This document shows positions 1-64,000 of a stretch of DNA of 64,000 bases, piece by piece. The notes beneath the pieces are model-generated. The model was not told the origin of the DNA and did no database searches. It saw only the letters and a list, made by a program, of their open reading frames with translations. Numbering within the stretch: the first letter of the stretch is position 1; each line of letters starts with the position of its first letter. The position numbers and the translations under genes were made by a program. The stretch covers positions 40,105,729 to 40,169,728 of the forward strand of contig NC_052158.1 in the NCBI RefSeq assembly GCF_902713615.1. The letters are read 5' to 3'. The DNA comes from Scyliorhinus canicula. Lineage: Eukaryota.

Positions 1-3000
1 CCTGAGACTTACCCGGTCTATCACTAACCTGGAACAGTAACCTGGGACACACCCTGTCTGTCACTAAACTGGAACAGTAACCTGGGACACACCCGGTCTA
101 TCACTAACCTGGAAGAGTAACCTGGGAAACACCCGGTATATCACTAACCAGGAACAGTAACCTGGGACACACCCGGTCTATCACTAACCTGGAACAGTAA
201 CCTGGGACACACCCGGTCTATCACTAACCTGGAACAGTAACCTGGGACACACCCGGTCTATCACTAACCTGGAACAGTAACCTGGGACAAACCCGGTCTA
301 TCACTAACCTGGAACAGTAACCTGGGACACACCCGGTCTATCACTAACCTGGAACAGTAACCTGGGACATACCCGGTCTATCACTAACCTGGAACAGTAA
401 CCTGGGACACACCCGGTCTATCACTAACCTGGAACAGTAACCTGGGACACACCCGGTCTATCACTAACCTGGAACAGTAACCTGGGACACACCCGGTCTG
501 TCACTAACCTGGAACAGTAACCTGGGACATACCCAGTCTATCACTAACCTGGAACGGTAACCTGGGACACACCCAGTCTATCACTAACCTGGAACAGTAA
601 CCTGGGACACACCCGGTCTATCACTAACCTGGAACAGTAACCTGGGACACACCCGGTCTATCACTAACCTGGAACAGTAACCTGGGACACACCGGTCTAT
701 CACTAACCTGGAACAGTAACCTGGGACACACTCCAGTCTATCACTAACCTGGAACAGTAACCTGGGACACACCCAGTCTATCACTAACCTGTAACAGTAA
801 CCTGGGACACACCCGGTCTATCACTAACCTGGAACAGTAACCTGGGACACACCCGGTCTATCACTAACCTGGAACAGTAACCTGGGACACACCCGGTCTA
901 TCACTAACCTGGAACAGTAACCTGGGACACACCCGGTCTATCACTAACCTGGAACAGTAACCTGGGACACACCCGGTCTATCACTAACCTGGAACAGTAA
1001 CCTGGGACACACCCGGTCTATCACTAACCTGGAACAGTAACCTGGGACATACCCGGTCTATCACTAACCTGGAACAGTAACCTGGGACATACCCGGTCTA
1101 TCACTAACCTGGAACAGTAACCTGGGACACACCCGGTCTATCACTAACCTGGAACAGTAACCTGGGACACACCCGGTCTATCACTAACCTGGAACAGTAA
1201 CCTGGGACACACCCGGTCTATCACTAACCTGGAACAGTAACCTGGGACACACCCGGTCTATCACTAACCTGGAACAGTAACCTGGGACACACCCGGTCTA
1301 TCACTAACCTGGAACAGTAACCTGGGACACACCCGGTCTATCACTAACCTGGAACAGTAACCTGGGACACACCCGGTCTATCACTAACCTGGAACAGTAA
1401 CCTGGGACACACCCGGTCTATCACTAACCTGGAACAGTAACCTGGGACACACCCGGTCTATCACTAACCTGGAACAGTAACCTGGGACACACCCGGTCTA
1501 TCACTAACCTGGAACAGTAACCTGGGACACACCCGGTCTATCACTAACCTGGAACAGTAACCTGGGACACACCCGGTCTATCACTAACCTGGAACAGTAA
1601 CCTGGGACACACCCAGTCTATCACTAACCTGGAACAGTAACCTGGGACACACCCGGTCTATCACTAACCTGGAACAGTAACCTGGGACACACCCGGTCTA
1701 TCACTAACCTGGAACAGTAACCTGGGACACACCCGGTCTATCACTAACCTGGAACAGTAACCTGGGACACACCCGGTCTATCACTAACCTGGAACAGTAA
1801 CCTGGGACACACCCAGGTCTATCACTAACCTGGAACAGTAACCTGGGACACACCCGGTCTATCACTAACCTGGAACAGTAACCTGGGACACTACCCGGTC
1901 TATCACTAACCTGGAACAGTAACCTGGGACAACCCGGTCTATCACTAACCTGGAACAGTAACCTGGGACACACCCGGTCTATCACTAACCTGGAACAGTA
2001 ACCTGGGACACACCCGGTCTATCACTAACCTGGAACAGTAACCTGGGACACACCCGGTCTATCACTAACCTGGAACAGTAACCTGGGACACACCCGGTCT
2101 ATCACTAACCTGGAACAGTAACCTGGGACACACCCGGTCTATCACTAACCTGGAACAGTAACCTGGGACACACCCGGTCTATCACTAACCTGGAACAGTA
2201 ACCTGGGACACACCCGGTCTATCACTAACCTGGAACAGTAACCTGGGACACACCCGGTCTATCACTAACCTGGAACAGTAACCTGGGACACACCCAGGTC
2301 TATCACTAACCTGGAACAGTACCTGGGACTACCCGGTCTATCCTAACCTGGAACAGTAACCTGGGACACATCCCAGTCTATCACTAACCTGGAACAGTAA
2401 CCTGGGACACACCCGGTCTATCACTAACCTGGAACAGTAACCTGGGACACACCCGGTCTATCACTAACCTGGAACAGTAACCTGGGACACACCCGGTCTA
2501 TCACTAACCTGGAACAGTAACCTGGGACACACCCGGTCTATCACTAACCTGGAACAGTAACCTGGGACATACCCAGTCTATCACTAACCTGGAACAGTAA
2601 CCTGGGACACACCCAGTCTGTCACTAACCTGGAACAGTAACCTGGGACACACCCGGTCTATCACTAACCTGGAACAGTAACCTGGGACACACCCAGTCTA
2701 TCACTAACCTGGAACAGTAACCTGGGACACACCCGGTCTATCACTAACCTGGAACAGTAACCTGGGACACACCCGGTCTATCACTAACCTGGAACAGTAA
2801 CCTGGGACACACCCGGTCTATCACTAACCTGGAACAGTAACCTGGGACACACCCGGTCTATCACTAACCTGGAACAGTAACCTGGGACACACCCGGTCTA
2901 TCACTAACCTGGAACAGTAACCTGGGACACACCCAGTCTATCACTAACCTGGAACAGTAACCTGGGACACACCCGGTCTATCACTAACCTGGAACAGTAA

Positions 3001-6000
3001 CCTGGGACACACCCGGTCTATCACTAACCTGGAACAGTAACCTGGGACACACCCGGTCTATCACTAACCTGGAACAGTAACCTGGGACACACCCGGTCTA
3101 TCACTAACCTGGAACAGTAACCTGGGACACACCCGGTCTATCACTAACCTGGAACAGTAACCTGGGACACACCCGGTCTATCACTAACCTGGAACAGTAA
3201 CCTGGGACATACCCGGTCTATCACTAACCTGGAACAGTAACCTGGGACATACCCGGTCTATCACTAACCTGGAACAGTAACCTGGGACACACCCGGTCTA
3301 TCACTAACCTGGAACAGTAACCTGGGACACACCCGGTCTATCACTAACCTGGAACAGTAACCTGGGACACACCCGGTCTATCACTAACCTGGAACAGTAA
3401 CCTGGGACACCCAGGTCTATCACTAACCTGGAACAGTAACCTGGGACACACCCGGTCTATCACTAACCTGGAACAGTAACCTGGGACACACCCGGTCTAT
3501 CACTAACCTGGAACAGTAACCTGGGACACACCCGGTCTATCACTAACCTGGAACAGTAACCTGGGACACACCCGGTCTATCACTAACCTGGAACAGTAAC
3601 CTGGGACACACCCGGTCTATCACTAACCTGGAACAGTAACCTGGGACACACCCGGTCTATCACTAACCTGGAACAGTAACCTGGGACACATCCAGTCTGT
3701 TACTAACCTGGAACAGTAACCTGGGACACACCCGGTCTATCACTAACCTGGAACTGTAACCTGGGACACACCCTGTCTATCACTAACCTGGAACAGTAAC
3801 CTGGGACACCCGGTCTATCACTAACCTGGAACAGTAACCTGGGACACACCCGGTCTATCACTAACCTGGAACAGTAACCTGGGACACACCCGGTCTATCA
3901 CTAACCTGGAACAGTAACCTGGGACACACCCGGTCTGTCACTAACCTGGAACAGTAACCTGGGACACACCCGGTCTATCACTAACCTGGAACAGTAACCT
4001 GGGACACACCCGGTCTATCACTAACCTGGAACAGTAACCTGGGACATACCCAGTCTATCACTAACCTGGAACAGTAACCTGGGACAGACCCAGTCTATCA
4101 CTAACCTGGAACAGTAACCTGGGACACTCCCGGTCTATCACTAACCTGGAACAGTAACCTGGGACATACCCGGTCTATCACTAACCTGGAACAGTAACGT
4201 GGGACAGACCCGGTCTATCACTAACCTGGAACAGTAACCTGGGACACATCCGGTCTATCACTAACCTGGAACAGTAACCTGGGACACACCCGGTCTATCA
4301 CTAACTTGGAACAGTAACCTGGGACACACCCAGTCTATCACTAACCTGGAACAGTAACCTGGGACATACCCGGTCTGTCACTAACCTGGAACAGTAACCT
4401 GGGACACACCCGGTCTATCACTAACCTGGAACAGTAACCTGGGACACACCCGGTCTATCACTAACCTGGAACAGTAACCTGGGACACAACCGGTCTATCA
4501 CTAACCTGGAACAGTAACCTGGGACACACCCGGTCTATCACTAACCTGGAACAGTAACCTGGGACACACCCAGTCTATCACTAACCTGGAACAGTAACCT
4601 GGGACTAGCCCGGTCTATCACTAACCTGGAACAGTAACCTGGGACACACCCAGTCCATCACTAACCTGGAACAGTAACCTGGGACACACCCGGTCAATCA
4701 CTAACCTGGAACAGTAACCTGGGACACACCCGGTCTATCACTAACCTGGAACAGTAACCTGGGACACACCCAGTCTATCACTAACCTGGAACAGTAACCT
4801 GGGACACCCGGTCTATCACTAACCTGGAACAGTAACCTGGGACATACCCAGTCTATCACTAACCTGGAACAGTAACCTGGGACACACCCAGTCTATCACT
4901 AACCTGGAACAGTAACCTGGGACACACCCGGTCTATCACTAACCTGGAACAGTAACCTGGGACATACCCAGTCTATCACTAACCTGGAACAGTAACCTGG
5001 GACACACCCAGTCTATCACTAACCTGGAACAGTAACCTGGGACACACCCGGTCTATCACTAACCTGGAACAGTAACCTGGGACACACCCGGTCTATCACT
5101 AACCTGGAACAGTAACCTGGGACACACCCGGTCTATCACTAACCTGGAACAGTAACCTGGGATACATCCAGTCTGTTACTAACCTGGAACAGTAACCTGG
5201 GACACACCCAGTCTATCACTAACCTGTAACAGTAACCTGGGACACACCCGGTCTATCACTAACCTGGAACAGTAACCTGGGATACACCCGGTCTATCACT
5301 AACCTGGAACAGTAACCTGGGACACCCGGTCTATCACTAACATGGAACAGTAACCTGGGACACTCCCGGTCTATCACTAACCTGGAACAGTAACCTGGGA
5401 CACACTCGGTCTATCACTAACCTGGAACAGTAACCTGGGACACACCCGGTCTATCACTAACCTGGAACAGTAACCTGGGACATACCCGGTCTATCACTAA
5501 CCTGGAACAGTAACCTGGGACATACCCGGTCTATCACAAACCTGGAACAGTAACCTGGGACACACCCGGTCTATCACTAACCTGGAACAGTAACCTGGGA
5601 CACACCCGGTCTATCACTAACCTGGAACAGTAACCTTGGACACACCCGGTCTATCACTAACCTGGAACAGTAACCTGGGACATACCCAGTCTATCACTAA
5701 CCTGGAACAGTAACCTGGGACACACCCGGTCTATCACTAACCTGGAACAGTAACCTGGGACACATCCAGTCTGTTACTAACCTGGAACAGTAACCTGGGA
5801 CACACCCAGTCTATCACTAACCTGGAACAGTAACCTGGGACACACCCGGTCTATCACTAACCTGGAACAGTAACCTGGGACATACCCAGTCTAACACTAA
5901 CCTGGAACAGTAACCTGGGACACACCCAGTCTATCACTAACCTGGAACAGTAACCTGGGACACACCCGGTCTATCACTAACCTGGAACAGTAACCTGGGA

Positions 6001-9000
6001 CACATCCAGTCTGTTACTAACCTGGAACAGTAACCTGGGACACACCCGGTCTATCACTAACCTGGAACTGTAACCTGGGACACACCCTGTCTATCACTAA
6101 CCTGGAACAGTAACCTGGGACACCCGGTCTATCACTAACCTGGAACAGTAACCTGGGACACACCCGGTCTATCACTAACCTGGAACAGTAACCTGGGACA
6201 CACCCGGTCTATCACTAACCTGGAACAGTAACCTGGGACACACCCGGTCTGTCACTAACCTGAAACAGTAACCTGGGACACACCCGGTCTATCACTAACC
6301 TGGAACAGTAACCTGGGACTCACCCGGTCTATCACTAACCTGGAACAGTAACCTGGGACATACCCAGTCTATCACTAACCTGGAACAGTAACCTGGGACA
6401 GACCCAGTCTATCACTAACCTGGAACAGTAACCTGGGACATACCCGGTCTATCACTAACCTGGAACAGTAACGTGGGACAGACCCGGTCTATCACTAACC
6501 TGGAACAGTAACCTGGGACACATCCGGTCTATCACTAACCTGGAACAGTAACCTGGGACACACCCGGTCTATCACTAACCTGGAACAGTAACCTGGGACA
6601 TACCCGGTCTATCACTAACCTGGAACAGTAACCTGGGACACACCCGGTCTATCACTAACCTGGAACAGGAACCTGGGACACACCTGGTCTATCAGTAACC
6701 TGCAACAGTAACCTGGGACACACCCGGTCTATCACTAACCTGGAACAGTAACCTGGGACACACCCGGTCTATCACTAACCTGGAAAAGTAACTTGGGACA
6801 CACCCAGTCTGTTACTAACCTGGAACAGTATCCTGGGACTAGCCCGCTCTATCGTAAACCTGGAACAGTAACCTGGGACACACCCAGTCTATCACTAACC
6901 TGGAACAGTAACCTGGGACACACCCGGTCTATCACTAACCTGGAACAGTAACCTGGGACACACCCGGTCTATCACTAACCTGGAACAGTAACCTGGGACA
7001 CACCCAGTCTATCACTAACCTGGAACAGTAACCTGGGACACCCGGTCTATCACTAACCTGGAACAGTAACCTGGGACATACCCAGTCTATCACTAACCTG
7101 GAACAGTAACCTGGGACACACCCAGTCTATCACTAACCTGGAACAGTAACCTGGGACACACCCGGTCTATCACTAACCTGGAACAGTAACCTGGGACATA
7201 CCCGTCTATCACTAACCTGGAACAGTAACCTGGGACACACCCAGTCTATCACTAACCTGGAACAGTAACCTGGGACACACCCGGTCTATCACTAACCTGG
7301 AACAGTAACCTGGGACACACCCGGTCTATCACTAACCTGGAACAGTAACCTGGGACACACCCGGTCTATCACTAACCTGGAACAGTAACCTGGGATACAT
7401 CCAGTCTGTCACTAACCTGGAACAGTAACCTGGGACACACCCAGTCTATCACTAACCTGTAACAGTAACCTGGGACACACCCGGTCTATCACTAACCTGG
7501 AACAGTAACCTGGGATACACCCGGTCTATCACTAACCTGGAACAGTAACCTGGGACACCCGGTCTATCACTAACATGGAACAGTAACCTGGGACACACCC
7601 GGTCTATCACTAACCTGGAACAGTAACCTGGGACACACTCGGTCTATCACTAACCTGGAACAGTAACCTGGGACACACCCGGTCTATCACTAACCTGGAA
7701 CAGTTACCTGGGACATACCCGGTCTATCACTAACCTGGAACAGTAACCTGGGACATACCCGGTCTATCACTAACCTGGAACAGTAACCTGGGACACACCC
7801 GGTCTATCACTAACCTGGAACAGTAACCTGGGACACACCCGGTCTATCACTAACCTGGAACAGTAACCTGGGACACACCCGGTCTGTCACTAACCTGGAA
7901 CAGTAACCTGGGACATACCCAGTCTATCACTAACCTGGAACAGTAACCTGGGACACACCCGGTCTATCACTAACCTGGAACAGTAACCTGGGATACATCC
8001 AGTCTGTTACTAACCTGGAACAGTAACTTGGGACACACCCAGTCTATCACTAACCTGTAACAGTAACCTGGGACACACCCGGTCTATCACTAACCTGGAA
8101 CAGTAACCTGGGACACACCCGGTCTATCACTAACCTGGAACAGTAACCTGGGACACCCGGTCTATCACTAACCTGGAACAGTAACCTGGGACACACCCGG
8201 TCTATCACTAACCTGGAACAGTAACCTGGGACACACTCTGTCTATCACTAACCTGGAACAGTAACCTGGGACACACCCGGTCTGTCACTAACCTGGAACA
8301 GTAACCTGGGACACACCCGGTCTATCACTAACCTGGAACAGTAACCTGGGACACACCCGGTCTATCACTAACCTGGAACAGTAACCTGGGACATACCCAG
8401 TCTATCACTAACCTGAAACAGTGACCTGGGGCACACCCGGTCTATCACTAACCTGGAACAGTAACCTGGGACACAACCGGTCTATCACTAACCTGGAACA
8501 GTAACCTGGGACACACCTTGTCTATCACTAACCTGGAACAGTAACCAGGGACATACCCACTCTATCACTAACCTGGAACAGTAACCTGGGACACACCCAG
8601 TCTGTTACTAACCTGGAACAGTAACCTGGGACACACCCGGTCTATCACTAACCTGGAACAGTAACCTGGGACACACCCGGTCTATCACTAACCTGGAACA
8701 GTAACCTGGGACACACCCGGTCTGTTACTAACCTGGAACTGTAACCTGGGACACACCCGGTCTATCACTAACCTGGAACAGTAACCTGGGACACCCGGTC
8801 TATCACTAACCTGGAACAGTAACCTGGGACACACCTGGTCTATCACTAACCTGGAACAGTAACCTGGGACACACCCGGTCTATCACTAACCTGGAACAGT
8901 AACCTGGGACACACCCGATCTATCACTAAACTGGAACAGTAACCTGGGACAGACCCAGTCTATCACTAACCTGGAACAGTAACCTGGGACACTCCCGGTC

Positions 9001-9420
9001 TATCACTAACCTGGAACAGTAACCTGGGACACATCCGGTCTGTTACTAACGGGAACCGTAACCTGGGACAAACCCGGTCTATCACTAACCTGGAACAATA
9101 ACCTGGGACACACCCGGTCTATCACTAACCTGGAACAGTAACCTGGGGACACACCCAGTCTATCACTAACCTGGAACAATAACCTGGCACACCCTCAGTC
9201 TATCACTAACCTGGAACAGTAACCTGGGACAGACCCAGTCTATCACTAACCTGGAACAGCAACCTGGGACACACCCGGTCTATCACTAACCAGGAACAGT
9301 AACCTGGGACACACCCGGTCTATCACTAACCTGGAACAGTAACCTGGGACATACCCGGTCTATCACTAACCTGGAACAGTAACCTGGGACACACCCGGTC
9401 TATCACTAACCTGGAACAGT
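1..9420. repeat. 40-bp tandem satellite, about 235 copies (CCTGGGACACACCCGGTCTATCACTAACCTGGAACAGTAA); runs off the left edge
   Basis: Exact 40-bp periodicity visible throughout. The minus-strand ORFs here are repeat translations. Confidence 0.99.
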
Positions 9421-9439
9421 GATCTGATCTATAGATTAT

Positions 9440-9612
9440 CCTGCCACAGCCCAAAGATGTGCAGGTTAGGTGGATTGGTTATGCCAAATTACCCTTAGTG
9501 TCCAAAATTGCCCTTAGTGTTGGGTGGGGTTACTGGATTATGGGGATTGGGTGGAGGTGTGGGGTTGGGTGGGGTACTCTTTCCAAGAGCCTGTGCCGAG
9601 TCGATGGGCCGA
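9440..9612 (+). mobile_element. 5'-truncated HE1-like (elasmobranch tRNA-derived) SINE body
   Basis: CCCAAAGATGTGCAGGTTAGGTGGATTGG...AAATTGCCCTTAGTG core shared with the SINEs at 45565, 38238 and 49135. Confidence 0.75.
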
Positions 9613-9786
9613 ATCTATTAAATAAGTGGGAAAAGGTTTGGTAGGTGGGAGTAAAATGTGGAAAAATGTGAACCTGTCCATTTGGGCAGGAAGAATAGAA
9701 ATATTCTATTATGGAAAGAATAATATGTCAGATATTATTTGAATGGAGAGATATTGTACAACTAGACGTTGCAGGTGGATCTGGGA
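9613..9786 (+). mobile_element. Degenerate CR1 LINE RT C-terminal fragment
   Basis: Resembles the CR1 segment W..W.MEYN..KCE.VHFGRKN...YYLNGE.L....VQ.DLG; homologous to the CR1 region near 49500-49630. Confidence 0.6.
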
Positions 9787-10358
9787 CACACCCGGTACAC
9801 CAGTAACCCGGGACACACCCGGTCTATCATTGCTCACTGTGTGAATAGTCTCTCTGTCAAACTGGGTGATGGGCAATCCAGAGCAGGATCTCCACTGTCC
9901 TTCACTGAGCTTTTTAATCTCCTCTTTATACATCGTCAACAGGATGTTGGTGGTCTGAGATAACCTGGCCTATTCAACCATGAGGGCATCACAGCTGATC
10001 CTGGGGTGGGTGAAACATGGATTATCCTTCTCCCCGGAGTGTTTCGAAGACTTTAGACCAGGAATGATAAAGCTGTTGTGCTTCTCCCAATCGGTGTGAA
10101 AATTAAAATTGTCCATTTGAAGCATTTTCCATTTGCTCCACGTTTCTCTGATCCGGGAGTTTCTCCATCCTGCTGTCAGGAGAGCTGGACACAAATCCCA
10201 TCAGAGTCTGACACACTGTGCTGACTTCAATGGTGTCAGATATCAGGCTGGCTGTATAACCGGCATCAAATATCACCCATTTCAAACTCTCCCCAAAAGA
10301 TTCACATTAACCCCAGAGAGAGAGAGAGTGAGAATGGAAGAGTGAATTCTGTACTTAC

Positions 10359-10410
10359 CGGGAGAGACCCAGGAAAAACACAGGGAGATGGAGAAAAGGA
10401 TCAGGAACAT
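10359..10410 (-). CDS. Signal-peptide (leader) exon, probably of an MHC class I-like gene whose remaining exons lie beyond the left edge (MFLILFSISLCFSWVSP)
   Basis: ATG at 10410, 17 hydrophobic codons + 1 nt, phase-1 donor GTAAGT at 10358. Near-identical paralogous exon at 32175-32226. Class I assignment is inferred from context. Confidence 0.7.
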
Positions 10411-10680
10411 TCTGGGAATCCACTGTTCCTGTTCCAATCAGTGACTGGGAATCAAACTCTCTGAGGGGGAAACTAATCCTGTTTACAGACTGGGGAAAAT
10501 ACAAATAACAAATCTACCGAGACTCCATTTTACTGTCTAACTTGAACATTTCCTGAACCAGGCTGAGGATAAATGATTGGTCAGCTTCCGAAAAACAGCC
10601 AATTAAAGGATAAACTATCCTGTGTCACCCGTTACCAGGAAGATCAAACTGAGACAGAGAGAGATTCAGGAAATGAATTC
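10411..10680 (-). promoter_or_regulatory. Class I-like proximal promoter: Y box (CTGATTGG), ISRE-like TAGTTTCCC, extra CCAAT boxes
   Basis: Y box at 10434-10441 and ISRE-like motif at about 10466-10475. Conserved in blocks with 31900-32174 on the plus strand. Confidence 0.6.
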
Positions 10681-10685
10681 ACACA

Positions 10686-11373
10686 GAGATTGTAGAGACC
10701 TCGTCCAGCAGCTCCAGTGTAAAGAGAGGAGACACTGGGACCCTGGACTCCCCCCTCACAGTGAGATTGTAGAGACCTCGTCCAGCAGCTCCAGTGTAAA
10801 GAGAGGAGACACTGGGACCCTGGGCTCCCCCCTCACAGTGAGATTGAAGATACCTCGTCCAGCAGCTCCAGTGTAAAGAGAGGAGACACTGGGATCCTGG
10901 ACTCTCCCCTCACAGTGAGATTGTAGAGACCTCGTCCAGCAGCTCCAGTGTAAAGAGAGGAGACACTGGGACCCTGGACTCCCCCCTCACAGTGAGATTG
11001 AAGAGACCTCGTCCAGCAGCTCCAGTGTAAAGAGAGGAGACACTGGGACCCTGGACTCCCCCCTCACAGTGAGATTGAAGAGACCTCGTCCAGCAGCTCC
11101 AGTGTAAAGAGAGGAGACACTGGGACCCTGGACTCCCCCCTCACAGTGAGATTGAAGAGACCTCGTCCAGCAGCTCCAGTGTAAAGAGAGGAGACACTGG
11201 GACCCTGGACTCCCCCCTCACAGTGAGATTGAAGAGACCTCGTCCAGCAGCTCCAGTGTAAAGAGAGGAGACACTGGGACCCTGGACTCCCCCCTCACAG
11301 TGAGATTGAAGAGACCTCGTCCAGCAGCTCCAGTGTAAAGAGAGGAGACACTGGGATCCTGGACTCCCCCCTC
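10686..11373. repeat. 77-bp minisatellite, about 9 copies, immediately upstream of the 10.4-kb promoter
   Basis: GAGATTG unit starts at 10686 and 10763 (period 77). Confidence 0.95.
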
Positions 11374-12041
11374 CTGGACATTATTAACCATCACACTAAA
11401 CAGAAATGTGAAATAAATATCTTGGTGTTTCTGTGTTGGTTTGGGAAAGACTTGTTGGGTAGTTTGGGGATAATTTCACACTCTCACTATGTAGGGTGTG
11501 GATAAGAGACCTTTACAAACACTTGGTGAGTGCGTCTCCAATGGCAACTGAACTTTACCCCCATGTGACATCATCAAACTATAATTAACCCATCAACAAG
11601 ATCCTCACTCCATAACCTACTAAATCATCAATTTAAATTTCAATGATGAAATATCAAGAATATACAACCCTGTCAGATTGTGTGAAATGATTCAGTTAGT
11701 TTCCACATTGCTGTGTGGACCATGGTACAGAGCTGTTAGCTTTCACATCTCTGTGACCTCCTTCCACACCAACACACTGACCTTCTGAGGTTCCCTACAC
11801 TTACCGGACTGGAGTTATCGCGAGGAGAGGGGCGGTGTATTGATCACCCCTACCATGGCGGTGGGCTAACTGAGAGGAGAGTGGGATTCCGCTCCTTACT
11901 GGGAGGAATTCCTGCCCTCGGGAGCTGCTGTCCAATCTGCTTCACCGTCACCTCCATTAGTCCCAGCAGCACCACCACTGAGTAGTGGTCACTGCTGGGA
12001 CTGCAAGCAGGCCCCAGGTTGGAGACAGGCAGGGTGTGTGG

Positions 12042-12451
12042 TGATGTGTTCGGCAGGTTGGTTTGATGTGGACTGCACTTGATGCAGAGAAGCTAGAAAC
12101 AGACGTCTAACACTGGAGAAGATCCAACACTATTTTATTCAACTATAGAACTGCTATACATATTCAGCTGTGGGTCGACACTATACTGAACTGACTGGAG
12201 ACCTTGTAGTAGCCTGACCAGGCTTACTGGCTACCGCATGGTGTTTGCACTGGCTAGCTCGTGGACTCTGACTGTCTCAGTACCTGGGAGAGGGAGTCCA
12301 GAGAGAGCAGGGAACCTAGTGCCCTCTGGCTTTATAGTGGTAGTGTCCTGTCTGGTGATTGGCTGCTCTGTGTTGTGTGCTTACTGGTCATCCTGTGTGT
12401 CAATCACTACCTGTCTGCATCTCATTATATACATGAGTAGATATTATGACA
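12042..12451 (-). mobile_element. Solo LTR (410 bp)
   Basis: TG...CA ends, 5-bp TSD TGTGG (12037-12041 and 12452-12456), AATAAA and TATA-like motif on the minus strand. Confidence 0.8.
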
Positions 12452-12989
12452 TGTGGATAAAGGTGTGAGGAGGGATCCTGGAGTCTATGGAGGGGAGCGA
12501 GGGTGTGCTGGAGGCAATGTAGGGGGAACAAATTGGGGGCTAACATCTTGGAAGATGGCCCAATATGATCCCCAAATGAAACCCTTCCTGGTTTTGATAC
12601 AAAATTTAAAATAACTATTTTCTCTCTCTCTCGTCTGCCTGCCTACACCAACTGCGGGCAACATAATATTTGGGCCAATTGCCTTGTTAACAAGTTCAAT
12701 TTCCCATCACGGTACATCTGGAGCACTGTGGACAGTATTGGTCTGTTTATTTAATGAAGCTTCTAAATGTGTTGGAAGTTATTCAGAGAAGGTTTACTGG
12801 ACTAATACCCGGAATGGGCGGATTGTTTTATGTGGAGAGTCTGGACAGGCTAGTGTGATGATCAGTGTATCATTTATATTTCTGTGTAGGTCAGGGTAAG
12901 CTGTGTCTGTGGGTGTCTAAGGTTAATCACAGCAGGGGTTCTTGGAGTCAGATTGTCTGTAGAATCTAATGGATAAAATACTAAAGGTA

Positions 12990-13243
12990 ACATTCTTCTT
13001 TTCTCCCGCAGAGATTGTGTCTCTGGAACTCTCTTCCTCAACAGGAAGTGGAAGCTGAACCTTTGAATATTTTTAAGGCAGAGCCGGATAGATTGTTGCT
13101 GAACAAGGGGGTGAAAGGTTATCGGGGTCGGCAGGGATGTGGTGTTGAGGTTACAATCAGATCAGCCATGATCTTACTGAATGGTGAAGCAGCCTCGAGG
13201 GGCCGAGTGGCCTACTCCTGTTCCTTGGTCATATGTTCGTACG
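12990..13243 (+). mobile_element. CR1 LINE 3' end (5'-truncated)
   Basis: End of ORF2 (LWNSLPQQEVEAEPLNIFKAE.DR.L..KGVKGY) followed by a typical CR1 3'UTR. Confidence 0.8.
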
Positions 13244-13633
13244 TAGAGCTGTTCCCACTCACAGTCTCTGTGACCTCCTTCCTCACCAAGACACTAACTT
13301 TCTGAGGTTCTCTACACTTCTCATTGCTGAGAAGCTGGTCACACTTCACCCTCACCTCATTGGGAAATGTGTTGGAGTTTGATTCACTAAAGTTATCAGA
13401 CGGCTTCCTCTCCTCTGTCTCTCGCTGTCATCTTCTTTTCTGTAAACAAGTGCATCAATGCTGATGGGAAGCAGTGAATGATGCTGACATTTGGGATGAA
13501 CTCAGCCAGTTCCCATTGAATTGAACCTCAACAAGTTCCCATTCCAAGGGTCACAAGCTGCTGAGTGAATGAATTAAACCTTTCTTGTGTAATCAGTAAA
13601 GAAGAATTCAGACAAGTCAAACACTGATAATTA

Positions 13634-14208
13634 TTTATTGACTGGAAATCACAATTATCAGCTCTCACAGAGAAACATTGATGATATAAATAATTACAGA
13701 CTATTTTCCATAAATATATTTTAGCTCTGAAATGTATAAAAAATTAATGAAAGAACAGTTTAAATATGACATCACATAAAGTGTAAAATAGTCCAGTTCC
13801 ATCAATATAAAATGTGGCTCTCTGAGTTTCTTCACCACATTTACACAATTCAGGTTAATCACTCGGCCATAACAAGTTGTTCAAGAGAAGAAAGTGCGCG
13901 GGAGAAACCATCCTTGAAGATCCCTTCGACTGTGAGGGGCATCACATTGCTGATACTGGATGGAAAGCCTACTTCAGAAAGTCTCACTTGAAGAATCAGG
14001 ATCCCAACCTGGTGTCTCTGGGATCCATTGTTCAATCAGTGGAAACACATTCCCAGGAAAAATTGATCTCAATCATCAAAGAACTGAGTGTAAACAATGA
14101 GCTGTAATTCTGTGTGTCTGCTGTGATATGGAAGGATGGATAATGATGTCCAGGTTCAGACTACAACACGCCAATCCTGTTATTCATCAATGAAACTCCG
14201 GGAATGTC
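13634..14208 (-). pseudogene. Putative last class I exon (GHSRSFIDE*) plus AT-rich 3'UTR with AATAAA at 13634-13639
   Basis: CTGCAG acceptor at 14209; TAA at 14180-14182 in the phase-1 frame; poly(A) signal downstream. Inferred from position. Confidence 0.5.
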
Positions 14209-14269
14209 CTGCAGTGGAGCCCAGTAAACCCACGAGGTAAGGAATGGAGAGAAACAAGACAATCGGTTC

Positions 14270-15278
14270 AGGGTCAGGAGGGAGTGAAATTAGTCTGACA
14301 GGTTTAACAGTGTCTGGGAGGGTGAGACAGGGTCAGGAGGGGAGTGAAATTAGTCTGACAGGTTTAACAGTGTCTGGGAGGGTGAGACAGGGTCAGGAGG
14401 GAGTGAAATTAGTCTGACAGGTTTAACAGTGTCTGGGAGAGTGAGACAGGGTCAGGAGGGAGTGAAATTAGTCTGACAGGTTTAACAGTGTCTGGGAGAG
14501 TGAGACAGGGTCAGGAGGGAGTGAAATTAGTCTGACAGGTTTAACAGTGTCTGGGGGAGTGAGACAGGGTCTGGAGGGAGTGAAATTAGTCTGACAGGTT
14601 TAACAGTGTCTGGGAGGGTGAGACAGGGTCAGGAGGGAGAGAAATTAGTCTGACAGGTTTAACAATGTCTGGGAGAGTGAGACAGGGCCAGGAGGGGAGT
14701 GAAATTAGTCTGACAGGTTTAACAGTGTCTGGGAGAGTGAGACAGGGTCAGGAGGGAGTGAAATTAGTCTGACAGGTTTAACAGTGTCTGGGAGGGTGAG
14801 ACAGGGTCAGGAGGGAGTGAAATTAGTCTGACAGGTTTAACAGTGTCTGGGAGGGTGAGACAGGGTCAGGAGGGAGTGAAATTAGTCTGACAGGTTTAAC
14901 AGTGTCTGGGAGGGTCAGACAGGGTCAGGAGGGAGTGAAATTAGTCTGACAGGTTTAACAGTGTCTGGGAGGGTGAGACAGGGTCAGGAGGGAGTGAAAT
15001 TAGTCTGACAGGTTTAACAATGTCTGGGAGAGTGAGACAGGGTCAGGAGGGAGTGAAATTAGTCTGACAGGTTTAACAGTGTCTGGGAGAGTGAGACAGG
15101 GTCAGGAGGGAGTGAAATTAGTCTGACAGGTTTTAACAGTGTCTGGGAGAGTGAGACAGGATCAGGAGGGAGTGAAATTAGTCTGACAGGTTTTAACAGT
15201 GTCTGGGAGAGTGAGACAGGGTCAGGAGGGAGTGAAATTAGTCTGACAGGTTTAACAGTGTCTGGGAGGGTCAGACAG
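14270..15278. repeat. 59-bp intronic minisatellite, about 17 copies
   Basis: Unit CAGGGTCAGGAGGGAGTGAAATTAGTCTGACAGGTTTAACAGTGTCTGGGAGGGTGAGA. Confidence 0.97.
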
Positions 15279-15318
15279 GCATCACTACTGATGGGAGATT
15301 AATAAAATTTTCACTTAC

Positions 15319-15354
15319 AGAATCATGAACATTCTGGAACAGGTACATCAGAAG
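15319..15354 (-). pseudogene. Putative 36-bp class I cytoplasmic exon (TSDVPVPECS*)
   Basis: Strong polypyrimidine acceptor (TTTTTATTTTCTCAG) and GTAAGT donor; symmetric phase 1. Confidence 0.6.
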
Positions 15355-15499
15355 CTGAGAAAATAAAAATAGAATTTGAGAAATAGCAGAAAATATAAAA
15401 ACCGAGAGTGAGATTTTCTATATCACTCACTGGACCCAGGATTCAATCAGCTCCCAGCATTAACTGAACTGACTCACACATGGTAAGTGAGCACAGAGT

Positions 15500-16145
15500 G
15501 GGTGGAGGGTGAGGGAATGCAGGGTGAGGGAAGAGAGGGTGAGGGAGTGGAGGGTGGGAATGAAGGGTGAGGGAGTGGAGGGTAAGGGAGTGGAGGGTGA
15601 AGGAGGGTGAGGGAGTGGAGGGTGAGGGAGTGGAGCGTGAGGGATTGAAGGGTGAGGGAAGGGAGGGTGAGGGAGTGGAGGGTGAGAAAAGGGAGCGCGA
15701 GGGAGTTGAAGGTGAGGGAAGGGAGCATGAGGGAGTGGAGGGTGAGGGAGTGAAGGGTGAGGGAAGAGAGGGTGAAGGAGTGGAGGGTGGGAGTGAAGGG
15801 TGAGGGAAGAGAGGGTGATGGAGTGGAGGGTGGGTGAGGGAAGAGAGGGTAAAGGAGTGGAGGGTGAGGGAGTGGAGGGTGGGTGAGGGAAGAGAGGGTG
15901 AAGGAGTGGAGGGTGGGTGAGGGAAGAGAGGGTGAGGGAGTGGAGGGTGAGGGAGTGAATGGTGAGGGAGTGGAGGGTGAGGGAGTGGAGGGTGAGGGAG
16001 TGGAGGGTGAGGGAGTGGAAGGGTGAGGGAGTGAAGGGTGAGGGAGTGGAGGGTGAGGGAGTGGAGGGTGAGGGATTGAAGGGTGAGGGAAGGGAGGGTG
16101 AGGGAGTGAAGGCTGAGGAAAGGGAGCATGAGGGAGTGGAGGGTG
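15500..16145. repeat. G-rich GAGGGTGAGGGAGTG-type low-complexity tract
   Basis: Degenerate ~15-bp purine-rich units. The long ORFs here are artefacts. Confidence 0.9.
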
Positions 16146-16213
16146 ATTGATGGTCTCCCCATGGAACCCTTTGTTGTTCCAGGTGAATGTGATTCTATAC
16201 CTTTCAATCCCAT

Positions 16214-17090
16214 GGGCTGGATTCTCCGATTTTGCGGCTAAGTGCCGATGCCAGCATGGGAACTGTGATGTTTTATGACTCCAAAATCGGCTCCAAACCC
16301 TCATTGATTCTGGGACTAGTGAGGGGCCAGCAGCAGCGGCAGGCAAAACACCCAGCTCCAGTGCCAATAATGGCAGAAGAATAGCCAAGTTCGTGGCCGC
16401 GCATGCGCATGGCGATGACCTGCAGAGGTCGCAACATGGGGCAGGCCACGCGGACACAAAATGCCAGTTAGTGCCCCACTGGACCCCCCCTCGCTACCCC
16501 GGACCACCTCCCACATGTCCCCCCAGCCCTCACCAAAGCCACCCCGGTCAGCGGCACGGCAACTCCGACGACTATGTCAGCACTGGACACGGTCCGCAGC
16601 CGCCACACAAGGTTTATTTTTATAAATTTAGAGTACCCATTTTTTTTCCAATTAAGGGGCAATTTAGCGTGTCCAATCCACCTAGCCTGCACATCTTTTT
16701 GGGTTGTGGGGGCGAAACCCATGCAAACACGGGGGGAATGTGCAACCTCCACATGGATAGTGACCCAGAGCCAGGATCGAACCTGGGACGTCGACGCTGT
16801 GAGGCAGCAGGGCGAACCCTCTGGGCTACCGTGCTGCCCTTCCGCCACACGAGGTTAACGAAAACTAAGAGCACACGTGCCCCGCAAGGTCAGGAACTCG
16901 GCCCATCGGACGGAGCATCGGGCTAACGTCCTGAGGCCGTCCCAACAGCGTACGGCGTACTCCATGATGATGGCGTTTTGGAGGGCGTGGAGCATCCGAA
17001 AACAGGAGCCGCTCCCGATTCAGTCGTAAAAAGGGATTCACTGCCCGATCGCCGATTACAAAATCAGAATCGGCAAGCGGACAATTCCGC
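16214..17090. mobile_element. Non-autonomous Harbinger-type MITE-like element
   Basis: Left end GGGCTGGATTCTCCGATTTTG matches the 33800 element; degenerate right end CGGACAATTCCGC. Confidence 0.6.
16615..16841 (-). mobile_element. Short tRNA-head SINE with A-rich tail and ~15-bp TSD
   Basis: GGGCAGCACGGT head on the minus strand; flanking CCGCCACAC(A/G)AGGTT direct repeats at 16600-16614 and 16842-16856. Confidence 0.85.
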
Positions 17091-17133
17091 ATCATGTATT
17101 TCACTCACAACAATCTGTCCCTCAGTCACTTAC

Positions 17134-17166
17134 TGTGAGCTGTTGTGTACATCACACTCGGTGAAT
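17134..17166 (-). pseudogene. 33-bp class I cytoplasmic exon (DSPSVMYTTAH) with tyrosine
   Basis: TTTCACTTCTGCAG acceptor, GTAAGT donor, phase 1-1. A short Tyr-containing exon is typical after the class I TM exon. Confidence 0.7.
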
Positions 17167-17656
17167 CTGCAGAAGTGAAATAAATGTCAGTTAGAATGGG
17201 GAATAATCCATTATCAGAGAGTGAGAACACAACAAGTGTGAGGGAATGGAGATTGTGTGAGAAATACTCATTCCCACACTCCCCTCCATCCTTACACTTT
17301 ATGTAAATCCTGTAGATCTCTTCCATCCCATCCATATTCAGTAGGTGGGGATGTTAGTGGGTTTAATGATCAATATTAGACCTGGTGTGGGCTGATCACA
17401 CAAAGGAAGAACAGACAGGGAACAAGATGTGTTTATACGTGTATCTGTGTGGGAATTAAATCAGTTCATTCAACACAGTGTCCTGTACTCCCAGTACTGG
17501 GGATCCCTCCACACTTACTCTGTCCCCTCAGTTCTACATTCCCCTCTCTCTCTCTCTCCCCTCTCAGTGTCCTGTACTCCCAGTACTGGGGATTCCCCCA
17601 CACTCACTCTGTCCCCTCAGTTCTACATTCCCCTCTCTCTCCCCTCTCAGTGTCCT

Positions 17657-20600
17657 TGTGGTGAGATAACCACTGTAGTTATGTGTACTGCTGTAGGGGG
17701 ATGTATGCCTGTACCTGTAATACAGGTTCCTCCGGTCAGCCCCTGCCGGCTAGCTCCGCCCACAGGGAGCTTGTGTATAAATATGTATGAGAGCTGCTCA
17801 GACCCTCAGTCTACAGTTGCGGATGGAGGGACAACATCGTACAGCAATAAAGCCTCTATTGTACTAGTCTCTCGGCTTTGAGTATAATTGTTAGCGCCAC
17901 AATTTATTGCTGTACGATTTCCCAGTCACCATGGACATCAGAGTCAAGCCTGACCGTCTGCAGCTGGATCCACATTCGCCTCACGCCAGAAAAGACTTTG
18001 ATCACTGGCTCGCAGTCTTCGAGGCCTACATCTCTTCAGCAGACCCTCCCCCGACGGAGGCTCAGAAAAAGCAACTCCTGTACTCCAGACTTAGCTCCAG
18101 CGTCTTTCCGCTCATTCGAGATGCGACCGACTACACTGCAGCTATGGAACTGCTCAAGGAAAATTATGCACCATCGACGAACACCCTGTTTGCGAGGCAT
18201 CAACTTTCTACTCGCGTCCAACAGCCGGGTGAGTCGATTGAGGACTTCTGGAGGGCCCTTATACCTCTGGTACGAGACTGCGACTGCCGGGCCCTCACAG
18301 CCGCGGAACATTCGGATTTACTCATGCGCGATGCCTTCGTTACAGGCATTGCATCGGACCCCATCCGGCAACGACTGCTGGAAGGGGTCGCCCCCGACCT
18401 CGCGTCCGCAAAGGCCCTGGCGCTCTCCATGACGGCCGCCTCCCGTAGTGCGCACACTTACTCCGCTAGCCACTCGGCCCACCCGTCCTACCCCTCGTGG
18501 ACCCCGCAAACGGCTCCCCAGGCCCATCCGTCCCACCCCTCGTGGACCCCGCAAACGGCCCCCCCAGCAGCCGCCCCCGCGCACTATGCCTGCGCTGCCC
18601 GCCGCACCGCACCCCCTGGGGGTCCCCACTGTTACTTCTGTGGCCAACAGAAGCACCCTCGCCAACGCTGCCCGGCCCGCACAGCGACCTGCAAAGCTTG
18701 TGGCAAGAAAGGCCACTTTGCAGCGGTGTGTCAGTCCCGGACGGTCGCCGCTATCGCGCCGCCGGTCCCCACGCCTCAGCCGCTCCCTCAATGGGCCCTG
18801 CCGTCCGCTTCCCCCGACCCCACGTGCAATCAGTGGGCGCCGCCATCTTTTGCCGCCCCCGCCACGTGCGCCCCATGGGCGCCGCCATCTTCATCCACCA
18901 CAGCCATGTGCGTTCCATGGGCGCCGCCATTTTGTTCCGACCCCATAACGTGCGCTCCATGGATGCCGCCATTTTACCCACAGGTACTGCGGATGCCGCC
19001 ATCTCGTCTCCAGGGGCCGCCATCATGGGACACGGGTCGCTACCGCTCCTCGTCGGACTCATCTGACTCAACCGCCGACCAACCACTGCTCGCCTCCGTT
19101 ACGCTCGACCAGTCCCGTCCTCGCAACCTGGCACCCTCTTCCACATCGGTGCTGGTCAACGGCCATGTGACCTCCTGCCTCATCGAGTCCGGGAGCACCG
19201 AGAGCTTCGTCCACCCGGACACGGTAAGGCGCTATTCCCTTGCGATCCACCCCGCCGACCGGCAGATCTCCCTTGCCTCCGGTTCCCACTCTGTCCCGAT
19301 CCGGGGTTTCTGCCTGGTTAAACTCACTGTACAGGGTGTGGAATTCGACCGTTTCCGTCTGTACATTCTCCCCGACCTCTGCACTTCACTCCTACTAGGC
19401 CTGGATTTCCAGTGCAATCTCCAGAGCCTCACCCTCAAATTCGGTGGACCCTACCTCCCCTCACCGTTTGCGGCCTCGCGACCCTCAAGGTCGAGCCCCC
19501 CTCCCTCTTTGCCAATCTGACTGTGGATTGCAAGCCCGTCGCCACCAGGAGCAGACGGTACAGCACCCAGGACAAGGCCTTCATCAGGTCCGAAGTCCAG
19601 CGGCTGCTTCGGGAGGGTATCATCGAGGCCAGCAACAGCCCTTGGAGAGCCCAGGTGGTAGTGGTTAAGACCGGGGAGAAGCACAGGATGGTCGTGGACT
19701 ACAGCCAGACCATCAACCGGTACACGCAGCTCGACGCGTACCCCCTCCCCCGCATTTCTGATATGGTCAATCAGATTGCACAGTACCGGGTCTTCTCTAC
19801 TATTGACCTGAAATCCGCCTACCACCAGCTCCCCATCCGTAAATCGGACCGTCCCTACACTGCCTTTGAGGCGGACGGTCGTCTGTACCAATTTCTGAGG
19901 GTTCCCTTCGGCGTCACGAATGGGGTCTCGGTCTTTCAGCGAGAAATGGACCGAATGGTTGACCGGTACGAATTGCAGGCCACCTTCCCGTACCTCGACA
20001 ATGTCACCATCTGCGGCCATGACCAGCAGGACCATGATGCCAACCTTTATAAATTCCTCCACACCGCATCTCTCCTTAATCTCACGTACAACAAGGAGAA
20101 ATGCGTGTTCCGCACAGACCGCTTAGCCATCCTTGGCTACGTAGTCCAAGACGGACTACTGGGGCCCGATCCCGACCGCATGCGCCCTCTCATGGAGCTC
20201 CCAATTCCCCACTGCCCCAAGGCCCTCAAACGCTGCCTTGGGTTTTTCTCTTATTACGCCCAGTGGGTCCCGCAATACGCAGACAAGGCCCGGCCACTTA
20301 TCCAGTCCACACATTTTCCCCTCTCGGCCGAGGCACAACAGGCCTTCGCCTGCATTCGATCTGACATAGCCAGGGCGGGGATGCACGCCGTAGACGAGAC
20401 TCTGCCTTTCCAAGTAGAGAGCGACGCTTCAGATGTCGCCCTTGCCGCCACGCTGAATAAGGCCGGCAGACCCGTGGCATTCTTTTCACGCACCCTCCAC
20501 GCCTCCGAAATTCGGCATTCCTCTGTCGAAAAGGAAGCCCAGGCAATCGTTGAAGCGGTGCGGCACTGGAGGCATTACCTGGCCGGCAGGAGATTCACTC

Positions 20601-22273
20601 TCCTCACTGACCAACGGTCGGTAGCCTTCATGTTCAGCAACACGCAGCGGGGCAAGATCAAGAATGACAAAATCCTGCGGTGGAGAATCGAGCTCTCCAC
20701 CTTCAACTGCGAGATCTTGTATCACCCCGGCAAGCTCAACGAGCCCCCAGACGCCCTCTCCCGAGGTACATGTGCCAGTGCACAAGTGAACCAGCACCGT
20801 GCCTTGCACGACAGCCTTTGCCATCCGGGGGTCACCCGCTTGTACCATCTGATCAAAGCCCGCAATCTGCCCTACTCCGTCGAGGAAGTACGGACAGTCA
20901 CCAGAGACTGCCAGATCTGTGCGGAGTGCAAGCCGCACTTCTACCGGCCAGATCGCGCGCGCCTGGTGAAAGCATCCCGCCCCTTTGAACGCCTCAGCGT
21001 GGACTTCAAAGGGCCCCTTCCCTCTACCGACCGCAACACCTACATCCTTAGTGTGGTCGATGAATTTTCTAGGTTCCCCTTTGCCATCCCATGCCCAGAT
21101 ATGACGTCTGCCACCGTCATCAAGGCCCTGGATTCCATTTTCGCCCTGTTCGGTTTCCCCGACTATATCCACAGTGACAGGGGATCCTCATTCATGAGCG
21201 ATGAGCTGCGTCAGTTCCTGCTCAGCAGGGGTATCGCCTCCAGCAGGACGACCAGCTACAACCCCCGGGGAAACGGGCAGGTAGAGAGGGAGAACGGGAC
21301 GGTATGGAGGGCCGTCCAGCTGGCCCTACAGTCCAGGAACCTCCCAGCCGCTCGCTGGCAGCAGGTCCTCCTGACGCGCTCCATTCCATTCGGTCGCTAC
21401 TGTGCACCGCAACCAACAGTACACCCCATGAACGCGTTTTTGCCTTCCCTAGGAAGTCCACATCCGGAGTGTCGCTCCCGACTTGGCTCACGACTCCGGG
21501 CCCAGTCCTTCTCCGTAGGCATGTACGGCACCACAAGGCGGAACCCCTGGTGGACAAAGTACGCCTTCTCCACGCCAACCCTCAGTATGCCTACGTGGAG
21601 TTCCCCGACGGCCGCCAGGACACAGTCTCGCTCCGGGACCTGGCTCCCTCAGGTGCCGATCCCATGCCCACACCCCTTCCTGCGCCAACCCCAGCGCCCC
21701 CCTATTCGTCCCCATCAGGTCCATCCCTCATCCCCCTGCCCACCCTGGAGGACATGGAAGATTTCGGCTTGCTCTCGGAGTCATCCCGCCAGCAGCCAGC
21801 ACCAACACCGCCAGCACCTGCACCATCGGGGCCATCACCGCCTGTGCCGACGTCACCACCACAGCTACGCCGATCACAGCGGAACGTCCGACCACCGATT
21901 CGGCTCAACCTGTAACCTGCTAACCGGATGGACTCTTGATTTTCCTTGTTGGACCCTCTTGTAAATAGCATCCTTTGTATTACAGTTACATGTCACCCCC
22001 GCCGGACTCATTTTTTACAGGGGGTGAATGTGGTGAGATAACCACTGTAGTTATGTGTACTGCAGTAGGGGGATGTATGCCTGTACCTGTAATACAGGTT
22101 CCTCCGGTCAGCCCCTGCCGGCTAGCTCCGCCCACAGGGAGCTTGTGTATAAATATGTATGAGAGCTGCTCAGACCCTCAGTCTACAGTTGCGGATGGAG
22201 GGACAACATCGTACAGCAATAAAGCCTCTATTGTACTAGTCTCTCGGCTTTGAGTATAATTGTTAGCGCCAAA
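17657..22273 (+). mobile_element. Young, near-intact Ty3/Gypsy LTR retrotransposon (Mag-like architecture inferred)
   Basis: 245-bp LTRs (17657-17901, 22029-22273) with 2 differences; PPT ACAGGGGGGTGAA; gag with two zinc knuckles, PR, RT, RNase H, IN. Confidence 0.97.
17931..21915 (+). CDS. Gag-Pol polyprotein (about 1328 aa if two single-C deletions at 19449-19451 and 21370-21371 are restored)
   Basis: CYFCGQQKHPRQRC / CKACGKKGHFAAVC knuckles; LIESGS protease motif; RT PFG...YLDN; RNase H VESDAS; IN HPGV...CQIC, VDFKG, SDRG, GQVEREN. Confidence 0.9.
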
Positions 22274-23802
22274 CCCAGTACTGGGGATTCCCCCACACTC
22301 ACTCTGTCCCCTCAGTTCTACATCCCCCTCTCTCTCCCCTCTCAGTGTCCTGTACTCCCAGTACTGGGGATTCCCCCACACTCACTCTGTCCCCTCAGTT
22401 CTACATTCCCCTCTCTCTACCCTCTCAGTGTCCTGTACTCCCAGTACTGGGGATTCCCCACACTCACTCTGTCCCCTCAGTTCTACATTCCCCCCTCTCT
22501 CTCTCTCTCAGTGTCCTGTACTCCCAGTACTGGGGTTCCCCCCCCCCCCCCCCCCCCCACACACTCACTCTGTCCCCTCAGTTCTACATTCCCCTCTCTC
22601 TCCCCTCTCAGTGTCCTGTACTCCCAGTACTGGGGATTCCCCCCACACTCACTCTATCCCCTCAGTTCTACATTCCCCTCTCTCTCCCCTCTCAGTGTCC
22701 TGTACTCCCAGTACTGGGGATTCCCCCCACACTCACTCTGTCCCCTCAGTTCTACATTCCCCTCTCTCTACCCTCTCAGTGTCCTGTACTCCCAGTACTG
22801 GGGATTCCCCACACTCACTCTGTCCCCTCAGTTCTACATTCCCCTCTCTCTCTCTCCCCTCTCAGTGTCCTGTACTCCCAGTACTGGGGATCCCCCCACA
22901 CTCACTCTGTCCCCTCAGTTCTACATTCCCCCCCCTCTCTCTCTCCCCTCTCAGTGTCCTGTACTCCCAGTACTGGGGATCCCCCCACACTCACTCTGTC
23001 CCCTCAGTTCTACATTCCTCTCTCTCTCTCCCCTCTCAGTGTCCTGTACTCCCAGTACTGGGGATCCCCCCACACTCACTCTGTCCCCTCAGTTCTACAT
23101 TCCCCCCCCTCTCTCTCTCCCCTCTCAGTGTCCTGTACTCCCAGTACTGGGGATCCCCCCACACTCACTCTGTCCCCGCAGTTCTACATTCCCCCCTCTC
23201 TCTCTCTCCCCTCTCAGTGTCCTGTATTCCCATTACTGGGAATCCCCCACACTCACTCTGTCCCCTCAGTTCTACATTCCGCTCTCTCTCCCCTCTCAGT
23301 GTCCTGTACTCCCAGTACTGGGGATCCCCCCACACTCACTCTGTCCCCGCAGTTCTACATTCCCCTCTCTCTCCCCTCTCAGTGTCCTGTACTCCCAGTA
23401 CTGGGGATTCCCCCCACACTCACTCTGTCCCCTCAGTTCTACATTCCCCTCTCTCTCTCTCTCCCCTCTCAGTGTCCTGTACTCCCAGTACTGTGGATTC
23501 CCCACACTCACTCTATCCCCTCAGTTCTACATTCCCCTCTCTCTCCCCTCTCAGTGTCCTGTACTCCCAGTACTGGGGATCCCCCCACACTCACTCTGTC
23601 CCCTCAGTTCTACATTCCCCTCTCTCTCCCCTCTCAGTGTCCTGTACTCCCAGTACTGGGGATTCCCCCCACACTCACTCTGTCCCTCAGTTCTACATTC
23701 CCCTCTCTCTCTCTCTCCCCTCTCAGTGTCCTGTACTCCCAGTACTGGGGATTCCCCCACACTGTCCCCTCAGTTCTACGTTCACCTCTCTCTGATTCTT
23801 AC

Positions 23803-23891
23803 CTTTGTTTTCTTTTCCAGATGATTATTCCGAATATAACATCCAATCATAATTCCCATATAGGAGTATCCCCCACTGTTTCCTGGGAATT
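23803..23891 (-). pseudogene. Degenerate class I connecting-peptide/transmembrane exon (EFPGNSGG...VIFGIIIWKRKQ)
   Basis: CTTCAG acceptor and GTAAGA donor. The hydrophobic stretch with a basic stop-transfer motif appears only after a frameshift. Confidence 0.75.
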
Positions 23892-24349
23892 CTGAAGCAT
23901 GTGAATAATATGAGGATTGTCTCTCTGTTCCCGGATCCATTCCCAGGTCTGTGTTAATTGGGGACAATTTGAACTGAAGCCGCCCATTGGGAATTGATGG
24001 GATTGGTGGGAACGTTGGTTTTACACTCGCCCGATTTCACTCTCCAGTGAAGTCACTAAAGATTCCCATTGATGGGAGTGTCAAAGCCGTGTTTTCCCAA
24101 TCCCGTGGGTTACCTTCCCGGCCAGTTCAGTTCTAATTCTCCCCAATGTCTCTGTGTCCTGTCCTTGCTCAATCTCCAGGGTTACATTGTACGGCCCAGG
24201 AGGCAGCATCACTGTTGGGTTTCACATCAAACTTCAAAGGGATGAGGAATAAACTGACCACAGGAAACTGGGCTGAGCTGATAATGAGGAAAACAACAGA
24301 TAAACAGAACAAACGCTTCAAAAGAAGCACTTGGTACAATCCAACACAG

Positions 24350-24570
24350 AACCTCCTCCCCGTGTCTGCGTGAGTTTCCTCCGGGTACTCAGTTTCCTCC
24401 CACTGTCCAAACATGGTCAGGTTAGGTGGAGTTGCCCTGCTAAATTGCCCCTTTGTGCCCAAAGTTTGGGTGCAATCACAGGGATTGGGAATGGGTCTAT
24501 GCAGGGTGCTCTTTCAGACGGTCTGTGTAGACTTGATGGGCTGAATGGCCTGTTGGGATTTTATGAACTC
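24350..24570 (+). mobile_element. Older diverged SINE fragment (HE1/V-SINE-like core)
   Basis: CTCCCCGTGTCTGCGTGAGTTTCCTCCGGG...GGTTAGGTGG...GCTAAATTGCCCC core. Confidence 0.65.
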
Positions 24571-24792
24571 TCTGGGAAGGTGGGCTTGACGATTGGTTCC
24601 TGTTCTCATTCCTGATGCTCATGAATGGAATTGAGGTCAAAATAATCCATTATCTCATGAATCGTAAAACAGACTGAATAGACTGTACCTGTTCATATAT
24701 TTCGTGTAGACGTACACACACACACACACACACACACAGATGCATGCACATACATAATCACACACGTACATACATCCAGTCCAGTTCCTTAC

Positions 24793-25071
24793 CCCACTGA
24801 TGGAGCTTGGGCTCTGCCAGGCTGCTGTGTTCAATTTGACAGGAGTATTGATCCTCATCCCCAGCATTTATTTCAATCTCTTTCTGGATCTGATGGCTCC
24901 CATCGTGGTTCGGTCGAAGCCCCGAGGATTGTGTCTCAGACATTACCTCTCCATTCCTTAGCCAGGTCACCTCGATGTCTACAGGATAAAACCCAGTAAC
25001 CAGGCAGGAGAGAGTGAGCGGCTTGTACTGACTATTGGCCTCACTTCTGGAGATGAAGACTTCAGGCTGAA
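24793..25071 (-). pseudogene. Class I alpha3 (Ig C1) exon, open frame of 93 codons
   Basis: VQPEVFISR...LTLSCLVTGFYPVDIEVTWLRNG...YSCQIEHSSLAEPKLHQW; TTACAG acceptor, GTAAGG donor. Confidence 0.95.
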
Positions 25072-25187
25072 CTGTAATGGGAAAGGGTGAAAACACAAAC
25101 AATAGACAGACACTGAATGGAATGGGAGAACGGTTTGATAGATCAGTGAAGTTAGATCAGAACATGGATCAAAACTCAAATCAATAT

Positions 25188-25459
25188 CTTTCTGTCCAAA
25201 ATATTCCGTTCCAGCTTGTAAACATCTGTTTAAATGCTAACATTTATATCCATATTCCACTTCAAGCATTCATTAAAGGATTGATCTGAATTCCACTTCT
25301 CTTTAGTCTTCACTGCAAAGTGATTAATTGCGACCCATTTTATACTGTTTGGCTCGAAAGTAATATAGTTCTTTCCATCCAATCCAACTCGCATCAATCT
25401 TTTAATGGATCCGTCTTCAGTGATTTCAACAATCATGATCCATTGAAAAGTGTGAACTC
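25188..25459 (-). pseudogene. Class I alpha2 exon, 272 bp, disrupted
   Basis: GVHTFQWIMIVEITEDGS...DGKNYITF...KTKEKW, then frameshift to KC*HLNRCLQAGTEYFGQK. The donor reads AT instead of GT at 25187-25186. Confidence 0.92.
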
Positions 25460-25816
25460 CTGTCAGAGACCAAATATAGATCAATAATCAATAATTAATA
25501 TGATCAGAGGGGAAGGGGCCTGTGCACCAGGGTGCTACCAGAGGACTGGAGCATTGAAAATGTTGCACCTTGGTCAATATGGAGAGAAAGTACAGAGTGA
25601 TAGATCTGTCTCAACCTTAGATATATCGCTGCCCTTTCATTTAAGCTCTCAATAACTCTTTATAGCCTATTTGCGACCTCCTCACAGCTTTCATTCACAC
25701 CTCGGATCCTGATGAATGGCTATTTTTCAGAATAGATGAAGATGGTGTTCCCCAGGAGGAGGGTCACGGCTGTTTTCGATACAATAATAACTTGGGCTTT
25801 GGGAACACATTTTCTG

Positions 25817-27596
25817 AACCCTCCAATCATCAGGCACCTCTCCTGTGGCTGTCCATGATTCAAATATCTCAGCTAGGGGGCCGGCAATTTCCTCCCTAGC
25901 CTCCCACAACGTCCTGGGATATATTTCATCAGGTCCCGGGGATTTATCTATCTTGATGCGCTTTAATACCTCCAGCTCCTCCTTCTCTGTTATATGTACA
26001 CTCCTCAAGACAGCACTTTTTATTTTGCCAAATTCCCTAACATTCGTGCCTTTCTCACCGTAAATGCTGACGAGAAATATTCATTTAGGACCTCTCCCAT
26101 CCCTTGTTGATCCTCAAGAGGCACTCCCTAGTCAGCCTTTTGCCCTTTATGAATCTGGAAAAGCTTTGGATTTTCCTTTGCCTTACAGCCAAGACAATCT
26201 CATGTCCCCTTTTTGCCCTCCTGATTTCTCTCTCAACTCTACTCCGACAAGTACTGTACTCTTCAAGGGATCGACATGATCCCAGCTGCCTATGTATATC
26301 ATATGCCTCCTTCTTCCTTTTGACCATTGCCTCAATATCCCGAGTCGTCCAGGGTTCCCTACTTCTACCAGCCTTGCCCCTCACTCTAAGAGGAATGTGC
26401 TCACCCTGAACCCTAGTTGACACCCTTTTGAAAGACTCCCATTTACCAGCTGTCCTCTTGCCTGTAAACAGGTTCCCCAAATCATTTTTTGACAGTTCCC
26501 ACCTAATACCATCAAAATTGGACTTGCCTCAATTTAGAATATTAACGTTTGGGCGAGAAATATCATTCCCCATAGCTATCATAAAACTAATGGAATTATG
26601 GTCACTGGTCCCAAAGTGATCCCTCACTAACATTCCTTATTCCCCAAGTGGAGGTAAAGTTTTGCCTCCTCTCTAGTCAGGTCATCCACATACTGAATGA
26701 GGAATTCTTCCTGAATACAGTTGACAAATGTCTCTCCATCCAAACCCTTAGTGCTCTGGCTGTCCCACTTAATGTTGGGAAAGGTAAAGTCCCTTACTAT
26801 TACCACTCGATTTTTCTGGCAGCTGTCTGTAATCTCCTTATATATTTGCTTCTCGATTTCCTGCTGACTGTTTGGGGGCTGATAGTACAGTCCTATCAAA
26901 GTGATCTCACCCTTCTTATTTTTCAGTTCTACCCATATAGTCTCAGTGGGCGAACCCTTGGATATGTCCTCTCTCTGTACTGCCTTGATGTTGTCCCTAA
27001 TCAAAAATGCAACTTCCCCTCCCCTCCTATCTCCTAATCTATATTTCCTATAGCATCTGTACCCAGGAACATTGAGCTTCCAGTCCTATGTTGCAGCCAT
27101 AGCTATAGTATTCCAGTCCCACATACCGATCCATGTCCTGAGTTCATCTGATTAGCCTGTTCGGCCTCTTGCATTGAAATAAATGCAGTTCAATCTGTTT
27201 TTCTGCCTTCAACTTTTCTCTTTCCTGGCTTTTGTTTCTGTTCCATCTTTAATACCCTCTGACATCCTGCTTTGGTTTCCATCCCCCTGCCACATTAGTT
27301 TAAACCTTCCTCAACAGCACCAGCAAACAACCCCCTAGGACATTGGTTCCACCCAGGTGTAGACAGTCCAATTTGTAATAGTCCCACCTCCCCCAGAACT
27401 GCTTCTAATGTCCCCAAAAATTGAATCCCTCCCTCCTGCACCATCTCTTAAGTCACGCATTCACCCTGTCTATCCTGTCATTCCTGCTCTGACTAGCACA
27501 TGGCACAGGTTGCAATCTCGATATCACTACCTTTGAGGTCTTACCTTTTAGTTTAGCTCCTAAGTCCCTAAATTCAGCATGTATGACCTCATCCCA
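25817..27596 (-). mobile_element. CR1 LINE internal fragment (end of ORF1 esterase region, ORF2 endonuclease/tether, RT start), truncated at both ends
   Basis: EFRDLGAKLK...VVISRLQPVP; IGLYYQPPNS...DFTFPNI.W; KSPGPDEIYPR.LWEAREEIAGPL...DWR. Confidence 0.9.
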
Positions 27597-28326
27597 TGAA
27601 TCCGATCCCGTAGTCGAGAGGGTCCAACTGCTACACACAAACCCTCAATACGCCTACGTTGAGCACACTGACGGCAGACAGGATACGTCTCTCTGCAAGA
27701 CCTGGCACCCGCTGGCTCTCCCACCGACCCCACCGACTCTTCCACCAAACCCGACGTTTTCCCCACCGAACACCCCCCCCCCCGCCCGTCTACCGACGCT
27801 CCCCGCCCCACACCGACTGCCGACTCCGACAGCGCCCCCCCATAGCGCCCCCTGGCCCCCAGCCGGTGCCGGCACCGATCACCGTAATCACCCCTGATAC
27901 CCCCCATCCAAGGCGGGCAAAGACTCAGCCAACCGCGCTCCCAGATACACCACCATCGGAACCGACCGCATCCACGGCGCCACCAACGGAGCAGCGAAAG
28001 TCAGCACGGACTATCAGACCACCACAAAGACTGAACTTATAACTCCACTTCACCCCCGAAGGACAATGTGTTTTTTTTAAACAGGGGGTGAATGTGATGA
28101 ACGGTATTAATAACTGCTGTAAACGGTACCTGACCTTTAATACCTTGCCCCTTTAAGATGCTAGGAACCCTGGGGGACTCCGCCTCTGGCTATGCTCCCA
28201 GGAAATGGTATATAGGATAAGGCTCCATGTGGTGAGCACACTTCTCTCGGGTGCTGTTCAGTTCTCTGTAGATTAAAGCCTTTTCATTACCGACCTCACT
28301 CTCGCGTCGTAATTGAGGGTGCCTCA
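27595..28326 (+). mobile_element. Gypsy 3' fragment: integrase C-terminus, PPT and 3' LTR (28093-28326)
   Basis: DPVVERVQLLHTNPQYAYVE..DGRQDT.SL...RKSARTIRPPQRLNL*; ACAGGGGGTGAA PPT; TG...CA LTR. Confidence 0.9.
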
Positions 28327-29188
28327 CCATCCGAAGTTAATGATTTAAACCACTTTTGCCTGATTGTTCCCAGCCCAGTGCAATTGTCCAGAGGAAGTTA
28401 GCACCTCGAGGCAACTGTCAGCTAAACCCTCAGGTGGAAATGTCCAATGGGATTTCCCAACGCATCATTGGGATTCCCCCTAAATGTGACGTTGGAGACC
28501 GGAGTTCTAGTGAAATGATATTATTTGTAGTGATGATTTCACATTATAATTCACAGCATCAAGTAAATGAAATTGGTTTGCACAGGTTGTTATATTGTCA
28601 CTGACGATTTGAGATCTTTCTCCTCTATTTAGCTTCATTTTTTAATTGTGTAAATGTTAATGTCAAACCTTGGAGCAGAGAGTTTGGGTCAATCATTAGT
28701 GTTGGGACGAGCACTCAGTCTAACTAATAGGATCCCTGCCTTTTTTTCAGGATTAAGGTAGAGGGAAATGTTAATTATGTTCTTCTAAACCCGGGCCAAA
28801 CGCAAGGAATCATTTCCATCCCTAAAGATTTTGTGGATGACAGGATATTGTAGTCACTCCAGGATTGGGGTAAAATCTTCGAGCTAATGGGCTGGGAGTC
28901 CATATTTAGGATTGATGGATTCCCCACTCTTCCCAAACTGGCGTTGTCCTGGTTTCCGTCCTGCTGCATCCAACTGTACAGTCCCACTGAAAAGGGCCAT
29001 TAACACCTCCCAGGCTCCCAGTTCAATATTATTGCTCACACACTGATGGAGTGAATTTAAAACTAGTCACATTGTCTTGTTCCTGATTTGTCCCCACATC
29101 TCCACCCATCCAATCAGCAAGAAACACAGGATCACAGCCATTTAAACCCCCTCACCCAACCCCACCCCACCCAACCCAACCCAACCCC

Positions 29189-31646
29189 GGATTAGAATAG
29201 CGGTTTTAATATACTCACAACAGAGCCAGCCGGTTAGCCATTGAACTTTCGGTGAATTGGCCGGCTGACCATGTGGCACTGATCTTTATACAGCAGCTCC
29301 AGGGGGAGGAGTCCTGGACTGAACCAAGGGAGAAACCCAGTACAATTCTCGAGCCTTCCCAGAGCTACACCCCTGGTGGTCAGGTAATGCAACTGCACTT
29401 ACAATACAGGCACATGTATATACAGATTATAATCCAGTGTGAATCACATTCACCACATTCACCCCCTGTGAAAAAAATGGAGTCCAGCGGGGGGGGGGGG
29501 GGGGGTGGCTCACAGAGTTAGTCTGTCTGGTGGACGAATTGTTCATTTCGATCTGCGGAGCACCGGGGTTGCAGCCTCTTGCGGTGGCTGGGTGGGTGTT
29601 GAGAGCTGGGGTACAATGGCAGACTCCAGGGCGGGTCTCTCCCGAACTTTATACACTTCTGGCTCGACCGGAGACTGGGGTCCCTGGGGGTGGGCTGATT
29701 CTGGTACGTGGAACCGGTGGGGTGAGCTTGTGGAATCGGGGGCGTGAGGGGGCAGCAGCATAGGGAACTGGGTAAGGGGTTCCTCAGTGGGGGTGGGGGT
29801 GGGGGCAGGATCCAGCAGGTGCCAGGTCCCGAAGGGATACTGTGTCCTGGCGACCATCCGGGAACTCCACGAATGCGTACTGGGGGTTGGAATGGAGGAG
29901 GTGCACCTTTTCAACAAGGGGGTCAGTTTTGTGCCCCCTGACGTGCTTCCTCAGGAGAACCGGGCCTGGTGTCCTCAGCCACGCCGGAAGTGAGACTCCC
30001 GTGGTAGTGCCCCTAGTAAAATTGAAGAGTCGCTCGTGAGGGGTTTGATTTGTAGCTGTACAGAGGAGGGATCTGATTGCGTGGAGCGCGTCTGGGAGGA
30101 CTTCTTGCCATTGGGAGACTTGGGGTTTCAGAGTTTGAAGGGGATGGATCCCAAGATGGCCTCCCCCATGAGTCGCACATGGCCGGCCGCATGGCGGAGG
30201 ATTGCCAAGGTGGCTGCCCCCATGAGTCACACATGGCCGGCCGCATGGAAGAGGATTGCCAAGATGGCCGCCCCCATGAGTCGCACATGGCCGGCCGCAT
30301 GGAGGAGGATTGCCAAGATGGCTGCCCCCATGAGTCGCACATGGCCGGCCGCATGGAAGAGGATTGCCAAGATGGCCGCCCCCATGAGTCGCACATGTCG
30401 GGTGGGGGCGGAGTCGGCATACAGGCTGCAGCATTTCGGGGCCTGCGGGCCTGTGAATTCAGGGAACGAGTGCTTTGAGCCGTGGGAGGGTTAGAGGCTG
30501 GGGCTTTCTTTGCCAGACACACTCTGGCATAGTGTCCTTTTCACCCGCAGCTGCTGCAGGTCGCGGATCGGGCTGGGCAGTGCTGCCGCGGGTGCTGGCT
30601 TTGGCCACAGAAATGACAGGCTGGGGCAGCTGAGTAGCTGGCTGGAGCAGCTGAGTAGCTGGCTGGGGCAGCAGAGTAACTGGCTTTGGCAGCGCGGTAG
30701 CTGGGGGGGGCCGTGCGGCACAGGCTTGGGGGGACTGTTGGTCGGGGGTCCACGATGAGGTCGCGGGGTCCGCGGGAAACGAGGTGAGGCTGCGGAAGGA
30801 AACTTCCATAGTGGTAGCAGCCTCCACAGTAGTGTCTAAGTCCTGGGCCCCCTTTTCTAGCAGTCTTTGGCGCACATAGTTAGATCTAAGGCCCGCTACG
30901 AAAACGTCCCGCACAGCAAGCTCCCTATGTTCAGCCGCGGTAACGGCTTGATAATTACAGTCATTAGAAAGATTGGTCAATTCCCGTACAAATTCGGCTA
31001 GCGTTTCTGTCGGCCGCTGACGGCGAGTCGTAAACACGTGGCATGCATAAACCTCGTTAATGGGCCTAACGTATATTTGTCCAATATTGCCAGCGCTGCG
31101 GTGTAAGAACCGGCCGGATTCAGCTGTGTGGAGATTCTGTGGCTTACCCTTGCGTACAGTAGGCTGAGTTTTTGTTCCTCCATTGTTCAGCTGTGCTGGC
31201 TTCTGCCTGGGAGGCTTTAAAACATCCCAGCCAGTGGGAAAAAATGTCCTTAGCCTCTGCATCCTCTGGGTCGAGTTCTAGGCGTCCGGGCTTGAGGGCT
31301 GCTTCCATGATTTCTTTGACTGTTTCCTGAGTATATTAAATTGTTGGAACCAACAATTCTACGGCCACGTGCTTGTAGGATTAGAATAGCTGTTTAATAT
31401 ACTCACAACAGAGCCAGCCGGTTAGCCAGTGAAATTTCGGTGAACTGGCCGGCTGACCATGTGGCACTGATCTTTATACAGCAGCTCCAGGGGGAGGAGT
31501 CCTGGGGGGAACCAAAGGAGAAGCCCAGTACAATTCTCGAGCATTTCCAGAGCTACTCCCTCTGGTGGTCAGGTAGTGCAACTGCACTTACAATATAGGC
31601 ACATGTATATACAGATTATAATCCGGTGTGAATCACATTCACCACA
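29189..31646 (-). mobile_element. Internally deleted Gypsy element (gag remnant fused to IN C-terminus; PR/RT/RH missing)
   Basis: LTRs at 31342-31646 and 29189-29457 (3' copy truncated); gag motif AVRDVFVAGL...RQRLLE and zinc knuckles; four 54-bp tandem repeats; QWQEVLPDALHAIRSLLCTATN. Confidence 0.92.
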
Positions 31647-31899
31647 ATCAGCTCCCAGAGCAGACTATGAAATTAGTTTTTTATACTTTCTGAAAGACAA
31701 CTAATTCAAATTTCAGAAATTAGTTTAAGGCAGTTCCCTAATTAACCTATTGTAGCTGATTTCAGAGAGGTTGGTTTATCCTGTAAAAGATATGTCTACT
31801 AACCTGAGGTAACTGCACTTAGAAACAAACCCTTAAAACTGCCACTCAGCAGTCCTGAGTGCTGAACGTTTGCCCTTTTAGTTCCTGTTTCACAGATTT

Positions 31900-32174
31900 A
31901 ACACTGTTGCAGTTTAATCTTCCTGGTAATTGGTGACTGATTCCAATTATTTCTTCATTGGCTAATTTCAGATATGAACCAATCATTCACACTCTGTATC
32001 TGTGGTTTGAGATCAGGAAATGATCAAAGTTCAAGTCAAACTAAAATTGAAGCTCCAGAAATTTGTTGTTTATTTTGTTCTTTCCTTCCCCCAGTCTATT
32101 ATCAGGATTAGTTTCTTCCTCAGAGAGTTTGATTCCCAGTCACTGATTGGAAGAGGGTGCAGTGAATTCCCAGA
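31900..32174 (+). promoter_or_regulatory. Second class I-like promoter (Y box 32143-32150; ISRE-like AGTTTCTTCCT at about 32110-32120)
   Basis: Paralogous to 10411-10680 in reverse orientation. Confidence 0.6.
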
Positions 32175-32226
32175 ATGTTCCTGATCCTTTTCTCCATCTC
32201 CCTGTGTTTTTCCTGAGTCTCTCCTG
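32175..32226 (+). pseudogene. Leader exon with premature stop (MFLILFSISLCFS*VSP)
   Basis: TGG>TGA at 32214-32216 relative to the 10.4-kb copy; intact GTAAGT donor at 32227. Confidence 0.8.
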
Positions 32227-32652
32227 GTAAGTACAGAATTCACTCTTCCATTCTCACTTTCAATCTCTCTGTCTCTCTCACACACACCTCTCCAGCTCAG
32301 GAACTTCCCAGTGATTTTACTGGGAGTTGGAGAGTTCGTGGGAAATGGGTGTCAGAATATTACATTGCCAGGGACATTGTCCCAGATCTTTGGGTCAGTG
32401 GGGATGTTGGACCTATCGCTGCTGACTGAAGATAAATCTCTGGGGTGGGATTCTGCGGTTTCCCAAGGTGAAATTGTATTCGCCGATCGGCCAGAGAATC
32501 CCAGTTTGTGCCGAAATGGCAATTTGCGAAGTTCTGCCCCCTTGCAGAGCATGCCGCACGCTGTTGGGACGGCTTCAGGGCATCACCTGAGGCCCTCCCC
32601 CAATGCTCCGCCCCGGTGGGCCGAGTTACAGACAGCCTGGAACATTTATCCA

Positions 32653-33189
32653 GGGCTGGATTCTCCAGTGGCTGACACCAAAATCACGTTCGGGCGACCG
32701 GCCGGAGAGTCAAAGTTTCCGACCAAATCGGAGGTGGTGCCGCTTTCGTGCTGCTGTGCCCCCTCTGCGCCATGTATCAACAGCCTCGGAACATTGCCTG
32801 AGGCCCGCCCCCGATACTCCCACCCCAACTAGCCGAGTTCCTGACGGCTTGGGTCTCTCATGGTCTCATCCGTCGGGAACTCGGCGTGGGCGGCTGCCGA
32901 CTCAGTACGGGGGGGACATTATTCGGGGCTGGGGACACTGTGGGGCGGTGGTCTGGAGCATGTGGGCACTATTTTCTATTTTGTGGGTCATGTGGCACGG
33001 CAACGGCTGCTGCAGGCCCCGCCGTGCGCATGCAAAGCCCACGGACCCGGCAATTCTCTGTGGCGTATCGGCAGCTACAGCCGAGTGCTCTACGTTGCCG
33101 TCCTGTCAGCTCCCAACAAAACAGGGTAAAATGCTGCCGTTCCCACGCTGGTGTGGGGACATAGCCCCAGAATCGGAGAATCCAGACCC
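32653..33189. mobile_element. MITE with GGGCTGGATTCTCC-type TIRs, nested in a related degenerate element (about 32443-33799)
   Basis: Left GGGCTGGATTCTCC and right GGAGAATCCAGACCC. Confidence 0.7.
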
Positions 33190-33410
33190 CTATTTTTTTT
33201 TCGGGAACCCGCGTGCTGGCTACGGACTGAGCCCAGCGTCACTACAGTTGGGCGGGAGCCATTCCGTGGCAGTGGGGGCTTTGGCGGGGGCTAGGGGCAC
33301 TGGTGGGTGGGTGGTCCAGGGGTCAAAGGCAGTCAGTGTTTGGCAGGGCCGGGTCCGCACGCGGCGGGCGCCATGTTGTACAGCGCCGCCACTGCAGGCC
33401 GCTCCCTGCG

Positions 33411-33586
33411 CCTTAGCTCACAGGGCTAAATCGCTGGCTTTTAAAGCAGACCAAGCAGGCCAGCAGCACGGTTCGATTCCCGTACCAGCCTCCCCGGACA
33501 GGCGCTGGAATGTGGCGACTAGGGGCTTTCACAGTAACTTCATTGAAGCCTACTCGTGACAATAACCGATTTTCATTTCATTTCAT
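33411..33586 (+). mobile_element. Second SINE family (tRNA-like head, TTTCA-repeat tail)
   Basis: Highly similar to 52289-52468 and to the 3' fragment at about 40180-40255. Confidence 0.8.
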
Positions 33587-34063
33587 GTGCGGCCACGGAC
33601 CCAGCAATTCTCTGGCCGTATCCGCAGCTACAGCCGGGAGCTCTACACTGCGTGTCTGCTAGCCCCTACCAGGCGGAGGATCGGTGCAACATTTGCCCTG
33701 TTTTTCTGGGCGTAAATCGCCACTGTTCCCACACCGGCGTCAACACTTATCTTCAAATCGGACAATCCAGCCTCTGGCCTCTGGATCATCGGAGATGGGA
33801 GGCTGGATTCTCCGATTTTGAGACTAAATGCTGACACCGGCCGTGGAAACAGTGGTGTTTTACGACAGCAAAAATGGCGCAACAGCTACATCGATTCAGC
33901 AACTCTAAATGGCTAACACCATCGCCACGTGGAACAATCAATTCCATGTGAAACAGCACCAGATTCGCCGGGTCCGTGATTGGCGCTCATGGGGCTCACA
34001 CGCCGTAGCCGCACTTAAATGGTCCCTTTCCCCCCCCACACACACACTGTTCCAGTGAACAAG

Positions 34064-35430
34064 ATGGCTGGTGTTGCTCATTCTGGGTGTGTGCTTAACA
34101 CTCGATTTGGCTCTGTTTCGTTACTTAGCTTTGGAGTCGCCAGGTATCGTTAAGATACCGCCACAAGTTTCAAGGTCAAGCTCAAAGCAATAAAACCATA
34201 CACCAATTAGTAAGTTCAACAAGATACGTTTATTATATTACAATATTACTAATCATGCATATAAACTATAAGACTAGGCTAATCCTACCACTAATAGGCC
34301 AAATACTTATCTGGATAAGGGGACTGCCGGATCAGGGAACAACGGCCTCTAGCTTTGTCCTGGGTCCGCAGGCTTCCAGTGGTTATGGTCTAAAGGGGTC
34401 AGGGGTGTCTATTCCCGTAGCATCCATTGTGACCTACTTGCTGGCGGCTTCTGTCCAGACCTCTCCTGCACAAGGCTCTTCTGCTGCTTCGGTGTTCTGC
34501 TGGGAGGGCTAGCTGGTCAAGGAGAGGCTGACAGAGAGAGCTGGGGTCGGGGTCTCTGTTTTATACTCCTCTCAGGGTCTTGCGCCCATCTGGGCGGACT
34601 CTCTATACTCTTGTAATCAATTGGGTCTCTTCCCAATCGATTGATTTGAATTCCCCAATAGCGGGGCAGTTGCTCGATCACTGGGGCGGTTCTTGGGACT
34701 TATTGTTTTGGGCTTCTTTGGCACCGAAAAGTCTGGCCTTCCATCCAATGTATCGATTAGTGTTAACCTGTGTCTTTTGTGCCTGGGGATCGCCCGGTAT
34801 CGCCTCATTAATATGCTAACTGTTTCTTTTCACAGTGCTGTCTGGTTTCTGCAACAGCCAAACTGGTTTCTGCAGCAGTCCAAATATACAAGCGCTCTGC
34901 AGGCTGCTTGCTTTTTACAACATGTCCATTTTCCCTGCATTCCTTGCAATCTTCCATTTTGTGTTGGGCAGTGTTCACCCCAGGTGGCTACACTAGAAGG
35001 AGAGCAGCACCACGGTTCAGGGAGGCTGAGATGGACACCCTCCTGGATGCTGTGGAGGAGAGGTGGTTGACCCTGTACCCTGGCTAGGTAGGAAGGCCGC
35101 CAGGCGCCGCTGTTTGCCATGCCTGGGCGCAGGTGGCAGAGGCGGTCAGCGCCACGGGCAACGTTGTCCGGACCAGCCAGCAGAACCTCCTCAGGGTGGC
35201 CAGGGTGAGTTGGCTGCTCTGTGCCCCTGGCACTAACCCTGCCCCTCCCCACCAAACACCAGTAACCCTACCTCCGACCCAGGAGAAGGCCGCGCACAAC
35301 TGCCTGGCGCGGGAGATAATTGGAGGGAACCTCCAGACCTGCGGCCTCTCACCGTGCCCGAGCAGAGGGCACTGGACGTGGTCAGCGGCCCAGACGAAAG
35401 GGAGGTCTCTGACGTGGAGGTTGGCAGCGA
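34064..35430 (+). pseudogene. Harbinger-associated Myb/SANT-like DNA-binding protein remnant with an intron
   Basis: MAG|RRAAPRFREAEMDTLLDAVEERW..LYP...W.QVAEAVSA.GNVVRT.QQ; GT donor at 35205, AG acceptor at 35282. Split by a solo LTR; contains an in-frame stop. Confidence 0.75.
34072..34992 (-). mobile_element. Solo LTR (921 bp)
   Basis: TG...CA ends; 4-bp TSD CTGG/CTAG. Removing it restores ATG GCT GGA AGG AGA GCA of the Myb ORF. Confidence 0.75.
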
Positions 35431-35560
35431 GTGAGCAAGTGAGACCCTGCTTAATTGCGCATCCCCATGACACATGTGGACACCCCACCCACACTCCCCA
35501 CCCCACACCCCCATACCAACCCCCCCCGACCCGTTGTACCTTCGAAACCACAGTGTGTGT

Positions 35561-36157
35561 CTGTCACCGTATACGGTGGGCAAATGACCACAAGTTGTTC
35601 AAAACGGTAATAGTTTATTAGACACACAGTCAACACACATATACAAGTTGAACTCTAAACTAACACACCAGACTGACCCTAACTTCACGTCTAGGTGACT
35701 GGCAAGTACAGAGCAGATCTGGCCTTATCTTTAATCTGTCATCTGGCAGTGCTGGATGTCTGTTGCTGGTCCACTGTGTCCCCGGCTCTGGTCCCTTTGT
35801 GGATGGTGTGGATGGTCCCCTCCTTGGCTGGTGGTCAGTGGTCAAGTGAGCGGGTGGTGGGCTGCGCAGCACCTTTTATCCCTTGCAGGTTTTGCACGCT
35901 TTAGGCGGTCCCAGGTAGATGTCCAATAGATCGATCAGGGCATCAATCACCCTGATCTATCTCAACCAATTGATGGTGGACACTTTGATGGCGGTGCGGG
36001 TCCCAGTTGGCCATGGCTGCTAGTGTCCGAGGCACATAGGCCTTCCCAAATAAGGAAACAGACGCCAACAAGTCTGCTACATATTGTTACTTTCTACCTG
36101 CAGCCCATGTATGTTTGCAAGCTGCAGCCTGTCTGTGTGCTGACCAATTTCCCATCG
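35561..36157 (-). mobile_element. Probable solo LTR (boundaries uncertain)
   Basis: Minus-strand AATAAA and TATA-like motifs, with composition unlike the flanks. No clear TSD. Confidence 0.4.
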
Positions 36158-36373
36158 ATCTGTGAGGGCACCCCACCCCCGTCACCCCCAGGCCTGTTAT
36201 CCGCTGGTGCCCCTCGTCCTGGCGCCGAGCCCTGCTGCCAGGGACACTGTTGGCTGGCACTGCCCTCACTGGGGCCTGCCTTGGGTCAGGCCCTGGGTGC
36301 TTCCCCCACCACCCCCCCCCCCCCCCCCCCCCCCACCCCCCTCCTCCCCGGTGGGTGGCTGCCGGTTGGGAGG

Positions 36374-39300
36374 TGTGGTAAACCATGGTCATTACATTAT
36401 ATACATTATGGTACACTGTCATCCTATTACATGTACTATGGTAAACCTCTGCCTGCTGGCTCTGCCCCGCAGGCTTGGTCTAAAAGTGTCTGACCACCTG
36501 CACTGCCCCAGTTTTGGGATCAGTCCAGGAGGCTTCGTGTCTAGTGTATTAAAGCCTCAGTTTTGTTCACCACTCATCGTGTGTTAATTGATAATCCACA
36601 AGCAGCCGACGCCACTGCGACATTCGAGCACTGGCTAGCCTGTTTCAAAGCGTACCTCGGATCCTCCACCGACGTCGTCACGGATATCCAGAAGCTTCAA
36701 CTACTTAATGCACGGGTGAGCTCGCAGGTTTACCTCCTCATCAGAGACGCTCCCTCGTACACGGAGGTAATAAGTCTGCTGAAGGGGCAGTACATAAAGA
36801 CAGTAAACCAGGTGCACGCCAGACATCTCCTGGCCACATGGTGACAATGCCCCGGAGAATCTCAAGACGATTTCCTGCGTGCCTTGCGGGTACTCGGCCA
36901 GAAATGTAGTTGCCAGGCGGCATCGGCTGTCCAACACACAGAGCTGCTGATCAGGGATGCCTATGTCGCAGGCATTAAATCACACCAGCGCTTGCTAGAA
37001 GTGGGTACACTCGGCCTGACAGAGACAGTGTAGCTCGCAAACACTTTGAAAATGGCTTCCCGTAACATGGAGGCCTACATCCCCGACCACGCGGCACCCT
37101 CGGGGATGTCGTGCGCTCCGCAATCACTCGACCCGAGCGTGTCGCAAGCCTGCGCTGCCCGGCAGACCGCTAGCTCCGGAGGCCCGATGTGCTACTTTTG
37201 CAGCCAGGGTAAGCACCCCAGACAACGCTGCCCCGCATGGAACACGACTTGCTCCGGGTGTGGGAAGAAGGGCCACTTCGCCAAAGTCTGCCAGGCCCGA
37301 ACTGTCTCTGCCGTCTCCAGGCCCAGCAGCGCTGCCGCGAACTCCGCCATGTGCGACCCATGGGCGCGCAATCTTGATTCAACCTGCCACGTGTGACCTG
37401 TGGGGGCCGCCATTTTGCCGCCACCTTCACTCCCACCTGCGACCCATGAGCGCCGCCATCTTCGCTGCCATCTGCAACTCCACTCGCGACCCATGGGGGC
37501 AGCCATCTTGGAACCACCCCGTCACCATCCGGGACCCTGCTCGCCTGGCCGTACGCTGCTTCCGCTACCTCCACTGCCGCTGACTGGCCCATCCACCACT
37601 TTCCGAAGCTCGCATCCATCACCCTTGACCAGTCTCGACCTCGCAACCTCGCAAAATCCACGATGGCCGTCCGGATCAACGGGCACGAGGCGACCTGCCT
37701 CTTCGACTCCGGGAGCACGGACAGCTTCATGCACCCAGACATGGTGAGGCGCTACTTCCCTCCCAATTTTAACCCGTGACCCAGAAAATCTCTCTGGCCT
37801 CCGGATCCCACTGTGGAAATCCGGGATACTGTGTCGCGGCCCTTTCAGTACAGGGCGTAGAGTACACTAATTTCAAACTCTACGTCCTCCCCCATCTCTG
37901 CGCTGCACTGTTACTGGTCTCGATTTTCAGTGCCATCTCCAAAGCCTTGCCCTGACGTTTGGTGGACCCCTGCCGCCACCCCGCCGCCCCCCCCCCCCCC
38001 CCCCCCCCCGCCCCCTCTCACCGACTGTAGCCTCGCGACCCTTAAGTTTCCTCCACCATTGCTCTTCGCTAATCTCATCCCGGACTTTAAACCCGTCGCC
38101 ACAAGGAGCAGACGGTACAGTGCCCAGGACAGGACCTTTATCAGGTTGGAGGTCCAGCGACTCTTGCGAGAGGGGATCACAGAGGCCAGTAACAGCGCTT
38201 GGAGAGCCTAAGTGGTGGACATCAAGACTGGGGAGAAGAGGGACAGCACGGTGTACAGTGGGTTAGCATTACTGCCTACAGCGCTGAGGACCGGGGTTCG
38301 AATCCCGGCCCCGGGTCCTGTCCGGTGGAGTTTGCACATTCTCCCCGTGCCAGCATGGGTTTCACCCGCAAAACCCAAAGATGTGCAGGGTAGGTGGATT
38401 GGCCACGCTAAATTGCCCCTTAATTAGAAAAAATAATTGGGAACTCTAAATTTAAAAAAAAGACTGGGAGAAGCACTGGATGGTCATCGACTACAGTCAG
38501 ATGATAAACCGGTGCACGCAGCTTGATGCGTACCCCCTCCCCGCATATCTGACATGGTCAACCAGATTGCGCAGTATCGAGTCTTCTCCACCGTTGACTT
38601 GAAAATCCGCATACCACCAGCTCACTATCTGCCTGGAGGACCTCCAATACACTGCCTTTGAGGCAGATGGCCACCTCTACCATTTCCTTAGGGTTCCCTT
38701 CGGCATCACCAATGGGGTCTCGGTCTGCCAGCGTGAGATGGACCGAAGGCCAACTGGAAGGCCGTCCTTCTTGCCCTACGGTCTAGACATCTCCCAGTCT
38801 CCGGCTGGCAGGAAGTCCTTCCCAATGCGCTCCACTCCATCCGGTCGCTCCTGTGTATGCCACCAATAAGACCTCTCGTGAACATATGTTTGCCTTCCCC
38901 AGGAAGTCCACCTCAGGGGTCTCGCTCCTGTCCTGGCTGACAGTCTCAGGGCCCGTCCTCCTTCTGAAGCATGCAAGGAGCCACAAATCGGACCCCCTTG
39001 TCGACAAGGTCCTGCTCCTCCATGCCAACCCATAGTATGCCTACGTGGCACACCATGACGGGTGGCAGGACACAGTCTCCCTCTGGGATCTGGCACCCGC
39101 TGGTTCCCCAGCGACCATCACCGGCACCCCCGCCCCTGCACCGTTCACCCCTCCACCGGCTCAACTACTGGGTGAAGAAGAGGACAGCACGCTCCCGGAG
39201 TCGCAGGTCTCAACACCAGTGTGCACACCACAGCCGGGGCTGAGGCAATCACGACGGACGGTCAAAGCCCCTGACAGACTCAATCTTTAAGTTCACTTCT

Positions 39301-39550
39301 CCTCTGCTGGACTCTTTTTAACAGGGGGTGAATGTGGTAAATCACAGTCATTACATTATATACATTATGGTACACTGTCATCCTATGTACTATGGTAAAC
39401 CTCTGCCTGCTGGCTCCGCCCTCAGGCTTGGTATAAAAGTGTCTGACCACCTGCACTGCCCAGTTTTGGGATCAGTCCAGGAGGATTCGTATCTAGTGTA
39501 TTAAAGCCTCAGTTTCGTTCAACACTCGTCGTGTGTAAATTGATGGTACA
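36374..39550 (+). mobile_element. Decayed, internally deleted Gypsy element
   Basis: LTRs start at 36374 and 39333 (ends 39550). gag knuckles, LFDSGS protease and RT up to REMDR, then a jump to the IN C-terminus. The end of the 5' LTR and the PBS are deleted. Confidence 0.92.
38238..38459 (+). mobile_element. Short A-tailed SINE inserted in the Gypsy RT
   Basis: 14-bp TSD AAGACTGGGAGAAG (38224-38237 and 38460-38473). Confidence 0.9.
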
Positions 39551-41154
39551 TTAGGTGGGGTGTTCGGTGCCAAAGAGTGGGGGCACTTTGGCAGGGTGGG
39601 GGGGTGCAGGGGTGGGCGCACCCATACGGCTGGTGCCACTGTGTTGAACCAGGGACCGGGGTGGGTTGGTCGGTCAATGGGTGTTCAGCAGGATGGCAGT
39701 CGGTGCCTGAGCACCGCAGTCCCCCGAGGGGGGGGGGGGGCTGCTTGGCCTGTTCCTCCCTTCCCCCGGCCCTGGCAGGGAGCCCCCCCTCCCCCCTTCC
39801 CCCGCCACAGCCAGCCAGCCGGTGGGTCCGCGCCGGCAGCCCGCAGTCACTCCACGCCATTTGCTTCCGCCGCTCTCTCGCTCAGCAGCCAGTACACGAT
39901 TTGTGAGAGTACAAGTGAACCACGCCTTCGGGAACTCGGCCCATCGGAGGCGGTGAATCTCGGAGGCCCCAGAGCATCAGGTGTCAGGCCCGCTAATTAT
40001 ATGCCGACTGAACTTTCAGGCCATGCAGCGAGTACCGCATTTACGCCAATTTTGGGGCACAGGGGTATCCCGATTTGGCGTCAAAACCGGCATCTACCGC
40101 GATTTTGACATCGGAAACTATTCTCCGCCCAATCGCGTTTCACGATTTTGGTGTCGGCAAACGGAGAATCCAGCCTGGGATATGTGGCAACTAGGGACTT
40201 GTCCCAGTAACTTCATTGAAGCCGACTTGTGACAATAAGTGATTATTATTATTACTGGGAAATGTGCACAGGATCCTGCAGAGATTCAGAAAAACAGACA
40301 TACAAGGAATTTCCCAGGAAGTTTATATGTCCTATGGACTGATTGCCTGCCATATGGGACCTTCCCTAATTGAATGCCTCGGGCCCTGACTCCAGCTGCC
40401 TCTCTGTCCCATGGAGTCACCCAGGATCCGACAGGCACCCTCAGGGAGGAGGAAGCACTGGACCCCAACCCAGGGCCTGCCACTAAGGAGACTAAGGTGG
40501 TCTGCAGTTTTCCTGAATACCCCCCTCCTGACACCAGTGCACCTTAAGTCAGCGGGCAGAACAGGGAGGGACAATGAGCCTGCGACACGGGTAAGTTGGC
40601 TGGGGCTGTTAATTCCTGGTTAATTTGCTGTCAGTCTACATTCAATAAAATCTGAGATGGATTTGCAGGTATCATATCATTTAATAATAACCAACTTGCA
40701 AGGCTGGCTTACCGGGAGAACTCCAGCTTACAGCTGCCTCCTGTAAGTTCCACAGCAAGAGAGACAGAAGACAAAAAGGGTTTTCTGCTGATGTATTCAA
40801 AATCACAGTAAGAGTCACATATAAGCTTCCCATTGGTCATTCTATACACCTCCTGACCTAGCCATATATCCTGATTGGTCACTTTGCATTGTAACCCCAG
40901 CATCCTTTTCACCATGCTCACCATGCGGCCACCCTCCCCCGATGGTTTCAACAAGCTTTTGCTAAATCTCTTTGTCCTTTGTCTGTGAGCCCCCTACCAT
41001 CGGACCGGCTCTATTTATCTATACTATTTTAACTAATAATCCTATTTTTATCATATTCATTTATTCATTTCCTCATTCCCTCCTTTATCATTTCATGATA
41101 ACCTATCGGTCCAAGCCGCAGTCACGGCCCCTCATCTAGGAACATTCGTCGCTG

Positions 41155-43054
41155 TATTTCTAATTCCTGTTGCAGCACCCCATCATCCTCTGCACCCTCG
41201 TGCATCCGAACAGCCAAGACTCTAGGGGCGGCTATCTGTTCCACCGCATTCTGCATTTTACCTATCTGCATTTAAGGATGGCCAGGCCCACAAAGATGCA
41301 GCCGAGTGCCACCGCTAGATACATGGCCATATTTATTAACCAATCCTTCCAACCTCCAAATCCCCAGCTACCCCAAGAGCCAGGGTCCCGCATACCGTCC
41401 AGGTGTCCTTATGCGATCCATAAATGTAGTGGATGTTAGCGGTTAAATCTTAACTCCCATGATACACTTACCCTGCACTATGGCGCATACCCCACCTTCA
41501 CGGGCCAGAAGATAGTCAAGAGCATACCGGTTCTGCATGGCAAACACCGCAGTTGAGATAGTTCCTTTGTTATTGCCCCGAGGGCCCCTAAGGTCTCGTT
41601 TCCCAGGATGGTAAGGCCACAAATAAAATAATTCCTATCGTTGACCGCCAAGGAACCCCCCACACCTCCCAGTGTCAAGGCGCTCAGAATTCCCCATCCG
41701 GCTGAGTGGCCCAGGTTGGGTGTTAGGACCTGAGGTTTTTTCCAGTTCTCGCAGAATTCGGCTGAGACTGCCCGGCATGCCAACTGATTGTGCAGTATCC
41801 ACTGAGTGGGGCAGGGGACTGTGGTGGGGACTAGAGTCCCGATAGCAATTTGGCGGGGAAATGGGGTGACAAAACATTGGTCGCTGTACCATTAAAGAAA
41901 AAGTAGTATCCTTGCTCCGTGTACAGGCTAGCATCACAATCAGTATATTGATTGGCAGGGAACCCCCAGTAGCCCATTTCATCCAGCTTTGGAATGCCCA
42001 TTGGGCCTCATAGCAATGCGGAATGCCCTAGGCCCAACAGTGATATGAGAGACATTCGCCCAGCTACAAAGGAGCTGGATGCCCAGCGTCAATGGGACAC
42101 AAGTGGCATTGTAACAGGCACATTGACCTGATGTCAGGGTTATGCAACACTTTGGATCAGTACAAGTGGAGGACAGACATGTTATATTCATTTTCATCTC
42201 TACCAGCAAACAGCCGTACCTCTTACTGCTGAAACAATTCTCGTACGACCGGGAGTCTCTATTGGGAGTGAAGTGGCTAGGTACATACGCCCTCCACCAT
42301 CGAAGCTTATCCTGCTGTGAGTGGGAAGTATCCCGAGGAGGGGAAGGTGAATAGCCGGTGGGGCCGAACCCGGATCGTAAGGAAGAGTAACTTGCTCGGG
42401 CGGTGGCTCGGAACTCTGACAATGAACTACAGTTTGGGGAGTGCCCCAAAGTGGTGAAACAGAAAATAACCTAGACACCGATGTGGGGTTTGGGTAGCAG
42501 ACAACCCTCCCCTGGCCATACAAGCGGTGGTAGATCTAGAAGAGATTTATACCGTCCAGGTTTCCCTCATTCCGGGTCCTAAATAAATTAAGTACATCTC
42601 CTGATAACCTACGTCTAGTTGTACCTCCCCCCTTACACAGCCCTTCCTCTGTCTAGTCCCTCTCTCTCTCTCTCACAACCTCTTCCTACCCCCTCCTCAC
42701 AGTCTGATTTTACCTGTAAGGCACCAAGGTTAACACAGCCACAAGTAAAATTTACATATGCACCAAAAACAAGGCAATGTCCATGCAGTCTTCCCTTCCC
42801 ATCGTTGGGACCGGTGCAATTGCGTCATAAGTCCTGCATGGTCCGTTAACCGGATGACCTTCCATGAGTCGATACCACGTCCTCGTATATGGGGGCAGCG
42901 AAGAACGTCTCTTTGCAGAGGTGAAATGTCCGGGTACATCGGTTGGGGTTACAGATTGTAGATTATATTCCCCTGTTCCATTTCCACCGCCGATGTCACT
43001 CTAAGCGAGGCGATGCCGAAGATCACACAGGCGGCGTGTAGACCACCCCATCAT
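41155..43054 (-). pseudogene. env: Retroviral env pseudogene (frameshifted)
   Basis: Immunosuppressive-domain motif AMQNRYALDYLLAREGGVCAIVQGKC preceded by a heptad region and glycine-rich fusion peptide; splice acceptors just upstream of the ATG at 43054. Confidence 0.88.
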
Positions 43055-43099
43055 GCTTCACACCTGTAAATAGCGCTGGGAAGGGAGGCAGGTTAGTGA

Positions 43100-43712
43100 C
43101 CGACCTTTTACCGTGGCGGAGGTCGACCCAAACACTCCACCCTCCACTTTAACTGCAGTGGGGGTTGGTAAGGAGAACTTGGAAAGGCCCCTCCCATCGT
43201 GGCTCTGACCCTTTCCGAGTCCAATTTTTGACCATGACATAACGACAGGCTGCACTGAGAGCGAGCTATGGATCGGGACGTGACGAGTGAGCTGCGCAGA
43301 CCTGGCCATGAGCTCCTTGAGGGCGTTAGTGAGGGCTAGAACATAGTTAGTCCTTTCTTTAGTCAGATGGTGAAACTGGACCAATCTGGGAACAGGCAGG
43401 TTCCAGGGTGTTCTAATGGGCTTGCTGAAAGACTCGGCAGGAGAGAGCCAGGCCGATCCTGCAGGCGTGACCTACAGCTGAATGAGGCAACGGAGAGCAC
43501 TTAGAGGCCAGTGTCGGCCCCGTGTCCGTTCTTAATTTAGCCAATTTAGTTTTGAGGGTCTGATTGTGTCTCTCACCACCCGGCTGCCCTGCGGTCTGTA
43601 CGCACAGTCTAGCTGCTGGCGTATGCCCACTGGGAGCAGAACTCCTGTGTTAATCTGTCCAATAAAATGAGCCCATTATCAGAACTTACCTGAGCCGTTA
43701 TTCCGTACATAA
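43100..43712 (-). pseudogene. pol: Retroviral integrase, C-terminal part of the core plus GPF module
   Basis: YGI.AQVSSDNG...AYRPQ...HNQTLKTKLAKLR and WTRKGSEPRWEGPFQVLLT.PTAVKVEG across frameshifts. Confidence 0.85.
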
Positions 43713-45564
43713 ACGCCTCATCACATTTTACAGCCTTTGGCTCCTCCGTCTCTTCCTGCTGGTTGTGATGGTCACCAGTACGAGATGTCATCTTTGGTGA
43801 TAATGATGGGCCAGCCTATCGGCAGCATCCGAGCCCTAGCCAGCGTACAACACATTTAAAGCATCCATGATTGTGCAGTTATACATTATAATAACAAGTA
43901 TTATCAATCCATGCATCAGGTAAACCCCATGACCAAGCTATGAGAGATAACCCCGAACTGAATCTGACTAGATAGATAGCCATCCTCAATACTACCGTGT
44001 TGCCCTTAGGATTTATATCCTTCTTAGTTATACTGACTAGCAACTATCCCTCAGCCTTGTCATTCGTGTTTACATGTCATGATTTGTAAACTGTGCAGGA
44101 AAATCAATGGTAAATGCATCCATCTCGCAGACCAGTGTCAATAGACCCTTTGTGAGGTGCTTTCCTCAAGTCCAATCACCGTGAACCATAGCTGGCGCCG
44201 CTCAGGAAGGTAACACAATAGCTATTCGGTCCTGTTCCAGCTACCCTCCAAGGCATCTGACTACCTCAGGGCAGTAGCACCATAAAAGCATCCTCATGTC
44301 CCTTAGAAGCAGCCCACAACTCAGTCCACCAGCGACCAAACGGTCCTTATCCCTCACTGGGGGGTTTTTTTTTTTTTTAGGAAGTGCTTTCCGTTTCCTA
44401 GGAATGGTAACCGATGATATTTGTATCATGACACTGATTATCTTGCTTTATTAATTGCAGAAGCTTCAACCAATACTGTTTCTATTCCTGACTTCCTGAC
44501 TCTGATGTCGAACATTGTACTGAATCATGTAGCCTGCCCGCCCTGGCTTACTTGAGCAATAGCTCCGTTTTCTTCAACCCCCTGTTGTCTGTTTATCATT
44601 TTCCCTTTACCGCATGGAGTGTATACTTGCCATTATTGTTTGTTTTTTTTAAACCCCGCAACACCTTAGTACAGTTAACTTCTTGTGGTTACAACCCAAT
44701 TGAATTTATACATACAGTCCCAAACAACTTACAGGACATTTAGTCTGTAATAACTGTTATACTCTCCAATGCTATATTGGTTACAAATTTCCCCTCAGCG
44801 GCAGCAAGCTGCTAATATTCTAGACCAGTGCCTCTCAAAGTGTGGTATGCGTACCGGTGCCGGTACTTGGAGTGTTTTCCAGAAAAGAAAGAGACAGTAA
44901 TCCTGGATTGCTTGTTTCGCTCACCGGTCCCCTGGCACATTGGAAAACCTGCCGGTACGCCACATCAGGTAGTTTGGATGCACTGTTCCAGACTACTGTC
45001 ATTTAAAATACGGGGGTTCCTCTTCAGTCGCTGCTGTCTTCCGAGACCCTTAATAACTCCTCCGAGTAATACGTCCCTGCTGGAGACCACAGATCACCCA
45101 TCAGCTAACATCCCGTTAGAGATGTCTGACCGGAGGTTTCAGTATTCAGTAATAATTTGATATTTTGATTTGTTGCTAACCCGTAAGGTTTTCTCCGGGC
45201 TCTATCATTCAATTCCCTCAAACATGTAGCCAATTGTATCATTAGTTTTTTTCCATACTGTCTGAAACATTCTTCTGCAGAGTGTTGTTCAGGTTCTTCA
45301 TCTGTATTATCGTTGCTTCATCTGAAACTAAATGCACAGGTCAAAGCGGAGAGGGCCCTATTTTTTAATGTATCTTCCTATCCGTGCTTGGATATCTAGA
45401 AGTACCATCTAGGCAATAGCCCACATACGCCTCACAAATCGATACCATAAGTCTGTCACTTGTCTACAGCTTGCACAGCCTTTTAGAGTCACATTGTTGT
45501 CGGCCAAATTATCCTTGCAGTAATTGCACGTTGTCATTAATCTATCCCACTTACACGGACACTT

Positions 45565-45892
45565 ATGTAGCATGGTGGTTGCACAAATGCTTCACAGCTC
45601 CAGGATCCAGGCTCGACTCCCGGCTGGGTCACCGTCCGTGCGGAGTCTGCACGTCCCCCCCCCCCCCCCCCGATGTGCGTGGGTTTCCTCCCACAGTCCA
45701 AAGATGTGCAGGGTTAGGTGGATTGGCCATGCTAAACTGCCCGTAGTGTCCCAATAGCAAGGCTAAGGTGGGGGGGAGCCGTTGGGCCACGGCATAAGGT
45801 GGATACGTGGGTCCTGAGTGGGTGATCATTGCTCGCACAACATGGAGGCCGAGGGCCTGTTCTGTGCTGTAACCGTTCTAAGTTCTATGTTC
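45565..45892 (+). mobile_element. Full-length HE1-like SINE with CR1-type 3' tail
   Basis: Tail GGGCCTGTTCTGTGCTGTAACCGTTCTAAGTTCTATG resembles the CR1 tail at 50270-50310. Confidence 0.8.
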
Positions 45893-47861
45893 TTGGATTC
45901 AAAAACCCCCCTGTGTCACAAACCTCAATCATTAAAGTTTGCCTGATATTCCACAAAACAATCATGACAAACCTGAATGCCCCAATCTCCTGGGGGCTGC
46001 AGCATCCCATCGCTGTCTTTGAAAATGCATTATCAATTCTCCTGAATACTCAGTATCTGACGTCCTCCTGGGTTTCATATGACTACTACCAGTCCAAACA
46101 ATCGGGCTACAGAATGCCCCAAATCCTGACTTGTGGTTTCCTGATGCTCCTGTGAACCATTTAAAATGAGGGCCATTAACACCACCCTTGTTCTATCATT
46201 CCATACATTTAAATCTTTACGATTACATTCCTACACTCATTGCCCGTAGTCTGCCGATGGAGTATCAGTAATTCCTCTGTATTTGTTCAATGTGACCAGA
46301 TTTTAAAATTCTGACATAATTTAATTTTGAACCTTTTTATTTTCCTATCATTGATGTACATCATACAAGTAAGGCCTGTTAAGCCTCCTCCTTCTGTTAT
46401 TGCACCCCTGAGTGAGATGCGAAGAATCTCAAACTCCTCCTCTTTTGCTCACACCAGTGATCCATCTGGTCAAACCTTCCCCTGATACATTCCTGATAGT
46501 GCTACTGCATTTACTTTAATTACTTTATTTTGATGACGCCCGGATTTTTATGAAAGTAAAATCCAAACATGACATTTGAACTTTATCAGCTGTCAATCAA
46601 TGCTGCTAACAGGTTTAATTCATTGTCTCCCCCCCAATTGGATCATATGTTTTATTGCGATACAATTTCGTTTGCTCCAGACACCATGCTTCTCAATTCA
46701 ACTGTATGTGTACCAGAATCTGAACAATCTTGTCTTTACATTTTACAGCTTCACGGATGATTTTCCCTGCGTCTTAGTGGGTAGCTTCACCCAACTTCCT
46801 CTGTATTATCAATTGATTTTAATATCTATTTTCTGAATCAGTTTTTATTAAATCTTTTCCTGCAATCAGATTCTCATGTCTGATACTGCAATTAATTATC
46901 TTAATCTAACTTCTGGTCCAATATCTTTATTCTCCAAAGCTAGCTCCTTCTTCAATGTCTATAACATTCTAAACATCATTATTTCTGCAAGTGACTTTTC
47001 GTGATCGTCGGGCACTAGGACCCTGCGGAGCTGTGCCGTGTCAATTTCAACCAGACAGAACTGCCAAGAGCTGACTACTTGGAAGTCTCTTTGTGTCAAT
47101 TTGGTGCTGAGCACATTGCTCCGCCGGCCATTTATAACTTCTAAGTGATGTGAAACTATTTATTATTCGTTTTTTTTCCAAGACTATGCCGAGTTGCAAC
47201 TACATTTACAAATCCCAATTTATACATTTTGAGTTCACGTTTTGTTTTCTTCCTGAAAATTATGTTCTAATTACTCCCACAATGTTAGCATTATTACTAA
47301 GTTACTGAAGAACTTTCAAATACTTACCCCGTTTTAAATTCACTTTAATACCACCTCCTAAAACACAACATTTCACAAACTAGGAACAGAGGATATCACA
47401 TTCTTATCAAACAGACTCCATTCATTCATTGGAGATCTCCATTCAGACAAAAGGAATTCAATCCTATACGTTCATTCATCAACACACAAGTCATTTATAA
47501 CCCAATTCTGTTTCATTCAAACAACCCATATCTTCCCGATATTTGAACGGCATTGAACTGTCCGCAAACATTCCATCAGCGGTCCTTCCTTCACTGAACT
47601 GTTTTGCGACATCACATCAACCCGGTACAGACCGGAACCAATTTTTAATCAAATTAGAATTGAACTGAATTGAATTGCGCCCCAACATTCACATCAGCGG
47701 TCTCTCACTGAACTGTTTCGCGACATCACATCAATCCGTTAAGACCTTAACCGAATTAAAGTATAATTTAATAGAACCAATTTTAATTTGCTACTCACAT
47801 GCAACTGGAGTAACCAGGCAACATCTCATCAGACACCAACTGAACTGTTCGCCTCATTTAC

Positions 47862-50310
47862 TTTAGCAATGGGCAGGGATAGGTATATACCGCAAGGCAA
47901 GATTATAGCTGGGGAAAGGCAATTATGATGCTATTCAGGCAAGATTTAGGATGTATAGGAGGGGAAGGAAACTGCAGGGGATGGGTACAATTGAAATGTG
48001 GAGCTTTTTCAAGGAACAGCTACTGCGTGTCCTTGATAAGTATGTACCTGTCAGGCAGGGAGGAAGTGTCGAGCAAGGGAACCGTGGTTTACTAAGGAAG
48101 TTGAAGCACTTGTCAAGAGGAAGAAGAAGGCTTATGTTAGGATGAGACATGAAGGCTCAGTTAGGGCACTTGAGAGTTACAAGTTAGCCAGGAAGGACCT
48201 AAAGGGAGAGTTAAGAAGAGCGAGGAGAGGACACGAAAAGTCGTTGGCGGATAGGATCAAGGAAAACCTAAGGCTTTCTATAGGTATATCAGGAACAAAA
48301 GAATGACTAGAGTAAGATTAGGGCCAATCAAGGATAGTAGTGGAAAGTTGTGTGTGGAATCAGGAGATAGGGGAAGCATTAAATGGATATTTTTCGTCAG
48401 TGTTTACACTGGAGAAAGACAATGTTGGCGAGGAGAACACTCAGGTTCAGTCGACCAGGCTAGATGGAATTGAGGTTCAAAAGGAGGAGGTGTAGCAATT
48501 TTAGAAAATGTCAAAATAGATAAGTCCCCTGGGCCAGATGGGATTATCCTAGGATTCTCTGGGAAGCCAGGGAGGAGATTGCAGAGCCTTTGTCCTTGAT
48601 ATTTATGTCGTCTTTGTCGACAGGAATAGTGCCGGAGACTGGAGGATAGCAAATGTTGTCCCCTTGTTCAAGAAGGGGAGTAGAGACAACCCTGGTAATT
48701 ATAGACCTGTGAGCCTTACTTCGGTTGTGGGTAAATGTTGGAAAAGGTTATAAGAGATAGGGTTTATAATCATCTTGAAAAGAACAAGTTGATTAGCGAT
48801 ACTCAACACGGTTTTGTGAAGGGTAGGTCATGTCTTACAAACCTATTTGAGTTTTTTGAGAGGTGACCAAACAGGTGGATCAGGGTAAAGCTGTTGATGT
48901 GGTGTATATGGATTTCAGTAAGGCGTTTGATAAGGTTCCCCACGGTAGGCTATTGCAGAAAAATAAGGAAGTATAGAATTGAAGGTGATTTAGCGGTTTG
49001 GATCAGTAATTGGCTAGCTGAAAGAAGACAGAGGGTGGTGGTTGATGGCAATGTTCATCCTGGAGTTCAGTTACTAGTGGTGTACCGCAAGGATCTGTTT
49101 TGGGGGCACTGCTGTTTGTCATTTTATAAATGACAGGGCAGCACGGTGGCCTAGTGGTTAGCACAACCGCCTCACGGCGCTGAGGTCCCAGGTTCGATCC
49201 CGGCTCTGGGTCACTGTCCGTGTGGAGTTTGCACATTCTTCCCGGTCTGCGTGGGTTTCGCCCCCAACACCCAAAAATGTGCAGAGTAGGTGATGGCCAC
49301 GCTAAATTGCCCCTTAAGAGAAAAAATAATTGGGTAATCTAAATTTATTAAAAAAAATTTTTTTATAAATGACCTGGAAGAGGGTGTAGAAGGATGGGTT
49401 AGTAAATTTGCAGATGACACGAAGGTAGGTTGGAGCTGTGGATAGTGCTGAAGGATGTTATAGGATACAGAGAGGACATAGATAAGCTGCAGAGCTGGGC
49501 TGAGAGGTGGCAGATGGAGTTTAATGCGGAAAAGTGTGAGGTGGTTCACTTTGGAAGGAGTAAAAGGAATGCAGAGTACTGGGCTACTGGCAAGATTCTT
49601 GGTAGTGTAGATGACAGAGAGATCTCGGCATCCAGGTACATAAATCCCTGAAAGTTGCCACCCAGGTTAATAGGGCTGTTAAGAAGGCATATGGTGTGCT
49701 AGCCTTTATAACCCGGGGGGATTGAGTTTCGGAACCACAAGGTCATGCTGCAGCTGTACATAACTCTGGTGCGCCACACCTGGAGTACTGCGTGCAGGTC
49801 TGGTCACCACATTATAGAAGGATGTTGAAGCTTTGGAAAGGGTTCAGAGGAGATTTACTAGGATGTTGCCTGGTATGGAGGGAAGGTCTTACGAGGAAAG
49901 GCTCAGGGAATTGAGGTTGTTTTCGTTAGAGAGGAGAAGGCTGAGAGGGTGACTTAATAGATACATATAAGATAGTCAGAGGGTTAGATAGGGTGGACAG
50001 TGAGAGTCTTTTTCCTCGGATGGTGATGACCAACACGAGGGGACATAGCTTTAATTGAGGGGTGATAGATATAGGACAGATGTCAGAGGCAGTTTCTTTA
50101 CTCAGAGAGTAGTAGGGGTGTGGAACGCCCTGCCTGCAATAGTAGTAGACTCTCCAACTTTACGGGCATTTAAGTGGTCACTGGATAGACATATAGATGA
50201 AAATGGAATAGTGTAGGTCAGATAGGCTTCAGATGGTTTCACAGGTCGGCGCAACATCGAGGGCCGGAGGGCCCTTACTGCGCTGTAATGTTCTATGTTC
50301 TATGTTCTAT
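47862..50310 (+). mobile_element. 5'-truncated CR1 LINE (RT region + 3'UTR + (TTCTATG)n tail) inserted in the ERV leader
   Basis: KSPGPDG, DWRIANV.PLFKKG, QHGFVKGRSC, YMDFSKAFDKVPH, GVPQGSVLG, KFADDTK motifs across frameshifts. Confidence 0.95.
49135..49360 (+). mobile_element. Short A-tailed SINE inside CR1
   Basis: 13-bp TSD TTTTATAAATGAC (49122-49134 and 49361-49373). Confidence 0.9.
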
Positions 50311-50553
50311 TCCAAAACTTAACCGTACCTACAATGACTGAATAAAATCTTTGAATCCATCAGACTGACCTTTGATTTCGTCGAGTCAATCGGACCTGAT
50401 CAAATGCGAGTGATTAGACTGTTAGCAGAATACGAGACAGAGGAAATCGATATTGCAAGTTTTTCAGCAATATCGTGGGCCATTTTTCCTCCCTCCCCCT
50501 CCGAGAGCAGTCCAATTCTGATTTCGCAGATGAAAGGCAAGATTCTCGAGAAT

Positions 50554-50571
50554 CCCCGGGTTTCGGCACCA
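50554..50571 (-). promoter_or_regulatory. ERV primer-binding site for tRNA-Phe
   Basis: Minus strand TGGTGCCGAAACCCGGGG, 2 nt after the 5' LTR; 17/18 match to the complement of the vertebrate tRNA-Phe(GAA) 3' end. Confidence 0.9.
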
Positions 50572-51184
50572 AATGTTAATTCCTGGTTAATTGCTGCCAG
50601 TCTACATTCAATAAAATCTGAGATGGATTTGCAGGTATCATATCATTTAATAATAACCAACTTGCAAGCTGGCTTACCGGGAGAACTCCAGCTTACAGCT
50701 GCCTCCTGTAAGTTCCACAGCAAGAGAGACAGAAGACAAAGGGTTTCTGCTGAGTATTCAAAATCACAGTAAGAGGTCACAAAAAAGCTTCCCATTGGTC
50801 ATTCTATACACCTCCTGACCTGGCCATATATCCTGATTGGTCACTTTGCATTGTAACCCCAGCATCCTTTTCACCATGCTCACCATGCGGCACCCTCCCC
50901 CGATGGTCTAAAACAGGCTTTTGCTAAATCTCTTTGTGCTTTGTCTGTGAGCCCCCTACCATCGGACCGGCCCTATTTATCTATACTATTTTAACTAATA
51001 ATCCTATTTTATCATATTCATGTATTCATTTCCTCAGGGCCTTCCAGAGGATGTCCACCAAGGGCATCAAAGGCTCAAGTTGGGGAAGGCAGCAAGGTGT
51101 CACCACCTCTGATGTGCTTCCCGGGGATGTGCTCACCTCCTACCCACCCCACCGCCCACCGACCTCACCCCCAATCACATCACC

Positions 51185-53680
51185 GTCTACCCACCTCACT
51201 GCCTAACAAACTCACCTCCAACCACCTTATTGCCTACCCATCCCACCTCTTACCATCTCATTGTCTACCCACCTTCCTGTCTACCCACCTCACTGTCTAC
51301 ACACCTCACTGTCTACCCACCTCATTGTCTACCCACCTTCCTGTCTACCCACCTCACTGTCTACACACCTCACTGTCTACCCACCTCACTGTCTACCCAC
51401 CTCACTGCCTACCCACCTCACTGCCTACCCACCTCACTGCCTACCCACCTCACTGCCTACCCACCTCACTGTCTACCCACCTCACTGTCTACACAACCTC
51501 ACTGTCTACCCACCTCACTGTCTACCCACCTCACTGCCTACCCACCTCACTGCCTACCCACCTCACTGCCTACCCACCTCACTGTCTACCCCCCTCACTG
51601 TCTACCCACCTCACTGTCTACCCACCTCACTGTCTACCCACCTCACTGTCTACCCACCTCATTGTCTACCCACCTCACTGCTACCCACCTCACTGTCTAC
51701 CCACCTCACTGTCTACACACCTCATTGTCTACCCACCTCATTGTCTACCCACCTCACTGTCTACACACCTCACTGTCTACCCACCTCACTGCCTACCCAC
51801 CTCACTGCCTACTCACCTCATTGTCTACCCACCTCACTGTCTACCCACCTCACTGTCTACACACCTCACTGCCTACCCACCTCACTGCCTACCCACCTCA
51901 CTGTCTACCCACCTCACTGTCTACACACCTCACTGTCTACCCACCTCATTGTCTACCCACCTCACTGCCTACCCACCTCACTGCCTACCCACCTCATTGT
52001 CTACCCACCTCACTGCCTACCCACCTCACTGCCTACTCACCTCATTGTCTACCCCACCTCACTGCCTACCCCCCTCACTGCCTACCCACCTCACTGCCTA
52101 CCCACCTCACTGCCTACCCACCTCACTGCCTACCCACCTCACTGCCTACCCACCTCACTGCCTACCCACACGAGACCACAGAACATCAAGAAGAGAGATG
52201 AGCATGTGTGGCCACTGGTGAGGTCACTACCCATAGTTTGAAATCTGCCACAGTAAAGTATTCACCATTAAAGCATTTCACACCGAAAGGGGCTGGTTTA
52301 GCACACGGTGCTAAATCGCTGGCTTTGAGAGCAGACCAAGGCAGGCCAGCAGCACGGTTCAATTCCCGTACCAGCCTCCCTGAACAGTCGCCGGAATGTG
52401 GTGACTAGGGGCTTTTCACAGTAACTTCATTTGAAGCCTACTCGTGACAATAAGTGATTTCATTTCATGCATGTGAAGTCTCTGTCACTTTAGTCTTCAC
52501 ATTGGGCTTGTCTGCACCCCCCCCCCATTTAGCCCCCCCCCCCCCCCCCAGCACAGTGGTCCAAGATCAAAAATCCTCGATGCAGACTCCGTCATGAGGG
52601 TTGGTGTGAGCGAGATGTCAGCAGGTAGACAGGAGTCAGACTGAATCAAATCCTGAGGAGCACCAGACCTTTCCTCACACGGAGTGGTCATTACTCTCCT
52701 GCCTCAGAAAGGGACCCACCAACATAGGCCCATCACCCTTCCACAGAACCTTGGATCTGCTGGAGGGGGGAAGAGGGGGGAGGGGGGAGTGTGAGGGGAG
52801 GTGGGGAACCCCACTGCCTACCCAGCTCACCTCCTGCTCACCTCATCTCCGACCCACCTCACTGCCCAACCACCTCATTGCTTACCCACCTCACCTCCTA
52901 CCACCACTGACTACCCACCTCACTGCCTACCCACCTCACTGCCTACCCACCTCACTGCCTATCCACCTCACTGCCTACCCACCTCACTGCCTACCACCTC
53001 ACTGCCTATCCACCTCACCTCCCTCATTGCCTACCTAACTCACCTCCTACCCTGCTCACTGCCTACTCACCTCACCTCCAACCACCTCACTGCCTACACG
53101 CCTCCCCTCCAATCCACCTCACCTCCTATCCACCTCACCTCCTATCCACCTCACCTCCTACCCACCTCACCTCCTACCCACCTCACCTCCTACCCACCTC
53201 CCCACCTATCCACCCCTCTGATCCATCTCACCTCCTACCACCACTTCCTACCCACCCCTCCGATCCAACTCCCCTCTGATCCAACTCCCCTCCGATCCAC
53301 CTCCCCTCCGATCCAACTCCCCTTTGATCCAACTCCCCTCCGATCCAACTCCCCTCCGATCCACCTCACCTAACCTCCGATCCATCTCATCTCTGATCAA
53401 TCTCACCTCCTACCCACCTCACTTCTTACCCACCTCCCTTCCTACCCACCTCTCTTCCTATCCACCTCCTCTCCAATCCGCCTCCCCGTCCATCCACCTC
53501 ACCTACTATCCACCTCACCTCCACAACCATCTCCCCCCTCCCCTCCAATCCACCTCATCTCCACCTCCCCTCCCCTCCTATCCACCTCACCTCCCATCCA
53601 CCTCACCTTCTATCCACCTCACCTCCTGGCCACCTCACTTCCTACCCACCACAGCCACCTCAAACACGACTGCCACCTAT
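51185..53680. repeat. 16-bp minisatellite (CTACCCACCTCACTG[CT]) at 51185-52165 and 52815-53100, decaying into C-rich low complexity
   Basis: Period 16. The His/Pro/Thr-rich ORFs are artefacts. Confidence 0.93.
52289..52468 (+). mobile_element. Second-family SINE, full length
   Basis: GGGGCTGGTTTAGCAC head with B-box-like GGTTCAATTCCC; matches 33411-33586. Confidence 0.85.
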
Positions 53681-53821
53681 TCAGCTGACATCTCACTCAT
53701 CCACTCATTTACCCCCTGACCCGTTGTGTCACTCATTCATTCACCCATTGACACATTCTTTCTCTCACCAATTCTCTAACCCACACTCATTTATTAAAGA
53801 CCCATATCTTTAAAAACTCAC

Positions 53822-53940
53822 CTGAATATTATAAAACTTGATGGAGTACCCGCTCTTTACCCAGACTCTCCCATGTCCGTTGAACATATCCTTCCCATTT
53901 CTCCACGCTTCCCATTCTCCATCAGCCAGGCTCGGGACAT
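53822..53940 (-). CDS. Candidate orphan coding exon of an unidentified gene (DVPSLADGEWEAWRNGKDMFNGHGRVWVKSGYSIKFYNIQ)
   Basis: CTGTCCATTTCTCCTAG acceptor, CAG|GTGAGT donor, 119 bp open only in the phase-1 to phase-0 frame. Confidence 0.45.
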
Positions 53941-54204
53941 CTAGGAGAAATGGACAGTAGATTCAGACCAGTAGAATGTTCACAGGATAGTGTCAACATC
54001 CAGCATTGCCGCTCACTGTGAGATCCAGGCCCTCTGCACTGTGCCCATTTTGTGTTCTTCCATTCACTTCAAAATTCGGGATGGGCAACTAATTATGGTC
54101 TGGGGCCAGTTAGTAGCCATGGTGACATACAGACCATCAGACTTACTGTGTTATGGGTGCTTTAGATGTGTCAGTGATGCAGTGTCCAGTATTCATTGCA
54201 CTGT

Positions 54205-57200
54205 GTCACTGAGGGCCTTGCAATCTGGCTCACTGCCTTGTGTTCTCAGTGTCACTCAGGGCCCTGCAATCTGGCTCACTGTCTTGTGCTCTCAGTGTCT
54301 GAGCTCAGTGTCTGAGCTCAGGGTCCTGCAATCTGGCTCACTGTCTTGTGCTCTCAGTGTCTGAGCTCAGTGTCTGAGCTCAGGGCCCTGCAATCTGGCT
54401 CACTGTCTTGTGTTCTCAGTGTCTGAGCTCAGGGCCCTGCAATCTGGCTCACTGTCTTGTGCTCTCAGTGTCTGAGCTCAGTGTCTGAGCTCAGGGCCCT
54501 GCAATCTGGCTCACTGTCTTGTGTTCTCAGTGTCTGAGCTCAGTGTCACTCAGGGCCTTGCAATCTGGCTCACTGTCTTGTGTTCTCAGTGTCTGAGCTC
54601 AGTGTCACTCAGGGCCTTGCAATCTGGCTCACTGTCTTGTGCTCTCAGTGTCTGAGCTCAGTGTCACTCAGGGCCCTGCAATCTGGCTCACTGTCTTGTG
54701 TTCTCAGTGTCTGAGCTCAGTGTCACACAGGGCCCTGCAATCTGGCTCACTGTCTTGTGTTCTCAGTGTCTGAGCTCAGTGTCACTCAGGGCCTTGCAAT
54801 CTGGCTCACTGTCTTGTGCTCTCAGTGTCTGAGCTCAGTGTCACTCAGGGCCTTGCAATCTGGCTCACTGTCTTGTGCTCTCAGTGTCTGAGCTCAGTGT
54901 CACTCAGGGTCCTGCAATCTGGCTCACTGTCTTGTGCTCTCAGTGTCTGAGCTCAGTGTCACTCAGGGTCCTGCAATCTGGCTCACTGTCTTGTGCTCTC
55001 AGTGTCTGAGCTCAGTGTCTGAGCTCAGGGTCCTGCAATCTGGCTCACTGTCTTGTGTTCTCAGTGTCTGAGCTCAGTGTCTGAGCTCAGGGTCCTGCAA
55101 TCTGGCTCACTGTCTTGTGTTCTCAGTGTCTGAGCTCAGTGTCTGAGCTCAGGGTCCTGCAATCTGGCTCACTGTCTTGTGTTCTCAGTGTCTGAGCTCA
55201 GTGTCTGAGCTCAGGGTCCTGCAATCTGGCTCACTGTCTTGTGTTCTCAGTGTCTGAGCTCAGTGTCTGAGCTCAGGGCCCTGCAATCTGGCTCACTGTC
55301 TTGTGCTCTCAGTGTCTGAGCTCAGTGTCACACAGGGCCCTGCAATCTGGCTCACTGTCTTGTGTTCTCAGTGTCTGAGCTCAGTGTCACTCAGGGCCCT
55401 GCAATCTGGCTCACTGTCTTGTGCTCTCAGTGTCTGAGCTCAGTGTCTGAGCTCAGGGCCCTGCAATCTGGCTCACTGTCTTGTGCTCTCAGTGTCTGAG
55501 CTCAGTGTCTGAGCTCAGTGTCACTCAGGGTCCTGCAATCTGGCTTACTGTCTTGTGCTCTCAGTGTCTGAGCTCAGTGTCTGAGCTCAGGGCCCTGCAA
55601 TCTGGCTCACTGTCTTGTGCTCTCAGTGTCTGAGCTCAGTGTCACTCAGGGTCCTGCAATCTGGCTCACTGTCTTGTGCTCTCAGTGTCTGAGCTCAGTG
55701 TCTGAGCTCAGTGTCACTCAGGGTCCTGCAATCTGGCTCACTGTCTTGTGCTCTCAGTGTCTGAGCTCAGGGCCCTGCAATCTGGCTCACTGTCTTGTGC
55801 TCTCAGTGTCTGAGCTCAGTGTCACTCAGGGTCCTGCAATCTGGCTCACTGTCTTGTGCTCTCAGTGTCTGAGCTCAGGGCCCTGCAATCTGGCTCACTG
55901 TCTTGTGCTCTCAGTGTCTGAGCTCAGTATCACACAGGGTCCTGCAATCTGGCTCACTGTCTTGTGCTCTCAGTGTCTGAGCTCAGTGTCACTCAGGGCC
56001 CTGCAATCTGGCTCACTGTCTTGTGCTCTCAGTGTCTGAGCTCAGGGCCTTGCAATCTGGCTCACTGTCTTGTGTTCTCAGTGTCTGAGCTCAGGGCCCT
56101 GCAATCTGGCTCACTGTCTTGTGCTCTCAGTGTCTGAGCTCAGGGCCTTGCAATCTGGCTCACTGTCTTGTGTTCTCAGTGTCTGAGCTCAGTGTCACTC
56201 AGGGTCCTGCAATCTGGCTCACTGTCTTGTGCTCTCAGTGTCTGAGCTCAGTGTCACTCAGGGCCCTGCAATCTGGCTCACTGTCTTGTGTTCTCAGTGT
56301 CTGAGCTCAGTGTCTGAGCTCAGGGCCCTGCAATCTGACTCACTGTCTTGTGCTCTCAGTGTCTGAGCTCAGGGTCCTGCAATCTGGCTCACTGTCTTGT
56401 GTTCTCAGTGTCACTCAGGGCCCTGCAATCTGGCTCACTGTCTTGTGTTCTCAGTGTCTGAGCTCAGTGTCACTCAGGGCCCTGCAATCTGGCTCACTGT
56501 CTTGTGCTCTCAGTGTCTGAGCTCAGTGTCACTCAGGGCCCTGCAATCTGGCTCACTGTCTTGTGTTCTCAGTGTCTGAGCTCAGTGTCACTCAGGGCCC
56601 TGCAATCTGGCTCACTGTCTTGTGTTCTCAGTGTCTGAGCTCAGTGTCTGAGCTCAGGGCCCTGCAATCTGACTCACTGTCTTGTGCTCTCAGTGTCTGA
56701 GCTCAGGGTCCTGCAATCTGGCTCACTGTCTTGTGTTCTCAGTGTCACTCAGGGCCCTGCAATCTGGCTCACTGTCTTGTGCTCTCAGTGTCTGAGCTCA
56801 GTGTCACTCAGGGCCCTGCAATCTGGCTCACTGTCTTGTGCTCTCAGTGTCTGAGCTCAGTGTCACTCAGGGCCCTGCAATCTGGCTCACTGTCTTGTGC
56901 TCTCAGTGTCTGAGCTCAGTGTCACTCAGGGTCCTGCAATCTGGCTCACTGTCTTGTGCTCTCAGTGTCTGAGCTCAGTGTCACTCAGGGTCCTGCAATC
57001 TGGCTCACTGTCTTGTGCTCTCAGTGTCTGAGCTCAGGGTCCTGCAATCTGGCTCACTGTCTTGTGCTCTCAGTGTCTGAGCTCAGTGTCACTCAGGGCC
57101 CTGCAATCTGGCTCACTGTCTTGTGCTCTCAGTGTCTGAGCTCAGTGTCACTCAGGGTCCTGCAATCTGGCTCACTGTCTTGTGCTCTCAGTGTCTGAGC

Positions 57201-60200
57201 TCAGTGTCACTCAGGGCCCTGCAATCTGGCTCACTGTCTTGTGCTCTCAGTGTCTGAGCTCAGTGTCACTCAGGGTCCTGCAATCTGGCTCACTGTCTTG
57301 TGCTCTCAGTGTCTGAGCTCAGGGCCCTGCAATCTGGCTCACTGTCTTGTGCTCTCAGTGTCTGAGCTCAGTGTCACTCAGGGCCCTGCAATCTGGCTCA
57401 CTGTCTTGTGCTCTCAGTGTCTGAGCTCAGTGTCACTCAGGGCCCTGCACTCTGGCTCACTGTCTTGTGCTCTCAGTGTCTGAGCTCAGTGTCACTCAGG
57501 GTCCTGCAATCTGGCTCACTGTCTTGTGTTCTCAGTGTCTGAGCTCAGTGTCACACAGGGCCCTGCAATCTGGCTCACTGTCTTGTGTTCTCAGTGTCTG
57601 AGCTCAGGGCCCTGCAATCTGGCTCACTGTCTTGTGTTCTCAGTGTCTGAGCTCAGTGTCACTCAGGGTCCTGCAATCTGGCTCACTGCCTTGTGCTCTC
57701 AGTGTCTGAGCTCATGGCCCTGCAATCTGGCTCACTGTCTTGTGCTCTCAGTGCCCAGCTCAGTGTCACACAGGGCCCTGCAATCTGGCTCACTGTCTTG
57801 TGTTCTCAGTGTCTGAGCTCAGTGTCACTCAGGGCCCTGCAATCTGGCTCACTGTCTTGTGCTCTCAGTGTCTGAGCTCAGTGTCACTCAGGGCCCTGCA
57901 ATCTGGCTCACTGTCTTGTGCTCTCAGTGTCTGAGCTCAGGGCCCTGCAATCTGGCTCACTGTCTTGTGCTCTCAGTGTCTGAGCTCAGTGTCACTCAGG
58001 GCCCTGCAATCTGGCTCACTGTCTTGTGTTCTCAGTGTCTGAGACTCAGGGCCCTGCAATCTGGCTCACTGTCTTGTGCTCTCAGTGTCTGAGCTCAGTA
58101 TCACACAGGGTCCTGCAATCTGGCTCACTGTCTTGTGCTCTCAGTGTCTGAGCTCAGTGTCACTCAGGGTCCTGCAATCTGGCTCACTGTCTTGTGCTCT
58201 CAGTGTCTGAGCTCAGGGCCCTGCAATCTGGCTCACTGTCTTGTGCTCTCAGTGTCTGAGCTCAGTGTCACTCAGGGTCCTGCAATCTGGCTCACTGTCT
58301 TGTGCTCTCAGTGTCTGAGCTCAGTGTCTGAGCTCAGGGCCCTGCAATCTGGCTCACTGTCTTGTGTTCTCAGTGTCTGAGCTCAGTATCACACAGGGCC
58401 TTGCAATCTGGCTCACTGTCTTGTGTTCTCAGTGTCTGAGCTCAGTGTCACTCAGGGCCCTGCAATCTGGCTCACTGTCTTGTGTTCTCAGTGTCTGAGC
58501 TCAGTGTCACTCAGGGCCCTGCAATCTGGCTCACTGTCTTGTGCTCTCAGTGTCTGAGCTCAGTGTCTGAGCTCAGGGCCCTGCAATCTGGCTCACTGTC
58601 TTGTGCTCTCAGTGTCTGAGCTCAGTGTCACACAGAGCCCTGCAATCTGGCTCACTGTCTTGTGCTCTCAGTGTCTGAGCTCAGTGTCTGAGCTCAGGGC
58701 CCTGCAATCTGGCTCACTGTCTTGTGTTCTCAGTGTCTGAGCTCAGTGTCTGAGCTCAGGGCCCTGCAATCTGGCTCACTGTCTTGTGTTCTCAGTGTCT
58801 GAGCTCAGTGTCTGAGCTCAGGGCCCTGCAATCTGGCTCACTGTCTTGTGCTCTCAGTGTCTGAGCTCAGTGTCTGAGCTCAGGGCCCTGCAATCTGGCT
58901 CACTGTCTTGTGCTCTCAGTGTCACTCAGGGTCCTGCAATCTGGCTCACTGTCTTGTGCTCTCAGTGTCTGAGCTCAGTGTCTGAGCTCAGGGCCCTGCA
59001 ATCTGGCTCACTGTCTTGTGCTCTCAGTGTCTGAGCTCAGTGTCTGAGCTCAGTGTCACTCAGGGTCCTGCAATCTGGCTCACTGTCTTGTGCTCTCAGT
59101 GTCTGAGCTCAGTGTCACTCAGGGTCCTGCAATCTGGCTCACTGTCTTGTGCTCTCAGTGTCTGAGCTCAGGGTCCTGCAATCTGGCTCACTGTCTTGTG
59201 CTCTCAGTGTCTGAGCTCAGTATCACACAGGGTCCTGCAATCTGGCTCACTGTCTTGTGCTCTCAGTGTCTGAGCTCAGTATCACACAGGGTCCTGCAAT
59301 CTGGCTCACTGTCTTGTGCTCTCAGTGTCTGAGCTCAGTGTCACTCAGGGTCCTGCAATCTGGCTCACTGTCTTGTGTTCTCAGTGTCTGAGCTCAGTGT
59401 CACTCAGGGTCCTGCAATCTGGCTCACTGTCTTGTGTTCTCAGTGTCTGAGCTCAGTGTCACTCAGGGCCTTGCAATCTGGCTCACTGTCTTGTGCTCTC
59501 AGTGTCTGAGCTCAGTGTCTGAGCTCAGGGTCCTGCAATCTGGCTCACTGTCTTGTGCTCTCAGTGTCTGAGCTCAGTGTCACTCAGGGCCCTGCAATCT
59601 GGCTCACTGTCTTGTGTTCTCAGTGTCTGAGCTCAGGGCCCTGCAATCTGGCTCACTGTCTTGTGTTCTCAGTGTCTGAGCTCAGTGTCACTCAGGGCCC
59701 TGCAATCTGGCTCACTGTCTTGTGTTCTCAGTGTCTGAGCTCAGTGTCACTGAGGGCTTTGCAATCTGGCTCACTGTCTTGTGCTCTCAGTGTCTGAGCT
59801 CAGTGTCACTCAGGGCCCTGCAATCTGGCTCACTGTCTTGTGCTCTCAGTGTCTGAGCTCAGTGTCACTCAGGGCCCTGCAATCTGGCTCACTGTCTTGT
59901 GCTCTCAGTGTCTGAGCTCAGTGTCACTCAGGGCCCTGCAATCTGGCTCACTGTCTTGTGCTCTCAGTGTCTGAGCTCAGTGTCACTCAGGGTCCTGCAA
60001 TCTGGCTCACTGTCTTGTGTTCTCAGTGTCTGAGCTCAGGGCCCTGCAATCTGGCTCACTGTCTTGTGCTCTCAGTGTCTGAGCTCAGTGTCACTCAGGG
60101 CCCTGCAATCTGGCTCACTGTCTTGTGCTCTCAGTGTCTGAGCTCAGTGTCACTCAGGGCCCTGCAATCTGGCTCACTGTCTTGTGCTCTCAGTGTCTGA

Positions 60201-63200
60201 GCTCAGTGTCACTCAGGGCCCTGCAATCTGGCTCACTGTCTTGTGCTCTCAGTGTCTGAGCTCAGTGTCTGAGCTCAGGGCCCTGCAATCTGGCTCACTG
60301 TCTTGTGCTCTCAGTGTCTGAGCTCAGTGTCACTCAGGGCCTTGCAATCTGGCTCACTGTCTTGTGCTCTCAGTGTCTGAGCTCAGTGTCACTCAGGGCC
60401 CTGCAATCTGGCTCACTGTCTTGTGCTCTCAGTGTCTGAGCTCAGTGTCACTCAGGGTCCTGCAATCTGGCTCACTGTCTTGTGCTCTCAGTGTCTGAGC
60501 TCAGTGTCACTCAGGGTCCTGCAATCTGGCTCACTGTCTTGTGCTCTCAGTGTCTGAGCTCAGTGTCACACAGGGCCCTGCAATCTGGCTCACTGTCTTG
60601 TGCTCTCAGTGTCTGAGCTCAGTGTCTGAGCTCAGGGTCCTGCAATCTGGCTCACTGTCTTGTGCTCTCAGTGTCTGAGCTCAGTGTCACACAGGGCCCT
60701 GCAATCTGGCTCACTGTCTTGTGCTCTCAGTGTCTGAGCTCATGGCCCTGCAATCTGGCTCACTGTCTTGTGTTCTCAGTGTCTGAGCTCAGTGTCACTC
60801 AGGGCCTTGCAATCTGGCTCACTGTCTTGTGCTCTCAGTGTCTGAGCTCAGTGTCACTCAGGGCCCTGCAATCTGGCTCACTGTCTTGTGTTCTCAGTGT
60901 CTGAGCTCAGTGTCACTCAGGGCCTTGCAATCTGGCTCACTGTCTTGTGCTCTCAGTGTCTGAGCTCAGGGTCCAGCAATCTGGCTCACTGTCTTGTGTT
61001 CTCAGTGTCTGAGCTCAGTGTCACTGAGGGCCCTGCAATCTGGCTCACTGTCTTGTGCTCTCAGTGTCTGAGCTCAGTGTCACTCAGGGCCCTGCAATCT
61101 GGCTCACTGTCTTGTGCTCTCAGTGTCTGAGCTCAGTGTCACTGAGGGCCTTGCAATATGGCTCACTGTCTTGTGCTCTCAGTGTCTGAGCTCAGTGTCA
61201 CTCAGGGTCCTGCAATCTGGCTCACTGTCTTGTGCTCTCAGTGTCTGAGCTCAGGGTCCTGCAATCTGGCTCACTGTCTTGTGCTCTCAGTGTCTGAGCT
61301 CAGTGTCACTCAGGGTCCTGCAATCTGGCTCACTGTCTTGTGCTCTCAGTGTCTGAGCTCAGTGTCACTCAGGGTCCTGCAATCTGGCTCACTGTCTTGT
61401 GCTCTCAGTGTCTGAGCTCAGTGTCACTCAGGGCCCTGCAATCTGGCTCACTGTCTTGTGCTCTCAGTGTCTGAGCTCAGTGTCACTCAGGGTCCTGCAA
61501 TCTGGCTCACTGTCTTGTGCTCTCAGTGTCTGAGCTCAGTGTCACTCAGGGCCTTGCAATCTGGCTCACTGTCTTGTGTTCGCAGTGTCTGAGCTCAGTG
61601 TCACTCAGGGCCCTGCAATCTGGCTCACTGTCTTGTGCTCTCAGTGTCTGAGCTCAGTGTCACTCAGGGCCTTGCAATCTGGCTCACTGTCTTGTGCTCT
61701 CAGTGTCTGAGCTCAGTGTCACTCAGGGTCCTGCAATCTGGCTCACTGTCTTGTGCTCTCAGTGTCTGAGCTCAGGGTCCTGCAATCTGGCTCACTGTCT
61801 TGTGCTCTCAGTGTCTGAGCTCAGTGTCACTCAGGGTCCTGCAATCTGGCTCACTGTCTTGTGCTCTCAGTGTCTGAGCTCAGGGCCCTGCAATCTGGCT
61901 CACTGTCTTGTGCTCTCAGTGTCTGAGCTCAGGGCCCTGCAATCTGGCTCACTGTCTTGTGCTCTCAGTGTCTGAGCTCAGTGTCACTCAGGGCCCTGCA
62001 ATCTGGCTCACTGTCTTGTGCTCTCAGTGTCTGAGCTCAGTGTCTGAGCTCAGGGTCCTGCAATCTGGCTCACTGTCTTGTGCTCTCAGTGTCTGAGCTC
62101 AGTATCACACAGGGCCCTGCAATCTGGCTCACTGTCTTGTGCTCTCAGTGTCTGAGCTCAGTGTCACTCAGGGCCCTGCAATCTGGCTCACTGTCTTGTG
62201 CTCTCAGTGTCTGAGCTCAGTGTCTGAGCTCAGGGCCCTGCAATCTGGCTCACTGTCTTGTGCTCTCAGTGTCTGAGCTCAGTGTCACTCAGGGCCCTGC
62301 AATCTGGCTCACTGTCTTGTGCTCTCAGTGTCTGAGCTCAGTGTCTGAGCTCAGGGTCCTGCAATCTGGCTCACTGTCTTGTGCTCTCAGTGTCTGAGCT
62401 CAGTATCACACAGGGCCCTGCAATCTGGCTCACTGTCTTGTGTTCTCAGTGTCTGAGCTCAGTGTCACTCAGGGCCCTGCAATCTGGCTCACTGTCTTGT
62501 GCTCTCAGTGTCTGAGCTCAGTGTCACTCAGGGCCCTGCAATCTGGCTCACTGTCTTGTGCTCTCAGTGTCTGAGCTCAGTGTCTGAGCTCAGGGCCCTG
62601 CAATCTGGCTCACTGTCTTGTGCTCTCAGTGTCTGAGCTCAGTGTCACACAGGGCCTTGCAATCTGGCTCACTGTCTTGTGTTCTCAGTGTCTGAGCTCA
62701 GTATCACACAGGGTCCTGCAATCTGGCTCACTGTCTTGTGCTCTCAGTGTCTGAGCTCAGTGTCACTCAGGGCCTTGCAATCTGGCTCACTGTCTTGTGC
62801 TCTCAGTGTCTGAGCTCAGTGTCACTGAGGGCCTTGCAATCTGGCTCACTGTCTTGTGCTCTCAGTGTCTGAGCTCAGTGTCACTCAGGGTCCTGCAATC
62901 TGGCTCACTGTCTTGTGCTCGCAGTGTCTGAGCTCAGTGTCACTCAGGGTCCTGCAATCTGGCTCACTGTCTTGTGCTCTCAGTGTCTGAGCTCAGTGTC
63001 ACTCAGGGTCCTGCAATCTGGCTCACTGTCTTGTGCTCTCAGTGTCTGAGCTCAGTATCACACAGGGTCCTGCAATCTGGCTCACTGTCTTGTGCTCTCA
63101 GTGTCTGAGCTCAGTGTCACTGAGGGCCTTGCAATCTGGCTCACTGTCTTGTGCTCTCAGTGTCTGAGCTCAGTGTCACTCAGGGTCCTGCAATCTGGCT

Positions 63201-64000
63201 CACTGTCTTGTGCTCTCAGTGTCTGAGCTCAGTGTCACTCAGGGTCCTGCAATCTGGCTCACTGTCTTGTGTTCTCAGTGTCTGAGCTCAGTGTCACTCA
63301 GGGTCCTGCAATCTGGCTCACTGTCTTGTGCTCTCAGTGTCTGAGCTCAGTGTCACTCAGGGCCCTGCAATCTGGCTCACTGTCTTGTGCTCTCAGTGTC
63401 TGAGCTCAGTGTCACTCAGGGCCCTGCAATCTGGCTCACTGTCTTGTGCTCTCAGTGTCTGAGCTCATGGCCCTGCAATCTGGCTCACTGTCTTGTGCTC
63501 TCAGTGTCTGAGCTCAGTGTCACTGAGGGCCTTGCAATCTGGCTCACTGTCTTGTGTTCTCAGTGTCTGAGCTCAGTGTCTGAGCTCAGGGCCCTGCAAT
63601 CTGGCTCACTGTCTTGTGTTCTCAGTGTCTGAGCTCAGTGTCACTCAGGGCCCTGCAATCTGGCTCACTGTCTTGTGCTCTCAGTGTCTGAGCTCAGTGT
63701 CACTGAGGGCCTTGCAATCTGGCTCACTGTCTTGTGCTCTCAGTGTCTGAGCTCAGTGTCACTCAGGGCCCTGCAATCTGGCTCACTGTCTTGTGCTCTC
63801 AGTGTCTGAGCTCAGTGTCACTCAGGGTCCTGCAATCTGGCTCACTGTCTTGTGCTCTCAGTGTCTGAGCTCAGTGTCACTCAGGGTCCTGCAATCTGGC
63901 TCACTGTCTTGTGCTCTCAGTGTCTGAGCTCAGTGTCTGAGCTCAGGGCCCTGCAATCTGGCTCACTGTCTTGTGCTCTCAGTGTCTGAGCTCAGGGTCC
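54205..64000. repeat. Modular satellite with 49/59/62-bp units; runs off the right edge
   Basis: 34-bp core CAGGG(C/T)CCTGCAATCTGGCTCACTGTCTTGTG(C/T)T plus variable 13-bp CTCAGTGTCTGAG and 10-bp CTCAGTGTCA modules. Confidence 0.99.

Follow-up and report, generated by a model that had tools for sequence, protein, structure and literature searches.

A family-specific match between primer-binding site and LTR points to self-priming in an animal Ty3/Gypsy lineage

Elements of the window

The window, a 64,000-nt stretch of the Scyliorhinus canicula genome (NC_052158.1, positions 40,105,729 to 40,169,728 of the forward strand), is bracketed by two long satellite arrays, one at 11-9420 (40-bp unit, ~236 copies) and the other at 54428-63995 (59-bp unit, ~164 copies), and contains Gypsy elements on both strands. 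The minus-strand copy at 31 kb is a 2.5-kb deleted remnant that keeps a broken gag, an integrase tail, a polypurine tract and a truncated 3' LTR, with the following features.

31342..31646, minus strand: 5' LTR of the deleted Gypsy copy, 305 bp, TG...CA, 93% identity to 29189-29461
31472..31478, minus strand: TATA box TATAAAG; the TATA-to-hexamer spacing is constant between families
31442..31448, minus strand: initiator-like CCAGTTC, with the predicted start at A 31446, an inferred 32 nt from the first T of the TATA box
31393..31405, minus strand: LTR segment that complements the primer-binding site (PBS), candidate self-primer, predicted +42 to +54
31398-31393, minus strand: ATTAAA hexamer, the end of the PBS-complementary LTR segment
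31355..31388, minus strand: inner R-U5 helix, arms ~31388-31382 and 31361-31355, G-U tolerant and covarying
31339..31358, minus strand: U5-IR-like hairpin AATTGTTG/CAACAATT, spanning the LTR end, the spacer and the first two PBS bases
31341..31341, minus strand: spacer of 1 nt (A), 3' of the terminal CA
31328..31340, minus strand: PBS TTTAATATACTCA, without TGG and not itself a tRNA 3'-end complement
30459..31308, minus strand: gag remnant, ATG at 31308, interrupted by stops and frameshifts
29808..30123, minus strand: integrase C-terminal remnant, pol being mostly deleted
29458..29469, minus strand: polypurine tract ACAGGGGGTGAA
29189..29457, minus strand: 3' LTR, truncated ~16 nt past the hexamer

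Further elements lie on the plus strand.

17657..22271, plus strand: related young element, LTRs 99.6% identical, gag-PR and RT(YLDN)-RH-IN
17776 to 17918, plus strand: LTR landmarks of the young element, namely TATA 17776, initiator A 17808, PBS-complementary segment 17836-17851, LTR end 17901 and PBS 17903-17918
28093..28326, plus strand: 3' LTR of a fourth family, whose relatives have the predicted PBS
36374..39550, plus strand: related decayed element, its own LTR end and PBS deleted, whose relatives have the predicted PBS

Membership in Ty3/Gypsy is indicated by TG...CA LTRs, a polypurine tract, target-site duplication and the domain order PR-RT-RH-IN, and among solved structures Ty3 Gag-Pol matches best (E 1e-57). 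The 3' LTR of the 31-kb copy repeats the PBS-complementary segment at 29205-29217, with no complement downstream of that copy. We also observed that the young 17.6-kb element is inserted in an 83-89-bp minisatellite (17476-17656 and 22274-23793) with a 12-bp palindrome, CCCAGTACTGGG, and that the RT active site reads YLDN, not YxDD, in the window at 19322-21964.

A stem between LTR and PBS

The 5' LTR of the minus-strand element ends ...TTCCAACA at 31342 and is followed by a single A (31341) and by TTTAATATACTCA (31340-31328), the perfect complement of TGAGTATATTAAA (31405-31393). The 13-bp stem, 1-nt spacer and 52-nt loop described for this element in the initial annotation were all borne out by inspection of the sequence. 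A corresponding stem of 16 bp joins 17836-17851 with 17903-17918 of the 17.6-kb element across a loop of 51. Between 9.5 and 54 kb of the window no perfect inverted repeat whose arms lie less than 120 nt apart is longer than these two stems; a scan returned 20 matches of at least 11 bp, the next in length being 12-bp satellite palindromes. The LTR end at CA and the 1-nt length of the spacer are set by target-site duplications of 5 bp, which 14 of the 20 full-length TG...CA relatives show. The minimum-energy fold of the leader includes the PBS helix in both window elements (z -2.6 and -4.3), and the poly(A) hexamer is wholly paired in both predicted folds. Folding of the leader RNA had been proposed as a check, and RNAalifold on 39 sequences gives only the 13-bp helix, with covariation in 8 pairs.

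The PBS is not of the tRNA type: it begins TTTA, carries no TGG and changes with the LTR family, which rules out one tRNA as primer. A whole or half tRNA as primer was likewise rejected, since the PBS changes with each LTR.

Relatives of the two remaining window elements had been predicted to carry, just after the 5' LTR, a complement of their own poly(A) segment, and both predictions held. For the 28.1-kb LTR, TTTAATCTACAGA was found with at most one mismatch in all three gag-linked 5' LTRs, which were 3 of the 30 loci recovered with the LTR alone as query. For the 36.4-kb LTR, TTTAATACACTA was found in 8/8 gag-linked relatives, seven of which read TTTAATACACTAAAC and one of which has a single mismatch; these came from the first 25 loci examined among 566 matches to a 20-nt LTR pattern. 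In the 31-kb family the exact 13-mer occurs in 26 of 30 loci (the window counted) and the remaining four differ by one base, in a search whose query contained the leader and hence favoured loci carrying the 13-mer. A sister family of 75-80% identity has GTTTAGCTTATTAAA within the LTR and TTTAATAAGCTAAAC after it. In the 28.1-kb family, two 3' LTRs lying 8.8 kb apart (L065 and L066, G000:C10) have identical downstream flanks, which suggests that they arose by tandem duplication.

Genome-wide, the pattern AATAAA-N42-62-CAATTTATT has 10414 matches against 3981 in a reversed control, and its ATTAAA form has 16336 against 760, a combined excess of ~22,000 in the 4.2-Gb genome. These patterns fix only the hexamer, so that pairing past it serves as an unselected test: among the first 60 loci, at least 11 perfect pairs are formed in 36/51 gag-linked as opposed to 0/9 gag-less pattern matches. 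A chance origin of the stem was rejected on the reversed-control counts together with this contrast. Hexamers with other first letters show little excess (17248 matches against 12918 in the control), gag was present at 0/20 of their loci, and by eye none of 100 among the matches listed resembled these LTRs; from the near-control count and the lack of gag, the stem in S. canicula ends only in AATAAA or ATTAAA. In AATAAA families the 16-bp stem often starts at a C|A step. We describe a widespread animal Ty3/Gypsy lineage in which each family has a PBS of its own, exactly complementary to 12-16 nt of its LTR that end in TAAA.

Common ancestry of the stem-bearing families

The LTR of the 31-kb element had been regarded as unrelated to that of the 17.6-kb element, and the stem as independently present in the two families, and neither view could be upheld. 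The two LTRs align at a score of 114, compared with 81±7 for shuffled sequences (0/300 shuffles as high), and the gag and integrase remnants of the two elements match at 70-73%. In an RT-RH tree (FastTree, 93 of 104 rows, 11 in-genome rows being left out) the stem-bearing families of this genome cluster as a single group that takes in ray and shark proteins, nested in an 82-row clade with coral, anemone, damselfly and metagenome members, while the TGG-PBS elements of the same genome form a separate branch with support 100. Taken together, the LTR alignment, the coding match and the tree indicate that the families are homologous and inherited the stem from a common ancestor, and a separate origin in each family was rejected on the same three lines of evidence. 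The nearest relatives at the protein level carry shark and ray annotations; a search of viral contigs found no relative.

A metagenome sample of 80 loci, picked by Pol alone, included 49 with enough upstream DNA to scan. The junction TAAA|(G/A)CN or similar ... CA-A-TTT was identified in 14/49, with 11-17 pairs and 38-66-nt loops, and these stem-bearing loci reach the deepest branches of the clade. The remaining loci comprise three of one variant family, one that is probably chance and 31 with no anchored stem, among which L156, L157, L163 and L223 show a stem with a shift or mismatch. In the variant, deep-branching family (L214, L219 and L220) the stem between PBS and LTR is 12-13 bp long and terminates in TTGA(A) instead of TAAA, the loop measures 96-98 nt and the RT motif is YVDN.

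Across 121 proteins (homologs P0002-P0121 included) the RT motif is YxDN in 98, YxDD in 22 and neither in 1. The equivalent change in Ty1, D211N, is described as keeping polymerase activity in vitro (PMC2148107), and, YxDN notwithstanding, the lineage amplified recently. The YLDN motif, which we sought for the grouping of Cigr-1, CsRN1, MolGy1-16 and Tor, is absent from the available supplement text of PMC6238403.

Predicted transcription start

In most LTR types the TATA box lies 68-71 or 78-80 nt upstream of the hexamer. The motif YCAKT lies at TATA+31 in 15/26 types and at +31 to +33 in 18/26, with 7 matches over all other offsets; from consensus and spacing we take these motifs to be initiator and TATA box. 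Transcription is accordingly predicted to start ~31 nt past TATA, at 31446 and 17808, which would place the paired segment at +42 to +54 in the 31-kb family and at +29 to +44 in the 17.6-kb family. Since the conserved TATA box and initiator lie upstream of the segment, an internal primer is predicted. RNA depth in one family (two raw-read runs and two contig sets) is even over U3, R and U5, a flat coverage that carries no information on ends, and no poly(A) end occurs among the loose ends listed. On the minus strand, an inverted repeat, CAGCCGG-CCAGT ... ACTGG-CTAA-CCGGCTG (31413-31458), spans the predicted start, so that its complete form would be possible only in the 3' copy of U3-R.

Covariation and probable copying of the primer

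Past the hexamer, at positions 7-12, 38 LTR types pair on average at 5.53 of 6 positions with their own PBS, compared with 2.51 of 6 with a foreign one. The own-PBS level was reached in 0/10000 permutations, and slid controls gave 0.9-2.0. The six columns past the hexamer contain 95 double-sided changes in the alignment of 39 sequences.

The PBS of retroviruses is regenerated by copying of the primer, and a self-primed PBS regenerated in this way should behave as though the LTR segment existed in three copies, the PBS being the third. Of 60 fetched elements, 35 had an alignment of both LTRs across the segment (mean LTR divergence 4.6%), and in these the mismatches at positions 7-12 were compared: 10/210 between 5' LTR and PBS, 9/210 between the two LTRs and 16/210 between 3' LTR and PBS, the last count being due in part to one LTR pair diverged by 21%. 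Moreover, G-U pairs make up 5/221 in the PBS helix as against 46/205 in the RNA's inner R-U5 helix, of which both arms lie within the LTR, so that neither is copied from the other; the test counts related sequences and not independent events, and its Fisher value (3e-11) therefore makes the contrast look more certain than it is. The near-absence of G-U pairs, together with a PBS/LTR mismatch rate equal to the divergence between LTRs, suggests that the match between PBS and LTR is largely regenerated by copying of the primer during reverse transcription. A long helix that displaces a rival may likewise disfavour G-U pairs.

These data qualify the original reading of the compensatory change as selection on structure: the pairing is indeed conserved and covaries, but the scarcity of G-U pairs and the mismatch rates point to primer copying, and thus appear to be evidence for priming and not for a hairpin under selection alone. 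More generally, the G-U contrast provides a test, using nothing beyond sequence, of whether a helix is an ordinary one of RNA or reflects a primer site that was copied.

The U5-IR-like hairpin is 90% paired with 7 double changes, its CAATT arm having been preselected by the search. It overlaps the spacer and two PBS bases and is an alternative to the inner R-U5 helix. Because it competes for the first two PBS bases, the cut position discussed below is uncertain by 1-2 nt.

A proposed self-priming mechanism and its alternatives

We consider it likely that these elements prime reverse transcription not with a tRNA but with the 5' copy of their own LTR segment, cut near TAAA|RCC. A start ~31 nt after TATA would put the segment at about +29 to +44 or +42 to +54, from where it would fold back across a ~50-nt loop to pair with the PBS. 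Cleavage near or at the conserved TAAA|RCC junction, carried out by the element's own RNase H if the analogy with Tf1 holds, would free a 3'-OH one base from the LTR end. Minus-strand strong-stop DNA would then copy U5 and the part of R remaining after the cut, and would transfer to the short stretch between the hexamer and the poly(A) site at the 3' end. Plus-strand synthesis would copy the primer and rewrite the PBS from the LTR in each cycle, which would explain the perfect covariation.

Several observations sit less easily with priming by the 5' copy. The predicted primer carries a 28-41-nt leader, whereas the Tf1 primer is described as nt 1-11 (PMC7175516). The third, "pretzel" duplex of Tf1 was not found, pairing between the post-PBS region and the loop being no better than in shuffles (67/200) by a simple longest-helix test. 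The mismatch count is higher between 3' LTR and PBS, and the 31/49 metagenome loci that show no anchored stem, L188, L194 and L210 among them and many without an intact 5' LTR, also count against it.

The stem could instead serve only to hide the 5' poly(A) signal, with priming by something else. The complement of the segment exists only at the 5' end, the S. canicula stems end solely in the two canonical hexamers, and every base of the hexamer is paired in the predicted folds, all of which would be expected of such a device. We nevertheless regard occlusion alone as very unlikely: the stem occupies precisely the place of a primer, its spacer is fixed, there is no alternative primer site, G-U pairs are almost missing, and 6/14 metagenome stems end in GTTAAA, TTAAAA or TTTAAA. 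Moreover, in the metagenome loci L153 and L155 a canonical AATAAA/ATTAAA stays unpaired in the loop and the stem end is non-canonical, so that primer and poly(A) signal can be uncoupled. Hiding of the 5' poly(A) signal by the PBS helix may still be a second function in S. canicula, which we put forward tentatively; given the six non-canonical stem ends, it would not be a universal one.

Two further alternatives keep self-priming but change its source or its start. If the RNA 3' end were cut or trimmed to TAAA, the 3' copy of R could pair with the PBS and circularise the template. The 3' R carries this segment as well (29205-29217), R would extend ~28-41 nt upstream of it given the predicted start, and the 5' and 3' copies are indistinguishable in sequence; the 5' copy, however, is separated from the PBS by 50 nt and is the one paired in the helix of the local minimum-energy fold, while the 3' copy must remain free for polyadenylation and its tail would have to be removed, and we consider this route unlikely. 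In a strictly Tf1-like arrangement, the stem's 5' end would be the transcription start, and genomic RNA would not use the upstream TATA box and initiator. Such a start could draw on the C|A step at which the 16-bp stem of AATAAA families often begins, and on the alternative starts described for Tf2 (PMC5341516). Against it, the 31-nt TATA-to-initiator spacing is kept across divergent families and the stem begins 59-73 nt from TATA, making this arrangement highly improbable. That distance exceeds the reach of metazoan TATA-directed initiation.

Comparison with known systems

In HIV-1 and RSV, too, the RNA is structured both across the poly(A) signal and where U5 meets the PBS, in the form of the poly(A) hairpin and the U5-IR stems. 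Retroviruses prime with a tRNA, and their poly(A) hairpin is contained in the repeat; in the shark elements, unlike that hairpin, the partner strand is the PBS itself and occurs only at the 5' end.

Within S. canicula, other Gypsy elements (L344, L345, L349 and L352) have a conventional TGGCGACGAG PBS, seen in 4/12 fetched loci, together with the RT motif YLDD, and served as the outgroup. We label these Mag-type from their PBS, and we take the twin zinc-knuckle Gag that they have in common with the stem-bearing elements to be Mag-like. The two groups are alike in Ty3/Gypsy domain order, lack of env and host; they differ in that the Mag-type elements have a TGG-type PBS and YLDD, show only ~30% RT-RH identity and lie on a separate branch.

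Repbase Reports contains entries on "self-primed" animal Gypsy families, and an earlier description of self-primed animal Gypsy elements in Repbase is possible. Our literature search found no description of priming in this lineage among the papers it listed. Self-priming has been attributed to Tf1/sushi chromoviruses and some plant lineages, with experimental proof in fission yeast. If our reading is true, a second and very abundant animal lineage, whose relatives by protein come from shark, ray, coral, anemone and damselfly, needs no tRNA for its replication; such a lineage would evade control by tRNA fragments and would go undetected where LTR annotation filters on a tRNA PBS. With an internal primer that ends at the poly(A) hexamer, moreover, release of the primer would be coupled to keeping the 5' poly(A) site suppressed.

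Among plants, self-priming is predicted, by the sequence criterion that applies here too, for Tcn1 chromoviruses and for TAR (Houba/Osr-1) Copia elements, from an LTR complement that starts 0-5 bp past the 5' LTR (PMC6317226). Those lineages differ from the present one in being chromoviral or Copia, and the available text of the source mentions no link to a poly(A) signal (PMC6317226). Further literature for comparison comprises PMC3601003, PMC12471100, PMC2774666 and PMC5445492.

The closest parallel in mechanism would be Tf1, in which the first 11 bases are described as annealing and RNase H as cutting between bases 11 and 12 (PMC7175516). As in Tf1 and Tf2 of S. pombe, Tj1 of S. japonicus and the Tf1/sushi chromoviruses, the PBS complements the element's own 5' LTR, directly follows the terminal CA in place of a tRNA site, and is adjoined by a U5-IR-like hairpin (PMC7175516, PMC4600332, PMC10085805). 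Unlike Tf1, the shark lineage has a primer that is predicted to be internal (+29 to +54), 12-16 nt long and terminated by the poly(A) hexamer, and its RT motif, in a further difference from Tf1/sushi, is mostly YxDN. A chromodomain at the integrase C-terminus was found in 0/10 homologs at E≤0.1 and in none of the precomputed domains of 120 homologs; a genome search for sushi-like elements with PF16297/DUF4939 gave no match, its control being silent as well. Judged on these sequence features, the elements would work like Tf1 but would not be filed under Tf1/sushi, from which the absence of the chromodomain and of the third duplex sets them apart. We therefore offer, as a conjecture we hold at somewhat less than even weight, that tRNA-free priming arose apart from Tf1/sushi in a large non-chromoviral animal Gypsy lineage that ranks with the most abundant of this genome, with an internal primer ending in the poly(A) signal, a single helix that both provides this primer and prevents premature 5' polyadenylation, and a PBS rewritten in each cycle.
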